Positions 1-64,000 of a DNA stretch of 64,000 bases are shown piece by piece (within the stretch, counting starts at the first letter, position 1; each line of letters starts with the position of its first letter). Source of the DNA: an uncultured Gammaproteobacteria bacterium (GTDB lineage: Bacteria; Pseudomonadota; Gammaproteobacteria; Ga0077536). The stretch covers positions 91,388 through 155,387 of the forward strand of contig CALOBG010000021.1 in the NCBI GenBank assembly GCA_942490995.1, given 5' to 3'. The notes below the pieces were generated by a model. The model was not told the origin of the DNA. It did no database searches and saw nothing but the letters and a program-made list of their open reading frames with translations. Made by a program: the position numbers and the translations under genes.

Positions 1-896
1 AACTCAATCACTGCGGATCGGCGATTGCACCCGATCCGTTTGCCGCCAACTCGACCGAATACTGGCATGCCATCGGACGCACCCGCCTCGATCCCATGAA
101 AGCGCTGCGGGTTGCGATCGACGAGTGGCCGGCGACGCAATGGGCGACGCGTCAGATCTTCGGCTTCGGTCAGGAGTTCAACGTTGCCGACGCCCTGCGC
201 ACCATGGAAACCTTTCACAGCTACCTCGGTGGCTTTCGTCCGTGGGCGACGCGCGAATTCAAACGCGAGCATATTTTTGCCATCGGCGCGAACTACATTA
301 CCGAGGCCGACGACCCCGGCTCGTTCTGGGATTCGGTGATTATCCGCGGTGAACTCGCGATCACGCCGAACAAGAAGTTTACCGATCTGGGTCTGAGCGC
401 GGACTTTATCGAGGAGACGGAAATCGTATCCGCCCTGATCATCGAAAAATTCCACCGATTCTCCGACGCTTTCCCGGCCACCTATATGGTCTGGCAGTGG
501 ATGCACCGCGAAGCGTCGGACCTGTTCGGCCGCCACCTGAGCGGTACCGAATCGGTCCCGTTCTCGACTTTCGTCGATCCCGACAGTGGCGATTTTACTG
601 CCGCTGCATTCGTCGACGGGGCGGCGGCGCCACGCGGATCAAGCGCCGCCGATTACGTCGTATTCGCATTCCAGCAGCCCTCGCGCAGCCTGCTGTGGCG
701 ACTGGACCTGGCACTGCTGATCGACGTCGAGGGCGGTTACCTGATCCAACCCGGCGTGCGCTACCGACCCAGCGACCGCTGGCAGTGGGATGTCTATGCC
801 AACGTTATCGAGGGTGGCGGTGACGACAACGACGACATCATGGAAAGCCTCGATTTCGCCGACGAACTGTTTGTGCGCGTGACTTACTTCTTTTAA
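1..896 (+). CDS. DUF1302-family (outer-membrane beta-barrel-like) protein, 3' portion; the frame is open from the window edge, so the 5' end is outside the window.
   Basis: Frame 0 is open from nt 3 to the stop at 894-896. The C-terminus ends in aromatic residues (…RVTYFF). It lies immediately upstream of a DUF1329 gene, the usual DUF1302 -> DUF1329 order. Confidence 0.5.
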   Translation, partial: LNHCGSAIAPDPFAANSTEYWHAIGRTRLDPMKALRVAIDEWPATQWATRQIFGFGQEFNVADALRTMETFHSYLGGFRPWATREFKREHIFAIGANYITEADDPGSFWDSVIIRGELAITPNKKFTDLGLSADFIEETEIVSALIIEKFHRFSDAFPATYMVWQWMHREASDLFGRHLSGTESVPFSTFVDPDSGDFTAAAFVDGAAAPRGSSAADYVVFAFQQPSRSLLWRLDLALLIDVEGGYLIQPGVRYRPSDRWQWDVYANVIEGGGDDNDDIMESLDFADELFVRVTYFF

Positions 897-922
897 CCGC
901 CGTCCCGCGCGCGCTTACCGCC

Positions 923-2305
923 ATGCACATCCGCCGCTTCGATTTCGACTACAGCCGCAGGCATTTCCTCACCCGGGTTGCCAGCGCCGGCGCCGCCGGG
1001 GTCCTCGGCAGTGCGTGGGCGGCGGCCTGTCAGTCCGGCGACTTCGCGGGTGCCTATCCGCAGGAGCTGACCGACATCGAGGCCTTCACGGCCGGGCGCG
1101 TCAAGGTCGGGGACATCATCGACCGCGACAATATCGAACTCGTACAGGACGTGGTCGATCCGCTTGTCTACCAGGAGGTCAAGCAGGACGGTCGCCGGTT
1201 TTTTATCCAGGCCGCGGACAATCACGTCGAAGCGATGTTTCCGCCCTACTTCCTCGATGCCACGCTGCGTAATCAGGGCGCGGCGGTGTTCGACGCTATC
1301 GGCAACGTCTATACCCGCGACGGTCAGCCCTGGATCGGTGGCCTGCCTTTTCCGGACGCGCGCACCGGCAGCGAGGTCATCGCCAATATGACCCTGAGCT
1401 GGGGTCGGCACGATAAGGCCATCTACGCTTTCCCGGCGGTGGTGATCGGCGCCGAGGGTGAAACCCAGTACGAATACGATTTTGTCTGGGCCGAGCAGCA
1501 ATGCACCGGTCTGGTCCATCCTCGCGCCACGGCTCCGTACCTGGCCGGCTTCGCCGACAAAACACGCCTGCAGACAGTCTGGTTTACCCATACCAACGAC
1601 GTCAAAGGCTCGGCGTTTCTCAGCATCTGGCACTACGACCAGCGCGAAATACCGGAACTGTTCGGCTACCTGCCAAACCTCAAGCGGGTCCGGCGCTTCC
1701 CGGCCAATCAGCGCTTCGAACCCTACATGCCGGGCCTGAACCTGTACCTGTCCGACGCCTGGGCGGCCGGCGATCCGATGCTGACCTGGGGCAACTACCG
1801 CATCATCCATCGCGGCCCCTACCTCGGTTCGGTACACCGCCAGTGGCGCCCGGAGCGCGACAACTGGAACCACCCGCTGGTCGGCGGCGCGGCGGACGAA
1901 AGCTACTTTTACGTGGGCAAATCCCTGATCCCGGAAGTGATCGTATTCGAGGCCGAGCCGACTGCTTATCCGCGCGCCCCGGTCAGCAAGCGGCGGGTGT
2001 TTGTCGACGCCCGCAACATGAGCGTCATCCAGGCACTGACTTACGATCGCTACGGCGAACTGTGGAAAGGGTTTGAATCCGGCGCCGGCCAAAGGCTGGC
2101 CGAGGGATACCAGGAGCTGAGCAGCGATGGCCGGCCGGAATGGAGTTTCAACTGGCTGATCAGCCACGACGTGCAGAGCAACCGGGTTACGCGCGTGCTG
2201 CAGGCGCAAACGTGCCGCGGGAACTGGCGCACCGAACTCGACCCGGACCTTGACCTGGTCAACAAGTATATGACCGAACAGGCGCTGCGACGTCTCGGCA
2301 GCTGA
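923..2305 (+). CDS. DUF1329-family secreted protein with a twin-arginine signal.
   Basis: The N-terminus has a Tat motif (SRRHFLTRVASAGAAGVLG). The 460-aa size and conserved Gly/Pro/aromatic pattern fit DUF1329 proteins, which partner with DUF1302 and RND exporters. A 27-nt gap separates it from the upstream ORF. Confidence 0.6.
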   Translation: MHIRRFDFDYSRRHFLTRVASAGAAGVLGSAWAAACQSGDFAGAYPQELTDIEAFTAGRVKVGDIIDRDNIELVQDVVDPLVYQEVKQDGRRFFIQAADNHVEAMFPPYFLDATLRNQGAAVFDAIGNVYTRDGQPWIGGLPFPDARTGSEVIANMTLSWGRHDKAIYAFPAVVIGAEGETQYEYDFVWAEQQCTGLVHPRATAPYLAGFADKTRLQTVWFTHTNDVKGSAFLSIWHYDQREIPELFGYLPNLKRVRRFPANQRFEPYMPGLNLYLSDAWAAGDPMLTWGNYRIIHRGPYLGSVHRQWRPERDNWNHPLVGGAADESYFYVGKSLIPEVIVFEAEPTAYPRAPVSKRRVFVDARNMSVIQALTYDRYGELWKGFESGAGQRLAEGYQELSSDGRPEWSFNWLISHDVQSNRVTRVLQAQTCRGNWRTELDPDLDLVNKYMTEQALRRLGS

Positions 2306-3148
2306 ATGACGGTCACCCCGCCAACCCGCACAGGTGGTCTCATCGCAGCCCGGCGCGGGGCGCGGGTCATGATCATGCTTGCGCTGGCGACACCGTGCCT
2401 GCCGGCCGTGGTACTCGCCGGTGCGCTGGAGGCGCTCGATGCCGATGTGCGGGCCTGCGCGGAACGCGCCCTGCCGCGCCTGAGCATGGTGCAAAAGCAG
2501 GCGGTCAAGGTGATCAGCGACGACGGCTGGGTGCGGTCGTCGTCGCGCACCATGTACTGGAAACGCTTTGCCGACGAAACCGTCAAGATGCTGTTCGTGG
2601 TCGACAAGCCGCTCGCCGAAGCCGGCCTGAAAGTGCTCATCAGCAAGCACCGCGACCATGACCCGGTGATCCACGTCTACACGCCCGACACCCGTCGCGC
2701 TCGGCGCCTGGTCGGCAGCGGCGCGTCAAATTCCGTGCTCGGCACCGATCTGACCTACGAAGACGCGCTGCATTTCGACACCGTCTTCAGCGCGGCCACG
2801 ACCCGGCGTCTCGACGATACCCTGCTCGACGGCCACCCGGCCATGCTGCTCGAAACCAGGCCCGGCGACGAAAGCCCGGCCTACTCGGTGATCCGGACGT
2901 TCATCGACCGCGCCACCTGCGTGCCGCTGAAGGCCGAATTTTTTGGACCCAATGGCTCGCTCGACAAGACCCTGAGCACGACGCGCGCCTCGATCCGCAT
3001 GGTCAACGGCCATGCGATCCCGACTGAGAGCGTGATGGTCAATCACAAGCACCGCTCGCGCAGCGAATTCACGGTGTCCGCGATCGAGGTCGATGTCGAA
3101 CTGCGTGACCAGATGTTTACCCTGGCCGAAATCAGGAAAGGTCACTAG
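2306..3148 (+). CDS. LolA-like outer-membrane lipoprotein-sorting/carrier protein (alternative start M22 at 2369, which gives a signal peptide MIMLALATPCLPAVVLAGA).
   Basis: It starts 1 nt after the DUF1329 stop. The size (~260-280 aa) and its position between DUF1329 and an RND/MMPL exporter match the conserved four-gene module. Assignment is by context and composition only. Confidence 0.45.
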   Translation: MTVTPPTRTGGLIAARRGARVMIMLALATPCLPAVVLAGALEALDADVRACAERALPRLSMVQKQAVKVISDDGWVRSSSRTMYWKRFADETVKMLFVVDKPLAEAGLKVLISKHRDHDPVIHVYTPDTRRARRLVGSGASNSVLGTDLTYEDALHFDTVFSAATTRRLDDTLLDGHPAMLLETRPGDESPAYSVIRTFIDRATCVPLKAEFFGPNGSLDKTLSTTRASIRMVNGHAIPTESVMVNHKHRSRSEFTVSAIEVDVELRDQMFTLAEIRKGH

Positions 3149-3156
3149 CCGCCGTC

Positions 3157-5448
3157 GTGCCGGGTCATTTCACGGATATCGTCGTCAGGCACCCGCGACT
3201 CGTGATCGCCTGCGTAGTGGCGCTGTGCCTGGCCGCGAGTGCGCGCCTGATCGATTTTCGCGCATTCGAACCGCGTTTCGATGTCGACCCGTCGATGGCG
3301 TCATTGTTGCCACGCAGCGGCCCTGCGCTCGAGACCTACCTGCGCACCCAGCACCAGTTCAACGATGACGACCTGCTGTTGGTCGCCTGGATCGACGACG
3401 ACCTGTTCACCAGCGCACGGCTCGCCGCACTGAAGGCGTTGACCCAGGCGCTCGAACGCCTGCCCGACGTGGTGGCGGTCGAAAGCCTGGCCCGGATCAG
3501 CGATATTCGCATCAGCACAGAACAGACCCGTATCGATCCGTTCCTGCGTCACGTTCCCGACACTGCCGATGAACTGGCGGCGCTGCGCAGCCGCGCGCTC
3601 GCCAACCCGCTGGTGCGAGGGCGCTTGCTGAGCGATGACGGGCGTGCCGCGCTGCTGGCCGTCCATTTCACCCCCGGTCTCTCCAGCGCCGAATTGACCG
3701 AACGGGTAGATGCCGTGCGCCGCGCGTCGCGTGCCGGCGCCGGCGGCATCGAGCAGTTCGTCTCCGGTCCGTTACTGGTGCGTCTCGAAATCAGTCGTAT
3801 CCTGCTCCGCGATTTGTACCGTGTCATGCCGCTGGCGGTGTGCGCCACCCTGCTGGTCGCGTTAATCGGCTTTGGTTCGCTGCGCGGCGTGGTGCTGCCG
3901 ATGTTCGGCAACCTCGCCGCCGCCCTGGTCACCCTGGCGGTATTCGTCAGCGCCGGCCATGGTCTCAATTTCGTGACCGTGATCCTGCCACCGGTGATTT
4001 ACGTGGTCGGCTTCGCTTACGCGATCCACGTGGTCAGCGAATTCGATCGCCACTTTGACCGCAGCACCTCGCGTGCCGCGGCGACCCGCACCGCGCTCAG
4101 GGAAGTGTGGCTGCCGCTGACCCTGACCGCGGCGACAACTGCCATCGCATTCGCCGCGCTCGGCTTCAGCGCGATCGATTCGATCCGCACCTTCGGGCGG
4201 TACGCGGCGCTCGGCGTGGTGCTCGCCTGGATCGGCGCTTTGAGCGTAGTACCGGCCGGGCTGGTACTGTTGCGGGGTGCGCCGTGCCGGCCACCGCGGT
4301 TACTGCGCGTCGCCAGCTGCGCCGCGACACTGGCGCGCGTCGCGCTCGCTTACCGGCGCACGATCCTGCTTGCCGCCACCGTGGTTGCGATCGGCGCCGC
4401 GCTGGCCTCGCTCGCCATCCGTGTCGATACCCAGGTGCTGCGCAATTTCGGTCCGCACACGACCGTGCAGCAACACTTTCAGCGCGTCGCCGAAATTTTT
4501 GCCGGGCCAGTACCCATGCGCATCGTCATCGATGGCGAGCCCGACGCGTTCAAAGACCCGCGCAATCTGCGCGCGGTGGCGGCGCTCGCGCGGTGGCTGA
4601 AAGCAGATCCCGAAATTGGCGGCGTCTACGCACTGAGCGATTATGTCGCGCTGCTGAACCAGGCCATTGCGCCGGAATCGGCGGCCTTGGATCCCTTGCC
4701 GGACGCCGCCCGTATGGTCAACCACCTGCTGCTCGTCGGCGGCAGTCACGACGCCGGCACTTTCGTCAACCCGGCTTATTCCTCGACCCTGCTCCACCTG
4801 CGCACCAGCGCCCTGTCGACCGCGGCGGTCAACGACCTCGCGCGTCGCATTACCGTACGACTCGCCGAGTTGCCGGGGTCGCTGCGCGCCGAGGTCACGG
4901 GCACGTCCTACCTCATCGCCCGCACGGTCGACGACATCACTCGCGGCCAGGTTGCGAGTCTCGGTTTCGCGCTGCTGGTGGTGTTCGCGTTCCTGTCGTT
5001 GCTGTTCGGCTCGTTACGGATCGGATTACTCGCGCTGGTTCCGAACGCGCTGCCGGTAGTGGTGTATTTCGGCCTGCTCGGTATCAGCGGCATCCCGCTC
5101 AACCTGACGACCAGCCTGGTCGCCTGTGCAGTGTTCGGCATCGCGATCGACGACAGCGTGCACTTCCTCTCGCGCTTCGCCATCGAATCGCACCGCCACG
5201 ACGACCCGCAGCGCGCAATGACCGTAACGATGGCGACCATCCTGCGACCGGTGACGCTGACCACCGCCGCCCTGTGCGCGGGCTTCGTTGCGCTCTGTGC
5301 CGGCGAACTGCGGGCTCAGGCGGAGTTCGGCATGCTTGCCGCGGCAACCCTGGGTTGTGCCTGGCTGGTCGATATCACGTTTACGCCGGCACTGTGCTGC
5401 CGCCTGCGCGTACGTCCGATCTGGGCGCGCCGCTCGCTGCCAGGCTGA
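3157..5448 (+). CDS. RND-superfamily exporter, MMPL/HpnN-like (two 6-TM bundles with sterol-sensing-domain-like segments).
   Basis: 763 aa with two hydrophobic clusters (…LAVCATLLVALIGFGSL…, …LALVPNALPVVVYFGLLGISGIPLNL…) separated by large soluble loops. This is the typical MMPL topology. It starts 9 nt after the LolA-like gene. Confidence 0.7.
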   Translation: MPGHFTDIVVRHPRLVIACVVALCLAASARLIDFRAFEPRFDVDPSMASLLPRSGPALETYLRTQHQFNDDDLLLVAWIDDDLFTSARLAALKALTQALERLPDVVAVESLARISDIRISTEQTRIDPFLRHVPDTADELAALRSRALANPLVRGRLLSDDGRAALLAVHFTPGLSSAELTERVDAVRRASRAGAGGIEQFVSGPLLVRLEISRILLRDLYRVMPLAVCATLLVALIGFGSLRGVVLPMFGNLAAALVTLAVFVSAGHGLNFVTVILPPVIYVVGFAYAIHVVSEFDRHFDRSTSRAAATRTALREVWLPLTLTAATTAIAFAALGFSAIDSIRTFGRYAALGVVLAWIGALSVVPAGLVLLRGAPCRPPRLLRVASCAATLARVALAYRRTILLAATVVAIGAALASLAIRVDTQVLRNFGPHTTVQQHFQRVAEIFAGPVPMRIVIDGEPDAFKDPRNLRAVAALARWLKADPEIGGVYALSDYVALLNQAIAPESAALDPLPDAARMVNHLLLVGGSHDAGTFVNPAYSSTLLHLRTSALSTAAVNDLARRITVRLAELPGSLRAEVTGTSYLIARTVDDITRGQVASLGFALLVVFAFLSLLFGSLRIGLLALVPNALPVVVYFGLLGISGIPLNLTTSLVACAVFGIAIDDSVHFLSRFAIESHRHDDPQRAMTVTMATILRPVTLTTAALCAGFVALCAGELRAQAEFGMLAAATLGCAWLVDITFTPALCCRLRVRPIWARRSLPG

Positions 5449-5464
5449 GCGGCGCGCAAGTCGC

Positions 5465-5731
5465 TCAGCCGACCACCGCTCGGGCCGGCACGCGGTAGGC
5501 GGTGTCCACATCAAGGGTCTCGAATTGCCCTTCTCCAATGCAGGTCGGACGCCAGTGGTGCAGGGCGCGCTCGACGGTTTCGATATAACGGCTGTCGACC
5601 GCCGCGCCGCGCATGGCGCCGGCCATGACCTGGCGCAGGGCGAAACGTTCGATGGTTTCATAGCCGTCGATATTGGCCAGGGCGGCACGGACCTGGCGGT
5701 GCAGTTGCGGGCTGATGAGGCGCTTGGCCAT
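5465..5731 (-). CDS. Small hypothetical protein (88 aa).
   Basis: Balanced amino-acid composition with no low-complexity run. It lies in the otherwise empty gap between the RND exporter and ggt. No family was recognised. Confidence 0.3.
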   Translation of the reverse strand: MAKRLISPQLHRQVRAALANIDGYETIERFALRQVMAGAMRGAAVDSRYIETVERALHHWRPTCIGEGQFETLDVDTAYRVPARAVVG

Positions 5732-5895
5732 GGCTGGATCTCCGTTTCCGGCCCAGCATAGGCCGTGCCCGGGGTCGAATTTTGACCAGGGTCAACCGAC
5801 GTGCAGGACGCTCGCGCCGGCTATTTCGGTGGCGCTGGTTATACTGCGCCACGGCCCTGCCTCCGCGGGGCGCGAATGTGCTCGCCGAGGACGCG

Positions 5896-7461
5896 ATGAT
5901 CGACCCCAAGCTGCCCTACCACTCTCAACGCGCGCCGGTATGCGCCGATAACCTTGTCGCGACGTCCCAGCCGCTGGCCACGCAGGCCGGCCTCGAAGCC
6001 CTGCGACGCGGTGGCAACGCGGTGGACGCGGCGCTCTGCGCCGCGATTACCCTGACCATTGTCGAGCCCAGCGGCAACGGCATCGGCGGTGACGCTTTCG
6101 CTCTCCTGTGGGACGGCAGCGAAGTGGTCGGCCTGAACGGCTCCGGACGCGCGCCGGCGGCGTGGACGCCGGCGTACTTCGCCGGCACCGCATCGCTACC
6201 GCTCTACGGCTGGGACGCGGTGACGGTGCCGGGCGCCGTCAGCACCTGGGTTGCGCTGTCCGAACGCTACGGCAAGCTGCCGTTTGAAAGCCTGTTCGAA
6301 CGCGCCATTCATTACGCCGAAAACGGTTTCCAGGTCGGACCGCGCACCGCCTGGTTGTGGCAACACCACCCGGCCGAATACCTGGACTACCCCGATTTCG
6401 CCGCCCATTTCCTGCCCGCGCCGGCCGCCGGCCAGCGCGTTCGGCGGCCGCACGCGGCGGAAACCCTGCGCCTGATCGCGGCGACCCGTGGCGAGGCGTT
6501 TTACCGTGGTGTCCTGGCCGAGCGTATCGAGCAGGCGGCGCGCGCCGGCGGTGGCGCGCTGCGCGCAAGCGATCTGGATGCGCATCGCTGTGACTGGGTC
6601 GAGCCGATCACCCAGCGCTACCGCGATGTCCTGGCCCACGAAATCCCGCCCAACGGACAGGGCCTGGCAGCGCTGATCGCGCTCGGCATCCTCGCCTGTT
6701 TCGATCCGCCGCCGCTGGACAGCACCGATGCCGTTCACCTTCAGATCGAAGCCATGAAAATCGCCCTGCGCGCCGCCGCCGACCACATCGCCGACAGCGC
6801 CGCCATGCAGACCCCGGTGGCCGCGCTGCTTGACCCGACCTCGCTGGCGCGCGCCGCGGCCGGCATCGGTCGAAACGCCAGCACCGGTGTGCCTACCGCA
6901 CTGCCGAGCAATCCCGATACCGTCTACCTGAGTTGCGCCGACAGCGCCGGTATGATGGTGTCGTTCATCCAGTCGAACTTTCATACCTTCGGGTCCGGCA
7001 TCGTCATTCCGGACAGCGGCATCGCCATGCACAATCGCGGCTGCGGTTTCTCCCTGCTCTCCGGCCACCCCAACCAGGTCGGGCCCGGCAAACGACCGTT
7101 TCACACCATCATCCCGGCTTTTATTACCGCCGACGGTGAGCCGCTGGCCAGCTTTGGCGTGATGGGCGGGCCGATGCAGGCGCAGGGGCATGTACAGATG
7201 ATCACGCGACTCGTCGACTACGGACAAAACCCGCAGGCCGCCAGCGATGCGCCACGCTGGCAGGTCAAAGACGACCTGAGCGTGCTCCTTGAACCGGGCT
7301 TCTCCGAGTCGGTGGCCAGCGAGCTCGCCGCACGCGGGCACCGCGTTGAACGCGCCAAATCCGATCGCGCCTTTGGCGGCGCGCAGCTGATCGTAAAAAC
7401 CGCGGACGGCTACGTGGGCGGCTCGGACCACCGCAAGGACGGCCAGGCGGCGGGCTACTGA
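5896..7461 (+). CDS. ggt: Gamma-glutamyltransferase (Ntn-hydrolase); the likely start is the internal ATG at 5896, not the ORF-track start at 5782.
   Basis: Motifs GNGIGGDAF and the autoprocessing/nucleophile region …DTVYLSCADSAGMMVSFIQSNFHTFGSGIVIPDSGIAMHNRG, with the C-terminal GG…SD signature of the GGT family. Confidence 0.85.
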   Translation: MIDPKLPYHSQRAPVCADNLVATSQPLATQAGLEALRRGGNAVDAALCAAITLTIVEPSGNGIGGDAFALLWDGSEVVGLNGSGRAPAAWTPAYFAGTASLPLYGWDAVTVPGAVSTWVALSERYGKLPFESLFERAIHYAENGFQVGPRTAWLWQHHPAEYLDYPDFAAHFLPAPAAGQRVRRPHAAETLRLIAATRGEAFYRGVLAERIEQAARAGGGALRASDLDAHRCDWVEPITQRYRDVLAHEIPPNGQGLAALIALGILACFDPPPLDSTDAVHLQIEAMKIALRAAADHIADSAAMQTPVAALLDPTSLARAAAGIGRNASTGVPTALPSNPDTVYLSCADSAGMMVSFIQSNFHTFGSGIVIPDSGIAMHNRGCGFSLLSGHPNQVGPGKRPFHTIIPAFITADGEPLASFGVMGGPMQAQGHVQMITRLVDYGQNPQAASDAPRWQVKDDLSVLLEPGFSESVASELAARGHRVERAKSDRAFGGAQLIVKTADGYVGGSDHRKDGQAAGY

Positions 7462-7559
7462 TCCGCGTCAACGGCGATCGCGGCTGGCTCGTAGTCACGT
7501 CCACGGCGGGCTAAAATAGCCGGCCCAGCAAGATCATCCGCCATCGAGATCGAATCGCC

Positions 7560-8411
7560 ATGGCCACAAAAACCCTGCCCGAAATCAATCGCAATCCGTT
7601 TTCCCCGGCCGCCCAGGCGATTGAAACGACCAAGCGTTTCTCGAGCGCAAGCGAGCGCGCGGCCATGGCGCCGGCGCTGGAACAACTGCGGCGCAATGGC
7701 TACGTCATCCTCGAGCGACACCTCGACCCATCCCGGCTCGAATCGATACGCGCGGAGTTTGCCCGTCTGCACGCCGGGCTGCCGACCGGTACTTCGCAGT
7801 TCGGCGGTTATGCCACACAGCGCTTGTATAACCTGGTAGCGCGCACCCGGGTACTCGACGATCTCTACCTCGACCCGTCGCTGCTGGCCCTGATCGAAGC
7901 CCACCTCGACGATCAGATCCAGCTCTCCGTCGCCAGCACCGTGAACCTGCTGCCTGGTCAGAGCGCGCAGGATTTTCATCGTGATGACGGCTACTATCCG
8001 CTGCCCCGTCCGCACCAGCCGTTGAGCGTCAACAGCATGTGGGCGATCGACGATTTCACCGCCGCCAACGGCGCCACGCTGCTGATCCCGCGCTCGCATC
8101 TCAACGCCGACCTCGAGCCGGCGGCGGATGCCGAAATCGTCCACGCCGAAATGCCGGCCGGTTCGGTCATGGTCTGGGATGGCTCGCTGTTCCATGCCGG
8201 CGGCGCCAATACCACCGCGGCGGCGCGGCTCGGGATCACGGTCATCTACTGCCGCGCCTGGCTGCGTCAGCAGGAAAACCAGTTTCTCGGCGTGCCGCCA
8301 GCGCTGGCAAAAACTTTGTCGCGACCCCTGCAGAAACTGATCGGCTACTGGGTCGCCAACAACTTCCTGGGCTACGTCAACGAAGCCAGCCCCAGCGAGT
8401 TCCTGCGCTGA
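7560..8411 (+). CDS. Phytanoyl-CoA dioxygenase (PhyH) family Fe(II)/2-oxoglutarate-dependent oxygenase.
   Basis: The H-x-D…H facial triad context (DFHRDDGYYP … GSLFHAGGAN) and overall PhyH-like layout. 283 aa. Confidence 0.75.
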   Translation: MATKTLPEINRNPFSPAAQAIETTKRFSSASERAAMAPALEQLRRNGYVILERHLDPSRLESIRAEFARLHAGLPTGTSQFGGYATQRLYNLVARTRVLDDLYLDPSLLALIEAHLDDQIQLSVASTVNLLPGQSAQDFHRDDGYYPLPRPHQPLSVNSMWAIDDFTAANGATLLIPRSHLNADLEPAADAEIVHAEMPAGSVMVWDGSLFHAGGANTTAAARLGITVIYCRAWLRQQENQFLGVPPALAKTLSRPLQKLIGYWVANNFLGYVNEASPSEFLR

Positions 8412-8464
8412 CGCGCGCGCCAGACACCGCCTGGCAGCAGCCATATGCAACCGAAAATTCAATT

Positions 8465-10069
8465 ATGACGACCATCGATTACGACGCGATCATCATCGGC
8501 GCCGGGGTTTCCGGCATGTACCAGTTGCACACGCTGCGCGAACTCGGGCTGAGCGTGCGCGTGCTCGAAGCCGGCACCGGCGTGGGCGGCACCTGGTATT
8601 GGAATCGCTACCCGGGCGCGCGTTTCGACTCGGAGTCATACAGCTACGGCTACTCGTTCAATCAGGAAATTCTCGACGAGTGGGACTGGAGCGAACATTT
8701 CGCCGCGCAGCCGGAGATCCTGCGCTACCTGGAGTTTGTTGCCGACAAGCTCGACCTGCGCCGCGACATCCAGTTCAATACGCGCGTCGACGCCGCTGCC
8801 TGGCAGGCCGGAGAGGATTGCTGGTCAGTCACCTGCGCTGACGGCAGCGAACTGCGCGCGCGATTTCTGATCACCGCCATCGGCCCGCTGTCCGCAACAC
8901 AGATGCCAAACATCCCTGGCATCGATGACTTTGCCGGACCGTGGTGCCACACCTCGAAATGGCCGCACGAGGGCATCGACCTGGCCGGCAAACGCGTCGC
9001 GGTGATCGGCACCGGCGCGACCGGCGTTCAGGTGATCCAGACCATCGCCAGCGAAGTCGGTCACCTGACCGTATTCCAGCGTCACCCCAACTACTGCGCG
9101 CCGCTGGGTAACCGTCCCATCGACGCCGCCGAGATGGCGCAGATCCGCGCCCGCTACTCAGAAATTTTCCAGGCCTGCCGTGAGTCTTTCGGGTCGTTCA
9201 TACACCGTATGGACCGGCGCTCCGCCTTCGATCTCTCCGACCAGGAGCGCGAAGCGTTTTTCGAAGAACTTTATGCCTCGCCCGGCTTCCGCATCTGGCT
9301 CGGCAATTTCGCCGATACCCTTACCGATCAGAAAGCCAACGATACGATCACGGCCTTCATGCGCCGCAAGATCCGCGAGCGTATCGACGATCCCGCCATC
9401 GCCGAGAAACTCGTGCCGCAAGACCACGGCTTCGGTCTGCGCCGGGTGCCGATGGAGACGGGCTATTACGAGGTTTTCAACCGCGACAACGTCCTCCTCG
9501 TCGATTGCCTGGCTGCGCCTATCGAGCAAATCACACCGACCGGGATCAAAACCAGCGATGCCGAGTACCCGTTCGACGTGATCATTTACGCGACTGGCTT
9601 CTACGCCGTGATGGGCGGCTTTGAGCGGATCGCGATCGAGGGACTCGATGGCCGCAGGTTGCAAGACAAATGGGCCGACGGGCCACGCACCTATCTTGGC
9701 CTGCAGACGGCCGGGTTTCCCAACCTGTTTACTCTGGTCGGGCCGCATAACGGTGCGTCGTTCTGCAATATCCCGCGCTGTATCGAACAGAACGTAGAGT
9801 GGGTAACGGACGCCATCGCCTACCTGCGCGCGCACGACTATCGCTCAATGACCGCCAGCGTCGAGGCCGAAGACGAATGGACCCGGCACGTCTATGAAAC
9901 CGCATCGAGAACCTTGTTCCCGAATGTCGATTCCTGGTTCACGAACATCAACCGCAACCGTCCCGAAAACAAGCGCACGTTTCTGCTCTACACCGGCGGG
10001 AGTCCGGTCTACCGGGACAAGTGCGACGCCGTGGCGGCGAATGACTACGAGGGCTTCGTGCTGACCTGA
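8465..10069 (+). CDS. Type I Baeyer-Villiger / flavin-containing monooxygenase (cyclohexanone-monooxygenase-like).
   Basis: N-terminal FAD fold DAIIIGAGVSGM, GG(T)WYWNRYPG, BVMO fingerprint FAGPWCHTSKWPHE, and a second Rossmann fold GKRVAVIGTGATGVQ. The start is at ATG 8465; the ORF-track extension from 8039 is an upstream read-through. Confidence 0.85.
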   Translation: MTTIDYDAIIIGAGVSGMYQLHTLRELGLSVRVLEAGTGVGGTWYWNRYPGARFDSESYSYGYSFNQEILDEWDWSEHFAAQPEILRYLEFVADKLDLRRDIQFNTRVDAAAWQAGEDCWSVTCADGSELRARFLITAIGPLSATQMPNIPGIDDFAGPWCHTSKWPHEGIDLAGKRVAVIGTGATGVQVIQTIASEVGHLTVFQRHPNYCAPLGNRPIDAAEMAQIRARYSEIFQACRESFGSFIHRMDRRSAFDLSDQEREAFFEELYASPGFRIWLGNFADTLTDQKANDTITAFMRRKIRERIDDPAIAEKLVPQDHGFGLRRVPMETGYYEVFNRDNVLLVDCLAAPIEQITPTGIKTSDAEYPFDVIIYATGFYAVMGGFERIAIEGLDGRRLQDKWADGPRTYLGLQTAGFPNLFTLVGPHNGASFCNIPRCIEQNVEWVTDAIAYLRAHDYRSMTASVEAEDEWTRHVYETASRTLFPNVDSWFTNINRNRPENKRTFLLYTGGSPVYRDKCDAVAANDYEGFVLT

Positions 10070-10082
10070 ACCGGGTTGCAGC

Positions 10083-12011
10083 TCAGCCGGTTACCGCCTG
10101 CGCGTCAGCGCCGCTCGCCGCTTCGAGCGCCTCGCTGGCTTTCAGCCACTGCTGTTCGGCGCGGTCCAATTCCTGCTTGCATCGCCGTTGTTCGAGCAGC
10201 AGGCGGTTTAACTCATCCTTGCGCTCGGCGTCGTACAGGGCATTGTCGGCGAGAGTCGCAACCAGTGCGGTGAGACGGCTTTCGGCGCTGGCGATGGTCT
10301 GTTCGTGGCGTTTGATCTCGGCGCGCAGCCGGCTGCTGAGATTTCGTTGCTCGGCTTCGCGGCGTTTACGTTCGCGCTTGTTGCGCGCCGAGTTGTCACC
10401 CTCTGCGGCGCCGGCCGGCTTCGCGGCCTGACGCGTATCGGCGCGTGATTGCAGCAGCCAGCGCGCGTAATCGTCGAGGTCACCGTCAAAATCATCGACC
10501 GTCGCGTCGTGCACGAATTTGAGGGTATCGCTGACGGACTGCAGCAGGTAGCGGTCGTGAGAGACCACCACCAGCGCACCTTCGTAAGCCTGCAGCGCCA
10601 CACCCAGAGCGTGGCGCATTTCCAGGTCGAGGTGGTTGGTCGGCTCGTCGAGAAGCAGGAGATTGGGTTTCTGGCGGATGATCGCGGCCAGCACCAGGCG
10701 CGCTTTTTCACCGCCGGATAATGGCGCGATCGGGCCCAGGGCGGCATTGCCGGAGAAGGCGAAACCGCCGAGATGTTTGCGCAGCGTACTCTCCGCGGCG
10801 CGCGGCTCGAGCCGCTGCAGAAACGACAGCGGGGTCTCGTCACCACGCAGCTGTTCGACCTGGTGCTGGGCGAAATAAGCGGCGCGCAGATCGCGTGCGC
10901 GCTCGACTTCGCCATTCTGGGCGGCCAGTTCGCCGACCAGGGCCTTGATCAAGGTCGACTTACCCGCGCCGTTCGCGCCCAGCAGACCGATGCGGTCGCC
11001 CGGCATGATCGTCATCGTCACGCGGTTGAGCACGGTCGTGTCGCCATAACCGAAATCGGCGGCCTGCACCGAAACCAGCTGGTTGGGTATCTTGTCCGGC
11101 GCTTCGAAGGCGAAAGAAAACGGCGAATCGACGTGGGCCGGGGCGATCAGTTCGAGACGCGCGAGCGCTTTCAGGCGACTTTGCGCCTGGCGCGCCTTGG
11201 TCGCCTTGGCGCGAAACCGCTCGACGAACTTCTGCATGTGCTGGATGTCACGCTGCTGTTTGACGTAGGCCGCCTGCTGGCCGGCCAGGCGCGCGGCCCG
11301 CTGCTGCTCGAAGTCGGAATAGTTACCGGTGTAAAGCGCGACTTTCTGATTTTCGATATGCACGATGTGGGTACATACCGCGTCGAGAAAATCCCTGTCA
11401 TGAGAAATCAACAGCAACATGCCCTGGTATTCGCGCAACCAGCTCTCGAGCCAGATGATGGCGTCGAGATCGAGGTGGTTGGTGGGTTCGTCGAGCAGCA
11501 GCAGGTCCGAGCGGCACATCAGCGCGCGGGCAAGGTTCAGGCGCATGCGCCAGCCGCCGGAAAACTCGCTGAACAGGCGGATCTGTTCCTGTTCGCCGAA
11601 ACCGAGACCAGCCAGCAGCTTCGCGGCGCGGGTATCGGCGTGGTAGCCGCCGACGTGGTCGATAGCCTCGTGGGCCAGGGCCAGGCGATGGCCGTCATCG
11701 CCCGCTTCGGCCGCCGCCAGCTCCTCCCGCGCCGCGACCAGGGCGCGATCGCCGGCGATAACGTAATCGAGCGCTCTGACCGCGAGCGCTTCGACTTCCT
11801 GCGAAACGCTGGCGATTTCAAGCCCGCTCGGGACCGAGACCTCGCCGCTGTCGGCCTGCAGCTGCCCTTCGAGCATGGCGAACAGGCTGGTTTTGCCAAC
11901 GCCATTGGCGCCCGTGACGCCGGTGCGCTGGCCTTGATGGACGCTCAGGTCCGCGCCGTCGAACAACACCCTCGGACCGCGCCGCAGGGAAACCTGGCTG
12001 AGTTTGATCAT
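10083..12011 (-). CDS. ABC-F family ATPase (two ABC cassettes plus a C-terminal coiled coil; Uup/YheS/EttA-like).
   Basis: Two Walker A motifs (GANGVGKTS; GANGAGKST) and two ABC signatures (LSGGWRMRLNLA; LSGGEKARLVLA) with D-loops. The C-terminus is K/E/R-rich and helical. The start was set at MIKLSQVSL (12011) in place of the upstream ORF-track Met. Confidence 0.85.
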   Translation of the reverse strand: MIKLSQVSLRRGPRVLFDGADLSVHQGQRTGVTGANGVGKTSLFAMLEGQLQADSGEVSVPSGLEIASVSQEVEALAVRALDYVIAGDRALVAAREELAAAEAGDDGHRLALAHEAIDHVGGYHADTRAAKLLAGLGFGEQEQIRLFSEFSGGWRMRLNLARALMCRSDLLLLDEPTNHLDLDAIIWLESWLREYQGMLLLISHDRDFLDAVCTHIVHIENQKVALYTGNYSDFEQQRAARLAGQQAAYVKQQRDIQHMQKFVERFRAKATKARQAQSRLKALARLELIAPAHVDSPFSFAFEAPDKIPNQLVSVQAADFGYGDTTVLNRVTMTIMPGDRIGLLGANGAGKSTLIKALVGELAAQNGEVERARDLRAAYFAQHQVEQLRGDETPLSFLQRLEPRAAESTLRKHLGGFAFSGNAALGPIAPLSGGEKARLVLAAIIRQKPNLLLLDEPTNHLDLEMRHALGVALQAYEGALVVVSHDRYLLQSVSDTLKFVHDATVDDFDGDLDDYARWLLQSRADTRQAAKPAGAAEGDNSARNKRERKRREAEQRNLSSRLRAEIKRHEQTIASAESRLTALVATLADNALYDAERKDELNRLLLEQRRCKQELDRAEQQWLKASEALEAASGADAQAVTG

Positions 12012-12055
12012 GGGCGCGCAGTGTAGCCGGAACACGGCCGCGCCGCAGCCCACAG

Positions 12056-12343
12056 GCTGGTGAAAAACTACTGCGGATGCCGTGGGCGGCGTTGTGCACT
12101 CGGCAGCCAGCCTCATTTACACCAGTAAACTCCGGTCCTCGTCTCGCGCACGCCTTGCCCACGGCATTCCCGGCTCACGTTTTTGACCAGCCTGTCCGTG
12201 CTGGTGAAAAACTACTGCGGATGCCGTGGACGGCGTTGTGCACTCGGCAGCCAGCCTCATTTACACCAGTAAACTCCGGTCCTCGTCTCGCGCACGCCCT
12301 GCCCACGGCGTTCCCGGCTCACGTTTTTGACCAGCCTGTTGCG
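12056..12343. repeat. Two tandem copies of a ~144-bp intergenic repeat unit (copy starts at 12056 and 12200).
   Basis: Near-identical direct repeats beginning gctggtgaaaaactactgcggatgccgtgg… and ending …cccggctcacgtttttgaccagcctgt. Each unit has an internal 12-bp inverted repeat (gatgccgtgggc / gcccacggcatt). Confidence 0.85.
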
Positions 12344-12345
12344 AT

Positions 12346-12768
12346 TCAGCGCTGCTGCTGGGCGGCCGGCAGGCTGTCGATGTGGTCGACCCAATCGAGG
12401 GCTGAGCGTCGCCATACCTGGCGGCTCGGCCTGAGTTCGCGCAACTGGTTGAGAACGCCGGCGCGCAGACCGTACACCTTTGGCCCATCGCCAACGCTGG
12501 TTGCGTAAATGTGGGAACCGCAGTCAGCGCAGAAACCCTGCGCGCGCGGGTTGCCACTGGCAGCCGTCTTGACGTAAATCCTCGGCTCACCACTGACCAG
12601 TCGCAGCGCGTCCGGGTGCGTGAAAGCCACGACGCGATAAGCTGTGCCGGACAGTTTCTGGCAGTCGGTGCAATGGCAGATCACGACATTTTCGCTGTCG
12701 ATTTCGGCTTCGAAACGGATCGCTCCGCAGTGACATTCGCCATCAACTTTCATGATTTCCGCCTCCAC
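12346..12768 (-). CDS. GFA-family (glutathione-dependent formaldehyde-activating / CENP-V-like) zinc protein.
   Basis: Cys ladder CHCGAIRF…CHCTDCQK…CADCGSHI, characteristic of the GFA fold. 140 aa (alternative start M6). Confidence 0.75.
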   Translation of the reverse strand: MEAEIMKVDGECHCGAIRFEAEIDSENVVICHCTDCQKLSGTAYRVVAFTHPDALRLVSGEPRIYVKTAASGNPRAQGFCADCGSHIYATSVGDGPKVYGLRAGVLNQLRELRPSRQVWRRSALDWVDHIDSLPAAQQQR

Positions 12769-12854
12769 GTGGTCTGTTCGAAGCAGACATCATATCCACA
12801 ATGTCGGGATCGCTGGCGTGAACAGAGCCAGGCTCGCAGGTAGAATCAGTCGTT

Positions 12855-13484
12855 ATGGAGAGTCAGGGCCACCACCGCAGCGTCGATCGCTATCCGAACT
12901 ACGCGGCGCTGGCCGCGAATGAAATCGAGGGTACCGACTATCGGGTTACGGTCAGCACGCGGACCCACTCGCCGGTCGCGATCCTGGCCCCGCACGGCGG
13001 CAGCATCGAGCGCCGGACCTCAGCGATCGCGACCGCGCTGGCCGCGGACGACTTCAACCTCTACCTGTTCGAAGGTCTCGACGACGCCGGTACTTTCGAC
13101 ACGCTGCATATCACCAGCCATCGCTTCGACGAGCCGCGGGCGCTCGAGCTTGTTGCCGCCGCCGACCACGTCATCGCCGTGCACGGCTGCAGTGGTGCGG
13201 CCGCACAGGTCATGCTCGGCGGCCGCGACGAAGCCCTGATCGAACGCCTGGCCGGCGCCCTCGATCCCCTGGCGGTCGACGTCCGCACCGATGATCACCC
13301 CTACCCGGGCACCCACGCGCGCAATATCTGCAACCGCGGGCGACTTGCGCGTGGCGTGCAGCTCGAACTCAGCGACGGCCTGCGCGGCGATCGTCTGGAG
13401 GCCGAGGTGATCGCCGCGATCCGCGAAGTGCTGTGCGTGACACAGCGCGAACCGCGCAGATCCGCTGCGGCGCTGTGTATGTGA
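12855..13484 (+). CDS. Poly-gamma-glutamate hydrolase (PghP/YjqB) family protein.
   Basis: The motif DRYPNYAALAANEIEGTDYRV…VAILAPHGGSIERRTSAIA…YLFEG matches the family N-terminal signature. ~209 aa. Confidence 0.7.
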   Translation: MESQGHHRSVDRYPNYAALAANEIEGTDYRVTVSTRTHSPVAILAPHGGSIERRTSAIATALAADDFNLYLFEGLDDAGTFDTLHITSHRFDEPRALELVAAADHVIAVHGCSGAAAQVMLGGRDEALIERLAGALDPLAVDVRTDDHPYPGTHARNICNRGRLARGVQLELSDGLRGDRLEAEVIAAIREVLCVTQREPRRSAAALCM

Positions 13485-13550
13485 ACACCAACCCGGCCGC
13501 TACCAGCGGCGGCGAAACGGGTGCAGGCTATACTTTTCTAATACTGACCA

Positions 13551-14147
13551 GTGGGGACCCTCGCAATGCGCACGATCACCATATCCAGCGATGAAATGCA
13601 CCGGCGTGTCGCGCGTTTCCGGGATCTCGAGCCGCTACAGGCCGCCGCCACGCTCGACATCCCGCAAGCCGCCAAGGACGTGATCTACTCGCGTCAACTG
13701 CTATCGGTGATCGGCCTTGCCGGGGGAGCCGCGACGCCGATCAACCAGGGCGCCCCGATCCGCGGCGCCGGCGGCATCACCATGACGCACGCGGTATGTC
13801 CGCCCGGCACCGGTCCCTCCCTGCACGCTCACGTGCAGACCTACGAAACGTTTACCGTGCTGCGCGGGCGCTTTGAAGTGCGCTGGAACGACAATGGTGA
13901 CTGCGCCGTCGAGCTCGAGGAATTCGACACGATTTCGATTCCACCCGGCGTGTGCCGAGGATTCCGCAATATCGGCGAAAACGACGGCATCCTGCAGGTC
14001 ATCATCAGCGGCGGGATACACGATATGAGCGATATCGATTTTCCGGCCTCGACCGCACGGGAACTGGCGGACTACGGCGACACGGTTGTTGATCAGTTCA
14101 AGGCCCGCGGCCTGACGTTTACCGCCGGCCTCGACGCCGAAAGCTGA
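13551..14147 (+). CDS. Cupin-domain protein (alternative start at 13566).
   Basis: Cupin motif pair HAHVQTYETFTVLRGRFEV … PPGVCRGFRNIG. ~195 aa. Confidence 0.55.
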   Translation: MGTLAMRTITISSDEMHRRVARFRDLEPLQAAATLDIPQAAKDVIYSRQLLSVIGLAGGAATPINQGAPIRGAGGITMTHAVCPPGTGPSLHAHVQTYETFTVLRGRFEVRWNDNGDCAVELEEFDTISIPPGVCRGFRNIGENDGILQVIISGGIHDMSDIDFPASTARELADYGDTVVDQFKARGLTFTAGLDAES

Positions 14148-14402
14148 GCAGACGTACAGCTGCTGAACATTTCGGCGCGCGGCGCAATGCGAGCTGAAAT
14201 CGATTTCCCCTGATCCGGTTCGCGGCGCGGTTCGTCGCAGGACTTCAGATAGCACTCGCTGGAAGCGGCATCCTGATAGACCGGCATTTCCTCGAAGGCC
14301 CCGCCGAATTGACGCGATATGCGCTACATGATGAAGGCATCCGCTGACCCGAGCGTCACGATGCGACAGTCGATGAGCGATCCCCTGGACCTGGCTCGTC
14401 CG

Positions 14403-15188
14403 TTACTTGCGAGGACCGACGAAGGCAAACATCGCGCCCTGCGGGTCGACCGCGTTGACGCTGAACTCGCCGCCCGGAATCTCAACAGGATCGACGATGA
14501 TCTGGCCCCCACCGGCCTGCGTACGTCGGACCGCGTCGTCAACGTCTGCGACGCGGAAGTAATAACTCCAGAGAGATACGGGCATCTCCTTCGTCTTGGT
14601 CATGACGCCGGCGAACATACCTTCAACATTTGCTCGACGCAGGAATGCGTAGGGACCCATCGGGCCCATATCCATCTCGCCATCCTTTTTCCAGCCGAAC
14701 AGATCCCCATAGAACCTCATTGCACCCGGTCGATCGGAAGTCGCCAGTTCATTCCAGGCGCAATGGCCCAGTCGTGGCCGGTCGTAGGCGAAGGCATGGC
14801 TTTCTTCGTCGCTGGCGCCGCGCATCAAGTAGAACGGCGCCCCTTGTGGGTCCGCCACCACGGCGAGGCGGCCGACGTTGGGAATGTCCCACGCCGGCCT
14901 GTGAATAGCTCCGCCGGCCTTGACGATCGCCGCCACGGTCTCGTCAACATCATCGACGCCGATGTAGCCGAGCCATACGGGGCGGGCGCCGCCAGACTTC
15001 ATGCCGTCGGTGAGCTGCATGAGCCCGCCGATCTCGCCCTCCGTGGCACCAATGATGCGGTAGTCCATATCCTGCTGGCCAGAATCGTTCAACGTCCAGC
15101 CGAAGATCCCTGCGTAAAATTCTTTAGCGGCATCTGCATCGTGCGTCAGTAGCTCGTACCAGATAAAGTCGCCATGTCTGTTAGTCAT
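14403..15188 (-). CDS. VOC (glyoxalase / bleomycin-resistance / dioxygenase) family protein with two VOC modules.
   Basis: Repeated beta-alpha-beta-beta-beta modules with FYxxxFGW-type motifs (FYAGIFGWTL; FYGDLFGWKK). 261 aa. Confidence 0.7.
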   Translation of the reverse strand: MTNRHGDFIWYELLTHDADAAKEFYAGIFGWTLNDSGQQDMDYRIIGATEGEIGGLMQLTDGMKSGGARPVWLGYIGVDDVDETVAAIVKAGGAIHRPAWDIPNVGRLAVVADPQGAPFYLMRGASDEESHAFAYDRPRLGHCAWNELATSDRPGAMRFYGDLFGWKKDGEMDMGPMGPYAFLRRANVEGMFAGVMTKTKEMPVSLWSYYFRVADVDDAVRRTQAGGGQIIVDPVEIPGGEFSVNAVDPQGAMFAFVGPRK

Positions 15189-15380
15189 TGTCGTTCACTC
15201 GCTGAGTGTTGAGCTCAATCCGGGCGCCCGGAGTTATGGCAAGGGTCCCGAGAACTCTTGATGATGATGTGGTCGATTCCGATCGCGTGTTGCGGTCCGC
15301 TGCTGCTAAACGCACCGTTGACCAGCCAGCGCCGTGGCGTTACCGCGTTCTGTCTATGCTCGGGCACGCCGTCTTCTTGC

Positions 15381-15764
15381 CTACTTCGCCAAGGTCACGA
15401 CTGGTGTGAAGCCGCCGAAGATCAGCCGTTTGCCGTCGAATGGCATTGGGTTTTTCTGCGGATCCATGCGGGGGTCCACTTTCGACGGGTCGTTCATCAT
15501 CTCCATCATTCGCGCCATTCCAGCGTCGCGCGTCGCCTTGTCGGGCCACTCGATCCAGGAGAATACGACCGTTTCGTCGTCTTTAGCCTGAACCGCTTTC
15601 CTGAAATCCGTCAGCGTACCGTCCTGCACGTCGTCGCCCCAGCACTCGAGGATGCGAAGGGCCCCAAGATCCATGAAGACGCCGTCGCCGCTCTTCGCAT
15701 GGTCGATGAACTTTTGCTTGTTCACCGTTGGTACGGCGATAACGAATCCGTCGATGTAGCTCAA
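15381..15764 (-). CDS. DUF1428 (YbaA-like) protein.
   Basis: Close match over the full length to the E. coli YbaA pattern: MSYIDGFVIAVP…ALRILECWGDDV…VVFSWIEWPDKATRDA…MPFDGKRLIFGGF. Confidence 0.8.
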   Translation of the reverse strand: MSYIDGFVIAVPTVNKQKFIDHAKSGDGVFMDLGALRILECWGDDVQDGTLTDFRKAVQAKDDETVVFSWIEWPDKATRDAGMARMMEMMNDPSKVDPRMDPQKNPMPFDGKRLIFGGFTPVVTLAK

Positions 15765-15819
15765 GATCGTTCTCCTTCAGTTGGTATTGTCCGTTTGAGT
15801 CCGCTCATTTGATTGTCCC

Positions 15820-16224
15820 TCACGCTTCGACGTGGCGCTTGAAGTTGTCGAGGATGGCTTGCCAGCCGTCGCGTTGCATATCGACCGAGTTCTCCGTCTC
15901 TGCGTCGAACACGGTTATCACTCGGGTGGACGTCCCTGCGGGTTCGAAGGTCGTGCGCGCTTTGCGGCCGTCACTCATGGCGAGCGTGATTGCGCGGTGC
16001 CGGATGACCTCCTCATAGGTACCCTCGAAGTCAAAGCCGAAACTACCGTCTTTCGCTTCCATGCGAGCCTTGTGGGCGCCGCCAACGCGTAGGTCGACTT
16101 CTGCACTCGGACAGCACCAGTCATTAGATGCGAAGTTCCATTGCACGATATCGATTGGCGTCGTAAATGCCGCCCAGACCCGTGCGACGGGTGCGGTTAC
16201 TGTGGTCTCTATGCTGATTTTCAT
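15820..16224 (-). CDS. SRPBCC / AHSA1-like (activator of Hsp90 ATPase homolog 1-like) protein.
   Basis: 134 aa with the typical AHSA1-family opening (…TVTAPVARVWAAFTTP…) and a beta-rich SRPBCC pattern. Confidence 0.65.
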   Translation of the reverse strand: MKISIETTVTAPVARVWAAFTTPIDIVQWNFASNDWCCPSAEVDLRVGGAHKARMEAKDGSFGFDFEGTYEEVIRHRAITLAMSDGRKARTTFEPAGTSTRVITVFDAETENSVDMQRDGWQAILDNFKRHVEA

Positions 16225-16268
16225 CGTCGTTGTTCTGCCAGCATGTTCGTTGAGGTACAGCCTGACTC

Positions 16269-16811
16269 TCAGTTCGCGTTGACAGCGGTTTCGAGCGTGG
16301 CGATGTCGATCTTTTGCATGGTCATCATCGCGTCGAAAGCGCGCTTTGCCTTATTCCGGTCGGAGCTCGTCGTTAGGTCGAGTAGAAGCCTTGGCGTTAT
16401 CTGCCAGGAGAAGCCCCAGCGGTCCTTGCACCAGCCGCAGGCGCTCTCGGTCCCGCCATTGCCAACGATTGCTTCCCAATAGCTGTCGGTCTGCGCCTGG
16501 TCGTCGGTAACGACCATGAAACTGACCGCTTCGTTCGGCGTGAAGTTCGGCCCGCCATTCAGGCCGACGAACTTGCGCCCGAGCACGGTGAACTCGACGG
16601 TCAGTTCGTGACCTTCTTCGCCACCGGGAAAATCGCCGGGGGCGGTGTTGACCCGCTCGACACGGCTATCGGGAAACGTCGCGGCGTAGAATGCGGCCGC
16701 CTTGCTTGCTTCGCCGTGGTCGTACCACAGGCAGGTCACGAGATCAGTCATGGTCGAGTCACTCCCTTGGGCTGTTACCTGATCGTCGATCGAAATCGCT
16801 TGACCTGGCAT
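16269..16811 (-). CDS. PhnB-like VOC-superfamily protein (3-demethylubiquinone-9 3-methyltransferase-domain type); likely start M21 at 16751.
   Basis: [18 protein letters not shown]…[18 protein letters not shown]…[14 protein letters not shown] matches the PhnB/YecM-type glyoxalase-fold family. Confidence 0.65.
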
Positions 16812-16857
16812 TGAGATTTGCCAACTGCGCTCACGTCACGCCTCTGTTCAGTTCGCA

Positions 16858-17322
16858 TCAATTCCTAACTTCAGCAGCGACGTTCCAGGCAACGTTTGCG
16901 CCTGGCGCCAAGTCGACTGCCGCGCGGAACGTACCGTCCATATAGAACGGAGTGGATGAATGGTCGTGGACGATTTGCCATTCACTACCCCGCCGTCGGA
17001 AACACATTGTCGTGCGGAACCACAGATCCACTTCCTCCCCGTCCGTCTTGACCCCGCGCATGCGACTGAGCGCTGCGGCCCAGGCGATGTCGCCGTCGAC
17101 GACAACATCGACGTCTGCGGCGTCGATCGTGACGGGCCCGTCCCAGGTGGCGAGCCAGGCGCGCGTGTCATCTCGAGAGAGACCGCGTGACGATAGTGGC
17201 GGTGCAAGGCTGTAGATCAGTGCGTCATCCGTGTAGCAGCCGACGATGGCGTCCGCGTCTTTGTCGCGGTGGGCCTGTCTCAGTCGCTGGCACAAGGCAA
17301 TGATGTTGTTGCGTTCGGTCAT
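16858..17322 (-). CDS. SnoaL-like / NTF2-like (DUF4440-type) protein.
   Basis: ~150 aa alpha+beta cone pattern (…DADAIVGCYTDDALIYSL…WQIVHDH). It overlaps the TetR gene by 4 nt and is co-oriented. Confidence 0.6.
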   Translation of the reverse strand: MTERNNIIALCQRLRQAHRDKDADAIVGCYTDDALIYSLAPPLSSRGLSRDDTRAWLATWDGPVTIDAADVDVVVDGDIAWAAALSRMRGVKTDGEEVDLWFRTTMCFRRRGSEWQIVHDHSSTPFYMDGTFRAAVDLAPGANVAWNVAAEVRN

Positions 17323-17960
17323 GAGGATTCTCCGTGAAACGGCTTGGTCTGAAACAGCAGTTCGACATAGCGCCGCAGGTGATCGACGCTCTCGCGGGCG
17401 AGGTCGGGATCGCCGCTGGCCTTGGCGAGAATAAACGCGCCCTGCAGGACCGCCTGGGCGTGGCGGGCAAGGCTCGCCGGCGTCCAGTTCGCCTGGATAC
17501 CGCGATTCGTCATCGCCGCCCCGATATCCGCTTCGAGGGTAGCGGCGTGGCCGAGGATACTGGCGGCGCAGGCATCGCGGATCTCGGGTGATGTGTCGTA
17601 CACCTCCTGAGTCATGGTGCCCACGAGGCAGGTGAACTCGGCAAGGTCGCCGTCAATGATCGTTTTGCGAAAGTCGATGTAGCCGAGCACGCGTTCCAGA
17701 GGGTCTTGATGAGCGTGGTAGGGCGCGGTGCGGAAGAACTCGCCGGTCGTCTCAGCCCAGTACTCGGCCGCGGCGACGCCAAGGGCCTCCTTGCTCTTGA
17801 AGTTGTGAAAAAACGCGCCTGATGTCACGCCCGCCGCCTGGCAGAGGTCGCTCACCGTGGTGTTTGTAAAGCCCTTCTGGCGGATTAGGTCCCTGGCGGC
17901 TTCAAGCAGCCGGGTACGGGCATCGCCGCGCTCGGGTTCCTGTTTGGTAGGTCTGGGCAT
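17319..17960 (-). CDS. TetR/AcrR-family transcriptional regulator (start set at M13; ORF-track start 17996).
   Basis: N-terminal HTH RTRLLEAARDLIRQKGFTNTTVSDLCQAAGVTSGAFFHNFKSKEAL. Confidence 0.8.
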   Translation of the reverse strand: MPRPTKQEPERGDARTRLLEAARDLIRQKGFTNTTVSDLCQAAGVTSGAFFHNFKSKEALGVAAAEYWAETTGEFFRTAPYHAHQDPLERVLGYIDFRKTIIDGDLAEFTCLVGTMTQEVYDTSPEIRDACAASILGHAATLEADIGAAMTNRGIQANWTPASLARHAQAVLQGAFILAKASGDPDLARESVDHLRRYVELLFQTKPFHGESS

Positions 17961-18369
17961 GGCTGAAAGATACAGATTAATTGGTATGTATGTCAACCAT
18001 TGGTTTGACCGAGCTGCCGCCTGGGGCCCGATAGTCAGATTCTCTGCTGCGGCGAGCGATATAGCGCGTCAGCGACGAGGATAGCTGCCCCGGGCAAGCC
18101 GAAGATAAAGATCCGGCTGTCGACGCGGCGCAACCTGGGGGTATTTCGATTGCGGCATGAAAGCGCCCGCAAAAATACCCCCAGACGGGGTTGGTGGGGA
18201 ATGTCAGGAACAGATATTGGCGGTTGAGGGAATGCCTCGATTCGGACTAAAAGACGCACCCGATCCCGTATGACTCAGCCCGAATCACTGCCGGATCGAA
18301 AATCGAACTCAGCCTATTCTCTATGAATCAGCATGTTACGTTCAAAATTTTGTGAAGACGGGGTTTTCT

Positions 18370-19884
18370 TCAGGCCGCCGATTTCCTTTCTGCGGTAGCT
18401 GCGGCGACTGCGGTCTCGGCAGGTGCCGGGTTCGTGAATTCCAGCGCGCCGTCCGCAATCGGCTGGTGACGGATGGTCTGTTTGTCGAGCGCGTAATTCT
18501 GCGTATTACGCCACGGATCGCGATCGCCCTGCTTGGGAAACAGGTGCATGCCGCGGCGCATGTAGCCGGGTGAAAAATTTTCGATCATCAGGTGCGTGCC
18601 CATGCCTCGGTCTTCCGCGCGCAGGCGCGGCGTGCACTGGCTGACCCCGTGTTCGTCCATGTGATTGATCAACCGGCACACGTATTCGGCGACAAGTTCA
18701 GAGCGCAGCGTCCAGGAAGCATTGATGTAGCCGATGGTGTAAACAAGATTGGGCACATCGGAAAACATCATGCCTTTGTAGGAATACGTCTCCGGGAACT
18801 GAACCACCTCGCCGTCAACGCTGAATTCGGCGCCGCCGAGTACCTTCAGCTCGAGCCCGGTAGCGGAAACGATAATGTCCGCCTCCAGGGTCGCGCCCGA
18901 CTTGAGCGCGATACCCTCGGCCGTGAACCGTTCGATTTCGTCGGTGACGACGTCGGCCTTGCCGGCCTTGATCGCTTCGAACAGGTCGGCATCCGGTACC
19001 AGGCACAGGCGCTGGTCCCAGGGGTTGTAGCGCGGCGTGAAGTGCTTTTCGACGTCGTAGTCGGGCCCGAGATGTTTGCGCAACAGGCCGAGTAACTGGC
19101 GTTTGACCTTGTCCGGATTAACTCGCGTCTGTTTGTACACGTAGCGCTGGAATTCGACGTTTTTCCAGCGGATCAATCGATAAGCAAGTTTCTCGGGCAA
19201 CAGCTTGCGCAGGATGCCGGCGACCTTGTCTTCGGCCGGCATCGACACCACCCAGGTCGGTGACCGCTGCAGCATGGTGACTTTGGCCGCGCTCGCTGCC
19301 ATTGCCGGCACCAGCGTCATGGCGGTCGCGCCGCTACCGATGATAACCACCCGCTTGCCGCTGTAATCGAGATCTTCGGGCCATTGCTGAGGATGGACCA
19401 CGCGGCCGGCGAACGCGTCGCGATCGGCAAACTCCGGCTCATACCCGTGGCTGTAATTGTAGTACCCGCTGCACACGAACAGCATGGTGCAGCTGACCTG
19501 GCCGCGCTCACCGCCAGTCGCGGCGGCGGTAGTTATGGTCCAGCGGCTGTCGGCGCTCGACCATGCCGCGGATTCCATGCGCTGCCCGAAGCGGATGTGC
19601 TCGAGCAGGCCGCGCTCAGCGGCCGCCTCCCTGACATAGGCGAGGATCGACGGACCATCGGCAATCGCCTTCGGATCGAGCCACGGCTTGGAGTCGTAGC
19701 CCATGGTGTACATATCACTGTCGGAACGGATGCCGGGATAGCGAAACAGATCCCAGGTTCCGCCGATGCTGTCGCGCGCTTCGAGGATGGCAAATGATTT
19801 GCCCGGGCACTTGTCCTGCAGTTGGCGAGCCGCTCCGATACCGGACAAACCGGCCCCAACAATGATGACGTCAAAATGGTCCAT
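18370..19884 (-). CDS. Baeyer-Villiger-type flavin monooxygenase (EthA-like).
   Basis: DVIIVGAGLSGIGAA, GGTWDLFRYPGIRSD, BVMO fingerprint FAGRVVHPQQWPED, and a second Rossmann fold GKRVVIIGSGATA. The start is at M14 (19884). Confidence 0.8.
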   Translation of the reverse strand: MDHFDVIIVGAGLSGIGAARQLQDKCPGKSFAILEARDSIGGTWDLFRYPGIRSDSDMYTMGYDSKPWLDPKAIADGPSILAYVREAAAERGLLEHIRFGQRMESAAWSSADSRWTITTAAATGGERGQVSCTMLFVCSGYYNYSHGYEPEFADRDAFAGRVVHPQQWPEDLDYSGKRVVIIGSGATAMTLVPAMAASAAKVTMLQRSPTWVVSMPAEDKVAGILRKLLPEKLAYRLIRWKNVEFQRYVYKQTRVNPDKVKRQLLGLLRKHLGPDYDVEKHFTPRYNPWDQRLCLVPDADLFEAIKAGKADVVTDEIERFTAEGIALKSGATLEADIIVSATGLELKVLGGAEFSVDGEVVQFPETYSYKGMMFSDVPNLVYTIGYINASWTLRSELVAEYVCRLINHMDEHGVSQCTPRLRAEDRGMGTHLMIENFSPGYMRRGMHLFPKQGDRDPWRNTQNYALDKQTIRHQPIADGALEFTNPAPAETAVAAATAERKSAA

Positions 19885-19953
19885 TAAGCTGCTCCGAATC
19901 GAATTCCACGCCGGTCGCAACATGATAACCCGACCCGGCCGGTACGGGCCCTG

Positions 19954-21159
19954 CTAGAACGGATTATTTGACTCCAGGCCCAGCGATATCCGCCCCAGTT
20001 GTTCGGAAATGCGATCGACGTGCCCGTTGATATGCAGCGGCATGGCCTGAAAATCGCGATAGCGCCGCTCGAAATCGGTGCCCTCGCGCAAGCCATTGCC
20101 ACCGAGCACGCGCAGGATCAACCCCATCGCTTCGTCACACAACATCACCGCCTGCATGCCGGCCGCGGTCTGGCGGAAATAGTCTGCTTCCACCGGCATG
20201 GCGGTAGCGGCAATGCGCGCATCGGTTTCAACCAGGGCGGCGTAGACGGTATCGGTGGCGGCGTTGATCAACGCGCCGGCGCGACCGAGATTGACGTGGA
20301 TGGTCGGTCGTTCAACCATTCTGGTTCCGAAAATCGCAATCCGATCGCGAATGCCGGCTGCGGTTTCCAGCAGCGAAATCTCCGCTACCCCGGTAGCCAT
20401 CGCGCCCAGCCACAACACCGATAATGCAACCCAGTCCTCACGGTAGCGCTGATTGATCATCGGGTGTTGCGGATCGCGGAACGGTACCCGGTACTTCGGC
20501 GGCCACGGTACAACCCGCGCGCTCGGCACCGCCAACTGGTCGTAATAAATGTGATCGGTGGCGCTGGCGCGGACACTCATCGCGTCCCAGGTCGGATCGA
20601 TACGCACGCGCGGATCACGCAGGTCGGCAAGCGTGAACTGCGGTGTCGCGGCGCTGTCTTCGTTGAATACAACGCCGGCCCATTCGGCATAGCGCGCGCC
20701 GGAGCCAAACGCCGCGACGCCGCTCAGCAGGGTTTCGTCCTCGACTACCGTAGCGGCAACTTTCGACGCTGCCCCGGCCGGGAAACACACCCACTCATGG
20801 CGGGAAACCAGCTGACCGAGAAAATCGCTATGCCGGGGTCCCAGCAACCCGGCGAAATGGTGAAAGGTGCACAAATGATTCCACAGACACCAGGCGGTCG
20901 AGGTACAGGCCTGCGCGAGAGCGCGCAGCTCGTTTGCTATCGCAACCATGCTGCCGTCGAGTCCCGCGATCTCGGCACTGGCGGACAGGCGCATGATGTC
21001 ATTGGCCTTGAGGGCGTCGATCACCCCGGCGTCGACCGAGCGGCTGGCATCGGCGGCCGCTGCCTGTGCCGCTATCTGCTCCAGCAACGGGGCCAGGTAC
21101 CGCGCATCGTCCCACAGGCGACCTCGAGGTGATGGACGCCCATCGCTGGCCTGGTTCAT
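19954..21159 (-). CDS. Acyl-CoA-dehydrogenase-fold flavin monooxygenase (DszC/SfnB-like, Acyl-CoA_dh_2 type).
   Basis: ACAD-like three-domain layout with no catalytic Glu context typical of true ACADs. The start was set at MNQASDG (21159), because the longer ORF-track N-terminus runs into the intergenic repeat. Confidence 0.55.
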   Translation of the reverse strand: MNQASDGRPSPRGRLWDDARYLAPLLEQIAAQAAAADASRSVDAGVIDALKANDIMRLSASAEIAGLDGSMVAIANELRALAQACTSTAWCLWNHLCTFHHFAGLLGPRHSDFLGQLVSRHEWVCFPAGAASKVAATVVEDETLLSGVAAFGSGARYAEWAGVVFNEDSAATPQFTLADLRDPRVRIDPTWDAMSVRASATDHIYYDQLAVPSARVVPWPPKYRVPFRDPQHPMINQRYREDWVALSVLWLGAMATGVAEISLLETAAGIRDRIAIFGTRMVERPTIHVNLGRAGALINAATDTVYAALVETDARIAATAMPVEADYFRQTAAGMQAVMLCDEAMGLILRVLGGNGLREGTDFERRYRDFQAMPLHINGHVDRISEQLGRISLGLESNNPF

Positions 21160-21240
21160 GGATATTCCCTCGTTGACGTCGTGGACGACGGATCCTACCA
21201 GCCGTTGAATGGCCAGCGGCAGGAGATGGGTTAGCCCGGT

Positions 21241-21476
21241 GGTTAAAACCGTGAGCCGGGAAAGCCACGCGCAAGGCGCAGGCGAACCCGCAACGCCGCG
21301 CACGACCTCCGCAGTAGTTTTTCACCAGCCTGGGCAGGCTGGTCAAAAGCGTAGCGAGGGAAGGTCGGGCGCAAGGCGCGGGCGAGACGAGGACCGGAGT
21401 TTATGCGGATAAATGAGGACCGCAGGCGAGTCCGCAACGCCGCGCACGACCTCCGCAGTAGTTTTTCACCAGCCTG
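21241..21476. repeat. Second locus of the ~144-bp repeat family: one full unit (21333-21476) plus one shortened unit (21241-21332), inverted relative to locus 1.
   Basis: …ccgcagtagtttttcaccagcc… is the reverse complement of gctggtgaaaaactactgcgg at 12056 and 12200. ~75-80% identity to the locus-1 units. The shortened copy lacks the central ~50 nt. Confidence 0.8.
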
Positions 21477-21517
21477 ATAGACTCACACTCAGATCCCAAG
21501 CCGCTCGGAGACAGGAT

Positions 21518-22522
21518 ATGAAAGCCGATGCCGTTATCAGTACGGACCTCGAACGGTGCGCGGCCGAGGCCCAAGAGCTCGAAGCACTCGGCTTTGCCGG
21601 CGTCAAATCGATCGAAACCGCGCACGATCCGTTTCTACCCCTGCTGCTGGCCGCGCAGCGCACCCGGTCGGTCGATCTCATCACCGGCATAGCCGTGGCC
21701 TTTGCCCGCTCGCCGATGATCATGGCGAACCTCGGGCACGACCTCAACGCTGCTGCACACGGCCGCTTCGTGCTCGGCCTCGGTTCACAGATCCGGCCGC
21801 ACATCACACGGCGCTTTTCCATGCCGTGGTCGGCGCCGGCGGCGCGTATGCGCGAATTCATCCTCGCCATGCGCGCGATCTGGAACTGCTGGTACCACGG
21901 CGAGCCGCTGAACTTCAGCGGCGAGTTCTATACCCATACCTTGATGACGCCGTTTTTTACCCCGACCAACACCGAGTTTGGTCCGCCACGGGTCCATCTC
22001 GCCGCGGTCGGACCGCTGATGACCGAGGTCGCGGGCGAGGTTGCCGATGGCCTGCTGGTGCATGGCTTTACCACCGAGACCTATCTGCGTGAGGTAACGT
22101 TGCCGGCACTCGACCGCGGGCTCGCACGCTCGCAGCGATCGCGCGCCGATGTCGAAATCTCCTATCCGGTTTTTACGGTTAGCGGTCGCGACGAACAGGA
22201 ATTACGCCGGGCGAGGAGCAAAATGCGCGAACAGATCGCGTTCTACGGGTCGACCCCGGCCTACAAACCGGTCCTTGACTCGATTGGTGCGGGCGAGCTG
22301 CAGCCGCAGTTGAACGCGCTGTCCAAGCAGGGACGCTGGCAGGCGATGGGTGAATTGATCGACGACGCCTTGCTTGAACAATTCGCGGTCTGCGGGGAGC
22401 CCGGCCAGGTGGCGCGGGACATTCGCCGACGCTTCGGCGATATCGTCGATCGTACCGCCGCCGCCTATGCGGAACTCGATCGAGCACAGCGTATCGAATT
22501 CCTCGAAGCGTTGTCCGCATAA
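21518..22522 (+). CDS. LLM-class (luciferase-like) flavin-dependent oxidoreductase.
   Basis: TIM-barrel LLM pattern (…GRFVLGLGSQIRPHI…) with GGAG 8 nt upstream of ATG 21518. The ORF-track N-terminal extension is read-through of the repeat. Confidence 0.7.
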   Translation: MKADAVISTDLERCAAEAQELEALGFAGVKSIETAHDPFLPLLLAAQRTRSVDLITGIAVAFARSPMIMANLGHDLNAAAHGRFVLGLGSQIRPHITRRFSMPWSAPAARMREFILAMRAIWNCWYHGEPLNFSGEFYTHTLMTPFFTPTNTEFGPPRVHLAAVGPLMTEVAGEVADGLLVHGFTTETYLREVTLPALDRGLARSQRSRADVEISYPVFTVSGRDEQELRRARSKMREQIAFYGSTPAYKPVLDSIGAGELQPQLNALSKQGRWQAMGELIDDALLEQFAVCGEPGQVARDIRRRFGDIVDRTAAAYAELDRAQRIEFLEALSA

Positions 22523-22571
22523 CCTACCCACTATCCGACCGACGATTTTTCAGAACGGGATCCGAATTATC

Positions 22572-23357
22572 ATGTTGCCACGATCGTTTTCCGCGCTGCT
22601 GGTTCTTCTGATCCTGGTCGGCTGCGCAACCAGCCCGACCGGGCGCACGCAGCTGCTGGTGGTGTCGGAACAAAGCGCAATTGCCGCGTCCGGGCAGGCC
22701 TACACCGAAATGCTGGCGCCGCTGCGTGAAGAAAACCGCATCGACACCGACCCTGCGCTAAACCAACGCGCCCAGGGCATCGTCAAGCGGCTCATCCCGC
22801 AGGCCGTCGCGATGCGCCCGGACACGCAGAACTGGGGATGGGATCTGAAAATCATCGACGATCCGAAAAACGTTAATGCCTGGGCCATGGCGGGCGGCAA
22901 AATGGCGCTCTATGGCGGTCTGGTCAAAATTCTTGCGCCCAGTGACGATGAACTGGCCCAGGTACTCGCTCATGAAATCGCCCATGCGCTGGCCAAACAT
23001 TCAGCGGAGAAAATGTCGGTCTCGGCGGCAACCAACGTTGGCATGCAAAGCATCGCCGTGGCGACCGGTGGCTCGCCGATCGCCATGCAGGGCAGCGCGC
23101 TGCTCGCGGCCTTGGCGCTGTCGTTACCGAACAGTCGCGCGATGGAAACCGAAGCCGATCGCATCGGCATCGAACTTGCGGCCCGGGCCGGCTTCGACCC
23201 GCGCGCGGCGGTCACGCTATGGGACAAGATGGCCGCGGCCGGCGGCGGCGCGCCACCACAATTTCTGAGTACGCACCCCAACGCCGCGACGCGTAAAACT
23301 ACCCTGCAGGCGCTGGTGCCCTCGATGCTGCCACTCTACGAACAGGCGCGACGCTGA
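22572..23357 (+). CDS. M48-family zinc metallopeptidase lipoprotein.
   Basis: Lipobox LLILVGC, HExxH (HEIAHALAKH) and a downstream E…D (ETEADRIG). The start is at ATG 22572. Confidence 0.8.
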   Translation: MLPRSFSALLVLLILVGCATSPTGRTQLLVVSEQSAIAASGQAYTEMLAPLREENRIDTDPALNQRAQGIVKRLIPQAVAMRPDTQNWGWDLKIIDDPKNVNAWAMAGGKMALYGGLVKILAPSDDELAQVLAHEIAHALAKHSAEKMSVSAATNVGMQSIAVATGGSPIAMQGSALLAALALSLPNSRAMETEADRIGIELAARAGFDPRAAVTLWDKMAAAGGGAPPQFLSTHPNAATRKTTLQALVPSMLPLYEQARR

Positions 23358-23359
23358 GG

Positions 23360-25004
23360 GTGGTGATGGTGCTCGGCGCACCCGATCGCGCAGCACTGCG
23401 CGAATCCTATTGGCCGGCGACGCACGAGGTCGCATTGCTTGATACGACCTGTGGCGGGGTCCTGCGACAGGCCGCGGCGGCGACCCCGAACCAGATCGCA
23501 CTGATCGACGCCGACGCACCACCCGGGAGCACGGCGTCGCTGGACTTACAGCGCCTTGCTCGCCGATGCCGAAGCCACGGCTCGCGCGCTGCTGACCCGC
23601 TTCGAACCCGGTACGCATATCGCGCTATGGGCCGCCAACTGCCCCGACTGGATCATCCTCCAGTACGGACTGGCGCTCGCCGGTATGGTGCTGGTGACCG
23701 TCAATCCCGCCTACCGTGCCGCGGAACTCGCCTATGTACTACGCCAGTCGCGGGCACGCGCAATCATCCACCAGGCTGCCTACCGCGGCCTCGACATGCG
23801 CGCCGCGGTCGCCGAGGCCAGCCGCGCAGAGGGTGTCGAACTCGCGCTAACGCTGTGTCTCGATGAGCTGCCGGACTTCCTTGCCGCCGCCGCTCAGGGC
23901 GCGGCGCTACCGAGCGTCGACCCGCGCAGCGCCGCAATGATCCAATACACCTCCGGCACCACCGGCCAGCCCAAGGGTGCCCAGCTCAACCACTACTCTA
24001 TAACCAACAATGCCCGCTTCATGGCACTGTTAAAAAACCTCGACAGCCGCACCGTTAACCTCGCCGTCGCGCCGCTGTTTCATACTGCCGGTTGCGTCGG
24101 CGGCGTGCTCGGCGCGGTACAGACCGGCAGCACATTGTTGCTGCCCTCAAGCTTTGATGCCGATTCCATGCTCGACCTGATCGAAAGCGAAGGCGTGACC
24201 TACACCTTCGCGGTACCGACCATGCTGATCGCGATGCTCGCCGCGCAGGCGGCCAGGCCGCGCGACCTGTCGAGTCTCGAAACAGTGTTCTCGGGCGGGG
24301 CAATCGTACCGATCGAGGTCGTACGGCGGGTGGAAAAGGAGTTCGACGTACGCCTCATCATCGGTTACGGACAGACCGAAACCTCACCGGCAATTACCCA
24401 CACCCGGCTCGACGACAGTGCCCGCGACAAAAGCGAAACGATCGGTTACGCGATCCCGCAGACCGAAATAAAAATCATCGACCCGGAAAGCGGCGCGACC
24501 CTGCCTGTCGATACCCCCGGCGAACTCTGTACGCGCGGTTTCCTGGTCATGATGGGCTATTACGCTATGCCCGAAGCAACCGCGCAGACCATCGACCGTG
24601 AAGGCTGGCTGCATACCGGCGACTTATGCACTATGGATGCACGCGGTTATTGCCGTATTACCGGTCGACTGAAGGACATGATCATCCGCGGCGGTGAAAA
24701 CATTTATCCGCGCGAAATCGAGGAACTGCTCTACACCCATCCCGCCGTCGCCGAAGTGGCGGTGATTGCGATCCGCGACGACTACTGGGGCGAGGAAGTC
24801 GGCGCAGTGCTCAGTTTCGAGTCCGGACAGACCGCCGACAGCGACAGTCTGCGCCAGTTTACTGCCGCTGCGCTGGCTCGCCACAAGGTGCCGAAACACT
24901 GGTTCGCGATGCCGTCGATACCGACCACCGCCTCGGGTAAGCTGCAGAAATTCCGACTCGTAGAAATGTTCGAGAGCGGTGCGCTGGAAACTTATCGCTT
25001 GTAG
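23360..25004 (+). CDS. AMP-binding acyl-CoA synthetase / fatty-acid-CoA ligase with an apparent +1 frameshift near 23537 (N-terminal 58 aa in frame 2, the rest in frame 0).
   Basis: Frame 2 gives …PNQIALIDADAPPGSTA…; frame 0 continues …RWTYSALLADAEATARALL… Motifs: A3 YTSGTTGQPKG, A5 GYGQTE, A7 WLHTGD, A8 GRLKDMIIRGGENIYPREIE, A10 SGKLQK. The two frames overlap at 23502-23560. Confidence 0.6.
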
Positions 25005-25032
25005 GCGGCGGGTGCGTCGCGACCCGATCAAC

Positions 25033-27477
25033 TCAAACGGAATCCAGCAGCTGGGCCAGGCGGCGCGCCAGGGCCGGCGCGTTTTCGCTGCTGATGGCAT
25101 CGCCGCTGTCATGGCCCGGCGCGGCCAGGATTTCAACGTCACTGCCCAGTACCGCAGGATCGCGCATTATCGGCGCGCCACCGGCCTCCTCGGCTGCGTC
25201 GCGCGCCGTATGCAGAACCACGATACGCCGCGCATAGGGGCGTGGCTGGTAATTCCTGGTCGCCGCGAGGTTGGATGCCGTCACGATGTTCAGTCGCAGC
25301 TCGGTGCGGGCGCCGTAGAACGGGTCACGATGGCGAATTTTTTCACGCGCGAGAGCGATTTTTCCGGCCAGCCAGGCACGCCTGCCAGGGCCGTCAAGGC
25401 GGCGTAACTCGGCCATGTAAAGACGTATCCGCCCAAGTACGAAGCGCACGCGAATGCCGAGACCGGTCGGCGCACTGCTCACCGTGTGCGCGGCCGGACG
25501 AGCAAAAAACGGGTCCATCAGGATCAGCAGCTGTGGCGCCCGCCCGGCCTTGTCGAGTCGATGCGCCATCTCGAACGCGGCCGCAGCTCCCCAACAGATA
25601 CCCAACAGCGCAAATGGTCGTCCATCGAGGTCGGGCATCGCGGCGATGAATTCGTCGGCGATCGACTCGATCCGCGTCAAGGCCTGACCCTGACCATCCA
25701 GTCCTTTGCTTTGCAGCCCGAAAAACGGCTGCCCGGGACCGAGTGCGCGGGCCAGTGCCTCCAGGCTGACGACATTTCCACCTACCCCCGGCACCACGAA
25801 CAGAGGCGGCCGCGAACCGCGCGGCTGAATCGCGACCAGCACCGAAGACGGCAACTCCGGTTGTTCCAGCAGGCGCAGCAATTTACGGATGCTGCCCGCT
25901 TCAAACAGGATCGACAGCGGCAGACTGCGGCCGATGACCGTTTCCATCTCGCCGAACACCAGCGCGGCCTGCACGGAGCTGCCGCCGAGGGCAAAAAAGT
26001 CGTCGTCGATACCGATCCGTTCGAGGCCCAGCGCGGCACGCCAGATTTCGCATAGCCTTGTCGCCAGGTCAGACAGATCCGCGGCGGCCGGCACCGCTAT
26101 CTCGGGCTGAGCCGCCGACGGCGGCGTCAGCAGGGTGCGCGCGTGGCGCAGCACCGGTTCGGCTTCGAGTTTGGCCAGCAGCGTAGCGAGCGTGGCGTCG
26201 CCGACTTCGACCAGCACGGCGAAAACCCGCTCGAGCAGATCGACACAGGCCTCGGCCAGCGCCGCACCGACCACGGCTGTGTCGTACACCGCGCTGATTT
26301 GTAGCGCCCCATGTGATTCCGCGATAAACAAAGAGAGCGGGAACGCATTGTCACTCGGGCTTGCGATCTGCTCGATCACGAGATCGTCGCTGCGGCGGGT
26401 CTCCGTACCCGGCGCGTGCAGCACCAGCAGGACATCGAATAGCGGCGTATCCAGCGGTACCCCGCTGGCGCGCTGAACGTCGGCCAATGACAGGTATTCG
26501 TATGGCTGACGCGCGCTGGCAGCGGCGTGCAGGTCCCGCAGCCAGGCGCCAAAATCTACATCTTGGTCGAGGGTGAAAAACACCGGCACGTTGTTGATGA
26601 ACGAGCCCATCGTCCGCTCGATATTGCGCACCCCTGGCGGCCGCCCCGATACGGTGAGCCCGAAGCAGGTCTCACTGCTATTGGCGAGCTTTGCGAGGGC
26701 GATAGCGAGCGCCGCCTGGATCACTACTGCAAAGGTCGTGCGCTGGCTGCGGGCGATCGCGGCCAGCGCCGCCGTGGCCGCTGCCGGCAGCCGGCGGCTG
26801 AGCGAAGGCTGGCCGTCACGGGCATCGCCGTCACGCCGCTCGGCTCGCCAGAACAACAACTGCGGGCGTCGTAAACCTCTCCCCACCGAGACCCAATAGC
26901 GCTCGGCAGCCGCGCGATCCTGATTCTTCAGCCACGCTATGTAGTCGCGATAGCGCCCGGGTGGCGGCAGCGCCGCACCGCGCTGCGCGTAACATGCGAA
27001 CAACTCCTCGAACAGGATGTCCACGCACCAACGGTCGAGGATCAGGTGGTGGCGGGTCCAGATCAGGAGCCAGTCATCCGCGCCGGTCCGCAGCAGCGTC
27101 AGGCGCATCAACGGCGCTCGGCGCAGATCAAATAGCTGCCGCCGTTCACCTTCGTAGTGCGTCGCCAGCGCCCGTTCGCGCTCGGCGTCGGCGAGGACGC
27201 TGAGATCTTCGTACTCAAATGGCACGGTGACCTTATTGCGGATCACCTGCACCGGTTGCTGGACCCCTTCCCAGACGAAGCCCGCGCGCAGGATCTCGTG
27301 TCGCGCGAGGAGCTGCTGCCACGCGTCGTGAAAGCGCTTTACATCGAGTTCGCCGTGGATGCGGTAGCGGAATTGATTGACCAGCACGTGCGAGTCGGTG
27401 GCCGCGAGCGTATGCGTCAGCATCAAATGCTGCATGGGCGACAGCGGGTATATGTCGTCGATATTTTTTTGGGGCAT
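25033..27477 (-). CDS. NRPS termination protein: condensation domain - PCP - thioesterase, with a Cys in the TE nucleophile position (GICWG) and no A domain.
   Basis: C motif HHLILDRWC (aa ~143), PCP FFALGGSSVQA (aa ~495), TE GxCxG LLGICWGAAAAFEMA (Cys628, codon at 25594-25596). 814 aa. Confidence 0.85.
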   Translation of the reverse strand: MPQKNIDDIYPLSPMQHLMLTHTLAATDSHVLVNQFRYRIHGELDVKRFHDAWQQLLARHEILRAGFVWEGVQQPVQVIRNKVTVPFEYEDLSVLADAERERALATHYEGERRQLFDLRRAPLMRLTLLRTGADDWLLIWTRHHLILDRWCVDILFEELFACYAQRGAALPPPGRYRDYIAWLKNQDRAAAERYWVSVGRGLRRPQLLFWRAERRDGDARDGQPSLSRRLPAAATAALAAIARSQRTTFAVVIQAALAIALAKLANSSETCFGLTVSGRPPGVRNIERTMGSFINNVPVFFTLDQDVDFGAWLRDLHAAASARQPYEYLSLADVQRASGVPLDTPLFDVLLVLHAPGTETRRSDDLVIEQIASPSDNAFPLSLFIAESHGALQISAVYDTAVVGAALAEACVDLLERVFAVLVEVGDATLATLLAKLEAEPVLRHARTLLTPPSAAQPEIAVPAAADLSDLATRLCEIWRAALGLERIGIDDDFFALGGSSVQAALVFGEMETVIGRSLPLSILFEAGSIRKLLRLLEQPELPSSVLVAIQPRGSRPPLFVVPGVGGNVVSLEALARALGPGQPFFGLQSKGLDGQGQALTRIESIADEFIAAMPDLDGRPFALLGICWGAAAAFEMAHRLDKAGRAPQLLILMDPFFARPAAHTVSSAPTGLGIRVRFVLGRIRLYMAELRRLDGPGRRAWLAGKIALAREKIRHRDPFYGARTELRLNIVTASNLAATRNYQPRPYARRIVVLHTARDAAEEAGGAPIMRDPAVLGSDVEILAAPGHDSGDAISSENAPALARRLAQLLDSV

Positions 27478-27606
27478 ACTTGTTGTCGCCTTACCGAGCC
27501 ACGTGACCGAGATCCCACCGATGCGTCGTTCGCTGGTTAATGCTGCTGAATTCCGTTATCGAAAGCCAGCCTGGCCGAGGGCGCCGCGAGCGCTGGGGTC
27601 GATGGC

Positions 27607-29208
27607 TTGAATCTCAGCATCCAACACGGCTTCGCAAGCTTGCGCCGGCACCCGTTCGTCGTACTCAGCGGCGAAGTGGCGTTGCTGTTGATCAGTTTTG
27701 TCGCTATCGAACGGATAATTTTCTACTTCGCGCGCCTGCCGCCAAGCGCCTACGGTGAAGCGCATCTGACCCTGGCCGTCCTTCGCCACGCCGACCCGCT
27801 GTTCGGCGCCGCGCTGATGCTCGCCTTCCTCGGCTGGATGCGCTACGGCGGCGCGCCGCGGCGCTGGACGACGATCGTCGGCGGCGCTCCGATCCGTGCC
27901 TGCGTCGTACTTATATGTGCGCTGTTGGCGTGGTCGCTGAGCACTTATGGGCATAACTATTTTTATGATCAGGCCTACGCCATCGATCGCGTATTGCTGC
28001 TCGCACTGGCGGCACTGGTAGCCTGGCGTCCAGGGTTTGTATTCCCGTTTCTGCTGCTGAGCGTTGCCATGCATTGGCAAATCATGCAGCCATCGCTGGG
28101 CAGCGGTTCGTATCTCAACCACACCCTGCAACTGGTGCACGTCGTTGCACTGTTTGGCGCCAGCCTGTTGATCTACCCGCTGCTCGAACGGCGCTACGCG
28201 GATCGGTTCTGGCTGTTTGTCTGTTGCCTGGTCGCGGCGGTTTACTGGGAACCCGGCATCAGCAAGGTGGGCATTGGCTGGCTCGACTATGCAGGCCTGC
28301 ACTTCATGCCGCTGGCGGCCTATGCGCATGGTTGGCGCAGCGCGCTGGCGCCCGAGGCGATCGTTGAATTCGCGAATCTGTTGACGGCGTTCGACACCCC
28401 CATGCGCATATTTGTCCTCGCCATCGAACTCGGCTGCATCGCCTTTCTTGCCCACCGTTTGTGGTCGATCGCACTGCTGGGCCTGGTCATGGTTTTCCAT
28501 CTCGGCGTTTTTGTCCTGTACGGCTACTTGTTCTGGACCTGGATCGCGCTCGACGCCATCCTCATCAGCGTACTCATAGCCGATCTAAGGGTCGCGCGCA
28601 TCGCCATCTACAGCCGAGGCCACCTGCTGCTGTCGATGCTCCTGATCGGCACTGCGGGGTATTGGTGTCAGCCGTCCAGTCTGGCCTGGTTCGATTCGCC
28701 ACTGAGCTATACCTTTCGCTATTTTGGGGTCGGCGACAGCGGTGTTGAATATGAAGTCCCGCCGCGCTTCTTCGCGCCCTACGGCGATGCCTTTACGATG
28801 GCGAACTTCTCCTACCTCATTAATGAGCACAAGGTTCTGGTCAGCCCTTACGGGATCGCCAACCGCGCGCGCATCGGCGGCCTGCTCGCGGCACGCGACG
28901 CCGCCGATATTTTCCGACTCGAGAACGAACTCGGCGCGAACCGCTATGATGCCGCACGCGCCGAACAATACTACGATTTCCTGACCCGCTACCTCGAGCA
29001 TTACAACCGTCGACAGCGGCACTTCGATGCGCAGCGTTACGCGCCGCCACCGCAGTTCTGGAACCACCCACGCGGCCGGGTCTACACCGGACAGGAGGCG
29101 CTGCGCGAGCTACAGGTGGTGGCGTACACCACCTTCTTTGACGGTCAGACCCTGAGCGTTATCCGGCGTTCGCCGCTGCGAACGCTGCAGCTTTCGCGCG
29201 CCCCGTAA
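27607..29208 (+). CDS. Polytopic integral membrane protein of unknown function (≥9 predicted TM segments plus a ~160-aa C-terminal soluble domain).
   Basis: Many hydrophobic helices (…FVFPFLLLSVAMHWQIM…, …LGLVMVFHLGVFVLYGYLFWTWIALDAILISVLIA…). Divergent from the C-T-TE gene, inside the NRPS island. No confident family match. Confidence 0.5.
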   Translation: MNLSIQHGFASLRRHPFVVLSGEVALLLISFVAIERIIFYFARLPPSAYGEAHLTLAVLRHADPLFGAALMLAFLGWMRYGGAPRRWTTIVGGAPIRACVVLICALLAWSLSTYGHNYFYDQAYAIDRVLLLALAALVAWRPGFVFPFLLLSVAMHWQIMQPSLGSGSYLNHTLQLVHVVALFGASLLIYPLLERRYADRFWLFVCCLVAAVYWEPGISKVGIGWLDYAGLHFMPLAAYAHGWRSALAPEAIVEFANLLTAFDTPMRIFVLAIELGCIAFLAHRLWSIALLGLVMVFHLGVFVLYGYLFWTWIALDAILISVLIADLRVARIAIYSRGHLLLSMLLIGTAGYWCQPSSLAWFDSPLSYTFRYFGVGDSGVEYEVPPRFFAPYGDAFTMANFSYLINEHKVLVSPYGIANRARIGGLLAARDAADIFRLENELGANRYDAARAEQYYDFLTRYLEHYNRRQRHFDAQRYAPPPQFWNHPRGRVYTGQEALRELQVVAYTTFFDGQTLSVIRRSPLRTLQLSRAP

Positions 29209-29247
29209 CGGCAGCGCTGGCGCTCCACACTTCGATCACCGCTGCAC

Positions 29248-29925
29248 TCACGCACCGGGATCGCTTTCGAGACCGTCGAGCATTGCGGCGATCTCGCTGA
29301 TCTGGGATTCGTCGAGGTCGATCAGGGGTTCGTCGGCAGCAACGCTGTCGGGGCCCGCCTCGCTGGTGGCGGCGGCCTGTGCGGCGATAGTGGGGTGGTC
29401 AAAAAACTGCTCCGGCGACAATTTCAGGCCCTGCGACTGCGCGCGCGACAGGATACGAATGCTCAGCAGCGAGTCGCCGCCGAGTTCGAAAAAATTATCG
29501 TCGACACTGACCTCGTCGATGCCGAGCACATCGCACCAGATCTGTGCCAGCAGGCGTTCGGCGCGGGTGGTCGGCGCCGTACCTGTTTCGCTCACGTTCA
29601 CTTCAAGTGCGCCGGCCAGAGCCACTGCGGCGCGACGGTCGAGTTTACCGTTGGCCAGACGCGGCAGGGCGGTAACCGCGAGAAACTGGCGCGGCACCAT
29701 GTACTCGGGCAACCGCTCGGTGAGATGCGCGGTGAGTTCGCTCGCCTGCGGATGCCGCTCGGCGCGCGCGACGAAACACGCCACCAGCCGTGCGCTGTCC
29801 GGCGCCTGCGCAAGGGTGTGCTGCGTGATCAGTGCGCCGAGCAGACGCCTGCGTTCCGGCGCCAGCTGTCGCAGCCGCTCCGCCACACTTCGAGCAGAGC
29901 CCTTGCCGCTTGAGGTAACGCTCAT
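29248..29925 (-). CDS. NRPS fragment: C-terminal A-domain subdomain (motifs A9-A10) plus PCP.
   Basis: …LVACFVA…LPEYMVPRQFLAVTALPRLANGKLDR (A9/A10), then PCP FFELGGDSLLSI. Its ATG overlaps the stop of the upstream methyltransferase ORF (ATGA). Confidence 0.75.
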   Translation of the reverse strand: MSVTSSGKGSARSVAERLRQLAPERRRLLGALITQHTLAQAPDSARLVACFVARAERHPQASELTAHLTERLPEYMVPRQFLAVTALPRLANGKLDRRAAVALAGALEVNVSETGTAPTTRAERLLAQIWCDVLGIDEVSVDDNFFELGGDSLLSIRILSRAQSQGLKLSPEQFFDHPTIAAQAAATSEAGPDSVAADEPLIDLDESQISEIAAMLDGLESDPGA

Positions 29926-30713
29926 TTAATCGCCCTGACCACAACCATTGACCGCGCCCACCAGGCGTCCTGCACGTCCTGCGGAATATCCAGCGCGTCT
30001 ACCCGCGACAGGTGGATGGCGCTGAAATGTTCGAACAGCCGGCGCTGGTGACCGCGACTCAGCGAATCGATTTCGTTGGACAGATAGGTGAAGCTGCCGC
30101 CAGGATGCAGGTGGGCCGCGGCGTGGGCAAAAAAATGCTCGGCGAAAGTTGTACTGGCAGCGATCTGTTCGATGAACTCGTCTTCGTTCAAGGGGTAGGT
30201 GTGAAAAAAAATCCCATCGAATGCTCCCAATTGCGGCAGAACGTCCTGCCACATGCCGCCGAGCATCTCGATTGCTCGGTCAGGATAGCTATCGCGCCAG
30301 CGCTGAAATCGCCCGATGATATGCTCATTGCATTCGATAATCGTGTGGGTACTAACGCCGCAATCCTGGATCAGGGCCGAGGCAATCCCACGGCCGAAAC
30401 CGATTTCCAGGATATCGCCGTGACTGACCGTCACCGCGTCGGCCATCGCGCGCATCAACGGGATCTGCCAGTCTTCCATGATCTGCTCGTCGCTCAGTTC
30501 AGCCTGCGCGCGGTCCGCGGTGACCAGCTTATCGCTGCCGGCCACGAGCTCGCCCGCCGTGCGGTCCAGCGCGAGCAGGTTATCGGCCAATTCGCTGACC
30601 GCCCGGTTGAGCAGCCAGTTGCGCTGCGCGTCGCGTGGCGGACGGATAAAATCCTCGCGTTTGATCTCGAGGCTGATCGCAAAATCCCGCGTCTTTTTGT
30701 AGCGTCTGGTCAT
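29922..30713 (-). CDS. SAM-dependent methyltransferase of the guanidinoacetate N-methyltransferase (GAMT/RMT2-like) fold.
   Basis: QIPLMRAMADAVTVSHGDILEIGFGRGIAS…THTIIECNEHIIGRFQRW…MWQDVLPQLGAFDGIFFHTYPLNEDEF aligns closely with mammalian GAMT (…RVLEVGFGMAIAAS…HWIIECNDGVFQRL…[29 protein letters not shown]). ATGA overlaps at both ends. Confidence 0.8.
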   Translation of the reverse strand: MTRRYKKTRDFAISLEIKREDFIRPPRDAQRNWLLNRAVSELADNLLALDRTAGELVAGSDKLVTADRAQAELSDEQIMEDWQIPLMRAMADAVTVSHGDILEIGFGRGIASALIQDCGVSTHTIIECNEHIIGRFQRWRDSYPDRAIEMLGGMWQDVLPQLGAFDGIFFHTYPLNEDEFIEQIAASTTFAEHFFAHAAAHLHPGGSFTYLSNEIDSLSRGHQRRLFEHFSAIHLSRVDALDIPQDVQDAWWARSMVVVRAIK

Positions 30714-33577
30714 GTTTGCGCCCGGCTCGTCGAAGTCTGCTCGAATGCGCCAAGGTCACTGAGTGCGGCAGCCACTTCTATTTCGGTGAGTCCCTCAACC
30801 CGCTCCAGCAAGGCGGATACGATTTCATCTGGCAGCGCTGTCAGCGCGGTCTCCAGCTTTTCCATGTCGCCGTCCGTAATCGGGGCCAGACTTGCACGAT
30901 CGGCCACGAACACCATCGCTTCCGCGACGTCCGCGTGCTGCTGCAGCGCCGCTTCGACTTCTTCCGGTTCGATACGAAAGCCACGTACCTTGACCTGGTG
31001 GTCGATACGCCCAAGAAACTCGAAGCGGCCGTCGCGCAGTTGGCGAACCCGGTCGCCGGTCCGGTAGAGGCGCGGATCCGGCTCGGCTCGGAACGGATTG
31101 TCGATGAAGTTCTCAACATTGCGCGGGTCGTCGCCGACATAGCCGGCGGCGATGCACACGCCTCCTATCAGTAACTCGCCCTCGGCGCCGAGGGGCACCG
31201 GCCGTAGCTGCGCGTCGACGACGTAGGTGGAGACGTGGGGCAGCGGCCTGCCGATGGTGACGCGGGTAGCAGCGCCGTCGGCGGTGAGCTCCGCCATCGT
31301 TGCCCACACCGTCGCTTCGGTTGGCCCGTACTCGTTGTACAAAGCGGTGTTCGGCAGTTGCCGGCAGTGCTCGAGCTGCAGCCGCGCCGGACATGCCTCG
31401 CCCGCAACGATAACGCTACGCAGGTCCGGCAGCGCGACGCCGCCGAGCTGCTCGACAATGAGCGCGTGCAGGCTTGGCAGGCACAGCACATGGGTGATCC
31501 CCTCACTGGCGATGCGTGCAACCAGGCCGGCCATGTCCTGCTCGGCCCGCGCGCGCGGCAACACCAGGGTGCCACCGGTGGTCAGCGTCCAGAACAGACC
31601 GGCCACCGAGCTGTCCGTCGCCAATGACGACAAAAGTAGAAACCTGGCCGGATCATGACCATAAACCTGGCTACGCGCCGCTGTCGCAACCTGTAGCTGG
31701 CGGTGAGAAATCATCACCCCTTTGGCAGCGCCGGTGCTGCCCGAAGTGAACATCACGTAGGCCAGGGTGTCGGCGTCACTGGCCACCACGGCCGCCGCCG
31801 CGGCCGGCGAAGCAGGCGCTGTATCGGTGCACAGCGCCTGCCACGGTGGCGGTACATGCGCGGCTGCGACGGAGGTCGTCACGACCACGCCGGCCTGACC
31901 ATCCGCAGCGGCGAGCGTCGCCAGCAGGGCCGCGATGCGCGCTGGTGGGTGCGACGTATCCAGCGGTACGTAGGCGCCTCCGGCAAACAGGATCGCAAGG
32001 ATCGCAACAATCGCCTCGCTATCGCGCGCCATCAGCACCGGCACGCTGTTGCCTGCGGCGACGCCACGCTCGGCAAGCGTAGTGGCCAGCACCGCAGCGC
32101 GTTCGACAAGTTCCGCGTAGCTGAGCTCGCCGCGTTCGTCGCGCACGGCAATCGCCTGCGGTGTGCGCAAGGCTACCTCGACAATCCGCTCATGGATCCC
32201 GCCGCGAACCGAAGTCGATGCCGCGGGCGGCAACGCGGGCGCAAGCAGCCGCGCCTGTTCGTTGGGACTACACGGCGGCGCCTGCTTGAGTGGTTGCGCC
32301 ATGCCGGCGTTCATGAATGCCAACGTAGCGATGACGTGCTGCAGCAGCGACTCGACGAACTCGTCGCCGAACTTCGCGCGATCGTAGACCGCGATGAGTT
32401 CCAGTTCGGCCCCGGGCACGGCAAGCAGGGCAAAAGGATAGTGGCTGAATTCGCGGTAGTTTTCCTCGCTCGGCGCCAGTGCCGCCCCCCCGCCGTCGCC
32501 GGCGGCGGCAAAATTCTCGACCACCAGGATGGTGTCAAACAACGGTGTCCCCGGCGCCACCGCACTCCATTTCTGGATCTCGGCAAGCGGCGTCTGTTCA
32601 AATTGACGCGCCGCCAGGTGTGCTGCCTGGATCGCATGCAGGTAGTCACCCAGACTGGCCTGCGACGAGATGGCGATCCGTTGCGGCAAGGTGTTGATGA
32701 ACAGGCCGACGATCGATTCCGCGCCGTGCAGGTCGGCGGGGCGGCCGTGACTGGTCGTGCCGAAGACGACGTCGTCACTGCCGGCGTGGCGAGCGAGTAC
32801 CCACGCGTAGGCGCCGGCGAGCATGGTGTAAAAAGTCAGCCGTTGTTCGCGCGCCAGCCTCTGCAGGGCTTGCCATCGCTCGCCGTCGAGCACCTCGCAG
32901 CGTGTCGCCCCGGCGCCTGCCGGGCCCGCGCTCGTGGCCTCGGATCCGGCATCGACGAGCCGCGTAGGTGCTGCGAAACCATCCAGTGCCGAGCGCCAGT
33001 AGCTGTGCGCGGCCGTGTGATCCCGCTGCTCCAGCCAGCGCACGAATGTTTCAAAGGCCGGCGCCGCCGGCGCGCGCGCTGACGATCCATAAGCCGCGGC
33101 GAGCTCGTTCAGGACCAGGCGAGCCGACCAGCCGTCAACCACGAGGTGGTGGAAGCTCCATAGCATGCGCCACGAGTCCGCGCCGAGACGGAACAACGCA
33201 ACGCGCAGCAGCGGTGCCTGTTCGAGTACGAAACCGCGCGCCCGGTCAGCGTCGAGGAAAGCCGCGAAACGAGCGCTCTGGTCCGCGGCCGGCAGGTCGC
33301 TCCAGTCCTCATCGTGCCACGGCAGGTCGACCTGCCGGCGAACCAGCTGCAGGGGTTTTTGCCGTCCCTCCCAGCTGAACAGGGTACGCAGGGCATCGTG
33401 GCGCTGAACGATCCCGCACCAGGCTTCGCGCAGACGTTGCGGGTCGATAGCCTGCTCGTAACGACAACTGTACTGGTCGAAGTAGACGCGCTCATCGGGC
33501 CGGCGCAGGGTGTGGTAGAGGATCCCTTCCTGCATCGGGGTCAGGCGATAAATCGCCTTGATGTTGCTGTCTGCCAT
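30710..33577 (-). CDS. NRPS fragment: condensation domain + A-domain core (motifs A1-A8), ending just after A8.
   Basis: C: HHLVVDGWS. A: LAYVMFTSGSTGAAKG (A3), YNEYGPTEATV (A5), YRTGDRV (A7), GRIDHQVKVRGFRIEPEEVE (A8), then HADVAEAMVFV. The probable start is MADSNIK at 33577 (ORF-track Met at 33628). Confidence 0.8.
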   Translation of the reverse strand: MADSNIKAIYRLTPMQEGILYHTLRRPDERVYFDQYSCRYEQAIDPQRLREAWCGIVQRHDALRTLFSWEGRQKPLQLVRRQVDLPWHDEDWSDLPAADQSARFAAFLDADRARGFVLEQAPLLRVALFRLGADSWRMLWSFHHLVVDGWSARLVLNELAAAYGSSARAPAAPAFETFVRWLEQRDHTAAHSYWRSALDGFAAPTRLVDAGSEATSAGPAGAGATRCEVLDGERWQALQRLAREQRLTFYTMLAGAYAWVLARHAGSDDVVFGTTSHGRPADLHGAESIVGLFINTLPQRIAISSQASLGDYLHAIQAAHLAARQFEQTPLAEIQKWSAVAPGTPLFDTILVVENFAAAGDGGGAALAPSEENYREFSHYPFALLAVPGAELELIAVYDRAKFGDEFVESLLQHVIATLAFMNAGMAQPLKQAPPCSPNEQARLLAPALPPAASTSVRGGIHERIVEVALRTPQAIAVRDERGELSYAELVERAAVLATTLAERGVAAGNSVPVLMARDSEAIVAILAILFAGGAYVPLDTSHPPARIAALLATLAAADGQAGVVVTTSVAAAHVPPPWQALCTDTAPASPAAAAAVVASDADTLAYVMFTSGSTGAAKGVMISHRQLQVATAARSQVYGHDPARFLLLSSLATDSSVAGLFWTLTTGGTLVLPRARAEQDMAGLVARIASEGITHVLCLPSLHALIVEQLGGVALPDLRSVIVAGEACPARLQLEHCRQLPNTALYNEYGPTEATVWATMAELTADGAATRVTIGRPLPHVSTYVVDAQLRPVPLGAEGELLIGGVCIAAGYVGDDPRNVENFIDNPFRAEPDPRLYRTGDRVRQLRDGRFEFLGRIDHQVKVRGFRIEPEEVEAALQQHADVAEAMVFVADRASLAPITDGDMEKLETALTALPDEIVSALLERVEGLTEIEVAAALSDLGAFEQTSTSRAQT

Positions 33578-33590
33578 ATGCCCGGCGTCC

Positions 33591-36500
33591 CTACTCGCCA
33601 AACTCTGCGAGCACGCGGTCGAGTTCACCCTGGTCGACGTCGGCGGCAGGGAAATCCGAGGGCGTCAGGGCCGCGACGGCGCCGCTCGCGGCAAGCTCGA
33701 TGATGGCGCCCAGTTCGCCAATGACAGCGCCCGCGAGGTGCTGGATGGTCGAAGGCCGATAACAATCAGCAGCATAGGACCAGTCCAGCCGTAGTCGACC
33801 GTCAAAAATGTACGCATTGATTTCGAGCAGGTAGGGACGCGGTCCGGTAGCAGCCGTTACCGCGCGCAGCGGCCCCGACAGGCGCACACGCGCGTCACCG
33901 CGCGTAGCCCTGTCCCATTGGCCGAGATAATTGAACAATACCGGCGCAGAACCGGCACGCGAGACGCGCTCAGCGCCGTAATGAAGCAGGTTGTATCCGG
34001 CGCCGTGGGCGGGCACCGCACGCAGCTTTTCCTTGACCTGCCTGACGGTTTCAATCAGCGTCTCGCCGCTGCGACACTCAAACAACACCGGGTAGATGCT
34101 CGTGAACCAACCCACGGTGCGGGTCAGATCCATACCTTCGACCAGGGCTTCGCGGCCATGGCCTTCGAGGTCGAATTTCAGCAGCGACCCGCCGTGCCAG
34201 CGCGCCAGCACGCGAACCACGCCGGCAAGCAGGACTTCTGGCACCTGGACACGCCAGCTCGCCGGCACCTGATGGACCAATGCCGCGGTCTGTTCGCGAT
34301 CGAGCCTGCTCGTCAAGCGTGTACTGCTGGCATAGTCGTTCACGCTTTCGGGGTAATCGCAGCGCAGGGTCATGACACTGGCATCAATCTGTGCCCAGTA
34401 CTCCGCCTCGGCTGGCCCGGCGCTGCCCGCGTGCTGCGCCGCCAGCGCCAGCGCCCAATCCGCCACCGCGGTGGTTTTGCGCGGTAGCGTCACCGCCGCG
34501 TGGGCTGCCAGCTGCTGGCACGCTCGCTCGAGGTCATCAAGCAGTATCCACCATGACACGCCATCGATGAGCAGGTGGTGCACGGCAATTACCAGCAGAG
34601 AAGCCGGTTGATCGGCGCCGCGTGGCAGCCAGCGCAACTGCACCAGCGGACCGCGTTCGATATCCATCGTGCCGTTCATTGCGTCGATCAGGGCATCGAG
34701 ATCGCTGGCGCTTTCTTCTCCCGGTGCCGGGCCGGGTATCGGCGTCGCCGCGACGCTCGGCGGGTCTATACACTGCCGCCAACCGTTGGCCCTGCGCTCG
34801 AAACGACTGCGCAGGACATCATGATGGGCCACGACCTGCGCCCACGCCTGGGTCAGCACCGTAACCTCCAGACCCGCGTCGACTTCGACCACGGCAACCT
34901 GACTCAGCGCTGGCGGCGGGTCCTCAGCGAGTTCGAAAAAGCGCCGTTGCATCGGCAGCAGCTCAACCTCACCTTCGACAGGTCCCTGTGTTGCGGACGT
35001 CGTGGGAACGTCGCGGCATACCGCGGCCGCCGCGGCCACGGTCGGAAAGTCAAACAGATCCTGCGGCGTCAGTTCGAGGCCCGCGGCCCGGGCTCGCGCG
35101 ACAATCTGAATATTGAGAATCGAGTCGCCGCCGAGGTCAAAAAAATTGTCATTGATGCCGATGCGGGCAAGACCGAAAACTTCACACCAGATGCCGGCGA
35201 GCAGGTGTTCGTTACGGCTGACCGGCGCGACAAATTCTGTATCCAGACCGGTGCGGGCATACTGCGGCGCCGGCAGGCGTGCGCGATCGAGTTTGCCATT
35301 CCCGGTCAACGGCACGGCCTCCAGCCGTACGAAATGGCGCGGCAGGTATTCCGACGGCAATCGCGCGCCGAGGTGCTCCAGCAGGCGGCCGCGATCCAGC
35401 TCGTCATCGGCGACGTAATAAGCGATCAGCTCGATGTGCCGACGGGTCGCTGCGGACGCTTCTTGATGGTGGTAGCCGATAGACGCGAGTATGCGTCTGA
35501 CGTTTTCGATGTTGATATCGTCATCGAGTTCGGCGAGGGCGGCGTTGCGCTCCTTGTGGCCGAGCCTCACATCCCAGCTATAAGGCAAGGCGTAGTTGTG
35601 ATGCCGGCGCTCGGTTTTGTGTACGTGGATGCCGGCCTCATTGATCAGACAATTTGTCGAACGCCCGGTGTCCGCCGGACGGACCCAGGGCGCGCCGTGC
35701 TGCAGATAATCGAGCATGTCACCCAGGGTCGCGTCGCAGTAGCGGTAGAAATCGACAAACTTGATTTCCTCGAACACGCGATCGGATCGGAACAGCGAGA
35801 CGTCGAGCGCCGCGGATACCGCGTCGTGCATGCGATGATAAATCTTGCGTGCTTCGATGATATTGCGATCGATTTCAGCAGGATCGTAAATTTTCTGCCG
35901 AAACTGATCGGCGACCCGGGTCTCGAAGATCTGTCCGCGCGAAAGTCCGGTAAAGATGTGGCGTATGCCGCGTTCGTGAGCGAGATTCATCGACAGCGTG
36001 TATATGGTCTTGAAGCAGCCATTGCAGACATTGCTGTGACGCTTGAGGCTGTCGACGAAGATAGCGTCCATCGCGGGCGTGGTGGCACTGACCAGTTCGA
36101 GTCCGAGTTTATCGACCACCCGGCGGATGTTGTCTTTCGCCCCATCGGAGATGTAGCCGTTGTCGAGGGTAAAGACCAGCGGCGTCAGACCGAGATCGAC
36201 AAGCTGGCACAGCGCGTAGGTACTGTCCTTGCCGCCGCTCAACAGCATCATGCAGTCCGGCGTGCGCGGTGTCGCTGCCCGCACTTCGGCAACGATGTTC
36301 TCGAGGTCCTGCTGGTCGCCGAAATAGCGCATCGCCTGTTCGCGCTCGCGGGCGAAACGGCGGCAGATGCCACACACCCCGGCGCCGTCGAGATCGGCAT
36401 CGGGATGATTGGAGGCGAGACCGCAATGCACGCAGTACTCGATTTCCTGCGCCCGTGCTTCGCGGTCGTCGGCAATCACCACCGCTTCACGCAGCCCCGG

Positions 36501-39134
36501 ATAAGCGGCGAGGACGCTTTCGATTTCGCCCAGCTCGATCCTGATCCCGTTGACCTTGACCTGTTGATCGATGCGTCCAAGATATTCGAGCCGGCCGTCG
36601 GCGTTCCATCGAGCCAGGTCGCCGCTGAGATACATACGCCCACCACGATTGAACGGATCGTCAACGAAGCGGGCCGCGGTTTCCTCATCGCGGCCGAGAT
36701 AACCCAACGCGACCCCGGCGCCGCCTATCGCGATTTCGCCAGCGACACCGCGCGGCTGCAGACCAAGCCTGCTGTCCAGAACGTAGATTGTCGCGCCGTC
36801 AATCGGGCGGCCTATCGGTACCGAGATATCCGTATCGGCATGCGGGTCGAAACGATGGATCATGCATCCGACGGTCGCCTCGGTCGGCCCGTACTCGTTG
36901 TAGATCTCAATCTCGTCGTTGAAATATTTCGAAACCGTACGCGCAACATCGGTTTTCAGGTCGTCGCCGCCGAGGATCATGACCCGCAGCCGCGAATGAG
37001 TCAGATCCATCGCTTGCAACAGCGCCAGGTGCGCGGGCGTAAGCTTGATGATATCGGCGCGGTTGTCCTCGATCACCCGTCGTAAGACGATGTCGCGGCC
37101 GCCCTCGAGTTCCGGGTAGACCAGTACCCGCCCGCCGCTCAGCAACGGCAGGAAACACGTCGTTACCGTCAGATCGAAAGCCATGGCCGTGAACAGGGGA
37201 AAGGTCAGCTGCGCGCCGCGCACATACTGACGCTCCGCCCAGTCGAGATAATTGACAACATTGGCGTGGGTCACGGCAACGCCTTTCGGAGCACCGCTCG
37301 ACCCCGAAGTGTAGATGACGTAGACACGATCGTTGGCCGTTACTACAGGCGCCGGATTGCTATCGGGACGCCCCGCCGCGGCGCGCGCGAAATCCGCGTA
37401 GACCTCGGTCGCCCAGCGTTCGTCACGCGGCTGGCCCGCGGCGGAATCGACCAGCCACAGTCGCGCGCCGGCGTCCGCAACGCAGTGCGCGCGACGCGCG
37501 CCGGGATCGTTCGTGGACAGCGGCAGGTACGCCGCACCGCATTTGATCACCGCTAGCATTGCGATCACTGCCTCGGCAGAGCGGCGCATGCCAAGCGCAA
37601 CCACGTCGCCCGCGCCGATGCCGCGCGCACGCAATTCGTGCGCGAGACGGTTGGCGTCGCTGTTCAAGCTGCCGTAGTTCCATACCACGCCGTCACATTC
37701 GAGCGCCGGCAAATCACGATGGCGCGCTGCACAGTGCTCGAAACGCGCGCCCAGGGTCAGCGTCCGATCTGCGGAGGTCTGGATCCGCCCTCGCGCGACG
37801 GAGAGCAGGGCGCGGCGGGCCGCGGCGTCAAGGAGATTTACGGCGGTTATCGAACCTTCAGGTTGGTCAACAAATGCGTCAATGATGGCGAGCAGGTGCC
37901 GCCGCGCGGCATCCGCGTCATCGACACTGAAGCTGTCCTCGTTGAGATCGAGAAACAGCCCGAAAACGTCGGCCTGGTCGAAATCGTGCACCTGCAGACG
38001 CAACACGTGGTTGCGATCGCCATAGCCCGCATGCACCCACTCGGCGGTGGTCGGATGCGCATCGAACTCGCCGAACTCGGCGGTGATGTAATTCAGTACC
38101 ACGTTAATGCCGCGGACCTGGTCAAAACCGCTTGCGCCGGGCTGCGCGTTGAGCAGGAATGCCCGTGCCTCGCGCGCGACCTGCTGGTACACGCTCGCGA
38201 ATGTGTCGTCGGCGCTGAGGGTGAGCGTCAACGGGAAGATTTCGATGAACAGGCCAGCGGTCTGCTTGAACGACTTGCTCGATCGATTGTGCGCCGGCGT
38301 GCCGATCACCACCTCACCAACGCCGGTGATCCGGTACAGGTAGACCGCGAGCGCGGTAAAAAAAATCTGAAAGCGCGCCAGGTCGCTGTTGAAGGCGCGA
38401 AACGCCGGCGCTTCGGCGAGCGCTCGAATCGCTCGCGAGCGGTCTGCACCAAGCGCTACCGCGTAGCGCCGGGTACGGCCGCTGCGGGTCGGCGCCGGGC
38501 GCCGATAAAACTGCGGCACCGGACCGCTCAGATCGCCCTTGGCGCGCCAGTATTCGCGCGCGCGCCGGCACGCCCGCGAGTCCTGGTGACGTCGTTCGTA
38601 CTCGACATAGTCGCGGTAGGGAGGCAGCGCAGGCGTCGGCGTTTCGAGGCCGGACCTGGCGGCCTGATACAGCGCGCTCATATGGCGGAAAATCACCGAT
38701 ACCGACCAGGCATCGGTGACGACGTGGTGTTGGTTGAAATACCACACCGATTCCTGCGCGGAAAGGTACAACAGTGCGGTATCGAACAGGCGACGCGCGT
38801 AGTCGAACGGGCGCCGCGCGCGGGCCTCCAGCCATGCGGCCAGGGCCTCGCGCGGATCACGGCGGCTGGAGAAGTCGACGGTTTCGAGGGCGAAATCCAT
38901 CGTTTCGAGGACGCGCTGGCGCGACTCCCCGGCGTCTTCGTCGATGACCGTACGCATCGCACCGCAGCCCTGCAGCAGGGCGCGAAACGCCCGCTCGAAG
39001 GCATCGGCGTCAAGCGCCGTACCGATATGAAAGGCAAGCACCATGTTGTACAGCGGGTCGTCAGGCTGCAGTCGCTGCCCGGTCCAGATCAGTTCCTGCG
39101 CTCGAGTCAGCCGCATGGACGCTTGATCTTCCAT
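33591..39134 (-). CDS. NRPS: C - A - PCP - C, with the A domain interrupted between A8 and A9 by a ~340-aa TtcA/TtuA-like PP-loop domain.
   Basis: C1 HHVVTDAWS; A3 YTSGSSGAPKG; A4 FDLT; A5 YNEYGPTEATV; A8 GRIDQQVKVNGIRIELGEIE; insertion aa ~899-1237; A9/A10 LPSEYLP…NGKLDR; PCP FFDLGGDSIL; C2 HHLLIDGVSW. 1847 aa. Confidence 0.9.
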   Translation of the reverse strand: MEDQASMRLTRAQELIWTGQRLQPDDPLYNMVLAFHIGTALDADAFERAFRALLQGCGAMRTVIDEDAGESRQRVLETMDFALETVDFSSRRDPREALAAWLEARARRPFDYARRLFDTALLYLSAQESVWYFNQHHVVTDAWSVSVIFRHMSALYQAARSGLETPTPALPPYRDYVEYERRHQDSRACRRAREYWRAKGDLSGPVPQFYRRPAPTRSGRTRRYAVALGADRSRAIRALAEAPAFRAFNSDLARFQIFFTALAVYLYRITGVGEVVIGTPAHNRSSKSFKQTAGLFIEIFPLTLTLSADDTFASVYQQVAREARAFLLNAQPGASGFDQVRGINVVLNYITAEFGEFDAHPTTAEWVHAGYGDRNHVLRLQVHDFDQADVFGLFLDLNEDSFSVDDADAARRHLLAIIDAFVDQPEGSITAVNLLDAAARRALLSVARGRIQTSADRTLTLGARFEHCAARHRDLPALECDGVVWNYGSLNSDANRLAHELRARGIGAGDVVALGMRRSAEAVIAMLAVIKCGAAYLPLSTNDPGARRAHCVADAGARLWLVDSAAGQPRDERWATEVYADFARAAAGRPDSNPAPVVTANDRVYVIYTSGSSGAPKGVAVTHANVVNYLDWAERQYVRGAQLTFPLFTAMAFDLTVTTCFLPLLSGGRVLVYPELEGGRDIVLRRVIEDNRADIIKLTPAHLALLQAMDLTHSRLRVMILGGDDLKTDVARTVSKYFNDEIEIYNEYGPTEATVGCMIHRFDPHADTDISVPIGRPIDGATIYVLDSRLGLQPRGVAGEIAIGGAGVALGYLGRDEETAARFVDDPFNRGGRMYLSGDLARWNADGRLEYLGRIDQQVKVNGIRIELGEIESVLAAYPGLREAVVIADDREARAQEIEYCVHCGLASNHPDADLDGAGVCGICRRFAREREQAMRYFGDQQDLENIVAEVRAATPRTPDCMMLLSGGKDSTYALCQLVDLGLTPLVFTLDNGYISDGAKDNIRRVVDKLGLELVSATTPAMDAIFVDSLKRHSNVCNGCFKTIYTLSMNLAHERGIRHIFTGLSRGQIFETRVADQFRQKIYDPAEIDRNIIEARKIYHRMHDAVSAALDVSLFRSDRVFEEIKFVDFYRYCDATLGDMLDYLQHGAPWVRPADTGRSTNCLINEAGIHVHKTERRHHNYALPYSWDVRLGHKERNAALAELDDDINIENVRRILASIGYHHQEASAATRRHIELIAYYVADDELDRGRLLEHLGARLPSEYLPRHFVRLEAVPLTGNGKLDRARLPAPQYARTGLDTEFVAPVSRNEHLLAGIWCEVFGLARIGINDNFFDLGGDSILNIQIVARARAAGLELTPQDLFDFPTVAAAAAVCRDVPTTSATQGPVEGEVELLPMQRRFFELAEDPPPALSQVAVVEVDAGLEVTVLTQAWAQVVAHHDVLRSRFERRANGWRQCIDPPSVAATPIPGPAPGEESASDLDALIDAMNGTMDIERGPLVQLRWLPRGADQPASLLVIAVHHLLIDGVSWWILLDDLERACQQLAAHAAVTLPRKTTAVADWALALAAQHAGSAGPAEAEYWAQIDASVMTLRCDYPESVNDYASSTRLTSRLDREQTAALVHQVPASWRVQVPEVLLAGVVRVLARWHGGSLLKFDLEGHGREALVEGMDLTRTVGWFTSIYPVLFECRSGETLIETVRQVKEKLRAVPAHGAGYNLLHYGAERVSRAGSAPVLFNYLGQWDRATRGDARVRLSGPLRAVTAATGPRPYLLEINAYIFDGRLRLDWSYAADCYRPSTIQHLAGAVIGELGAIIELAASGAVAALTPSDFPAADVDQGELDRVLAEFGE
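35430..36440 (-). other. Embedded PP-loop ATP pyrophosphatase (adenine-nucleotide alpha-hydrolase) domain of the TtcA/TtuA/Ncs6 type inside the NRPS A domain.
   Basis: CxxC-x16-CxxC (CVHCG…CGIC, aa 901-924), P-loop SGGKDS (aa 966-971; nt 36222-36239 verified), CNGC (aa 1037/1040) and a distal Cys1133 at TtuA-like spacings. Confidence 0.6.
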
Positions 39135-39140
39135 GTCCGT

Positions 39141-39383
39141 CTAGTCGTGGCTGCGCTGCGCGACGTAGGCGGCGATGGTGTTGATCGAACGGAAGTACTC
39201 GATACTGAAATCCTGTGGCGGGATCTCGAACCCGTAGGTCTCCTCGAGGTAACCGACCAGGCGCACCATACCGAGCGAATCGACCACCCCGTCATTGAGC
39301 AGCATATCGTCGTCGCCGACCACGTGCGGACCTTCGAGCAGCTCGTCGTGGATAAAAGCAGCGATGGTGTCCCTGATATTCAC
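39141..39383 (-). CDS. Stand-alone peptidyl/acyl carrier protein.
   Basis: 80 aa, phosphopantetheine-attachment serine in …DGVVDSLGMVRLV…. Sits 13 nt downstream of the stand-alone A domain. Confidence 0.75.
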   Translation of the reverse strand: MNIRDTIAAFIHDELLEGPHVVGDDDMLLNDGVVDSLGMVRLVGYLEETYGFEIPPQDFSIEYFRSINTIAAYVAQRSHD

Positions 39384-39396
39384 GCTCGCTCCTCGC

Positions 39397-40980
39397 TCAG
39401 ACGCGGTTGGTGGTTGTGGACGAATACGCTTCGCGCAGCGCGCGGCGGTCGATTTTACCGCTGGAGGTGCGCGGAAACACCTTGCGCAGCTCGATGGAAC
39501 TCGGCACGGAATACCACGGCAGCGCGCGTTTCAGTTCGCTGGTCAGATCGCCGCTATCGACCCCGGCGTCGCCTTTGAGCGTTACGGCGGCGTGGATCTC
39601 ACCGCCGCCATCGGCGTCGCTTACGACAAAAACGCCAGCCTCTTCGACCACCGCGATGGCGCTCAAGGCGGCCTCGATTTCGTCAAGTTCCACTCGATAA
39701 CCACGCACCTTGACCTGGCGATCCTTGCGCCCGAGAAACCATAGCAGACCGCTGTGATCCTCACGCACCACATCACCGGTGCGATAAAACACTTCCTCGT
39801 GCCCGGCAATGCGCTCGCGACGATAAAACGCGCGTTCATTGAGTTCGGGTCGGCCCCAGTAGCCGCGCATCATGGTCGGTGAACGCACCAGCAGTTCGCC
39901 GTCGACCCCCGGCGGTACCTCGCGGTCCTGCTCATCGACGATCAGGGCCTCAGCGGTGTCGGCAATCGGGCCAATCGGGATGCTGTCCGCGTCCATGGCC
40001 AGATCACGAACCGTGTAATGGGTCACGCCATTGACTTCCGCCGGGCCGTAGATGTTGTCAAAGCTGACCCACGGCAGAACCTCACGTAATGCGCGCAGGT
40101 GTTTGAGCGGCATCGGTTCGCCACCGAATATCGCCCAGCGCAGCGCGCTCAGATCACGTTGTTCCAGCGCACCGCGCAGGAGCAACTGGATCAGCGCGAA
40201 CGGCACGGTATACAGCACCGTAATGCCCTGATCCTGGATCAGCTGTGAATAGCTCGCCGGCAAACGCGTGTAAGCCTCGGGAACAATCGCCGTCGCGCAG
40301 CCTGCCAGTGCGGCCGAAAAAAAATCCATGATCGAGAGATCGAAATGCAGCGGCGCGTGGTTGCTGAGCACGTCCTCGGCGTGGAACCGATACTCGTGCG
40401 CAGCCCAGCGTGCGAAACTCAGGCCGCTGGCATGGGTGTGCATCATACCCTTGGGCGCACCGGTCGAACCGGAGGTATACATGATGTAAGCGAGGTCCTG
40501 CTCGATAATTTTGCGCCGTGGCGGCGCGGCAGTCAGCGCGCCGCGAACTTCGCTCGGCGTGTAGTTACGCAAACCCTCGCCCGTCGCAGCGGCCAATCCG
40601 ACGGTCGCCTCGAGTGCGCATCCTTGAGCGATCTGGGCCAGCCTGCTTGCTTTGTGTTCCCCTGTAACGACGCAACGCATGCCACAGCTGCGCGCGATTT
40701 CGGCGCTGCGGGCCGGCGGCGCGGCCGGGTCGAGTGGCACGTATGCTGCGCCCGCCTTCATGATCCCGTACAGGGCGACCGCCGTGTCGATGCATTTGTC
40801 CATGTAAATGCCGACCGGTTCGCCGCGCGTCACACCGGCATCGACGAGGATATGGGCGAGCGCATTGGATCGCGCGGCCAGGTCACCGTAGCTCAGGGAT
40901 TGCTCGAGAAACTTGATCGCCGGTCGTTCGGGGGTGCGTTCCGCGACGTAATCTGGGGCATGGTAAATAAGCGTTATCAT
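39397..40980 (-). CDS. Stand-alone NRPS-type adenylation enzyme (amino-acid-AMP ligase) that loads the adjacent carrier protein.
   Basis: A1 LSYGDL, A2 LKAGAAYVPLD, A3 YIMYTSGSTGAPKG, A4 FDLS (Asp235 present), A5 NIYGPAE, A7 YRTGDV, A8 GRKDRQVKVRGYRVELDEIE, A10 SSGKIDR. Confidence 0.85.
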   Translation of the reverse strand: MITLIYHAPDYVAERTPERPAIKFLEQSLSYGDLAARSNALAHILVDAGVTRGEPVGIYMDKCIDTAVALYGIMKAGAAYVPLDPAAPPARSAEIARSCGMRCVVTGEHKASRLAQIAQGCALEATVGLAAATGEGLRNYTPSEVRGALTAAPPRRKIIEQDLAYIMYTSGSTGAPKGMMHTHASGLSFARWAAHEYRFHAEDVLSNHAPLHFDLSIMDFFSAALAGCATAIVPEAYTRLPASYSQLIQDQGITVLYTVPFALIQLLLRGALEQRDLSALRWAIFGGEPMPLKHLRALREVLPWVSFDNIYGPAEVNGVTHYTVRDLAMDADSIPIGPIADTAEALIVDEQDREVPPGVDGELLVRSPTMMRGYWGRPELNERAFYRRERIAGHEEVFYRTGDVVREDHSGLLWFLGRKDRQVKVRGYRVELDEIEAALSAIAVVEEAGVFVVSDADGGGEIHAAVTLKGDAGVDSGDLTSELKRALPWYSVPSSIELRKVFPRTSSGKIDRRALREAYSSTTTNRV

Positions 40981-41006
40981 GATCGTCGTCTGTCCGCCGC
41001 CGGTTT

Positions 41007-42155
41007 CTACAACCCGAGCATGCGGGCGACGATATTGCGCTGGATATCGGAGGTTCCGGCGTAGATCAAGCCGCCAACCGCGTCGCGCAAATCGCGTTCG
41101 ATGCCGGCCTCGCTGACATAACCCTCGCCGCCGTGGACGCGGATTGCATCGAGACTCGACTGGGTAAAACTTTCGCTGATATGCAGCTTGAGCAGGGCCG
41201 CCTCCGCGATCGCGCTGCGCCCGGACATTTTGAGCCAGGCGACTTTGTACAACAGCAGCCTAGCGGTTTCGAGGCGCAACTTCATATCAACGATACGGTT
41301 GGATACGGACTGAAATTTACCGATGGCCTGACCAAACTGGTGGCGCTTGCGTGCGTACGCGATAGTTTCGTCGAGCTGTCTGGCCATCGCGCCCAGTTGG
41401 CTGGCAAGGATGCTGCATCGCTCCCATTCCAGGAACCCGTTCGAAAGGCTGACACCGGCCCCCTCCGCCCCGAGCCGTTGCGCGACCGGCACCAGGCAGT
41501 CTTCGAATATCAATTCGCCGAACGGCACACTACGCAGGCCCATCTTCTCGCGATTGACGCCGACCCGGCAGCCGGCGGACGCAGTTTCGACCAGGAACGC
41601 ACTGATCCCCCATTTGCCAACCGACGGATCGGTACTCGCGAAAACCAACGCGACGTCTGCCACCGGGCCAAGTGAGACATAGCGCTTTTTGCCGTTCAGG
41701 ACATAGCCGCCGTCACATGCTGTCGCGCGGGTCGCCAGGCTGAACACGTCGGAGCCGGTGTCATCTTCGGTAATGGCATGGCAACCGATCATGTCACCGG
41801 CGGCGAGTGGCGGAAGAAAGCGCGCTTTCAACGCTTCGCTGCCGGCCTGCACGATGGGCAGTTGTACCGTCCACATCTGCGCATTAAGGGCAAACGCCAG
41901 ACCGTTGTCACGGCAGCCATAGCCGAAACCTTCCATGGCCAGGATTGCGGTTAGAAAATCGGTGTCCGGAAATCCACTATAGGCTGTCGGTAACGACATG
42001 GCCTGGATGCCGAACTCGGCGCAGGCGCGCCATTTTTCCTGCGGAAAGCGACTCAGGTGATCGTCGACGTCGACTTCGTGCGTGAGCCTGGTCGCGGCGA
42101 ATTGTTGCACCGCCGCCTGGCGCGCGAGTTGGGCTTCGGTCCAGTTGAAATCCAT
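41007..42155 (-). CDS. Acyl-CoA dehydrogenase-family FAD enzyme (PltE/RedW-like acyl- or aminoacyl-S-carrier-protein dehydrogenase).
   Basis: 382 aa with the ACAD three-domain fold (…GKKRYVSLGPVADVALVFA…; C-terminal …IYAGTSDIQRNIVARMLGL). Directly upstream of the stand-alone A and PCP genes. Confidence 0.8.
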   Translation of the reverse strand: MDFNWTEAQLARQAAVQQFAATRLTHEVDVDDHLSRFPQEKWRACAEFGIQAMSLPTAYSGFPDTDFLTAILAMEGFGYGCRDNGLAFALNAQMWTVQLPIVQAGSEALKARFLPPLAAGDMIGCHAITEDDTGSDVFSLATRATACDGGYVLNGKKRYVSLGPVADVALVFASTDPSVGKWGISAFLVETASAGCRVGVNREKMGLRSVPFGELIFEDCLVPVAQRLGAEGAGVSLSNGFLEWERCSILASQLGAMARQLDETIAYARKRHQFGQAIGKFQSVSNRIVDMKLRLETARLLLYKVAWLKMSGRSAIAEAALLKLHISESFTQSSLDAIRVHGGEGYVSEAGIERDLRDAVGGLIYAGTSDIQRNIVARMLGL

Positions 42156-42164
42156 GGCGGCGCG

Positions 42165-43472
42165 CTAGCCGAACAGCACAAGCAGGCGTTGCAGCAGCGC
42201 GCCAGCCGGCAGGTTGATTTCGAATGCGCGTTCTACGAACCAATAGACGGCAATGACGATCAGGACAACAGCGCCGCCCGGCACCACGACCTTCAGGTAC
42301 AGATCGCTGGCCCGGATCAAGTAAATCACAGGAAAGACGGCCGCAACGATGGCCAGCTGGCCGAGCTCGACGCCGAGATTGAATCCCAGCAGGGAGTGTA
42401 CGAGGTAGCCGGCCGGAATGCCGATCTCGGACAACACGCTGGCGAAACCGAAGCCGTGGAACAACCCGAACACGAATACTACCCAGCCGATGCGGCCATG
42501 GAAGATGGGCACCAGCAGGTCGAACGCCGCGATGGCGATCGACGCCGCGATCACCGATTCGACGAATCGCGATGATAGTTCGACCGTGCCCAGGGTGGCG
42601 TAGCTGAGCGTGATGGTATGCGCGACGGTAAACAGGGTCACGATTTTGATCAGGTAGATCAGCGCCGGCCGCGCCGATGGCAGCGCTCGCCAATGACTCG
42701 AGGATCGCTGCAGTACGCCGGGCAACAGCAGCGCGACGAGGAAAAGAATGTGATCGATCCCGATCCAGATGTGGTGCGTGCCAAGCGAAACCATGGCCAC
42801 GAAACCGCGCCACGTCGACCCCTGGGATAAATCCAGCGTCTGCGTGGTCGCGTTCGGTGCGAAAACCAGCGCGATATTGGTTTCATTGTCAAACGTACCG
42901 GTCTGCCAATTGCGCTCAATCACCAGCAGACCGCGATGCTGCGGTTGTTCGTCAAACAGCACTTCGTAGCGCACATCGATCGCAGCAGGCGGCCGTGGCT
43001 GGTTGGGAAGTGCGAATTCGAGCACGACGTACTGCGCTTCGGTGGTCGGGAGGAACCGAATCGGCCCGAATTCAAGTGTTGCCGTGCGTCCTTCAAGCGC
43101 AAACGCAACGCGCTCACGATAGTAGGCATGAATGGCGGCAGTATGCGCTGCAAGATTATCGCCCGTGGCGCTGCCGTCAGTGGGCAGTCCAAGATCCAGC
43201 GCGAGGTTCAGATCGGCCGTGGTGATTTCCAGGCGGCCGCCGACGCGTTCGCCATCGAGCTGCAGGAACAGGTAACTCTGGCCGAGCTTATGGGCGTGGG
43301 CGACACCGATGCTGCCGAACAGCACAGCGGTCACGATCAATAACCACGGCGCGCGCAGCGGGTTGGGCCTCGGCGGTCGGGAAACTGGACGCGGGTTCAA
43401 GATAATTTCAGCGTACCTTGTGAGTTGCGGGTAAGACCGCCCGCCGCCGGCAGGTTCCGGTGTAGACGACAT
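42165..43472 (-). CDS. HupE/UreJ_2-family membrane protein (putative Ni/Co-type metal permease) with an N-terminal periplasmic domain; the start is uncertain.
   Basis: Motif LGTHHIWIGIDHILFLVALLLPG and the downstream His/Gly-rich TM helix FGLFHGFGFASVL. First gene of the co-oriented NRPS operon. Start set at ATG 43472. Confidence 0.55.
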   Translation of the reverse strand: MSSTPEPAGGGRSYPQLTRYAEIILNPRPVSRPPRPNPLRAPWLLIVTAVLFGSIGVAHAHKLGQSYLFLQLDGERVGGRLEITTADLNLALDLGLPTDGSATGDNLAAHTAAIHAYYRERVAFALEGRTATLEFGPIRFLPTTEAQYVVLEFALPNQPRPPAAIDVRYEVLFDEQPQHRGLLVIERNWQTGTFDNETNIALVFAPNATTQTLDLSQGSTWRGFVAMVSLGTHHIWIGIDHILFLVALLLPGVLQRSSSHWRALPSARPALIYLIKIVTLFTVAHTITLSYATLGTVELSSRFVESVIAASIAIAAFDLLVPIFHGRIGWVVFVFGLFHGFGFASVLSEIGIPAGYLVHSLLGFNLGVELGQLAIVAAVFPVIYLIRASDLYLKVVVPGGAVVLIVIAVYWFVERAFEINLPAGALLQRLLVLFG

Positions 43473-43681
43473 ACTAGTGTAGCAGCGGCTTTCCGTGCGC
43501 GACCGGTGCTGCCACGGTAAATTTGTGTGAACTTTCCCATAATTACCCGTCAGACATTGCGATCGCGGCGCAACGATGACATCGTGACGCGTGCGCTGGC
43601 AGCCGGGATCGACGACAACGGCGAACCACATACGGGCGCGCGGACACTCAACACAATGTATCCACGAAATCCGGCATCGTC

Positions 43682-44779
43682 ATGCAGTCTCTGATCCTGA
43701 GCGCGAAGGACCTCGCGACGCTCGTGCGTCGGGTCGGACTCGATACCTTGTTCGACGACGTTGTAAGTGCCCTGCACGACGCGTGTAGTTCATTTACGCC
43801 GGAACGATACACGGTAGCGGTGCGCGAAGGGTTTTATTACCGCGAACCGGAAGTCGGGTTACTCGAATGGATGCCGACCCTGGAAGCCGGGCGCAGCGCG
43901 ACGCTCAAGGTCGTCAGTTACCACCCGCACAACGCGCAAAGCCATGGCCTGCCGACTATCCTTTCGACCTTGCTTGCGTTTGACCCACGCAGTGGACACC
44001 TGTGTGGACTGGTTGACGGCACCTTCGCCACGGCGTTGCGTACGGCGGCAGCGTCGGTGGTGGCAAGCCGGATCCTCGCCCCGCCGGACGCGCGCAGCAT
44101 CGGGTTCATTGGCTGCGGTGCACAGGCGCTTGCCCATCTGCATGGCCTGCGGCGCAGCTTCGACCTCGACACCGTGTACCTGTTCGATACCGAGCCGACC
44201 ACCAGCGCCAGTTTCGCCGCCCGTGCTCGCGGTCTGGGTCTCGATGGACTCAGCTTTGTGCCGGTCAGTGCGGCACAGGTACTGGCGGCGGCGGACATTC
44301 TTGTCACCGCTACCTCTGTCGCAATCGATGCCGAGCCCGTGGTCAGCGATGGCGTGCATCGCGGATCCCTGCATATCAATGCCGTGGGGTCTGATTTTCC
44401 GGGTAAGTGCGAGCTGCCATTGAGCCTGCTGAAGCGCGCGTTGGTGTGTCCGGACGTAGTTGAGCAGGCGCAAAAAGAAGGCGAATGCCAGCGACTGACG
44501 AACGCCGAAATCGGCCCCGACCTGGTGCAGTTGGTGCAGTCGGCCGACCGTTACCGCGATGCCCGCAGCCGCTTGACGGTATTCGACTCCACCGGTTGGG
44601 GCCTGGAAGACCACGTTACGCTCAAGATACTGCTCGCGTATGCCGGCGAACTCGGCATCGGCACACCGACCACGATCGAAACAAGCGCTGCCGATCCGCG
44701 CAACCCGTATTGCTTTGTCCACGACGCCAACGCAGCGATCATCCCGGACGCCCGCCTGCGGGCCATCGACGCCGGCTAG
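43682..44779 (+). CDS. Ornithine cyclodeaminase / mu-crystallin-family protein.
   Basis: 365 aa with an OCD-like Rossmann region (…IGFIGCGAQALAHL…) and family-typical N-terminus. Divergent from the NRPS operon. Confidence 0.75.
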   Translation: MQSLILSAKDLATLVRRVGLDTLFDDVVSALHDACSSFTPERYTVAVREGFYYREPEVGLLEWMPTLEAGRSATLKVVSYHPHNAQSHGLPTILSTLLAFDPRSGHLCGLVDGTFATALRTAAASVVASRILAPPDARSIGFIGCGAQALAHLHGLRRSFDLDTVYLFDTEPTTSASFAARARGLGLDGLSFVPVSAAQVLAAADILVTATSVAIDAEPVVSDGVHRGSLHINAVGSDFPGKCELPLSLLKRALVCPDVVEQAQKEGECQRLTNAEIGPDLVQLVQSADRYRDARSRLTVFDSTGWGLEDHVTLKILLAYAGELGIGTPTTIETSAADPRNPYCFVHDANAAIIPDARLRAIDAG

Positions 44780-44815
44780 CCGGACACGCTGGCGCGGGAC
44801 ACGGCGGCGGCCATA

Positions 44816-45577
44816 TTGACCGGCAAAAACAGCGATCACGCCTGGCTTATCGGCTTGCACGCGGACGCCGAGGGCCTGGCGCGCGCCCGCGCCGTACTCA
44901 GTGACGCCGAACTGGAGCGCGCCGCGCGGTTCGCCTTCGCGACCGTCGCCGAACGCTGGATCCTCGCCCACGCCGCCTGTCGAAGGATCCTGGCGCGCTA
45001 CCTCGACAAGGATCCGCGCGCGCTGATATTTGCAGAAAATGACAACGGCAAACCCTGTCTGGCCGGCACGCCCGGCAGGTCACGCCTGTATTTCAACTTT
45101 TCGCGCTCTCACCAATACGCCCTGCTGGCGATCAGCTACCACAGCGAAATCGGCGCGGATATCGAACATTGCGCGGCAATCGACGATCTCGAAAGCGTCG
45201 CCCGGCGCTTTTTCTGTCCCGCCGAGCGTCGCACTATCCTTGCGCTCAGCGGCGCACAACGAGTGCAGGCGTTCTACCGGTGCTGGACGCGCAAGGAAGC
45301 TATTCTCAAGGCCAGCGGCAAAGGTTTGCGGGTCGCGCTCAACAGTTTCGAGGTGTCGCTGCAGGACCGGCCGCGTCCGCGCCTGATCAGCGTCGCCGAC
45401 GACGAAGCTGAGGCCGTACGCTGGAGTCTGCACCACTACGCAAGCGACGCGTACATCGCCGCGGTCGCCTACCGCGACGCGCCGCGCAACCTGCGCTGGT
45501 TCATCGAACCCTCGAAAGAGCCGTCACCGGCGTTCGCATCGATCAGTCGATCCGCGGAGAAATGCCCAGGCATTTGA
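44816..45577 (+). CDS. Sfp-type 4'-phosphopantetheinyl transferase.
   Basis: Motifs …FNFSRSHQYALLAI… and WTRKEAILKASGKGL (the W/FxxKEAxxK signature). Confidence 0.8.
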   Translation: MTGKNSDHAWLIGLHADAEGLARARAVLSDAELERAARFAFATVAERWILAHAACRRILARYLDKDPRALIFAENDNGKPCLAGTPGRSRLYFNFSRSHQYALLAISYHSEIGADIEHCAAIDDLESVARRFFCPAERRTILALSGAQRVQAFYRCWTRKEAILKASGKGLRVALNSFEVSLQDRPRPRLISVADDEAEAVRWSLHHYASDAYIAAVAYRDAPRNLRWFIEPSKEPSPAFASISRSAEKCPGI

Positions 45578-45914
45578 GCAGCACGCGCCGCCCGAATTTC
45601 AGCGCCGGGTAGACCGCCGCACCGAAGCGTCGCGACACGAACGGCAGCATCAGCACCGATTTCGGCAAGCCGCGCTCGGCCGCGGCGATATAGGCCATCG
45701 CCTCGGCGCCGAAATGGACCCGGCCATTGTGCTCGTCGATGATGAACCCGTCGTTGATTTCGAAACCGCGGCGGCGGTAGTCGGCAACCAGCCCTGGCGC
45801 CGATCGCGCGTCGACGAGTTCGACGCGATCGAAACGCCGGTGGAGGTGCTGCATCGCTGCAACACGGCTGCACACCGGGCAATCGCCGTCATAGAGGATG
45901 GTTACTTCGCTCAT
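45543..45914 (-). CDS. DCC-family thiol-disulfide oxidoreductase (DUF393).
   Basis: N-terminal YDGDCPVC motif. 123 aa. 35-nt convergent overlap with the PPTase 3' end. Confidence 0.65.
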   Translation of the reverse strand: MSEVTILYDGDCPVCSRVAAMQHLHRRFDRVELVDARSAPGLVADYRRRGFEINDGFIIDEHNGRVHFGAEAMAYIAAAERGLPKSVLMLPFVSRRFGAAVYPALKFGRRVLLKCLGISPRID

Positions 45915-46160
45915 CGCCTCGTTGCGTGCCGGGTTCCTGTGTTTATGATAGCCCGCGAGCGGAATAATTCCCGCATTCGTACACGGACGTGCTGACGCGG
46001 CGCGGCGCCGGTGCGGTTATGATCGAGGGTAACGAGAGCGACGGACCAAACACCGCTCTCGACAGGTACCCGAGTCTGGCGCCGAAGTGCCATGCATGGG
46101 CAGGATGTAGATGGCGACATCGCGAAATGAAAAAGAACTACTGGCGCACCCGCAGCGGAC

Positions 46161-47036
46161 ATGCATGAGCTGACCTTAAACCCGCTCGAGCAGCTCCTGC
46201 AGGGAGCCTGGCGCGCGAGCGATTGCGCAACCGAAGGTGATTACTACACCCTGTGGCGGTCGCACGGTCTGGATGAGCTCGAGCCGGTCGCGATGGCGGT
46301 CGCCGGTGCGGCGCTGGCTGATCGGTTGGCATGGGTTTTCTGCGCCGGCTATCAGGCCTGCCTGCGCAACGCCTTTGACAGGCTGCCGGCCGGCGGGTGG
46401 GCGGCGTTCGCCGCCACCGAAGACGTCCACAACCCGCAGGCCCACCCCGGCACGACACTCAGCGAACACGCCGGTCAGCTGTGTCTCGACGGCCACAAGT
46501 CGTGGGTGGCGCATTCGCGTCTCGTCGACCATCTGATCATCACGGTCAATGACCCGGGCGGCGACAAGCGTCGCGCGCGCGGCGTGGTCGTCGACCCACG
46601 CGCGGATGGCGTGCATCTGCGGCACCGCGAAAGGCCCGCGTTTCTTGCCGCTATCAGCCAGGGTTACGCACGCTTCGAATATACCCCGATTGCCCGCGAC
46701 GCGGTGTTCGAATTCGAACCCATACGCCAGTTCGGGCGCACCGAGGCAAAGTTTGTCATGCTCGCCAGCGCCGTATTCATCTACACGCGCAGCGCCGATG
46801 ACCTCGCCAGTCGTGCGCTGGCCTGCGCGGCCGCACTGACGGCGCTGCTGGCCGAGCGCGACACATCGCGACGCGTGTACGCCCGCATCGAGCAGGATTT
46901 TCAGCGTTGCGCCGAATTGTTCGAGCGCGAAAGCGACCTCACGTCAATTCCCGATTACGCCGATGACCGCCGCCTGCTACAGATGTACAGCGCAAGGATC
47001 CAGCGCCGCGCGCGCTACGCCGACGAAGAAAACTAA
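46161..47036 (+). CDS. Hypothetical protein with a possible truncated acyl-CoA-dehydrogenase-like fold.
   Basis: 291 aa. Weak resemblance to the ACAD middle and C-terminal domains (…LDGHKSWVAHS…); no FAD-binding N-terminal domain. Confidence 0.3.
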   Translation: MHELTLNPLEQLLQGAWRASDCATEGDYYTLWRSHGLDELEPVAMAVAGAALADRLAWVFCAGYQACLRNAFDRLPAGGWAAFAATEDVHNPQAHPGTTLSEHAGQLCLDGHKSWVAHSRLVDHLIITVNDPGGDKRRARGVVVDPRADGVHLRHRERPAFLAAISQGYARFEYTPIARDAVFEFEPIRQFGRTEAKFVMLASAVFIYTRSADDLASRALACAAALTALLAERDTSRRVYARIEQDFQRCAELFERESDLTSIPDYADDRRLLQMYSARIQRRARYADEEN

Positions 47037-47133
47037 ACAGGCGTGCGAAAACTTCGGACACGATTCGTGGCGTGCGTGTCTTGTTATTCCGCACACCTAA
47101 TTTAGTCGCGCGGGAGAACTCGGCGGCCGCGGC

Positions 47134-48663
47134 TCAGGCCGCGGCTTCCAGCGGTGATGCGCGTTTCACCTTGTGCATGAGGCGGTATTCGGAAAAATCG
47201 GGCTGCTGCATGTCATCAAGGTAGCGCCGCGGTTTGAACGGGTAGAGGTTGGGCATGCCGGTTTTGTCCATGTACCAGCTCGTGCAGCCACCGGTGATCC
47301 ACACCGTGTTGGGCATCTGCTTGCGCATCGCGTCGTTGTAAGCCGTAAACGCGGATTCCTCGACCGCGATGGCCTCCAGCCCGTCACGCTTCATCTTGTC
47401 GAGCATCGAGATCACGTAATCAATTTGATTTTCGCTGATCGTGATCAGGGACAGGTTACCGACCGGCCCGGTCGGTCCCTCGAGCATCCAGAAATTCGGG
47501 AAGTTGGGCATTGCCAGCGCACGGTGAGCGCGCGGCACGCCGTCCCAGAAATCGGCCAGGTCGCGCCCGCCCTCACCGGTCACCTTCGTCGGCAGGATAA
47601 ACGAACCGGGGTCGAAACCGGTCGCCAGTACCAGCACGTCGAGTTCGTGTAATTTGCCATCGCTGGTGCGCACACCCTCGTCGGTAATGCACTCGATACT
47701 TTCGGTGATCAGGTGGGCGTTGTCGCGGCTGATCGCAGGGTAGAATTCGGAACAGAAAATCAGCCGCTTGCAGGCCGCCTGGTAGGCGGGCGTGAGTTTC
47801 TTGCGCAACACCGGATCAGCGACATTCTTTTCGAGATTCTTCAGGCAGATCCAGCTCAGCAGGCGCTGCATGGGTTTGTTGCCGACGGTAGCTGCCGCGA
47901 AGGTGCGCAGCATCAGCTGATAGTAGTAGTGATAGCCGAGTTTCTGCAGAAACGGCATCGCCTTCAGCGCGCGCTGCCAAAGTTTGGAATACTTTTTCTG
48001 CGGCAACGGCGCCATCCATTGCGGCGTACGTTGAAAAACGTGCATTTCGCCGACTTTGTCGGTGATCGCGCCGACAATCTGCGCCGCGGTCGAGCCGGTG
48101 CCGATGATACCGACCCGTTTGCCGCGCAGTTCAACCGTGTGATCCCATTGTGCGGAATGAAATTTTTCTCCGGCGAACGTTTCGAGGCCGGGAATGTCAG
48201 GAAAGGCCGGGTGATGCAGAACGCCGGTAGCGGAGATCACGATATCAAAATAACGTTGCTGGCCGTCGGCGGTAGTCAGCCGCCAGCGCGGCGCTTCGTA
48301 CACCAGGTCGGAAACCGGCGTGTTGAATTGCACCACGCTGTTGACGTCGAACTTGTCCGCTACCTCCTCCATATAGGCCTGGATCTCGGGGCCATAGGAA
48401 AAGCGATGGCTCCAGTCAGGTTTCATGGCGAAACTGAACGAATACCAGCGCGACGGCACGTCACAGGACAACCCGGGGTAGGTGTTTTCGCGCCACGTGC
48501 CGCCGACTCGATCGGCTTTCTCATAAACCGTCAAATCGGTATAGCCGGCTTTGCGCAATTTCACCACCGCGGCGATACCGGACATGCCTGCACCGATGAT
48601 CGCGATCGCGGGTTGCGCGCCGCGCTGTGACCAGCCTGGTTGGATCTGGGCCTGCATCGTCAT
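47134..48663 (-). CDS. Baeyer-Villiger-type flavin monooxygenase (EthA-like).
   Basis: IAIIGAGMSGIAA, GGTWRENTYPG, BVMO fingerprint FAGEKFHSAQWDHT, and a second Rossmann fold GKRVGIIGTGSTAAQ. Confidence 0.85.
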   Translation of the reverse strand: MTMQAQIQPGWSQRGAQPAIAIIGAGMSGIAAVVKLRKAGYTDLTVYEKADRVGGTWRENTYPGLSCDVPSRWYSFSFAMKPDWSHRFSYGPEIQAYMEEVADKFDVNSVVQFNTPVSDLVYEAPRWRLTTADGQQRYFDIVISATGVLHHPAFPDIPGLETFAGEKFHSAQWDHTVELRGKRVGIIGTGSTAAQIVGAITDKVGEMHVFQRTPQWMAPLPQKKYSKLWQRALKAMPFLQKLGYHYYYQLMLRTFAAATVGNKPMQRLLSWICLKNLEKNVADPVLRKKLTPAYQAACKRLIFCSEFYPAISRDNAHLITESIECITDEGVRTSDGKLHELDVLVLATGFDPGSFILPTKVTGEGGRDLADFWDGVPRAHRALAMPNFPNFWMLEGPTGPVGNLSLITISENQIDYVISMLDKMKRDGLEAIAVEESAFTAYNDAMRKQMPNTVWITGGCTSWYMDKTGMPNLYPFKPRRYLDDMQQPDFSEYRLMHKVKRASPLEAAA

Positions 48664-48685
48664 AATCGAAACTCCCCGAGAATAT

Positions 48686-48734
48686 TATTGACGTAGTGTC
48701 AATAAGCTAAATCCTTATTGACGTACTGTCAATA
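48686..48734. promoter_or_regulatory. Tandem pair of 19-bp palindromic operator-like sites between the BVMO gene and a divergent TetR gene.
   Basis: TATTGACGTAGTGTCAATA (48686-48704) and TATTGACGTACTGTCAATA (48716-48734). Both are perfect inverted repeats of TATTGAC/GTCAATA, 30 bp start-to-start, in an AT-rich patch. Confidence 0.5.
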
Positions 48735-48807
48735 GAGGCCACCGGCAGCTATACTGACAGGTCCCGGCGTCGGTGCCGCATGGCGCCACCAGAGAGACAC
48801 TATCCTT

Positions 48808-49428
48808 TTGAAAAATCAGAGAATACGTCGTACCCCCGCAGAGGCTCGCGGGCAAATTGTAGCGGCCGTTGCGGCCGCCCTGGACGACATGGATTTTGCC
48901 GCGCTAACCGTTGAGGAAGTCACCCGTCGAGCCGGCATGACGCGCTCTGCGTTCTATCACTACTTTTCCTCGCTCGACGAACTGGCGCTCGATCTACTCC
49001 TGCACTTCGAAGGCGAGGTCAGGGCTGCGGTCGATCCCCTGCTCGAAGGTCACTACGATGCCGAGGAAGACTACCGCGCTACTTTGCTCAAGCACCTGAC
49101 GACGATGTTCGAAGTGTTCCATCTCCACCACAAGAGCGTCGGTGCAATCGCTCAGGCCGCGAGCGGCAACCGCCGGGTTTTCGATCAGTGGCAGAACAGC
49201 GTGGTGAACTATTACATCGACAAAACCGCGGAGTTCATCCGCCGCCAGGTTGCCCTCGGCCGCTCCAGCATCGATGACCCGCAGCGGGTGGCGAGCGCCC
49301 TGATCCTGATGAACAACGCGGTCGGCACGGCCAACATCCTGCGTCCCGATCCCGACGATCCGCAGAAAGTCGCCGAAGTCATCGCCGCGATCTGGAACGC
49401 CACCATTTACCAACCGCAGCTGCATTGA
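48808..49428 (+). CDS. TetR/AcrR-family transcriptional regulator.
   Basis: HTH LTVEEVTRRAGMTRSAFYHYFSSLDEL. Confidence 0.8.
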   Translation: MKNQRIRRTPAEARGQIVAAVAAALDDMDFAALTVEEVTRRAGMTRSAFYHYFSSLDELALDLLLHFEGEVRAAVDPLLEGHYDAEEDYRATLLKHLTTMFEVFHLHHKSVGAIAQAASGNRRVFDQWQNSVVNYYIDKTAEFIRRQVALGRSSIDDPQRVASALILMNNAVGTANILRPDPDDPQKVAEVIAAIWNATIYQPQLH

Positions 49429-49464
49429 AACCAGCCGGGGCGGTGCTTGTAGAGCGATGCGTTT

Positions 49465-50814
49465 ATGAAACCGAACCGACCACTGGTATTCAACGCGTTC
49501 TCGATGAACTGCGTTTCCCACCTTCATCACGGCCTGTGGCGCCGCACCGACACGCGCGCACTCGAATACGCGTCGCTCGCACCCTGGATCGAACTCGCGG
49601 AAATCCTTGAGCAGGCCTGTTTCGACGCCCTGTTTCTGGCCGACGTGGTCGGCGCCTATGATCTCTACAAGGGCGGGCCGGAAACCGCCATTCGAGAAGC
49701 CATGCAGATCCCGGTCAACGATCCGACCCTGCTCATTCCGGCCATGGCCCACGCCACTGAGAACCTCGGCTTCGCATTCACCGGTTCGATACTTGCGGAA
49801 CACCCGTTCAATTTCGCGCGCCGCGCTTCAACCCTCGATCACCTGACCAACGGCCGTGTGGCCTGGAATATCGTTACCTCTTACCTGCCCAGCGCCGCGC
49901 GCAACCTCGGTTTTACCGATCTGCCGCGCCACGACGACCGCTACGAACGTGGCGATGACTATCTCGACGTGCTGTACAAACTGTGGGAAGCGAGCTGGGA
50001 GGACGATGCCGTGGTTCGCGATCGGGAGCGCGGTATCTACGCGGACGCGGACAAAGTCCATCGTATCGACCACGTCGGTCCGTATTACCAGGTCCCGGGG
50101 CCGCACCTGTGCGAGCCCTCGCCGCAGCGCACGCCGCTGCTGTACCAGGCCGGCGTCTCGGCGCGCGGCCGTGAATTCGCCGCTCGTCATGCCGAATGTG
50201 CCTTCGTACTCGGTAACGACAGCGCCGCGGTCGCGGCCGATATCCGTGCCCGCGCCGAACGTTACGGCCGCCGCAAGGACGACATCAGGATCATCCTGCC
50301 GCTGTCGATCATCGTCGGCGGTAGTGAAACCGAAGCGCAGGCCAAGGCCGACGATTTTCGTCACACCTTGTCACTGGAAGGTGGCCTGGCGCACATGAGC
50401 GGCCACCTTGGTGTCGACCTTGCGACGATCGATCTCGAACGGCCGATTAAGGACTTCGACTTCAACGCTGTCGCCGGCACCGTCAAAACCTTGCTCGACA
50501 GCGCACCGGATCGGAACTGGACGTTCGGCGATCTGGCCCGGCGTCAGTTCAGCGGGCAATGGTTGGTTGGTGCGCCGGAACAGATCGCCGACCGGTTGCA
50601 GGCTCTGGCGGACAAGGGCGCGGACGGATTCAACCTGATTTACGCCACCACGCCCGGTACGTTCGTCGACTTCATCGACGCAATCGCTCCGATCCTCAAG
50701 GCACGCGGGTTGATGCAGTGCGAGTACCGCCCCGGTCCACTGCGCGAGAAACTGTTCGGCGACGCGCGCCTGCCCGCCAGGCACCCCGGCGGCGCATACC
50801 GCAAGCAGGCCTGA
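49465..50814 (+). CDS. LLM-class FMNH2-dependent monooxygenase (NtaA/SnaA/DszA/SsuD-like).
   Basis: 449 aa. N-terminus …VFNAFSMNCVSHLHHGLWR… and overall TIM-barrel LLM pattern typical of the NtaA/DszA family. Confidence 0.8.
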   Translation: MKPNRPLVFNAFSMNCVSHLHHGLWRRTDTRALEYASLAPWIELAEILEQACFDALFLADVVGAYDLYKGGPETAIREAMQIPVNDPTLLIPAMAHATENLGFAFTGSILAEHPFNFARRASTLDHLTNGRVAWNIVTSYLPSAARNLGFTDLPRHDDRYERGDDYLDVLYKLWEASWEDDAVVRDRERGIYADADKVHRIDHVGPYYQVPGPHLCEPSPQRTPLLYQAGVSARGREFAARHAECAFVLGNDSAAVAADIRARAERYGRRKDDIRIILPLSIIVGGSETEAQAKADDFRHTLSLEGGLAHMSGHLGVDLATIDLERPIKDFDFNAVAGTVKTLLDSAPDRNWTFGDLARRQFSGQWLVGAPEQIADRLQALADKGADGFNLIYATTPGTFVDFIDAIAPILKARGLMQCEYRPGPLREKLFGDARLPARHPGGAYRKQA

Positions 50815-50824
50815 TCGACCGCTT

Positions 50825-51829
50825 TTACTTGACGCGCGAGCGCGGACCGCGCTCCGGGTCAACGACAAGGTCGACGATTTTTCTCGCTTCGGTAGCGGAC
50901 ACCGGCGATGCCTGCGCGGGTGTGTTTTCGCCGGTTGGTTTTTCGACTTCAGCGGCAGCGACCTGCGGCCGGCGCGGCTTGCGCAACGAGCGGGCGTCGT
51001 AAACTTCAGTGCCATACAAACCGGTATCGATGCGATCCCGGGCGATATCCGCAATCATGACCGCGTCGATAACTTTTTTGCCGTCGGCGAAACCATACAC
51101 CAGGGCCAGTTCGCAAAGCGTGTTGATGACCCGCGGAATACCGCCGCTGTTCGAGTAGATCAGTCGCAAGGCGTTTTTGTGGAACAGTTGCGGATCGCCA
51201 CCCGCCACCTGTACGCGGTGGCGAACATAGGCCGCGGTTTCCTTTTCGTCGAGCGGTTCGAGCCTGGCCATGACGTTGATGCGTTGCGCAAGTTGTCGCA
51301 ACTCGTGGCGCTTGAGCACGTCATGCAGTTCCGGCTGTCCGACCAGCAGCAGCTGCATCAGGGTGTGGTCATCGGCGTTGACGTTGGTCAGCAGGCGCAG
51401 CTCTTCCAGCGTTTGCGGATCCAGGTTCTGCGCCTCATCGACAATCAGGATCACGCGCCGGCCGGCGCCGTACTCCGCCACCAGGAACTCGACAAAATCG
51501 TGGTACAGCTCGATCTTGTCCTTGTCTTTGAAGGGCAGGTCGAACGCCAGCGCCACCCACTGCATGAGGTTTCCGAACCCGCTGTGGGTGTTCGAGATCA
51601 GGCCGACCGTGACGCTGTCGCCAAGCTGATTCAACAACTGGCGGACCAGGGTGGTTTTACCTGATCCCACCTCGCCGGTAACCACCGACAGGGTGAGCTG
51701 GTTACTCACCGCGTAATCCAGGATCGACAACGCGAGCTGGTGCTTGCGGCTCTCGAACAGGTAGGCCGGATCGGGCAGCAGGCTGAACGGTTTGGCCTTC
51801 AGACCGTAGAATTCTTCGTACACGGGCAT
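50825..51829 (-). CDS. ExeA/GspA-like AAA ATPase.
   Basis: FYGLKAKPF opening, Walker A GEVGSGKTT, Walker B ILIVDEAQNL. Confidence 0.75.
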   Translation of the reverse strand: MPVYEEFYGLKAKPFSLLPDPAYLFESRKHQLALSILDYAVSNQLTLSVVTGEVGSGKTTLVRQLLNQLGDSVTVGLISNTHSGFGNLMQWVALAFDLPFKDKDKIELYHDFVEFLVAEYGAGRRVILIVDEAQNLDPQTLEELRLLTNVNADDHTLMQLLLVGQPELHDVLKRHELRQLAQRINVMARLEPLDEKETAAYVRHRVQVAGGDPQLFHKNALRLIYSNSGGIPRVINTLCELALVYGFADGKKVIDAVMIADIARDRIDTGLYGTEVYDARSLRKPRRPQVAAAEVEKPTGENTPAQASPVSATEARKIVDLVVDPERGPRSRVK

Positions 51830-51976
51830 AATCTTTTTTTATACGGGCGTTTCAATCCTAACCCCGTTGTGCTGCTTGTCCAGTGACTCAGCGCGGTAAT
51901 TGCGGATTGATTCACACGCGTTACAGGGTGGCGGCCACGTCTATCCGGCCCCACGCGGCATGATTTAACATGGGGT

Positions 51977-52657
51977 ATGCCCAATCAACCTGCACCGGCG
52001 AGGCCTTCGGCTTCGGTCCTCATCGTTCGCGACGGCGCCGAGTCACTTGAAGTACTGCTCCTGCGCCGCAATGAAAAAGTCGTGTTCCACGGCGGCGCCT
52101 GGGTATTCCCCGGCGGCCGCGTCGATAAGGCCGACGGCAGTACCGAGCCCGACGCTGAACTGACCACCGCCAGGCGCGCGGCGGCACGTGAAACAATGGA
52201 AGAAGCCGGCCTGCATATCGACGACGGCGCCCTGCTGCCGTTTGCGCACTGGACCACCCCGCTGGAGCTGCCGAAGCGCTTTGCCACCTGGTTCTTCGCG
52301 GCCGCAATCGAAGCCGAGGCGCAAGTCCGCATCGACGCCTCGGAAATTGTTGACCACCGCTGGATGTCCGCACCAGACGCGCTTCGGCAACACCTGTCCG
52401 GCGAGCTGAGCTTGCCCGGCCCGACGTTCGTGACCCTGCTGCGCTTCAAGGCGTTCAGGACCAGCCAGGAACTGCGCGAGCACGTCGGCGCGACCGACAT
52501 TCAGCGCTTTGTGCCACGCCTCGCGAAATTGCCCGACGGCCGCTGTGCGCTGTACAGCGAAGATGCCGGCTATGACACCCTCGACCTGGACGCGCCGGGC
52601 CCGCGCCACCGCCTGGTCATGCGCGGCACGGACTGGCAATACCTCAATGATTTCTGA
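51977..52657 (+). CDS. NUDIX hydrolase.
   Basis: Nudix box GG…RETMEEAGL within a ~226-aa protein. Confidence 0.75.
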   Translation: MPNQPAPARPSASVLIVRDGAESLEVLLLRRNEKVVFHGGAWVFPGGRVDKADGSTEPDAELTTARRAAARETMEEAGLHIDDGALLPFAHWTTPLELPKRFATWFFAAAIEAEAQVRIDASEIVDHRWMSAPDALRQHLSGELSLPGPTFVTLLRFKAFRTSQELREHVGATDIQRFVPRLAKLPDGRCALYSEDAGYDTLDLDAPGPRHRLVMRGTDWQYLNDF

Positions 52658-52760
52658 ATGGCGCCGCCGGCTGCGGCGCGACCCTGCAAAATCCCGGCGG
52701 TAGTCCAATTTCGGCCCGTTTTGCGCCACAATAGCCCTGTCGCCTGCGGCGGAGGAGAAC

Positions 52761-53963
52761 TTGACCATGTGGAAGTATCTGCGTTTTGCCTACATACACT
52801 GGATCTGGATCCCACTGACCATGGCCGGCATCCTGCTCGGCGGCTGGTGGACCTGGAGCGGAGTGGTGTTCCTGTTCGCGGTCGGGGTCGGCGGCGAGGT
52901 GCTGAGCAAAAACTGGCGCGATGAATCCAACCCCGACTACGGCTACCCGATCATTCACGACTTGATCCTCTATTCCGCCGTCGTTGGCCACGTACTGGCG
53001 GTGTTCGTAGCGGCCTGGGCGTGCAGCAACAGCGACCCCTTGGGTTTCGGCGCCTGGCTCAACAGCGCCGCGGCAGCCAGCGGCGTACCGATCGACGTCT
53101 TTGCCGCGCGCGCCGGCAACGTCTGGCACGACTACGTCGGCATGGGCCTGTCGCTCGGCGGTGTACTCGGAGTCAGTGGCATTTCAGCGGCTCACGAACT
53201 TACCCATCGCACCGCCCATCCGCTCGATATGTGGTTCGGGCGCTGGGATTTCGCCCTGAGTTTCGGCACCAACTTTGCCACCGAACATGTTTTTGGCCAT
53301 CACCGTAACCTCGGCTACGCGGGTATCGACTCGGTATCGCCCAAACGCGGCACCGGGTTCTACGAATTCCTGACCCGCGGCGGCTGGGACCAGTGGCGCG
53401 GTGGCTACGACATCGAACGCCAGCGCCTGAAACAAGCTGGTAAAGCGTGGCTGTCGCCAGGCAACCGGGTCGTGCACGCCTGGCTGCGCGGCGCGCTGGT
53501 GGTCACGGCGGTGGGCCTGATCGGCGGCTGGCTGGCGCTCGCGGTGTGGCTGCTGGCGGCGGCGTTTTCGAAATACATCCTCGAAGGCCTGAATTTTTTC
53601 TCACATTACGGATTGATCCGCCTCGAGGGCGAAAAGATCACAACCCGCAATACGTTTTCGAGCTTCAATCCGCTGAGCAATCACTTCACATTCAACCTCG
53701 GCCGGCACGGTTCGCACCACGAGTACGACCGCCCCTATTGCCAGCATCAATACAAGCCGATGCCGGAATCGCCGTACGGCTACCTGACCATGACCCTGGT
53801 GTCATGGATACCGCCGCTGTTCTGGAAGCTCATGATCCCGATGCTGAAAGAGTGGGACGAGAAATGGGCGACGCCGGCCGAACTCGAAGTGATCGCCAGG
53901 CACAACCGCGAATCCGGGATCCGAGCGCTGGAATCGGTCGGCAACGACGCGCTGCCAGCCTGA
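52761..53963 (+). CDS. alkB: Alkane 1-monooxygenase (AlkB) / membrane fatty-acid-desaturase-family di-iron hydroxylase.
   Basis: Histidine boxes HELTHR, EHVFGHHRN, FFSHYGL, LGRHGSHHE with an N-terminal multi-TM region. Confidence 0.8.
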   Translation: MTMWKYLRFAYIHWIWIPLTMAGILLGGWWTWSGVVFLFAVGVGGEVLSKNWRDESNPDYGYPIIHDLILYSAVVGHVLAVFVAAWACSNSDPLGFGAWLNSAAAASGVPIDVFAARAGNVWHDYVGMGLSLGGVLGVSGISAAHELTHRTAHPLDMWFGRWDFALSFGTNFATEHVFGHHRNLGYAGIDSVSPKRGTGFYEFLTRGGWDQWRGGYDIERQRLKQAGKAWLSPGNRVVHAWLRGALVVTAVGLIGGWLALAVWLLAAAFSKYILEGLNFFSHYGLIRLEGEKITTRNTFSSFNPLSNHFTFNLGRHGSHHEYDRPYCQHQYKPMPESPYGYLTMTLVSWIPPLFWKLMIPMLKEWDEKWATPAELEVIARHNRESGIRALESVGNDALPA

Positions 53964-53971
53964 CCACGCCG

Positions 53972-55078
53972 TCAGTCGCGCTCCGCTTGCGTTAGCACCT
54001 GGCGCAAGGTATCGGTGATTGCGTATTCGGGTGAGATGGCGCCGTGCGGGCAGGCGCTGACGCAGGCGTAACAACGGATACATTCGCGCTCGTTGATGAA
54101 CAGGGTGTTGTAGTACAGGCCTGAGGAGTGCGCCGGGCGCAAGGCCTGGATACCTTTGACCCGGCCGCCGGCATCGAGCGCCAGGCCGGCGGTCTCGACG
54201 ATACAGTTTTCGACCGGCTTGACCAGCAGACACTCGTCACACAGCACGCAGCGGCGATTATCGATCACCGGCGCGGGCGAGCGGGCATCCTCGAACACGT
54301 CGCGATAGATCGCATCGGCCGCCATGCCGGCCGCCGTCAACAACGCACAACCGGCATCGATCATAGGCGGCGGGCCACACAGGAACGCCGCCGCGTCGGT
54401 ACAATCCAGGCGCCCGCTGTCGAGCCCCGCGCGTTTGATGTATTCGGTCACCAGGCCGCGCGCGCCGCGCCAGTCGGAATCCTCGGCTTCGTCAGACAGC
54501 ACCTGCACGAATTCAAACACGTGGCGCTGGTGCCACTGCCGCGCCAGCGCGGCCAGCTCTTCCTCGGCGTAAAGGTCGGCCGGGGTGCGAGCGCCGTAGA
54601 AAAAATAACAATCACGGGCCTGCTGTTCTCTGCAGGCCTGCTGCAGCAGCGCCATAATCGCACTCATGCCGCTACCGCCGGCGATACAGATCATGGTGTT
54701 CGATGCGGCGTTGAGGCCGAAGCTGCCGAGCGGACCGGCAATTTCGATGGCGGCGCCGCTGCGGTCGCCCGCCGCCAGCCATTGCGACACCTCACCACCC
54801 GGCACCACCCGTATATAAAAAGTGTGTTCGCCAGGCTGCTCGGCGCGTGGATCGCGTGCGAACGAGTATGGCCGCGGCCGTGCGATGCCGGGAAACCCTA
54901 ACGCCGCGAACTGACCTGCTTGGGCGTACAGCGGCGGGCTGCCGGCGGCGCAGCGCACCACCACTTCGAAGGTGTCGTGGGTGAGGTCGCGCTGCGACAC
55001 GATGGTCGCCCGGTTGCGGACCACGCGAGGCGTGCGGATAGCCGCGCGCGGTTGCGGCGGCCTCAGCGGATCACGCAC
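53972..55078 (-). CDS. FNR-type FAD/NAD(P)-binding oxidoreductase fused to a C-terminal 2x[4Fe-4S] ferredoxin domain.
   Basis: RPYSFA FAD motif, an NAD fold (MICIAGGSGMSA), then CVLCDECLLVKP … CIRCYACVSACP. Confidence 0.75.
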   Translation of the reverse strand: MRDPLRPPQPRAAIRTPRVVRNRATIVSQRDLTHDTFEVVVRCAAGSPPLYAQAGQFAALGFPGIARPRPYSFARDPRAEQPGEHTFYIRVVPGGEVSQWLAAGDRSGAAIEIAGPLGSFGLNAASNTMICIAGGSGMSAIMALLQQACREQQARDCYFFYGARTPADLYAEEELAALARQWHQRHVFEFVQVLSDEAEDSDWRGARGLVTEYIKRAGLDSGRLDCTDAAAFLCGPPPMIDAGCALLTAAGMAADAIYRDVFEDARSPAPVIDNRRCVLCDECLLVKPVENCIVETAGLALDAGGRVKGIQALRPAHSSGLYYNTLFINERECIRCYACVSACPHGAISPEYAITDTLRQVLTQAERD

Positions 55079-57371
55079 GCTCAGCGAAAATCCCTGGATA
55101 TTGTTTTTCAGCGAGCGCCAGCACCTCGGTGTCGCTCAGCGTGCTGTCGCGATTACGCGTGCGCCACATGCGCAGATAACCGGCCTGCCCACCCCATTCC
55201 TTGAGCAGCGCCTGACGACACATCGCCTCGCTGGCCGGCTCGATTTCCGCGAGCACCGAGTAGAACGACGGCGCGAAACCGAAATCGGACAACACCTCGG
55301 TATTCAGGGCATTGACGTTGACGCCGCCCGGCGTGTTGCTGCCCTTGAACTGTTTCTGCGTCCCAACCATGCCCGGTAGCAGGCCCTCGACAATCACGGC
55401 GTAGCCGTAGGTTTCGCCGCGGTCGTTGTAGAGCCGGCACAAATCGCCGTCGACGATGCCACGCGCGGCCGCTTCTGCGGGACAGATTTCGATGGTTGGC
55501 CGCGACTGCATCGCCTGCAGACGCTCGACCGACTGGAACGAGTCGCCGATAAAATAATGTGAGGCGTTGCTGAATACCTGCAGCGGAAATTGTGCGCGTT
55601 TGGGATCTTCCTGGCCTTCCATTTCCGGTACATAGGTCGGCATGGGGTCCTGGCCGAGCGCTTTCAGTTCATCGCTGTAGAGCTGGATTTTGCCGTCCTT
55701 GGTTGGCCAGCCGACGGTCAGGTAATCGCGCCGCGGCGAGTCGAACTTGCCCATCGCCCAGCCGTTGGCCTTGAACTGCTCGTACTCGATGCCTTCGATC
55801 AGCGGGTTGGTTTCGTTTTTCAACAAAACGTCGCGGATGATCTCTTCATCGGTCTGGGTAAAGGCGTTGTCGCTCGATTCCACGTAGCCCATGTGCCGGG
55901 CCAGGCGGCGGAACAGCTCGGAATTGGACACGCTTTCACCAAGCGGTTCGATCACCGGCAGGTTCATCGCGTAATGGTAATAGCCGTACGAGCCGTGCAT
56001 GTCGGTGCGTTCGAGCTGGGTATCGGCGGGCAGGACGATGTCGGCGTAATCACAGGAGTCGGTCCAAAAGGTATCGTGAACGACCGTAAAGACATCCTCG
56101 CGCATCAGCCCTTTGCGCATATTGTTCGAGTTCGGCACACAGTTCGCGGGGTCGGCGTTGTATACGAACAGACACTTGATCGGTGGATCGAGCTGCTGCT
56201 CATCGACGCCGATGTTGTCGGCCAGCGCGCGCCCCATCTGCACCATGTTCACGATCCGCTTGCTGTTGCGGTCACCGAGGTCAAAGCGCTGGAAAGCATC
56301 AAAAAAGAACGGATCCCAGTTTTCCTCGATACGGCCGAAACCGGCGCCACCGCAACGTTCGCGCCAGGCGCCGGTAATGCTCGGCAGGATCAGCACCGAG
56401 CGACACATCTGGCCGGAATTCTGGTGACGATTGAGGCCGTGGCCGGCGCGGATATTGGTCTTTTTGGTCGATCCGTACAGCAGCGCGAGTTTTTCGATGT
56501 CACTCTCCGGGAGTCCGGTAATACGGGCGACTCGATCGAGCGGGTATTCGGGCAGGCGTTGTTCGAGCAGTTCCTGCCAGCCGCGGGTGTGGCGCTCGAG
56601 AAAATCCTGGTCATGCAGGTGGTTGTCGACAATGACCTTCATCATACCCAGCGCCAGCGCACCATCGGTGCCTGGCTTCGGCTGGATGTGCCAGTCCGCG
56701 GTCCAGGTAGTACGGGTCTGGCGCGGGTCGATGGCGATCACTCGGCAGCCACGCGCCTGCGCTTCGCGCAGAAATGGCATGGCGTGGACGCCGGTACTGA
56801 CCGGGTTGTAACCCCACAGAATGATCACCTCGGCGTCCTCCGAGGCGATCGCGATATCGGCGCCATTGGCCGACCCATAGGTATGATGGTTGGCCCAGTA
56901 GGCGGCGTGCACGCAGATCGACATTTCCAGACGCGCCGCTTCCATCTTGTTCCAGAAGCGGTTGTCCATGCCCCAGTAGCCGATGTGGCCAAGGGTCCCG
57001 GAAAAATTGAACGGCTGGATCGCCTCGGAGCCGTAAGTCTCGATAATGCGTTTGAAATTGCCGGTAACCGTCTCCAGCGCTTCGTCCCAACCGATGCGTT
57101 CGAACTGCGCGCCGGGTCCGCGTGGGCCTAGCCGTTTGTGCGGATAAAGCACCCGGTTTTCGTTATAAACCAGATCAAGATAGTGATTGACCTTGTTGCA
57201 CAGGTAACCGCGCGTGATGGGGTGGCTGGGGTCACCCTGGACCTTGACCGCACGCATGGTGCGATCGTCGCGGGTGACGAGCATCGAGCAGGTATCCGGG
57301 CAATCGTGCGGGCAGACCACGTGGTGCAGAGAATGTCCTTCGGGAACTTCAAGCCGGGTGCTGCGGGTCAT
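55071..57371 (-). CDS. Molybdopterin-dependent oxidoreductase (DMSO-reductase / MopB superfamily) with an N-terminal Fe-S motif.
   Basis: CPHDCPDTCS cluster motif and MopB architecture over 766 aa. Overlaps the downstream FNR-Fd gene by 8 nt. Confidence 0.8.
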   Translation of the reverse strand: MTRSTRLEVPEGHSLHHVVCPHDCPDTCSMLVTRDDRTMRAVKVQGDPSHPITRGYLCNKVNHYLDLVYNENRVLYPHKRLGPRGPGAQFERIGWDEALETVTGNFKRIIETYGSEAIQPFNFSGTLGHIGYWGMDNRFWNKMEAARLEMSICVHAAYWANHHTYGSANGADIAIASEDAEVIILWGYNPVSTGVHAMPFLREAQARGCRVIAIDPRQTRTTWTADWHIQPKPGTDGALALGMMKVIVDNHLHDQDFLERHTRGWQELLEQRLPEYPLDRVARITGLPESDIEKLALLYGSTKKTNIRAGHGLNRHQNSGQMCRSVLILPSITGAWRERCGGAGFGRIEENWDPFFFDAFQRFDLGDRNSKRIVNMVQMGRALADNIGVDEQQLDPPIKCLFVYNADPANCVPNSNNMRKGLMREDVFTVVHDTFWTDSCDYADIVLPADTQLERTDMHGSYGYYHYAMNLPVIEPLGESVSNSELFRRLARHMGYVESSDNAFTQTDEEIIRDVLLKNETNPLIEGIEYEQFKANGWAMGKFDSPRRDYLTVGWPTKDGKIQLYSDELKALGQDPMPTYVPEMEGQEDPKRAQFPLQVFSNASHYFIGDSFQSVERLQAMQSRPTIEICPAEAAARGIVDGDLCRLYNDRGETYGYAVIVEGLLPGMVGTQKQFKGSNTPGGVNVNALNTEVLSDFGFAPSFYSVLAEIEPASEAMCRQALLKEWGGQAGYLRMWRTRNRDSTLSDTEVLALAEKQYPGIFAERA

Positions 57372-57504
57372 GGGTCATCCCTGAACGTTTGGGCGTGCTG
57401 CCAAGTATAACGCCGGCACCCAACCTTGCCCGCCGTCCCGGCCCTGGCAGCCGGGATCGCGGGCCTTATGGTAGGGTAGCGCCGCCGGATCCCAGGAAAA
57501 CACC

Positions 57505-59544
57505 ATGAATCGACTCCAAAACTCGACCAGTCCGTATCTGTTGCAGCACGCCGACAACCCCGTCGAGTGGCACCCCTGGGACGACGAAGCACTGGCGCTG
57601 GCCAAACGCGAAAACAAACCGATCCTGCTGTCGATTGGCTATTCCGCCTGTCACTGGTGCCATGTAATGGCCCACGAATCGTTCGAAAGCGTGCAGGTCG
57701 CCAAGCTCATGAACGAGAACTTCATCAACATCAAGGTCGACCGCGAAGAACGTCCCGATCTCGATCGCATCTACCAGACCGCCCACCAGATCCTGACGCG
57801 CAAGCGCGGCGGCTGGCCGTTGACCATGTTCCTCGACCCCGAGGACCACCTGCCGTTTTTCGGCGGTACTTATTTCCCGCCGCAGGCGCGCCGCGACGTG
57901 CCCGGATTTCGTGATGTGCTGCGTGGCATCTCGAAATCCTACGGCAGCAAAAACGACAATATCGACGAGTTCAAGTCACAGTTGCGCGGGGCGCTCGGTC
58001 AGGCGCTCGGCGGCGGCGCGCCGGGCGAACCCGACACCACCATGGTCGACCGCGCCTGCGGCCAGATCGATGCAAGTTTCGACGCCGAGCGCGGCGGTTT
58101 CAGCGAGGCGCCGAAGTTTCCACATCCGGCCGGACTCGAACTCCTGCTCGATGCGGCGGCGACTACCGACGAAACACAGAAATCGGAACGTGCCCTGCAC
58201 ATGCTCGACCTGACCTTGAGCGGGATGGCCTGCGGCGGGCTCTACGATCATCTCGGCGGCGGTTTTTTCCGCTATTCCGTCGACGCCGAATGGACCGTCC
58301 CGCATTTCGAAAAAATGCTCTACGACAATGGTCCGCTGCTGTCGCTGTACGCGCGCCGCGCGGCAACCACGAATTCGGCGTTCTACCGCGCCGTCGCCAA
58401 CGACACCGCGGATTGGATCATGCGCGAAATGCAGCTCGACAACGGCGGTATCTGTTCCAGCCTCGACGCGGACTCGGAAGGCAAGGAAGGGCAATTTTAT
58501 GTGTGGACCTATGACGAGGTGCGCGACATTCTCGGCGAGCGCTACGACAGCTTCGCGGCCGCCTACGGACTCGAAGGCAAGGCCAATTTCGAGAAACTCT
58601 GGCACCTGCGGCTGACCGCGCCGGCGGCGACCACGCCACGCCTGGACAATGACCCGGGCGACGAATTCCGTGCCGATCGCGCGCGCCTGCTCGAAGTACG
58701 CGACGCCCGCACGCGTCCCGGGCGGGACGACAAGGTCCTGTGCGCGTGGAATGCCCTGACTATCCGCGGATTGGCCGACATCGGCCAGGCGCTCGGTCGC
58801 GAGGATTGTATCGACGCCGCCTGCCGGGCCGTCGACTACCTGCGGGACAAGCACTGGCGCGACGGTCGACTGCTGGCCAGCAGTCGTGACGGCCAGGCCC
58901 ATCTGAGCGCCTACCTCGACGACTACGCGTTTCTGATCGACGCGCTGCTTGTGTTGTTATCGGCGCGCTGGCGCGACACCGATCTGAACTTCGCCATCGC
59001 GCTGGCCGACGCGCTGCTCGAGCATTTCGAAGATCGTGAACAGGGCGGGTTCTTTTTCACCGCCGGCGATCACGAGGATCTGATCCAGCGCGCGCGTTCG
59101 TTCAGCGATGACTCACTGCCATCCGGCAACGGCATGGCGATACGCGCCCTGCTCGAACTCGGGCATCTGGTCGGCGATCCTCGTTACCTGGAAACGGCCG
59201 AACGCGCCCTGCGCGCCGGCATGACCGATGCCGAGCGCTGGCCGTCGGCACACGCCACCCTGATGCGCGCCCTGCTCGACTTCAGTCAGCCCCCGGAACG
59301 GCTGGTGCTGCGTGGCACCGAGGACGCCGCTGCGCCGTGGCTGGCTTTGGCGCGGAACAAACTCTCTGAACGGATGCGCGCCTATGTGATCCCGACCACG
59401 GCCACCGCTCTGCCGGGCCTGCTGGCGAGCCGCGATGCGCAGGACGCCAGCGTGACCGCCTACTACTGCAGCGGTCAGGCCTGCAGTGCACCGGCGACGA
59501 CCCTGGACGCATTAGCGGCAAACCTGGAGCAGCGACCCGTCTAG
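57505..59544 (+). CDS. Thioredoxin-domain protein YyaL (DUF255) with a C-terminal six-hairpin glycosidase-like domain.
   Basis: N-terminus [60 protein letters not shown] is the DUF255/YyaL signature. Confidence 0.8.
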
Positions 59545-59575
59545 CTGCTGTCCCAGGCCGCGACCTCGACGCGTA

Positions 59576-60493
59576 TCAGGGTCGCTGTGGAAACAGTGAT
59601 TCGGCGAGCAGGCGCATGCGGGGATAATTTTCTTCCATCTGCGCGTATACAGCCTCGAGCGCGGCGGCCTCGATTTCAAGGCCGGCAAAGGCCGGATGGG
59701 CAGGGCTTGCGGCACCTTCGAACAGCATTGCGACCAGGCCCGCGGATACCGCGATCAGGCGCGTCATGGTCGCCTGCTTGTCGTCGACCGCCGGCACGCT
59801 GTGATAACGCATGGCCGCGCGCATCAACTCGGGCAGGTACCAGGCCTCGGCCAGGACCAGGCTGGCGTCATTGTGGCCGAAGCCGCATTCGGCGGTCAGG
59901 GCTTCGTTGACGCTCAGCACATCGTCCGCGGCAGCCGCCGCGAGCGCGCGGTCGGTCGGCGCCGGCAGGCAATCCGCCAGCCACAGCAAGCCGAGATTAT
60001 GTAACAGCCCGGCCGCACGCGCGGTTGCCTGGCTGATGTCCGCGGCCGCCGGCAGTAACCGCGACACGCGCGCAGCCGCATCGGCCACCAGCAGCGTTGC
60101 GCACCAGTAGCGACTGGCATCGAAATGCATGCAGCGCATGGGATTGAACGGCGCGGCCACGGTGACCGCGATGCTGATGCTGCGCACCGTTTCAAAGCCA
60201 AGCCGCGCGCAGGCGACGTCCAGCGACGTGACCGGTACACGCGGCGCCGACCACGGCGAATTGGCGATCGATAACAAGCGCGTGGCGACGGTGGGGAACC
60301 GCTCCAGCAAGGTGGCCAGTTCGTCAAACGGCATGTCTTCGTCGGCCAGCCTGGCGAGCAATTCAGTCACGCCTGCCGGCAACACCGGCACGTTGGCGCG
60401 CCTGGCCAGAGTGTCGAGATCAGGTCCGCTCGGCGCCGGGTCAGCCAACTTTGATACGCGGAAGCTCGTCGCTGTCGTCGTCGCTGTTGTCAT
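59576..60493 (-). CDS. HDOD-domain signalling protein (alternative TTG start at 60448, 2 nt after the sensor stop).
   Basis: HDOD pattern …LLSIANSPW…[12 protein letters not shown]…. The ORF-track N-terminus (low-complexity W/S/R-rich) is read-through of the sensor gene's 3' end in another frame. Confidence 0.6.
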
Positions 60494-63400
60494 CGGGTAA
60501 AAACCGCTTATTGATGAGTTTCGTGATCGTCTCAACGTTGACCGGGCGCGAAAAGTAATAGCCTTGCGCCACATCGCAATCGATCCCGGCCAGGACCCTG
60601 ACCTGCTCGAAATCCTCCACGCCCTCGGCGACCACGATATAGCCCAGCGCGTGGGCGAGGCCCACGATCGCGCCCAGCATGACGCAATCGTCCGGCTCGC
60701 TGAGCATGTCACGTACGAACAGGCGGTCGATCTTCAGACAATGGATCGGCAGATGCTTGAGTGAACCCAGTGACGAGTAGCCGGTGCCGAAGTCGTCGAT
60801 CGCGATCTTGACGCCGGTCTTTTCGAGCGCCTCCAGAACCAGCATGGAATTGGCGTCGGACTGAACCACTGTTTCGGTGATCTCGAGCTCCAGTGTCGAA
60901 GCGTCGAGTCGATGTTCTTCCAGCAGCTGATGCACGGTATCGATGATGCTGTGATCACGAAAATGCAGCGGCGAAATATTGACCGCCACGCGTGGCAACT
61001 CGAGGCCCGCCTCGCGCCAGACGCAAAGCTGCCTGCAGGCTTCGCGAAGGACCAGTTCGCCAAGTTCGCAGACCAGGCCGATGCGCTCCACAACCGGAAT
61101 AAAATCGGCCGGCATGACCAGGCCGCGTTCGGGATGGTTCCAGCGCAACAGCGCTTCGAGACCGACCACGGCACCCGAGATCAGTGACACCTGCGGCTGG
61201 TAGTAGAGTTCGAACTCGTGCTTCTCGAAGGCACTGCGCAGGTCGTTCTCCAGGGCCAGGCGCGCCTCTGCTTCAACCGTGAGTTGCGGGCTGTAGAACG
61301 CGTAGCAGTGTTTGCCGGAATGTTTGGCGGCATACATGGCACTGTCGGCGGCCTTGACCAGGATCTGGGCGGACTGTCCGTCGGCGGGAAAATGCGCAAT
61401 GCCGATGCTGGCATGCGGGCGGATACACTGGGCCTGTAACTCGACCGGCTCGCTGATCGCCGCCAGGCAGCGGCGGGCGATTTCAGCAGCAATAAATTCG
61501 TCGCTGGTATTGTTCACGATCATGCAGAACTCGTCGCCGCCGAGTCGCGCGATGAAATCAATATCACGCATGACCCCTTGCAGACGCCGCGCAACGATGT
61601 TCAGCAGACGGTCACCAATGTCGTGCCCGAGACTGTCATTGACGTCTTTGAAACCATCGAGGTCAAAAAACAGCAGCGCGAAGCGTTCGACGCTGCGATT
61701 CGCCGACTTGATCGTATCGCTCAGGCGTTGCATGAAGTAGCTGCGGCTGGCGAGGCCGGTGAGGGTATCGAAATAGGCCAGTTTGCGGATCTGCTCTTCC
61801 GCTTCGCGTTGTCGAGTGACGTCCTGGATGGTGCCGAGCACGAAACCGGCGCCGTTGTTATTGGTCCGCACTTCGAGGTCCTGGCGGACGTTGATGATGT
61901 CACCATTTGCGCAGTGGAGGCGATAATCGACTGCCGGCGCTTCGCCTTCGCGCAGCGCGGTTTCGATATTGTTGCGCACCCGCATGCGGTCATCGACGTG
62001 TACCAGCGCCAGGATCGCGTCGAGACCATCGGCCAGGGTCGCGGTGCTGATGTCCAGTCGTGTCGCCATGAGATCGGAAACTTCGAGCCGCCCGGCGGCG
62101 ATGTCCCAGCGCCAGTAGCCGAGCCTGGCCAGGCGTTGCGCGGCCTGTAGCTGGGCCTGGTTCTCGCGCAATTGCTTCTCTACTTCACTGGCCCGCAATA
62201 CGAAGCGCAGACGCTGGATCAGGATCGGATAGTTGACCGGTTTGGTCGTGAAACCGCTGGCGCCGACCTCAAAGGCACGGTTGACGGAATCGACGTCGTC
62301 GAGGCCGGTGACCATCAACACCGGCACATCGGCTACCCCGGGGCTCTTTTTCATCCGCCGGCAGATCTCGAAGCCATCGATGCCGGCCATGACCGCGTCG
62401 AGCAGGATCAGATCGGGACAATGGCGCTGCACACACTCCATGGCCTCGACGCCGTTGGCGGCCTGCGATACCACGAAGCCTTCGTTACCCAGCATTTCAC
62501 TGCAGGTGAGGAGGAACCCGGGATCGTCGTCGATGACCAGGATATGCGCACCGCCGGGTAGTGTCGTCACACCACTGCCCGGACCGGCCCCACCGTCTGC
62601 GACCTGAACGAGCGCCGCGATCACGACCGGCAGTTCGTCCTCGAGTTCCGCCAGCAAGGCCGGCAGATCGGCGACCGCCCCGCTCGCCGCGGCGGTCTCG
62701 AGGCGAGCCGAAAGCTCGGCAAGTCGGCGCGCGCCGACGTTGGCGGCATTCGATTTGAGGGTATGTGCGGCGCGGCGCGCGGCGTCGGCGTCGGCGGCGC
62801 CAACCGCCTTGCGAGCGTCCGCGAGGAGTTCCGGCGCATGGGTCTGGAACAGCGCGATGACGCGCTCGAGCAGGCTGACTTCCGCACCGCTGCCGTGCAC
62901 CGTGCGCAACCTGTCCAGCGCAGATTCGTCGAGCACGGTGCTGCTGCCCGTACCCGGCACAGTCGCGATCGCGCGCGGCTGTCGACACGAGTCCGGCAGC
63001 CATTCGCACAACAGCAGCTCGAGGCGACGCATGTCAAACGGTTTACTCAGGTAGGCGTTCATACCGGCCGCCGTGCAGCGTTGCTGCGTACCCTTCTGGA
63101 CATCCGCGGTCAGCGCAATGATCGGCACCGCGACCAGGCCGTGGGCGGCTTCGTATTCTCGGATCGTGCGCGCCGCGACGAACCCATCGCGCTCCGGCAT
63201 GTGGCAGTCCATCAGGATCAAATCGTAGCGGTGCCGTTCCGCGGCGGCGCATGCGAGCATACCGTTCTCGACGACGTCGACCCGGCACCCGAATTCCTCG
63301 AGGATACCGACCGCAACCTCCTGGTTAACCAGGTTGTCTTCGGCCAGCAGGATACGGGCGTCGAGCGCAGTCGAGGATCTGCCACCAACAGCACCACTGG

Positions 63401-64000
63401 CGCGTGGTTCGCCGCCGAACAGCATGGCCAGGGTTTCAGCCAGGCGTGAACGGCGCACCGGTTTGCTCAGGTAGCAGTCGATGCCGGCATCACGCGCGGC
63501 CTGCGATTGCGTGTCGAGTCCTGCCGAGCTGAGCATGATCAGGCGCAGCGGCGGGATCAGCGGGTCGATCTGGATGGCGCGACCGAGCATCAGGCCGTCC
63601 ATCTCCGGCATATGCCAGTCAAGCAGGGCGACCTCGAACGGATCACCGTCGGCGGCCGCCTTGCGCAGGGCCTCGATCGCCGTGGCGCCGCTGTCGGTTG
63701 CGGTGCTGCGCATCTTCCAGGTCGCAACCTGATCACTCAGGATGTCGCGGTTGGTCAGGTGGTCGTCGACGATCAGCACGCGCACGCCATTCAGCAGACC
63801 GAGGCTGGGACTGACGCCGTCGTGACGACCGCGCGCCCGCGCCAGGCGCAGTGTGAAGTGAAACCGAGAACCGTGACCAGGTTCGCTGTCGAGTTCGATC
63901 GTGCCGCCCATCAACTCGACCAGTTGGCGGGAGATGGCCAGACCCAGCCCGGTACCGCCGTGGCGCCGCGTGGTCGAACCGTCGGCCTGGGCGAACGCGT
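60441..64000 (-). CDS. Hybrid sensor histidine kinase / response regulator fused to GGDEF-EAL (HATPase_c - REC - REC - Hpt - REC - PAS - GGDEF - EAL); the 5' end is outside the window.
   Basis: The frame is open to the window edge (…[45 protein letters not shown] = HATPase G-boxes). Three REC Asp pockets, Hpt [17 protein letters not shown] (RLGGDEF), EAL (EALLRW, ELEITET). Confidence 0.85.

Follow-up and report, generated by a model that had tools for sequence, protein, structure and literature searches.

An AMDH-type PP-loop domain within the asparagine-type adenylation domain of an NRPS from an orphan gene cluster

Described systems closest to the insert

The AMDH (aminomutase/amide dehydratase) domain is a 38 kDa domain that carries an SGGKD motif and sits within Asn-specific adenylation (A) domains. 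It was described in CysH, which belongs to the cystobactamid pathway of Cystobacter velatus, together with its homologue AlbIV from the albicidin pathway of Xanthomonas albilineans (Gross et al., Nat Commun 2021, PMC7966384). In vitro, the CysH AMDH domain dehydrates T-bound L-Asn to beta-cyano-L-alanine, and in vivo both the isoasparagine (isoAsn) and the nitrile linkers require AMDH. The CysH domain is bifunctional, either forming a nitrile from the Asn side-chain amide or converting Asn to isoAsn. When the hydroxylase CysJ is lacking, the nitrile dominates with CysH and isoAsn is still made; for AlbIV, isoAsn formation was not found. Adenylation of the amide by AMDH has the status of a proposal, the purified CysH protein reportedly has a dark brown color, and no sulfur-containing product is reported for the cystobactamids or albicidin (PMC7966384). 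Both exist as stand-alone proteins of the order A-AMDH-T and supply a para-aminobenzoate assembly line by way of a shuttle (CysB), in partnership with a hydroxylase and an O-methyltransferase. The same authors already listed many orphan AMDH homologues, including those of Pricia antarctica and Confluentibacter sp. 3B (PMC7966384), which are also present among the related loci collected here (L072 and L071, respectively); L072 exemplifies a minimal form of the cluster from Bacteroidota.

PP-loop proteins outside this kind have also been described. N-acetyl-sugar amidotransferases (NASATs, such as WbuX and WbpG) are free enzymes that act on sugar N-acetyl groups. The NASAT structure 8WEX contains a Zn site, and the signature of the family is CxxC-Xn-[GN]xCxxC, with only the four Zn cysteines conserved throughout (PMC10607449). 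The [4Fe-4S] form of LarE carries a CXXC-C motif (PMC9283937). CtaC, which acts in the closthioamide pathway as a carrier-protein-dependent thioamide synthetase, is a stand-alone enzyme that introduces sulfur into backbone amides and has a demonstrated [4Fe-4S] cluster (PMC6772006). A 2020 catalogue of interrupted A domains comprises methyltransferase inserts only. Literature searches on PP-loop inserts under interrupted adenylation, on thio-asparagine or thioamidation domains, and on later work concerning the AMDH mechanism returned nothing relevant.

The interrupted adenylation domain and its insert

The stretch of DNA analyzed here (the window) comprises 64,000 nucleotides and has a GC content of 63%. 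All features below lie on its minus strand unless stated otherwise. NRPS1 is an open reading frame of 1847 aa (33591..39134) whose translation has the domain order C, A (A1-A8), AMDH insert, A9/A10, T and E. In Pfam, it matches Condensation twice, AMP-binding at aa 465-813, AMP-binding_C at aa 1236-1281 only, and PP-binding at aa 1312-1371. The adenylation core A1-A8 occupies aa 465-888 (36471..37742), with the A8 motif at approximately aa 865-885. The A domain breaks off after A8 (GRIDQQVKVNGIRIELGEIE...REAVVIA) and picks up again at ELIAYYVA...LPSEYLP...NGKLDR, which is the A9/A10 remainder (35280..35432). When the profile of the family is compared with LgrA, the first ~43 positions correspond to the A8 region and the last ~160 to A9/A10-T, and the ~340 positions between them are unmatched. 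The split Pfam match and the alignment of the profile flanks with LgrA (A8 on one side, A9/A10-T on the other) put the interruption between A8 and A9, where an earlier note on this DNA had placed a PP-loop domain of the AANH superfamily that bears a zinc ribbon at its N terminus.

The remainder of the module is composed of a thiolation (carrier) domain with the attachment site GGDS (35022..35201; the PP-binding match) and a C-terminal domain (33690..34976; Pfam Condensation, aa 1387-1815). The latter contains HHLLIDGVSW, EGHGRE, RTVGWFTSIYP and FNYLGQ, which we take to be E-type core motifs following the Marahiel definitions, and it is annotated as an epimerization domain.

The specificity code of the A domain, obtained by alignment to GrsA and manual reading of YGPTEATVG, is DLTKIGEVG and resembles the Stachelhaus reference code for Asn, DLTKLGEVGK. 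The start of this code, D-L-T, had been recognized as Asp/Asn-like in the A4 region. Position 331 is C by script versus G by manual reading, which does not affect the Asn call. A code of the form DLTK[IV]GE[VI]x is found in 73 of the 73 scorable related loci.

The insert is 346 aa in length (aa 889-1234; 35433..36470). The limits proposed previously, 35430-36440, had the right location and fell ~30 nt short at the N-terminal (upstream) end. Every motif that had been pointed out is present where it was said to be. The zinc-ribbon tetracysteine CVHC-x16-CGIC (C901, C904, C921 and C924; 36363..36434) is near-invariant, with conservation from 61/62 to 84/84 among homologues covering the region. 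The PP-loop SGGKDS (aa 966-971; 36222..36239) is an ATP pyrophosphatase motif, corresponds to "core region 1" of AMDH, and has S, G, K, D and S invariant in the family alignment. Beyond it lie CNGC (C1037 and C1040; 36015..36026), an invariant CxGC and a candidate ligand pair for Fe-S or another metal, and C1162 within DTGRSTNCLIN (35649..35651), which is retained in CysH. These three additional cysteines, on whose conservation the earlier note had made its reading depend, are invariant in 120 of 120 homologues.

Relatives of the insert are numerous. They include 560 representatives of 50%-identity clusters that match at E<=1e-30, and they are encoded at no fewer than 349 places in species-representative genomes, so the insert is not a product of chance. 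Among the loci in these genomes, none exceeds 68% identity to that of the window. Interrupted A domains can hold inactive inserts, and for this reason alone we considered that the domain might be a degenerate or purely structural relic that is not catalytic here. However, an alignment of 57 sequences from many phyla has 58 invariant columns, among them those of the entire PP-loop and of all seven cysteines, and the predicted structure of the insert is confident and compact, which makes a relic scarcely credible.

As judged by homology, the insert belongs to the AMDH kind of domain found in CysH and AlbIV. It aligns to the CysH AMDH domain with 53% identity and 71% positives over 329 aa (E=4e-135), and all seven cysteines are kept. 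A hidden Markov model built from the window's relatives scores CysH at 510 bits and the insert itself at 543 bits. The insert and CysH have every long conserved block in common, namely NVCNGCFKTIYT, GLSxGQxFETR, FVDFYRY, DTGRSTNCL and PYSWDVRxGH. The host A domains also agree, since CysH and AlbIV (Source Data, PMC7966384) have the code-region motifs FDLTVT, KLTP and YNEYGPTE that are present in NRPS1. Thus, as in CysH and AlbIV, a ~340-aa (~38 kDa) domain with SGGKD(S) is located inside an A domain with an Asn code and is homologous over its full length to the AMDH domain of CysH. The setting differs: the host is not a stand-alone protein but an in-line C-A-T-E module, and its cluster is a different, orphan one. 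The earlier note knew of no PP-loop insert in an A domain, a view that is overtaken by the published AMDH domains. A claim to a new type of NRPS domain does not stand, because AMDH was named and characterized in 2021 and its authors had already noted orphan homologues.

Fold relatives and the cysteine triad

Outside its own family, the insert is closest to NASAT, both by profile and by fold. The best match in NCBIfam is WbuX, followed by marginal matches to LarE and QueC, and a Pfam scan of the insert yields only a sub-threshold match to QueC. With the WbuX/WbpG model TIGR03573, whose cutoff is 203.2, the insert reaches 95.6 bits, and the match covers model positions 2-203 of 344. A search of the PDB with the single insert was marginal (8WEX, E=0.044). 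The insert has the same overall fold as NASAT, at only ~15% identity, and it shows the NASAT arrangement of a tetracysteine, CVHC-x16-(G-V)-CGIC, followed by SGGKDS. Because 8WEX carries SGGKDS as well, the Lys of this motif does not discriminate TtcA/TtuA-type enzymes, as had been assumed. Profiles of the TtcA/TtuA type (for example, ATP_bind_3), which had been expected to outscore all others, gave no match at E<=10 in Pfam or NCBIfam, and the nearest structural neighbor is not the anticipated TtuA-type enzyme. For TtuA, TtcA, NcsA and LarE (5MKO, 6SCY and 8CNZ), only a core of ~170-190 residues superposes on the insert, which has no C-terminal zinc finger, and these proteins act on nucleotide substrates and give sulfur-bearing products.

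The likeness to NASAT, which converts an acetamido to an acetamidino group, might mean that ammonia or an intramolecular amine attacks an adenylated Asn carboxamide to give an amidine. We consider this highly improbable, since the TIGR03573 score is less than half the family cutoff and confined to the first ~200 residues, no HisH/HisF-like glutaminase partner is found among the conserved neighbors, and the characterized homologue CysH gives a nitrile. Amidine or imidazoline formation through the NASAT link was set aside once the host code pointed to Asn and the insert had been identified as AMDH, as was a beta-lactam-type cyclization. NASAT also differs from the insert, which is embedded in an NRPS, in being a free enzyme. 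In fragments of the LpNASAT type (<=142 aa, found with an 81-aa 8WEX query), the ~80 residues that follow the PP-loop contain no CxxC.

The C1037/C1040/C1162 triad was compared with Fe-S enzymes. In a profile search of the PDB, for which the alignment was trimmed of its NRPS flanks, CNGC was aligned to the CxxC of [4Fe-4S]-MmLarE (8CNZ, E=1.7e-7). An Fe-S cofactor in AMDH is plausible, because the triad is invariant in the homologues, two of its cysteines align with the LarE pair, and CysH is dark brown. We infer that the reaction would be assisted by a [4Fe-4S] cluster, or by another metal, bound to the triad. The insert also resembles CtaC, as judged by the motif pattern and spacing given in PMC6772006 alone: both are AANH proteins with a predicted structural Zn site, a PP-loop and a CxxC...C triad, the triad being spaced 66 and 122 residues from the PP-loop in the insert versus 76 and 127 in CtaC. 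CtaC acts on thioester-tethered, carrier-bound substrates, as the insert would.

These features would fit an Fe-S PP-loop sulfur insertase of the TtuA/TtcA/CtaC kind that turns an amide group on the tethered residue into a thioamide, either as thio-asparagine or in the backbone, and a soft-metal chelator would suit the HupE/UreJ-like transporter and TonB receptors described below. A thioamide-installing module was what the earlier note had proposed. However, homologous CysH gives a nitrile or isoAsn, with no sulfur product reported (PMC7966384), and none of the present findings points specifically to a thioamide. Because the insert belongs to the described AMDH kind, it probably does not represent a new domain type for sulfur insertion (thioamide formation), and a sulfur insertase of this kind is very unlikely. 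In a modified form of the idea, sulfide of a triad-bound cluster would attack the adenylated Asn carboxamide to give thio-asparagine, which might be transient, with loss of H2S leading to the nitrile, or might be retained as a metal-binding group in the transporter-rich, metallophore-like context of the orphan clade. We regard this reading as quite unlikely; if true, it would account for the brown color of CysH and for the AMDH mechanism, and it would rescue a modified thioamide idea. A TtuA-like cluster on the triad, if present, would leave sulfur chemistry possible and count against formation of a nitrile.

Gene cluster, predicted chemistry and significance

The gene cluster is taken to span approximately 23.5-45.6 kb of the window. 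The genes adjoining NRPS1 include a stand-alone carrier protein of 80 aa (39141..39383), recognized from its open reading frame, the motif GVVDSLG and NCBIfam ACP/PCP models. The next gene encodes a stand-alone adenylation enzyme (39397..40980), which matches Pfam AMP-binding and AMP-binding_C and scores above the TIGR01733 cutoff. This enzyme is predicted to load a starter amino acid, and a homologue adjoins the AMDH module in 57 loci. A PigA/RedW-like L-prolyl-PCP dehydrogenase (41007..42155), kept in 33 loci, is a putative maker of a pyrrole-2-carboxyl starter. Its matches to NCBIfam PigA (5.9e-117) and RedW (7.5e-106) are both below the equivalog cutoffs, so a pyrrole starter can only be presumed. 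A membrane protein of the HupE/UreJ_2 family (42165..43679; Pfam PF13795, 1e-41) is co-conserved with AMDH modules in 34 loci, and TonB receptors are likewise co-conserved with these modules. On the plus strand, an ornithine cyclodeaminase family protein (43580..44779; Pfam OCD_Mu_crystall, 1.4e-54; NCBIfam ornithine cyclodeaminase, 1.2e-51) is a probable supplier of proline, and its gene is at the same position in many related loci. The family of clusters with an in-line C-A-AMDH-T-E module, adjoined by the starter cassette and the HupE/UreJ-like protein, extends over at least a dozen phyla. The pyrrole-type starter cassette and the HupE-like transporter set the window's cluster apart from those of CysH and AlbIV.

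By analogy with CysH, the insert is likely to act in cis as an AMDH. The host A domain would activate L-Asn and load it onto the T domain. The insert, as a PP-loop ATP pyrophosphatase that adopts the NASAT fold, would then activate the side-chain carboxamide oxygen, presumably by adenylation, and elimination of AMP and water would leave T-bound beta-cyano-L-alanine. The upstream C domain would acylate this residue, probably with a pyrrole-2-carboxyl starter provided by the adjacent set of A, PCP, PigA-like dehydrogenase and ornithine cyclodeaminase proteins. Finally, the E domain would epimerize the residue, which would be passed to NRPS2. The function is carried over from a homologue at 53% identity, and both the adenylation chemistry and the preference of this module for a nitrile over isoAsn are inferred. 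Of the possible product residues, beta-cyano-D-alanine is the most likely.

Perhaps the insert acts instead as an aminomutase that converts T-bound Asn into isoasparagine, in which the thioester is formed through the former side-chain carbonyl and the alpha-carboxamide is free, as in the main cystobactamids. The insert is 53% identical to the CysH domain, on which every isoAsn linker depends in vivo and which allows isoAsn to be made without CysJ (PMC7966384). However, the E domain that directly follows T acts on an alpha-carbon beside the thioester, which isoAsn does not have, and this arrangement favors a nitrile. The nitrile is also favored because the scanned ORFs, which lie in or near the cluster, include neither a hydroxylase nor any CysJ-, CysQ- or CysB-like gene, and because CysH without CysJ gives mostly nitrile. 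Moreover, AlbIV, the other characterized member, was not found to yield isoAsn (PMC7966384). We therefore judge an aminomutase to be unlikely. Because the CysH domain is bifunctional, isoAsn is a possible outcome of the module beside beta-cyano-D-alanine, as is unmodified Asn.

The window offers an in-line C-A-AMDH-T-E example within a compact orphan cluster family. This family points to an unknown class of small metabolites composed of pyrrole and cyanoalanine (or isoAsn), possibly related to metals. The NASAT fold, Zn ribbon, PP-loop and CxxC...C triad, the last resembling an Fe-S site of the LarE/TtuA type, provide a testable framework for the mechanism of AMDH that agrees with the reported brown color of CysH. 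Conversion of an amide to a nitrile on a carrier protein is also attractive where nitrile warheads are to be engineered into peptides.

Identity of the domain inserted in NRPS1

The NRPS1 gene (33591-39134, - strand) encodes an 1847-aa protein in which Pfam recognizes Condensation, then AMP-binding (aa 465-813), AMP-binding_C only late in the sequence (1236-1281), PP-binding (1312-1371) and finally another domain of the Condensation family (1387-1815). All seven epimerization core motifs are legible in this last domain, including HHLLIDGVSW, EGHGRE, RTVGWFTSIYP and FNYLGQ, and NRPS1 is therefore a C-A-T-E protein. Within its A domain, about 350 residues separate the A8 motif (GRIDQQVKVNGIRIELGEIE) from A9/A10 (LPSEYLP, NGKLDR). 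When the family profile is compared with LgrA, its two ends correspond to A8 and A9/A10-T, and about 340 positions in the middle have no match. By our delimitation, the insert spans aa 889-1234 (nt 35433-36470, - strand), which retains the location given in the earlier note and shifts the upstream (N-terminal) end by roughly 30 nt. Every PP-loop and cysteine motif described there is present between A8 and A9, namely CVHC-x16-CGIC, SGGKDS (966-971), CNGC (1037-1040) and, farther on, one isolated Cys at 1162 (NRPS1 numbering).

The specificity code of the A domain, DLTKIGEVG, is near the Stachelhaus code for Asn (DLTKLGEVGK), and the same or a near-identical Asn-type code occurs in all 73 related loci whose code is readable. 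The combination of an Asn-specific A domain with a PP-loop insert is shared with the albicidin and cystobactamid pathways, as the literature confirms. The aminomutase/amide dehydratase (AMDH) domain of CysH, from the cystobactamid pathway, has a conserved SGGKD motif and converts T-bound L-Asn to beta-cyano-L-alanine in vitro, a change of -18 Da that is absent when AMDH is deleted; all isoasparagine and cyanoalanine linkers depend on AMDH in vivo (PMC7966384). Over 329 residues, the insert shares 53% identity and 71% similarity with CysH AMDH (sequence in the Source Data of PMC7966384; E=4e-135), and the two have seven of seven cysteines and every long conserved block in common. An HMM made solely from relatives of the insert gives CysH 510 bits, and the 25 AMDH homologues of PMC7966384 include the organisms of our loci L072 (Pricia antarctica) and L071 (Confluentibacter sp. 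3B). Judged by this identity, the HMM score and the published homologue list, the insert is a member of the known, characterized AMDH family. It is thus not a new domain type, and the earlier statement that no PP-loop insert was known is incorrect, because the AMDH of CysH had already been published (PMC7966384).

The fold is of the PP-loop type, and outside the AMDH family the insert is nearest to N-acetyl sugar amidotransferase (NASAT), not TtuA. The match to ATP_bind_3 (TtcA/TtuA) that had been predicted is absent in Pfam, where the sole match is a sub-threshold one to QueC. In NCBIfam, TIGR03573 (WbuX, a NASAT) matches only the first ~200 residues (E=3.7e-27) with 95.6 bits, below its 203-bit cutoff, and LarE and QueC matches are marginal. 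The N-terminal motif fits the NASAT signature reported with the 8WEX structure, CxxC-Xn-[GN]xCxxC followed by SGGxDS (PMC10607449).

Plausible metal site and probable reaction product

Residues C1037, C1040 and C1162, the three putative Fe-S ligands, are invariant in 120 of 120 homologues, and the four zinc-ribbon cysteines are near-invariant (61/62 to 84/84) wherever homologues cover that region. The trimmed family profile matches MmLarE-[4Fe-4S] (8CNZ) with E=1.7e-7, which places CxGC on the CxxC of LarE; [4Fe-4S] LarEs have SGGxDS and a CXXC-C motif (PMC9283937). The LpNASAT-type fragments retrieved lack a CxxC in the matching stretch, and the conserved cysteines of NASAT are given as four Zn cysteines only (PMC10607449). 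Purified CysH is dark brown, and the motif search in that study was limited to radical-SAM CxxCxxxC (PMC7966384). For CtaC, the carrier-dependent thioamide synthetase of closthioamide, a Zn site is predicted; its PP-loop spans 73-78, and its Fe-S cysteines are C154/C157/C284 (PMC6772006). By motif pattern alone, the insert has nearly equal spacing (PP-loop 78-83, cysteines 149/152/274, insert numbering). The invariant triad, LarE alignment, brown CysH and CtaC-like spacing make it plausible that AMDH has a metal site, Fe-S or other. Net insertion of sulfur to form a thioamide, as the earlier note proposed, is highly improbable, because the known products are sulfur-free and sulfur-mobilizing genes are not conserved nearby.

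In the CysH homologue, an AMDH with an ATP motif acts on Asn bound to the carrier, either dehydrating its side-chain amide or isomerizing the residue; crystallization of CysH failed, and a modeling template was lacking at that time (PMC7966384). The relationship to NASAT and other PP-loop enzymes suggests that the Asn amide oxygen would be adenylated and AMP then eliminated, yielding a nitrile. The AMDH of NRPS1 most likely gives a beta-cyano-D-alanine residue. Isomerization to isoAsn is less favored, because the E domain after T acts where the alpha-carbon adjoins the thioester. The nitrile is also favored because no hydroxylase gene was found among ORFs scanned within or near the cluster, and the nitrile dominates in CysH when the hydroxylase CysJ is absent (PMC7966384). 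The only Fe/2OG-type gene among the scanned ORFs is of the PhyH family and lies 25 kb away.

Neighboring genes and family distribution

The A domain of the next NRPS module (29248-33628, - strand) is also divided between A8 and A9, here physically into three ORFs whose stop and start codons overlap. These encode C-A(A1-A8) (30710-33628), a stand-alone guanidinoacetate-N-methyltransferase-like protein (29922-30713; PDB 1XCJ, E=6e-24; no Pfam match above cutoff) and A9/A10+T (29248-29925), all on the - strand. In effect, the interrupted A domain of this module is spread over several polypeptides. Locus L002 shares this layout, and 6 loci have the methyltransferase. Within the NRPS cluster, on the opposite strand, a gene (27607-29208, + strand) encodes a polytopic membrane protein of 533 aa that matches nothing in Pfam or NCBIfam; 9 loci, L002 and L004 among them, have homologues of ~557 aa. 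The terminal NRPS (25033-27477, - strand) is C-T-TE without an A domain, and the adjacent, divergent FadD-like acyl-CoA ligase (23505-25004, + strand) may load its T domain in trans. On both sides (17319-23357 and 46131-50814), the cluster is bordered by genes for flavin monooxygenase-like, luciferase-like monooxygenase and ACAD-like proteins, as well as for a TetR regulator and an M48 peptidase; they may serve in tailoring or in unrelated catabolism.

ORFs from 80 loci and the window were clustered. Adjoining the AMDH module are a stand-alone A enzyme (57 loci), a HupE/UreJ_2 membrane protein (34) and an acyl-CoA-dehydrogenase-family protein (33); ornithine cyclodeaminase is also recurrent, as is a TonB-dependent receptor in Bacteroidota. 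The cassette lies beside AMDH modules across phyla (window 39141-45577; L002, L007, L015, L028, L029, L033, L041, L053, L058, L079 and others). In the window it comprises, on the - strand, an 80-aa carrier protein (39141-39383), the stand-alone A enzyme (39397-40980), a PigA/RedW-like prolyl-PCP dehydrogenase (41007-42155) and the HupE/UreJ_2 protein (42165-43679), with ornithine cyclodeaminase on the + strand (43580-44779). The dehydrogenase matches the PigA/RedW L-prolyl-PCP dehydrogenases of NCBIfam (5.9e-117 and 7.5e-106), both below equivalog cutoffs. The product would be a pyrrole-2-carboxyl starter condensed onto AMDH-modified Asn, and the transporters suggest a metal-related function.

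Clustered at 50% identity, the AMDH-insert family counts 560 representatives (E<=1e-30); their host proteins are mostly ~1400 aa (C-A*-T) or ~1860 aa (C-A*-T-E/C), with the insert at aa ~890-1240. At least 349 relatives are found in species-representative genomes, from Gammaproteobacteria, Burkholderiaceae, Alphaproteobacteria, Bacteroidota, Cyanobacteria, Chloroflexota, Acidobacteriota, Gemmatimonadota, Planctomycetota, Actinomycetota and others. The conserved cassette suggests an orphan family of small metabolites that join a pyrrole to a modified Asn and may be metallophores. The value of the finding lies in this orphan, widely distributed cluster family and in a mechanistic lead for AMDH.

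What the first reader, a model, noticed from the sequence alone, without database searches (positions are those of the whole stretch)
39141..44779. PltF/PltL/PltE-like starter cassette (stand-alone A - PCP - acyl-CoA-dehydrogenase) next to an ornithine cyclodeaminase: possible pyrrolyl-2-carboxyl-S-PCP starter
A stand-alone A domain with Asp235 in FDLS (alpha-amino-acid substrate; first code residues D-L-M), an 80-aa carrier protein and an ACAD-family flavoenzyme are adjacent. This is the canonical trio that converts L-Pro to pyrrolyl-S-PCP (PltF/L/E, RedM/O/W). The divergent OCD-family gene could supply L-proline (or pipecolate, if it is lysine-cyclodeaminase-like) from ornithine. An Sfp-type PPTase follows.
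Basis: inference. Interest (0 to 1): 0.5.

Follow-up and report, generated by a model that had tools for sequence, protein, structure and literature searches.

The report
Proline-type starter cassette in orphan NRPS
Three small adjacent genes load a ring-shaped amino acid (proline or its six-ring cousin pipecolate) onto a carrier protein and oxidise it there, which starts an uncharacterised peptide assembly line found in bacteria of at least eight phyla.

Summary
On the minus strand lie an acyl-CoA-dehydrogenase-fold flavoenzyme (41007-42155), a free-standing adenylation protein (39397-40980) and an 80-residue carrier protein (39141-39383). Each has its best solved-structure match in a proline-to-pyrrole or proline-to-pyrroline starter system (AnaB, PigA, PltF, PigI, PltL). 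A fatty-acyl (MbtN-type) reading is excluded.

- **Oxidation state.** The flavoenzyme's nearest characterised relative is AnaB, which stops at pyrroline. A pyrrole product is therefore not established.
- **Substrate.** The "ornithine cyclodeaminase" matches lysine cyclodeaminase far better (250 against 139 bits). The binding-pocket code (DLMYIGIGVK; PltF is DLLYLALVCK) has glycines where PltF and PigI have Ala301 and Val330. Pipecolate is a serious alternative to proline.

The cassette starts a conserved orphan cluster (about 25033-45577), recovered in 80 species-representative genomes spanning at least eight phyla. Its other features are:
- a HupE/UreJ-like membrane protein;
- an Asn-type module whose adenylation domain is interrupted by an amidotransferase-like PP-loop domain, an insert type I did not find described in the searched literature;
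- a guanidinoacetate-methyltransferase-like protein sitting inside a naturally split adenylation domain.

It is a new variant of a known kind.

The parts
41007..42155 (-). Prolyl-carrier-protein-dehydrogenase-family flavoenzyme (ACAD fold), 382 aa. The catalytic Glu245 lies in LEWERC. There is no Glu in the YAGTSD motif.
   Evidence: Pfam ACAD N, M and C domains. PDB: AnaB 4IRN 370 bits, PigA 5ZW0 296, 6CXT 292, generic ACADs at most 227. NCBIfam: PigA 391 and RedW 354 bits, next family 259, MbtN 68. Sister to AnaB in a neighbour-joining tree; identity 44.7% to AnaB, 39.9% to PigA, 40.7% to 6CXT. The Glu aligns with the residue mutated in PigA entry 6AF6.
39397..40980 (-). Free-standing adenylation protein, 527 aa. 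Specificity code DLMYIGIGVK.
   Evidence: AMP-binding E 3e-86. TIGR01733 at 367 bits, above its cut-off. The pocket fragment's best PDB hits are PltF 6O6E (84 bits) and PigI 7THN (69 bits). Code read from those alignments and checked.
39141..39383 (-). Type II peptidyl carrier protein, 80 aa. Phosphopantetheine attachment at Ser36 (GVVDSLG).
   Evidence: PP-binding E 1e-7. Best PDB hits are 6CXT_A (the carrier protein co-crystallised with the 6CXT dehydrogenase), 2MY5, and PltL 2N5H/6O6E_E. Sequence.
43682..44779 (+). Lysine-cyclodeaminase-like member of the OCD/mu-crystallin family, 365 aa, transcribed divergently from the operon.
   Evidence: Pfam OCD_Mu_crystall E 1e-54. PDB: S. pristinaespiralis lysine cyclodeaminase 250 bits, P. 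putida ornithine cyclodeaminase 139 bits. Homologues occur in 51 of the 81 locus records (80 distinct loci), usually next to the ACAD.
44816..45577 (+). Sfp/HetI-type 4'-phosphopantetheinyl transferase, 253 aa.
   Evidence: Pfam ACPS E 4.5e-22 and AASDHPPT_N. NCBIfam HetI at 161 bits, below the equivalog cut-off.
42165..43631 (-). HupE_UreJ_2-family polytopic membrane protein, first gene of the operon. The listed ORF is probably over-extended at its 5' end.
   Evidence: Pfam PF13795 E 1e-41. Homologues occur in 71 of the 81 locus records, directly upstream of the ACAD, and align only from residue about 95-115 onwards. Sequence.
33591..39134 (-). NRPS1, 1847 aa: C, A (code DLTKIGEVGK, Asn-like), PP-loop insert, T, E-like domain. 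It begins with a C domain that needs an upstream donor, namely the cassette's PCP.
   Evidence: Pfam domains. HHVVTDAWS at residue 136 and HHLLIDGVS at residue 1519, plus TIGR01720. The code is conserved in 32 or more loci.
35469..36446 (-). Insert between motifs A8 and A9 of the NRPS1 A domain: a zinc ribbon plus a PP-loop (SGGKDS) ATP-pyrophosphatase domain of the N-acetyl-sugar-amidotransferase (WbuX) type.
   Evidence: TIGR03573 WbuX E 4e-27. AF2 model pLDDT 94. Foldseek best hit 8WEX, E 3e-9, TM 0.63-0.65; then the YcfA, TtuA and LarE sulfurtransferases. Invariant residues; coordinates.
30710..33628 (-). NRPS2 first piece: C plus A-core, ending about 70 residues after motif A8.
   Evidence: Pfam. 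Sequence. The same split occurs in Bacteroidota locus L015.
29922..30713 (-). Guanidinoacetate-N-methyltransferase-like protein, 263 aa. It is encoded at the A8/A9 split of module 2, overlapping both neighbours by 4 bp.
   Evidence: PDB GAMT 1XCJ, E 6e-24. Homologues at 51-57% identity over the full length in 20 loci.
29248..29925 (-). NRPS2 last piece: A-subdomain (A9, A10) plus T.
   Evidence: AMP-binding_C and PP-binding. Sequence.
25033..27477 (-). Terminal C-T-TE protein with no A domain of its own.
   Evidence: Pfam Condensation, PP-binding and Thioesterase. Homologues in related loci.
27607..29208 (+). Conserved 533-aa polytopic membrane protein with no family assignment.
   Evidence: No Pfam or NCBIfam hit. 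tblastn finds homologues at 26-32% identity over about 520 residues in 17 or more related loci, often next to the ACAD. Sequence.

Best explanation
This is the initiation cassette of a trans-loaded (type II) nonribosomal peptide pathway.

1. The HetI-like PPTase converts the 80-aa PCP to its holo form.
2. The free-standing A protein adenylates a cyclic imino acid and thioesterifies it to the PCP. The acid is most likely L-proline. It could be L-pipecolate made from lysine by the adjacent cyclodeaminase.
3. The FAD enzyme of the AnaB/PigA/PltE family uses Glu245 as its base and dehydrogenates the tethered ring. The product is either a cyclic imine/enamine (two electrons, as for AnaB) or the pyrrole (four electrons, as for PltE).
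4. The oxidised ring-carbonyl-S-PCP is the donor for the N-terminal C domain of NRPS1, which joins it to an Asn-type residue.
5. The chain then passes through an amidotransferase-like PP-loop domain, an epimerase-like domain, a second module with a GAMT-like methyltransferase, and a C-T-TE release protein.

Shown here: the domain identities, the family placement, the catalytic residue, the gene order, and the conservation of the cluster. Inferred: the substrate, the number of electrons removed, the starter role (from collinearity, and because NRPS1 begins with a C domain and there is no other loading module), and everything about the product.
For: - All three cassette proteins have their best solved-structure matches in Pro-oxidising starter systems. 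ACAD: AnaB 370, PigA 296 and 6CXT 292 bits against at most 227 for other ACADs. A-domain pocket: PltF 84 and PigI 69 bits. PCP: 6CXT_A and PltL.
- The NCBIfam PigA (391 bits) and RedW (354 bits) models are the top two, and the next family scores 259.
- The ACAD shares the catalytic signature of the solved prolyl-carrier-protein dehydrogenases. It has a Glu in the W-E-[RK] motif, the residue mutated to Ala in PigA entry 6AF6. It lacks the Glu of the generic YEGTSE motif.
- The code DLMYIGIGVK follows the PltF (DLLYLALVCK) and PigI (DLFYIAWVCK) pattern D-[LIM]-h-Y-h-[AG]-h-x-[CV]-K. Relatives in the same cluster family carry near-canonical codes such as DILYIAAVCK.
- The operon is tight, and NRPS1 starts with an intact C domain (HHVVTDAWS).
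- The order HupE, ACAD, A, PCP, NRPS1, NRPS2 is conserved in 80 distinct loci from at least eight phyla.
- Only one ACAD alignment column separates clusters with and without the cyclodeaminase. This argues, weakly, for one common substrate.
Against: - No biochemical data exist for any member of this cluster family.
- The ACAD scores below the equivalog cut-offs of the PigA (500) and RedW (650) models.
- The code is identical to PltF at only 4 of 10 positions. It has Gly at 301 and 330, which should enlarge the pocket.
- The cyclodeaminase is lysine-cyclodeaminase-like. This fits pipecolate better than proline, although that enzyme also converts ornithine (PMC5935100).
- The nearest characterised ACAD, AnaB, does not make a pyrrole (PMC3252866).
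Confidence: 0.78

Rival explanations
1. L-Proline, topped up from ornithine by the cyclodeaminase, is loaded and oxidised by four electrons to pyrrolyl-2-carboxyl-S-PCP, as with PltF/L/E and RedM/O/W.
For: The trio matches the PltF, PltL and PigA families. Lysine cyclodeaminase also converts ornithine to proline in vitro (PMC5935100). Most proteobacterial relatives with the same Gly301/Gly330 code type lack a cyclodeaminase within 10 kb: 10 of 11. Their substrate must therefore come from ordinary metabolism.
Against: The ACAD family groups with AnaB, a two-electron enzyme, rather than with PigA or 6CXT. No halogenase or other pyrrole-tailoring gene is present in the cluster. The code deviates from PltF and PigI at 301, 330 and 331.
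Confidence: 0.28
2. Pipecolate variant. The lysine-cyclodeaminase-like enzyme makes L-pipecolate. The A protein's enlarged pocket loads it. The flavoenzyme then produces a tetrahydropyridine-carboxyl (or further oxidised) starter. No ACAD-type carrier-protein dehydrogenase is known to do this.
For: The cyclodeaminase matches lysine cyclodeaminase at 250 bits against 139 for ornithine cyclodeaminase. In loci with at least 6 kb of upstream sequence, A proteins with Gly301/Gln330 have the cyclodeaminase in 35 of 36 cases. Those with Ala or Ser at 301 have it in 0 of 9 (Fisher p 2e-5, not corrected for shared ancestry). From memory, canonical NRPS pipecolate codes also carry Gly301 where proline codes carry Ala301. 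That recollection is a lead, not a test. Also from memory, dedicated cyclodeaminases in known clusters supply pipecolate.
Against: All characterised members of the ACAD, A and PCP families act on proline. The window's own code subgroup (Gly301/Gly330) usually lacks the cyclodeaminase. The ACAD shows almost no sequence change between clusters with and without the cyclodeaminase. No paper holding "pipecolyl" together with the carrier-protein and dehydrogenation terms was found in the searchable library.
Confidence: 0.35
3. AnaB-type outcome. Proline is loaded but oxidised by only two electrons, to a pyrroline-5-carboxyl or dehydroprolyl thioester. Its imine or enamine nitrogen then takes part in later ring chemistry with the PP-loop domain.
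For: AnaB is the closest characterised relative: 370 bits, 44.7% identity, and sister in the neighbour-joining tree. AnaB's product is (S)-pyrroline-5-carboxyl-ACP (PMC3252866).
Against: No sequence determinants of two- versus four-electron oxidation are known to me, and the literature read here names none. The tree has only four reference sequences and no support values. AnaB feeds a PKS, not an NRPS C domain.
Confidence: 0.3
4. Fatty-acyl reading, of the MbtM/MbtL/MbtN type. The A protein is a fatty acyl-AMP ligase and the ACAD desaturates an acyl-ACP, giving a lipopeptide.
For: The same three gene types occur together in mycobactin acyl-chain biosynthesis (established knowledge).
Against: The MbtN model scores only 68 bits against 391 for PigA. 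The A protein passes the amino-acid adenylation model TIGR01733 and has Asp235 and Lys517. The pocket matches PltF.
Confidence: 0.01

Closest known systems
AnaC / AnaD / AnaB (anatoxin-a starter, Oscillatoria PCC 6506)
   Same: A free-standing A protein, a small carrier protein and an ACAD-fold prolyl-carrier-protein dehydrogenase, primed by an Sfp-type PPTase. AnaB is the closest characterised relative of the ACAD: 370 bits, 44.7% identity, sister group.
   Different: AnaB's product starts a polyketide synthase, whereas here the acceptor is an NRPS condensation domain. The reconstituted AnaC/AnaD/AnaB system described involves no cyclodeaminase. Identity is only about 45%. The substrate and the extent of oxidation are untested here.
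PltF / PltL / PltE, PigI / PigG / PigA, RedM / RedO / RedW (pyrrolyl-2-carboxyl-S-PCP formation)
   Same: The same three-protein logic. PltF and PigI are the best structural-database matches for the A-domain pocket, PltL is among the best for the PCP, and the PigA and RedW models are the best NCBIfam hits for the ACAD. The catalytic Glu position is shared with PigA.
   Different: The ACAD falls below both equivalog cut-offs and groups with AnaB instead. The code is DLMYIGIGVK against DLLYLALVCK and DLFYIAWVCK. There is no halogenase or KS partner. The downstream partner is an NRPS.
Lysine cyclodeaminases RapL / FkbL / SpLCD (pipecolate supply for rapamycin, FK506, pristinamycin)
   Same: The best PDB match of the divergent gene, aligned end to end at 250 bits. 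It is encoded inside a biosynthetic cluster, as those enzymes are.
   Different: The known examples feed pipecolate to in-line NRPS modules, not to a PltF-type loader followed by an ACAD. Lys-versus-Orn preference cannot be read from the sequence, and SpLCD itself accepts Orn and DABA.
MbtM / MbtL / MbtN (mycobactin acyl-ACP desaturation)
   Same: The gene-type trio of adenylating enzyme, carrier protein and ACAD.
   Different: That system has a fatty-acid substrate and a FAAL-type ligase. The MbtN model scores 68 bits here. Not a member.
WbuX / PseA-type N-acetyl sugar amidotransferases (8WEX), for the NRPS1 insert
   Same: A zinc ribbon plus PP-loop architecture. TIGR03573 E 4e-27. Best fold match, TM about 0.64.
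   Different: Here the domain is embedded between A8 and A9 of an NRPS adenylation domain. It scores below the family cut-off (95 against 203 bits). The glutaminase partners that I recall accompanying WbuX (HisH/HisF-like) were not seen in the cluster. Sulfur-transfer chemistry (as in TtuA, YcfA and LarE, the next-best folds) cannot be excluded.

Membership tests
Prolyl-carrier-protein dehydrogenases (AnaB / PigA / RedW / PltE clade of the ACAD superfamily) | Three-domain ACAD fold | tested here: met
   Pfam Acyl-CoA_dh_N, _M and _1 all significant, covering residues 6-380.
Prolyl-carrier-protein dehydrogenases (AnaB / PigA / RedW / PltE clade of the ACAD superfamily) | Closer to characterised members than to any other ACAD | tested here: met
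   The top four PDB hits score 292-370 bits and the next scores 227. NCBIfam PigA 391 and RedW 354 against 259 for the next family. The neighbour-joining tree places the family inside the clade, next to AnaB.
Prolyl-carrier-protein dehydrogenases (AnaB / PigA / RedW / PltE clade of the ACAD superfamily) | Catalytic Glu in the W-E-[RK] motif, and no Glu in the C-terminal YEGTSE motif | tested here: met
   LEWERC (Glu245) aligns with the PigA Glu that is Ala in entry 6AF6. YAGTSD replaces YEGTSE, as in AnaB, PigA and 6CXT.
Prolyl-carrier-protein dehydrogenases (AnaB / PigA / RedW / PltE clade of the ACAD superfamily) | Reaches the curated equivalog score of PigA or RedW | tested here: not met
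   391 against a cut-off of 500, and 354 against 650. It is a clade member, not an ortholog of either.
Prolyl-carrier-protein dehydrogenases (AnaB / PigA / RedW / PltE clade of the ACAD superfamily) | Oxidises prolyl-S-carrier protein (by 2 or 4 electrons) | not testable with these tools
   Needs reconstitution and carrier-protein mass spectrometry.
Type II prolyl-AMP ligases (PltF / PigI / RedM / AnaC type) | Free-standing amino-acid adenylation protein with Asp235 and Lys517, encoded next to its own small PCP | tested here: met
   527 aa with no C or T domain. TIGR01733 above its cut-off. HFDLS and SSGKIDR motifs. The PCP starts 13 bp downstream.
Type II prolyl-AMP ligases (PltF / PigI / RedM / AnaC type) | Specificity code of the PltF type (DLLYLALVCK) | tested here: inconclusive
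   DLMYIGIGVK is identical to PltF at 4 of 10 positions (D, L, Y, K) and has same-class substitutions at another four. It has Gly for Ala at 301, Gly for Val at 330 and Val for Cys at 331. Cluster relatives range from DILYIAAVCK to DMLYLGVQCK.
Type II prolyl-AMP ligases (PltF / PigI / RedM / AnaC type) | Selective activation of L-proline | not testable with these tools
   Needs ATP-PPi exchange or loading assays with Pro, Pip and analogues.
Lysine cyclodeaminase (RapL / SpLCD) | OCD/mu-crystallin fold, with closest similarity to characterised lysine cyclodeaminases | tested here: met
   Pfam E 1e-54. SpLCD scores 250 bits over residues 1-345, against 139 bits for P. putida ornithine cyclodeaminase.
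Lysine cyclodeaminase (RapL / SpLCD) | Preference for L-lysine over L-ornithine | not testable with these tools
   The structural paper names no single discriminating residue, and SpLCD accepts Lys, Orn and DABA (PMC5935100). The window has Ser where SpLCD has Ala235 and the ornithine cyclodeaminase has Gly.
MbtN-type acyl-ACP dehydrogenase cassette | ACAD matching the MbtN model, paired with a fatty acyl-AMP ligase | tested here: not met
   MbtN scores 68 bits (cut-off 700). The ligase is an amino-acid adenylation domain.

The most novel reading that the evidence does not exclude
The cassette makes an oxidised six-membered starter. The lysine-cyclodeaminase-like enzyme supplies L-pipecolate, the PltF-like loader (pocket enlarged by Gly301 and Gly330) tethers it, and the AnaB-like flavoenzyme dehydrogenates pipecolyl-S-PCP. 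No ACAD-type carrier-protein dehydrogenase is known to do this. The ring is then joined to Asn and processed by an NRPS-embedded PP-loop domain that turns a carbonyl into an amidine or thio-carbonyl. That could give a small nitrogen- or sulfur-rich metal-binding peptide, handled by the co-conserved HupE/UreJ-like permease.
Probability: 0.3. Interest if true: 0.75.

Novelty: new variant of a known kind. Interest (0 to 1): 0.55.

Why it matters
The starter cassette itself is a recognisable relative of the proline-to-pyrrole and proline-to-pyrroline systems, so it is not new in kind. It matters for three reasons.

- **An unusual pairing.** I know of no characterised pathway that combines a lysine-cyclodeaminase-like supply enzyme with a PltF-type loader and an AnaB-type dehydrogenase. 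This makes a concrete question testable: can this enzyme family oxidise a six-membered ring, and which pocket residues (301, 330) set the ring size?
- **An orphan cluster with wide reach.** The cassette heads a cluster conserved at 57-69% ACAD identity. It occurs in Pseudomonadota, Cyanobacteriota, Bacteroidota, Acidobacteriota, Gemmatimonadota, Chloroflexota, Verrucomicrobiota and Ignavibacteriota, largely from metagenome-assembled genomes. That breadth suggests a product of general ecological use.
- **Undescribed assembly-line features.** The assembly line has an amidotransferase-like PP-loop insert in an adenylation domain. It also has an adenylation domain naturally split around a GAMT-like protein. 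My searches of the open literature found no description of either.

Tried and rejected
- **Source genome.** Exact look-ups of the ACAD found no contig. Cluster-member look-ups gave no names. The source organism therefore stays unidentified. Its neighbours and its closest relatives point to a gammaproteobacterium.
- **Frameshift in module 2.** I considered that module 2, split into three ORFs, was a frameshift or pseudogene. I rejected this because Bacteroidota locus L015 has the same split with the same 4-bp overlap.
- **Gene 23556-25004.** I considered it the missing A domain for the C-T-TE protein. I rejected this because it is a FadD-type acyl-CoA ligase and has only about 25% cross-hits in related loci.
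- **Flanking genes.** I considered the flanking BVMO, TetR, luciferase-like and ACAD genes as tailoring genes. I rejected this because none has a counterpart in any related locus.
- **Literature.** I searched for a PP-loop or WbuX domain in an NRPS, pipecolyl-carrier-protein dehydrogenation, GAMT with NRPS, HupE with NRPS, and the literal specificity codes. None returned anything relevant.
- **Riboswitches.** An Rfam scan for a metal or cofactor riboswitch found nothing. The promoter scan of the divergent intergenic region found nothing usable.
- **ACAD pocket remodelling.** A column-by-column search for changes between clusters with and without the cyclodeaminase found only one Met/Leu column. 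It does not settle the ring size.
- **A failed call.** One Pfam call failed on bad coordinates.

Full report
**1. What is in the sequence**

On the minus strand, in transcriptional order, they are:
- an acyl-CoA-dehydrogenase-fold protein (41007-42155; all three ACAD domains);
- a 527-aa free-standing adenylation protein (39397-40980; AMP-binding E 3e-86);
- an 80-aa carrier protein (39141-39383; PP-binding E 1e-7).

The gaps between these genes are 6-26 bp. Directly downstream, 6 bp after the PCP, begins an 1847-aa NRPS (33591-39134) whose first domain is a condensation domain.

Two genes are transcribed divergently: an OCD/mu-crystallin-family gene (43682-44779) and a HetI-like phosphopantetheinyl transferase (44816-45577).

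The PCP has its serine in GVVDSLG.

**2. Is it a proline-type cassette or a fatty-acyl one?**

It does not.
- Against the PDB, the four best matches are AnaB (4IRN, 370 bits), PigA (5ZW0, 296), its mutant 6AF6 (293) and 6CXT (292). The first three carry depositor names as prolyl-carrier-protein dehydrogenases.
- 6CXT is an ACAD crystallised with a 77-residue carrier protein. From memory I believe this pair is Bmp3/Bmp1 of a bromopyrrole pathway.
- All other ACADs score 227 bits or less.
- In NCBIfam the PigA and RedW models lead at 391 and 354 bits, and the next family scores 259. The mycobactin acyl-ACP dehydrogenase MbtN scores 68.
- The protein also shares the catalytic layout of these enzymes. 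Its Glu245 in LEWERC aligns with the PigA glutamate that is alanine in 6AF6. The generic YEGTSE glutamate is absent (YAGTSD), as in AnaB, PigA and 6CXT.

The A-domain pocket region (residues about 200-350) matches PltF (6O6E, 84 bits) and PigI (7THN, 69 bits) ahead of every other solved adenylation domain. The PCP's best solved relatives are the carrier protein of 6CXT, 2MY5 and PltL. Three independent proteins therefore point to the same kind of system.

**3. Specificity code**

From the alignments the ten Stachelhaus positions read as follows.

| Protein | Code |
|---|---|
| Window A protein | DLMYIGIGVK |
| PltF | DLLYLALVCK |
| PigI | DLFYIAWVCK |

Four positions are identical to PltF, and four more carry same-class substitutions. 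Positions 301 (Ala to Gly), 330 (Val to Gly) and 331 (Cys to Val) differ. The first two changes should enlarge the pocket.

The A proteins of the 80 related loci follow the pattern D-[LIM]-h-[YF]-h-[GAS]-h-[QGV]-[CV]-K. Examples run from near-canonical DILYIAAVCK to the commonest form DMLYLGVQCK.

**4. Pyrrole or pyrroline?**

I built a neighbour-joining tree from the window ACAD, 20 cluster relatives, AnaB, PigA, 6CXT and a generic ACAD. The cluster family is monophyletic and sister to AnaB. Identities to the window protein are 44.7% (AnaB), 39.9% (PigA) and 40.7% (6CXT).

AnaB converts prolyl-AnaD to (S)-pyrroline-5-carboxyl-AnaD, a two-electron oxidation (PMC3252866). The PltE/RedW/PigA type gives the pyrrole, which is established knowledge. 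I know of no sequence determinant for the difference, and the tree is small and has no support values. The extent of oxidation is therefore open. The cluster holds no halogenase or other pyrrole-tailoring gene.

**5. Proline or pipecolate?**

The divergent "OCD" gene matches Streptomyces pristinaespiralis lysine cyclodeaminase end to end at 250 bits. P. putida ornithine cyclodeaminase scores only 139 bits. That enzyme prefers lysine but also converts ornithine and 2,4-diaminobutyrate, and the structural paper names no simple discriminating residue (PMC5935100).

The gene belongs to the cluster. Homologues at 40-55% identity sit next to the ACAD in 51 of the 81 locus records.

Its presence tracks the A-domain code. 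Among loci with at least 6 kb of upstream sequence:

| Residues at 301 / 330 | With cyclodeaminase | Without |
|---|---|---|
| Gly / Gln | 35 | 1 |
| Gly / Gly (the window's type) | 1 | 10 |
| Ala / Val, Ala / Gln, Ser / Gln | 0 | 9 |

The window itself is Gly/Gly and has the cyclodeaminase. The association between Gly301 and the cyclodeaminase gives Fisher p 2e-5, but the loci are related, so this overstates the evidence.

Arguments for pipecolate:
- the cyclodeaminase resembles lysine cyclodeaminase;
- the pocket is enlarged;
- from memory, dedicated cyclodeaminases in known clusters supply pipecolate;
- also from memory, in-line pipecolate modules carry Gly301 where proline modules carry Ala301.

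Arguments for proline:
- every characterised relative of all three cassette proteins acts on proline;
- most clusters with the window's code type have no cyclodeaminase nearby, and contig-length matching among the top 120 cyclodeaminase homologues found none on those contigs;
- only one ACAD alignment column (Met or Leu at window residue 321) separates the two sets of clusters.

I put proline at roughly 0.5-0.55, pipecolate at about 0.35, and something else at the remainder.

**6. The assembly line the cassette feeds**

- **NRPS1** is C, A, insert, T and an epimerase-like domain (HHLLIDGVS plus TIGR01720).
  - Its A code is DLTKIGEVGK. It is conserved in more than 30 loci and, from memory of the Stachelhaus table, is an Asn code.
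  - Between motifs A8 and A9 sits a 326-residue insert. It carries two CxxC pairs, an SGGKDS PP-loop, and an invariant CxxC plus one further Cys.
  - The insert matches the N-acetyl-sugar-amidotransferase model TIGR03573 (E 4e-27, below its cut-off).
  - An AlphaFold model (pLDDT 94) matches 8WEX best (E 3e-9, TM 0.63-0.65). The sulfur-inserting PP-loop enzymes YcfA, TtuA and LarE come next.
  - The chemistry is therefore adenylation of a carbonyl oxygen, followed by substitution with nitrogen (giving an amidine or a ring) or with sulfur. I cannot tell which.
- **Module 2** is encoded in three overlapping ORFs: C plus A-core (30710-33628), a 263-aa protein resembling guanidinoacetate N-methyltransferase (29922-30713; PDB 1XCJ, E 6e-24), and A-subdomain plus T (29248-29925). 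The same split occurs in Bacteroidota locus L015, so it is natural.
- **A C-T-TE protein** (25033-27477) ends the line.
- **A conserved 533-aa membrane protein** with no family assignment (27607-29208, plus strand) has homologues in 17 or more related loci.

**7. Distribution and novelty**

A scan of one genome per species found 243 stretches encoding ACAD relatives. The best 80 share 57-69% identity with the window protein. They come from Gamma-, Beta- and Alphaproteobacteria, Cyanobacteria (Leptolyngbya PCC 7375, Adonisia, Crocosphaera, Dapis), Bacteroidota (Dokdonia, Arenibacter, Hyunsoonleella, Saprospiraceae), Acidobacteriota, Gemmatimonadota, Chloroflexota, Verrucomicrobiota and Ignavibacteriota. 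The gene order HupE, (cyclodeaminase), ACAD, A, PCP, NRPS1, NRPS2 is conserved among them.

The flanking BVMO, TetR and luciferase-type genes of the window have no counterparts there. The cluster therefore spans about 25033-45577.

The literature searches, itemised under "tried and rejected", found no description of this cluster or of its unusual domains. The library searched is open-access only, so this absence is not proof.

**8. Verdict**

The specific claim that pyrrolyl-2-carboxyl-S-PCP is made from ornithine-derived proline is only one of several live possibilities, at about 0.28. I class the cassette as a new variant of a known kind. Most of its interest lies in the possible pipecolate chemistry and in the orphan, phylum-spanning cluster that it starts.

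Noticed in passing
window 35469-36446 (-), residues 897-1222 of NRPS1: The Asn-type adenylation domain is interrupted between motifs A8 and A9 by a zinc-ribbon plus PP-loop (SGGKDS) domain. Its closest relatives are the N-acetyl sugar amidotransferases (TIGR03573 E 4e-27; best fold match 8WEX), followed by the sulfur-inserting enzymes YcfA, TtuA and LarE. Three invariant cysteines (CxxC plus C) could bind a metal cluster. I did not find this type of interrupted A domain in the literature I searched.
   Followed up: partly
window 29248-33628 (-): Module 2's adenylation domain is naturally split into three overlapping ORFs. These are C plus A-core, a 263-aa guanidinoacetate-N-methyltransferase-like protein (PDB 1XCJ, E 6e-24), and A-subdomain plus T. 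The same split with a 4-bp overlap occurs in Bacteroidota locus L015, so it is not a sequencing frameshift.
   Followed up: partly
window 42165-43631 (-): A HupE_UreJ_2-family membrane protein is the first gene of the operon and is conserved directly upstream of the ACAD in 71 of the 81 locus records. HupE/UreJ proteins are linked to nickel and cobalt uptake, which hints at a metal-related product. The listed ORF start is probably too far upstream, because homologues align only from about residue 100.
   Followed up: partly
window 27607-29208 (+): A 533-aa polytopic membrane protein has no Pfam or NCBIfam match. It lies on the opposite strand between the C-T-TE and A-subdomain/T genes. Homologues at 26-32% identity over about 520 residues occur in 17 or more related loci, often adjacent to the ACAD.
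   Followed up: partly
related loci L002-L081, compared with window 39397-40980: The starter A-domain code co-varies with the presence of the cyclodeaminase. Gly301/Gln330 loci have it in 35 of 36 cases, Ala/Ser301 loci in 0 of 9, and Gly301/Gly330 loci in 1 of 11. The window is a rare Gly/Gly cluster that has the gene. One ACAD column (Met or Leu at window residue 321) follows the same split.
   Followed up: yes
window 25033-27477 (-): The terminal C-T-TE protein has no adenylation domain of its own. What loads its T domain is unknown. The nearby 23556-25004 (+) gene is a FadD-type acyl-CoA ligase that is not conserved in related clusters.
   Followed up: partly
window 34000-34950 (-), C-terminal domain of NRPS1: The last "condensation" domain of NRPS1 looks like an epimerisation domain (HHLLIDGVS, with a TIGR01720 match), so the Asn-derived residue is probably converted to the D form. 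Bacteroidota locus L015 has a shorter NRPS1 (1394 aa) without this domain.
   Followed up: no
window 8039-10069, 17319-23357, 46161-50814: Both sides of the cluster are dense in Baeyer-Villiger/FMO-type monooxygenases, TetR/EthR-like regulators, luciferase-like monooxygenases and extra ACAD-like genes. None has a counterpart in the related loci, so they appear to be unrelated catabolic genes. The ORF 46161-47036 has only a sub-threshold ACAD middle-domain hit.
   Followed up: partly
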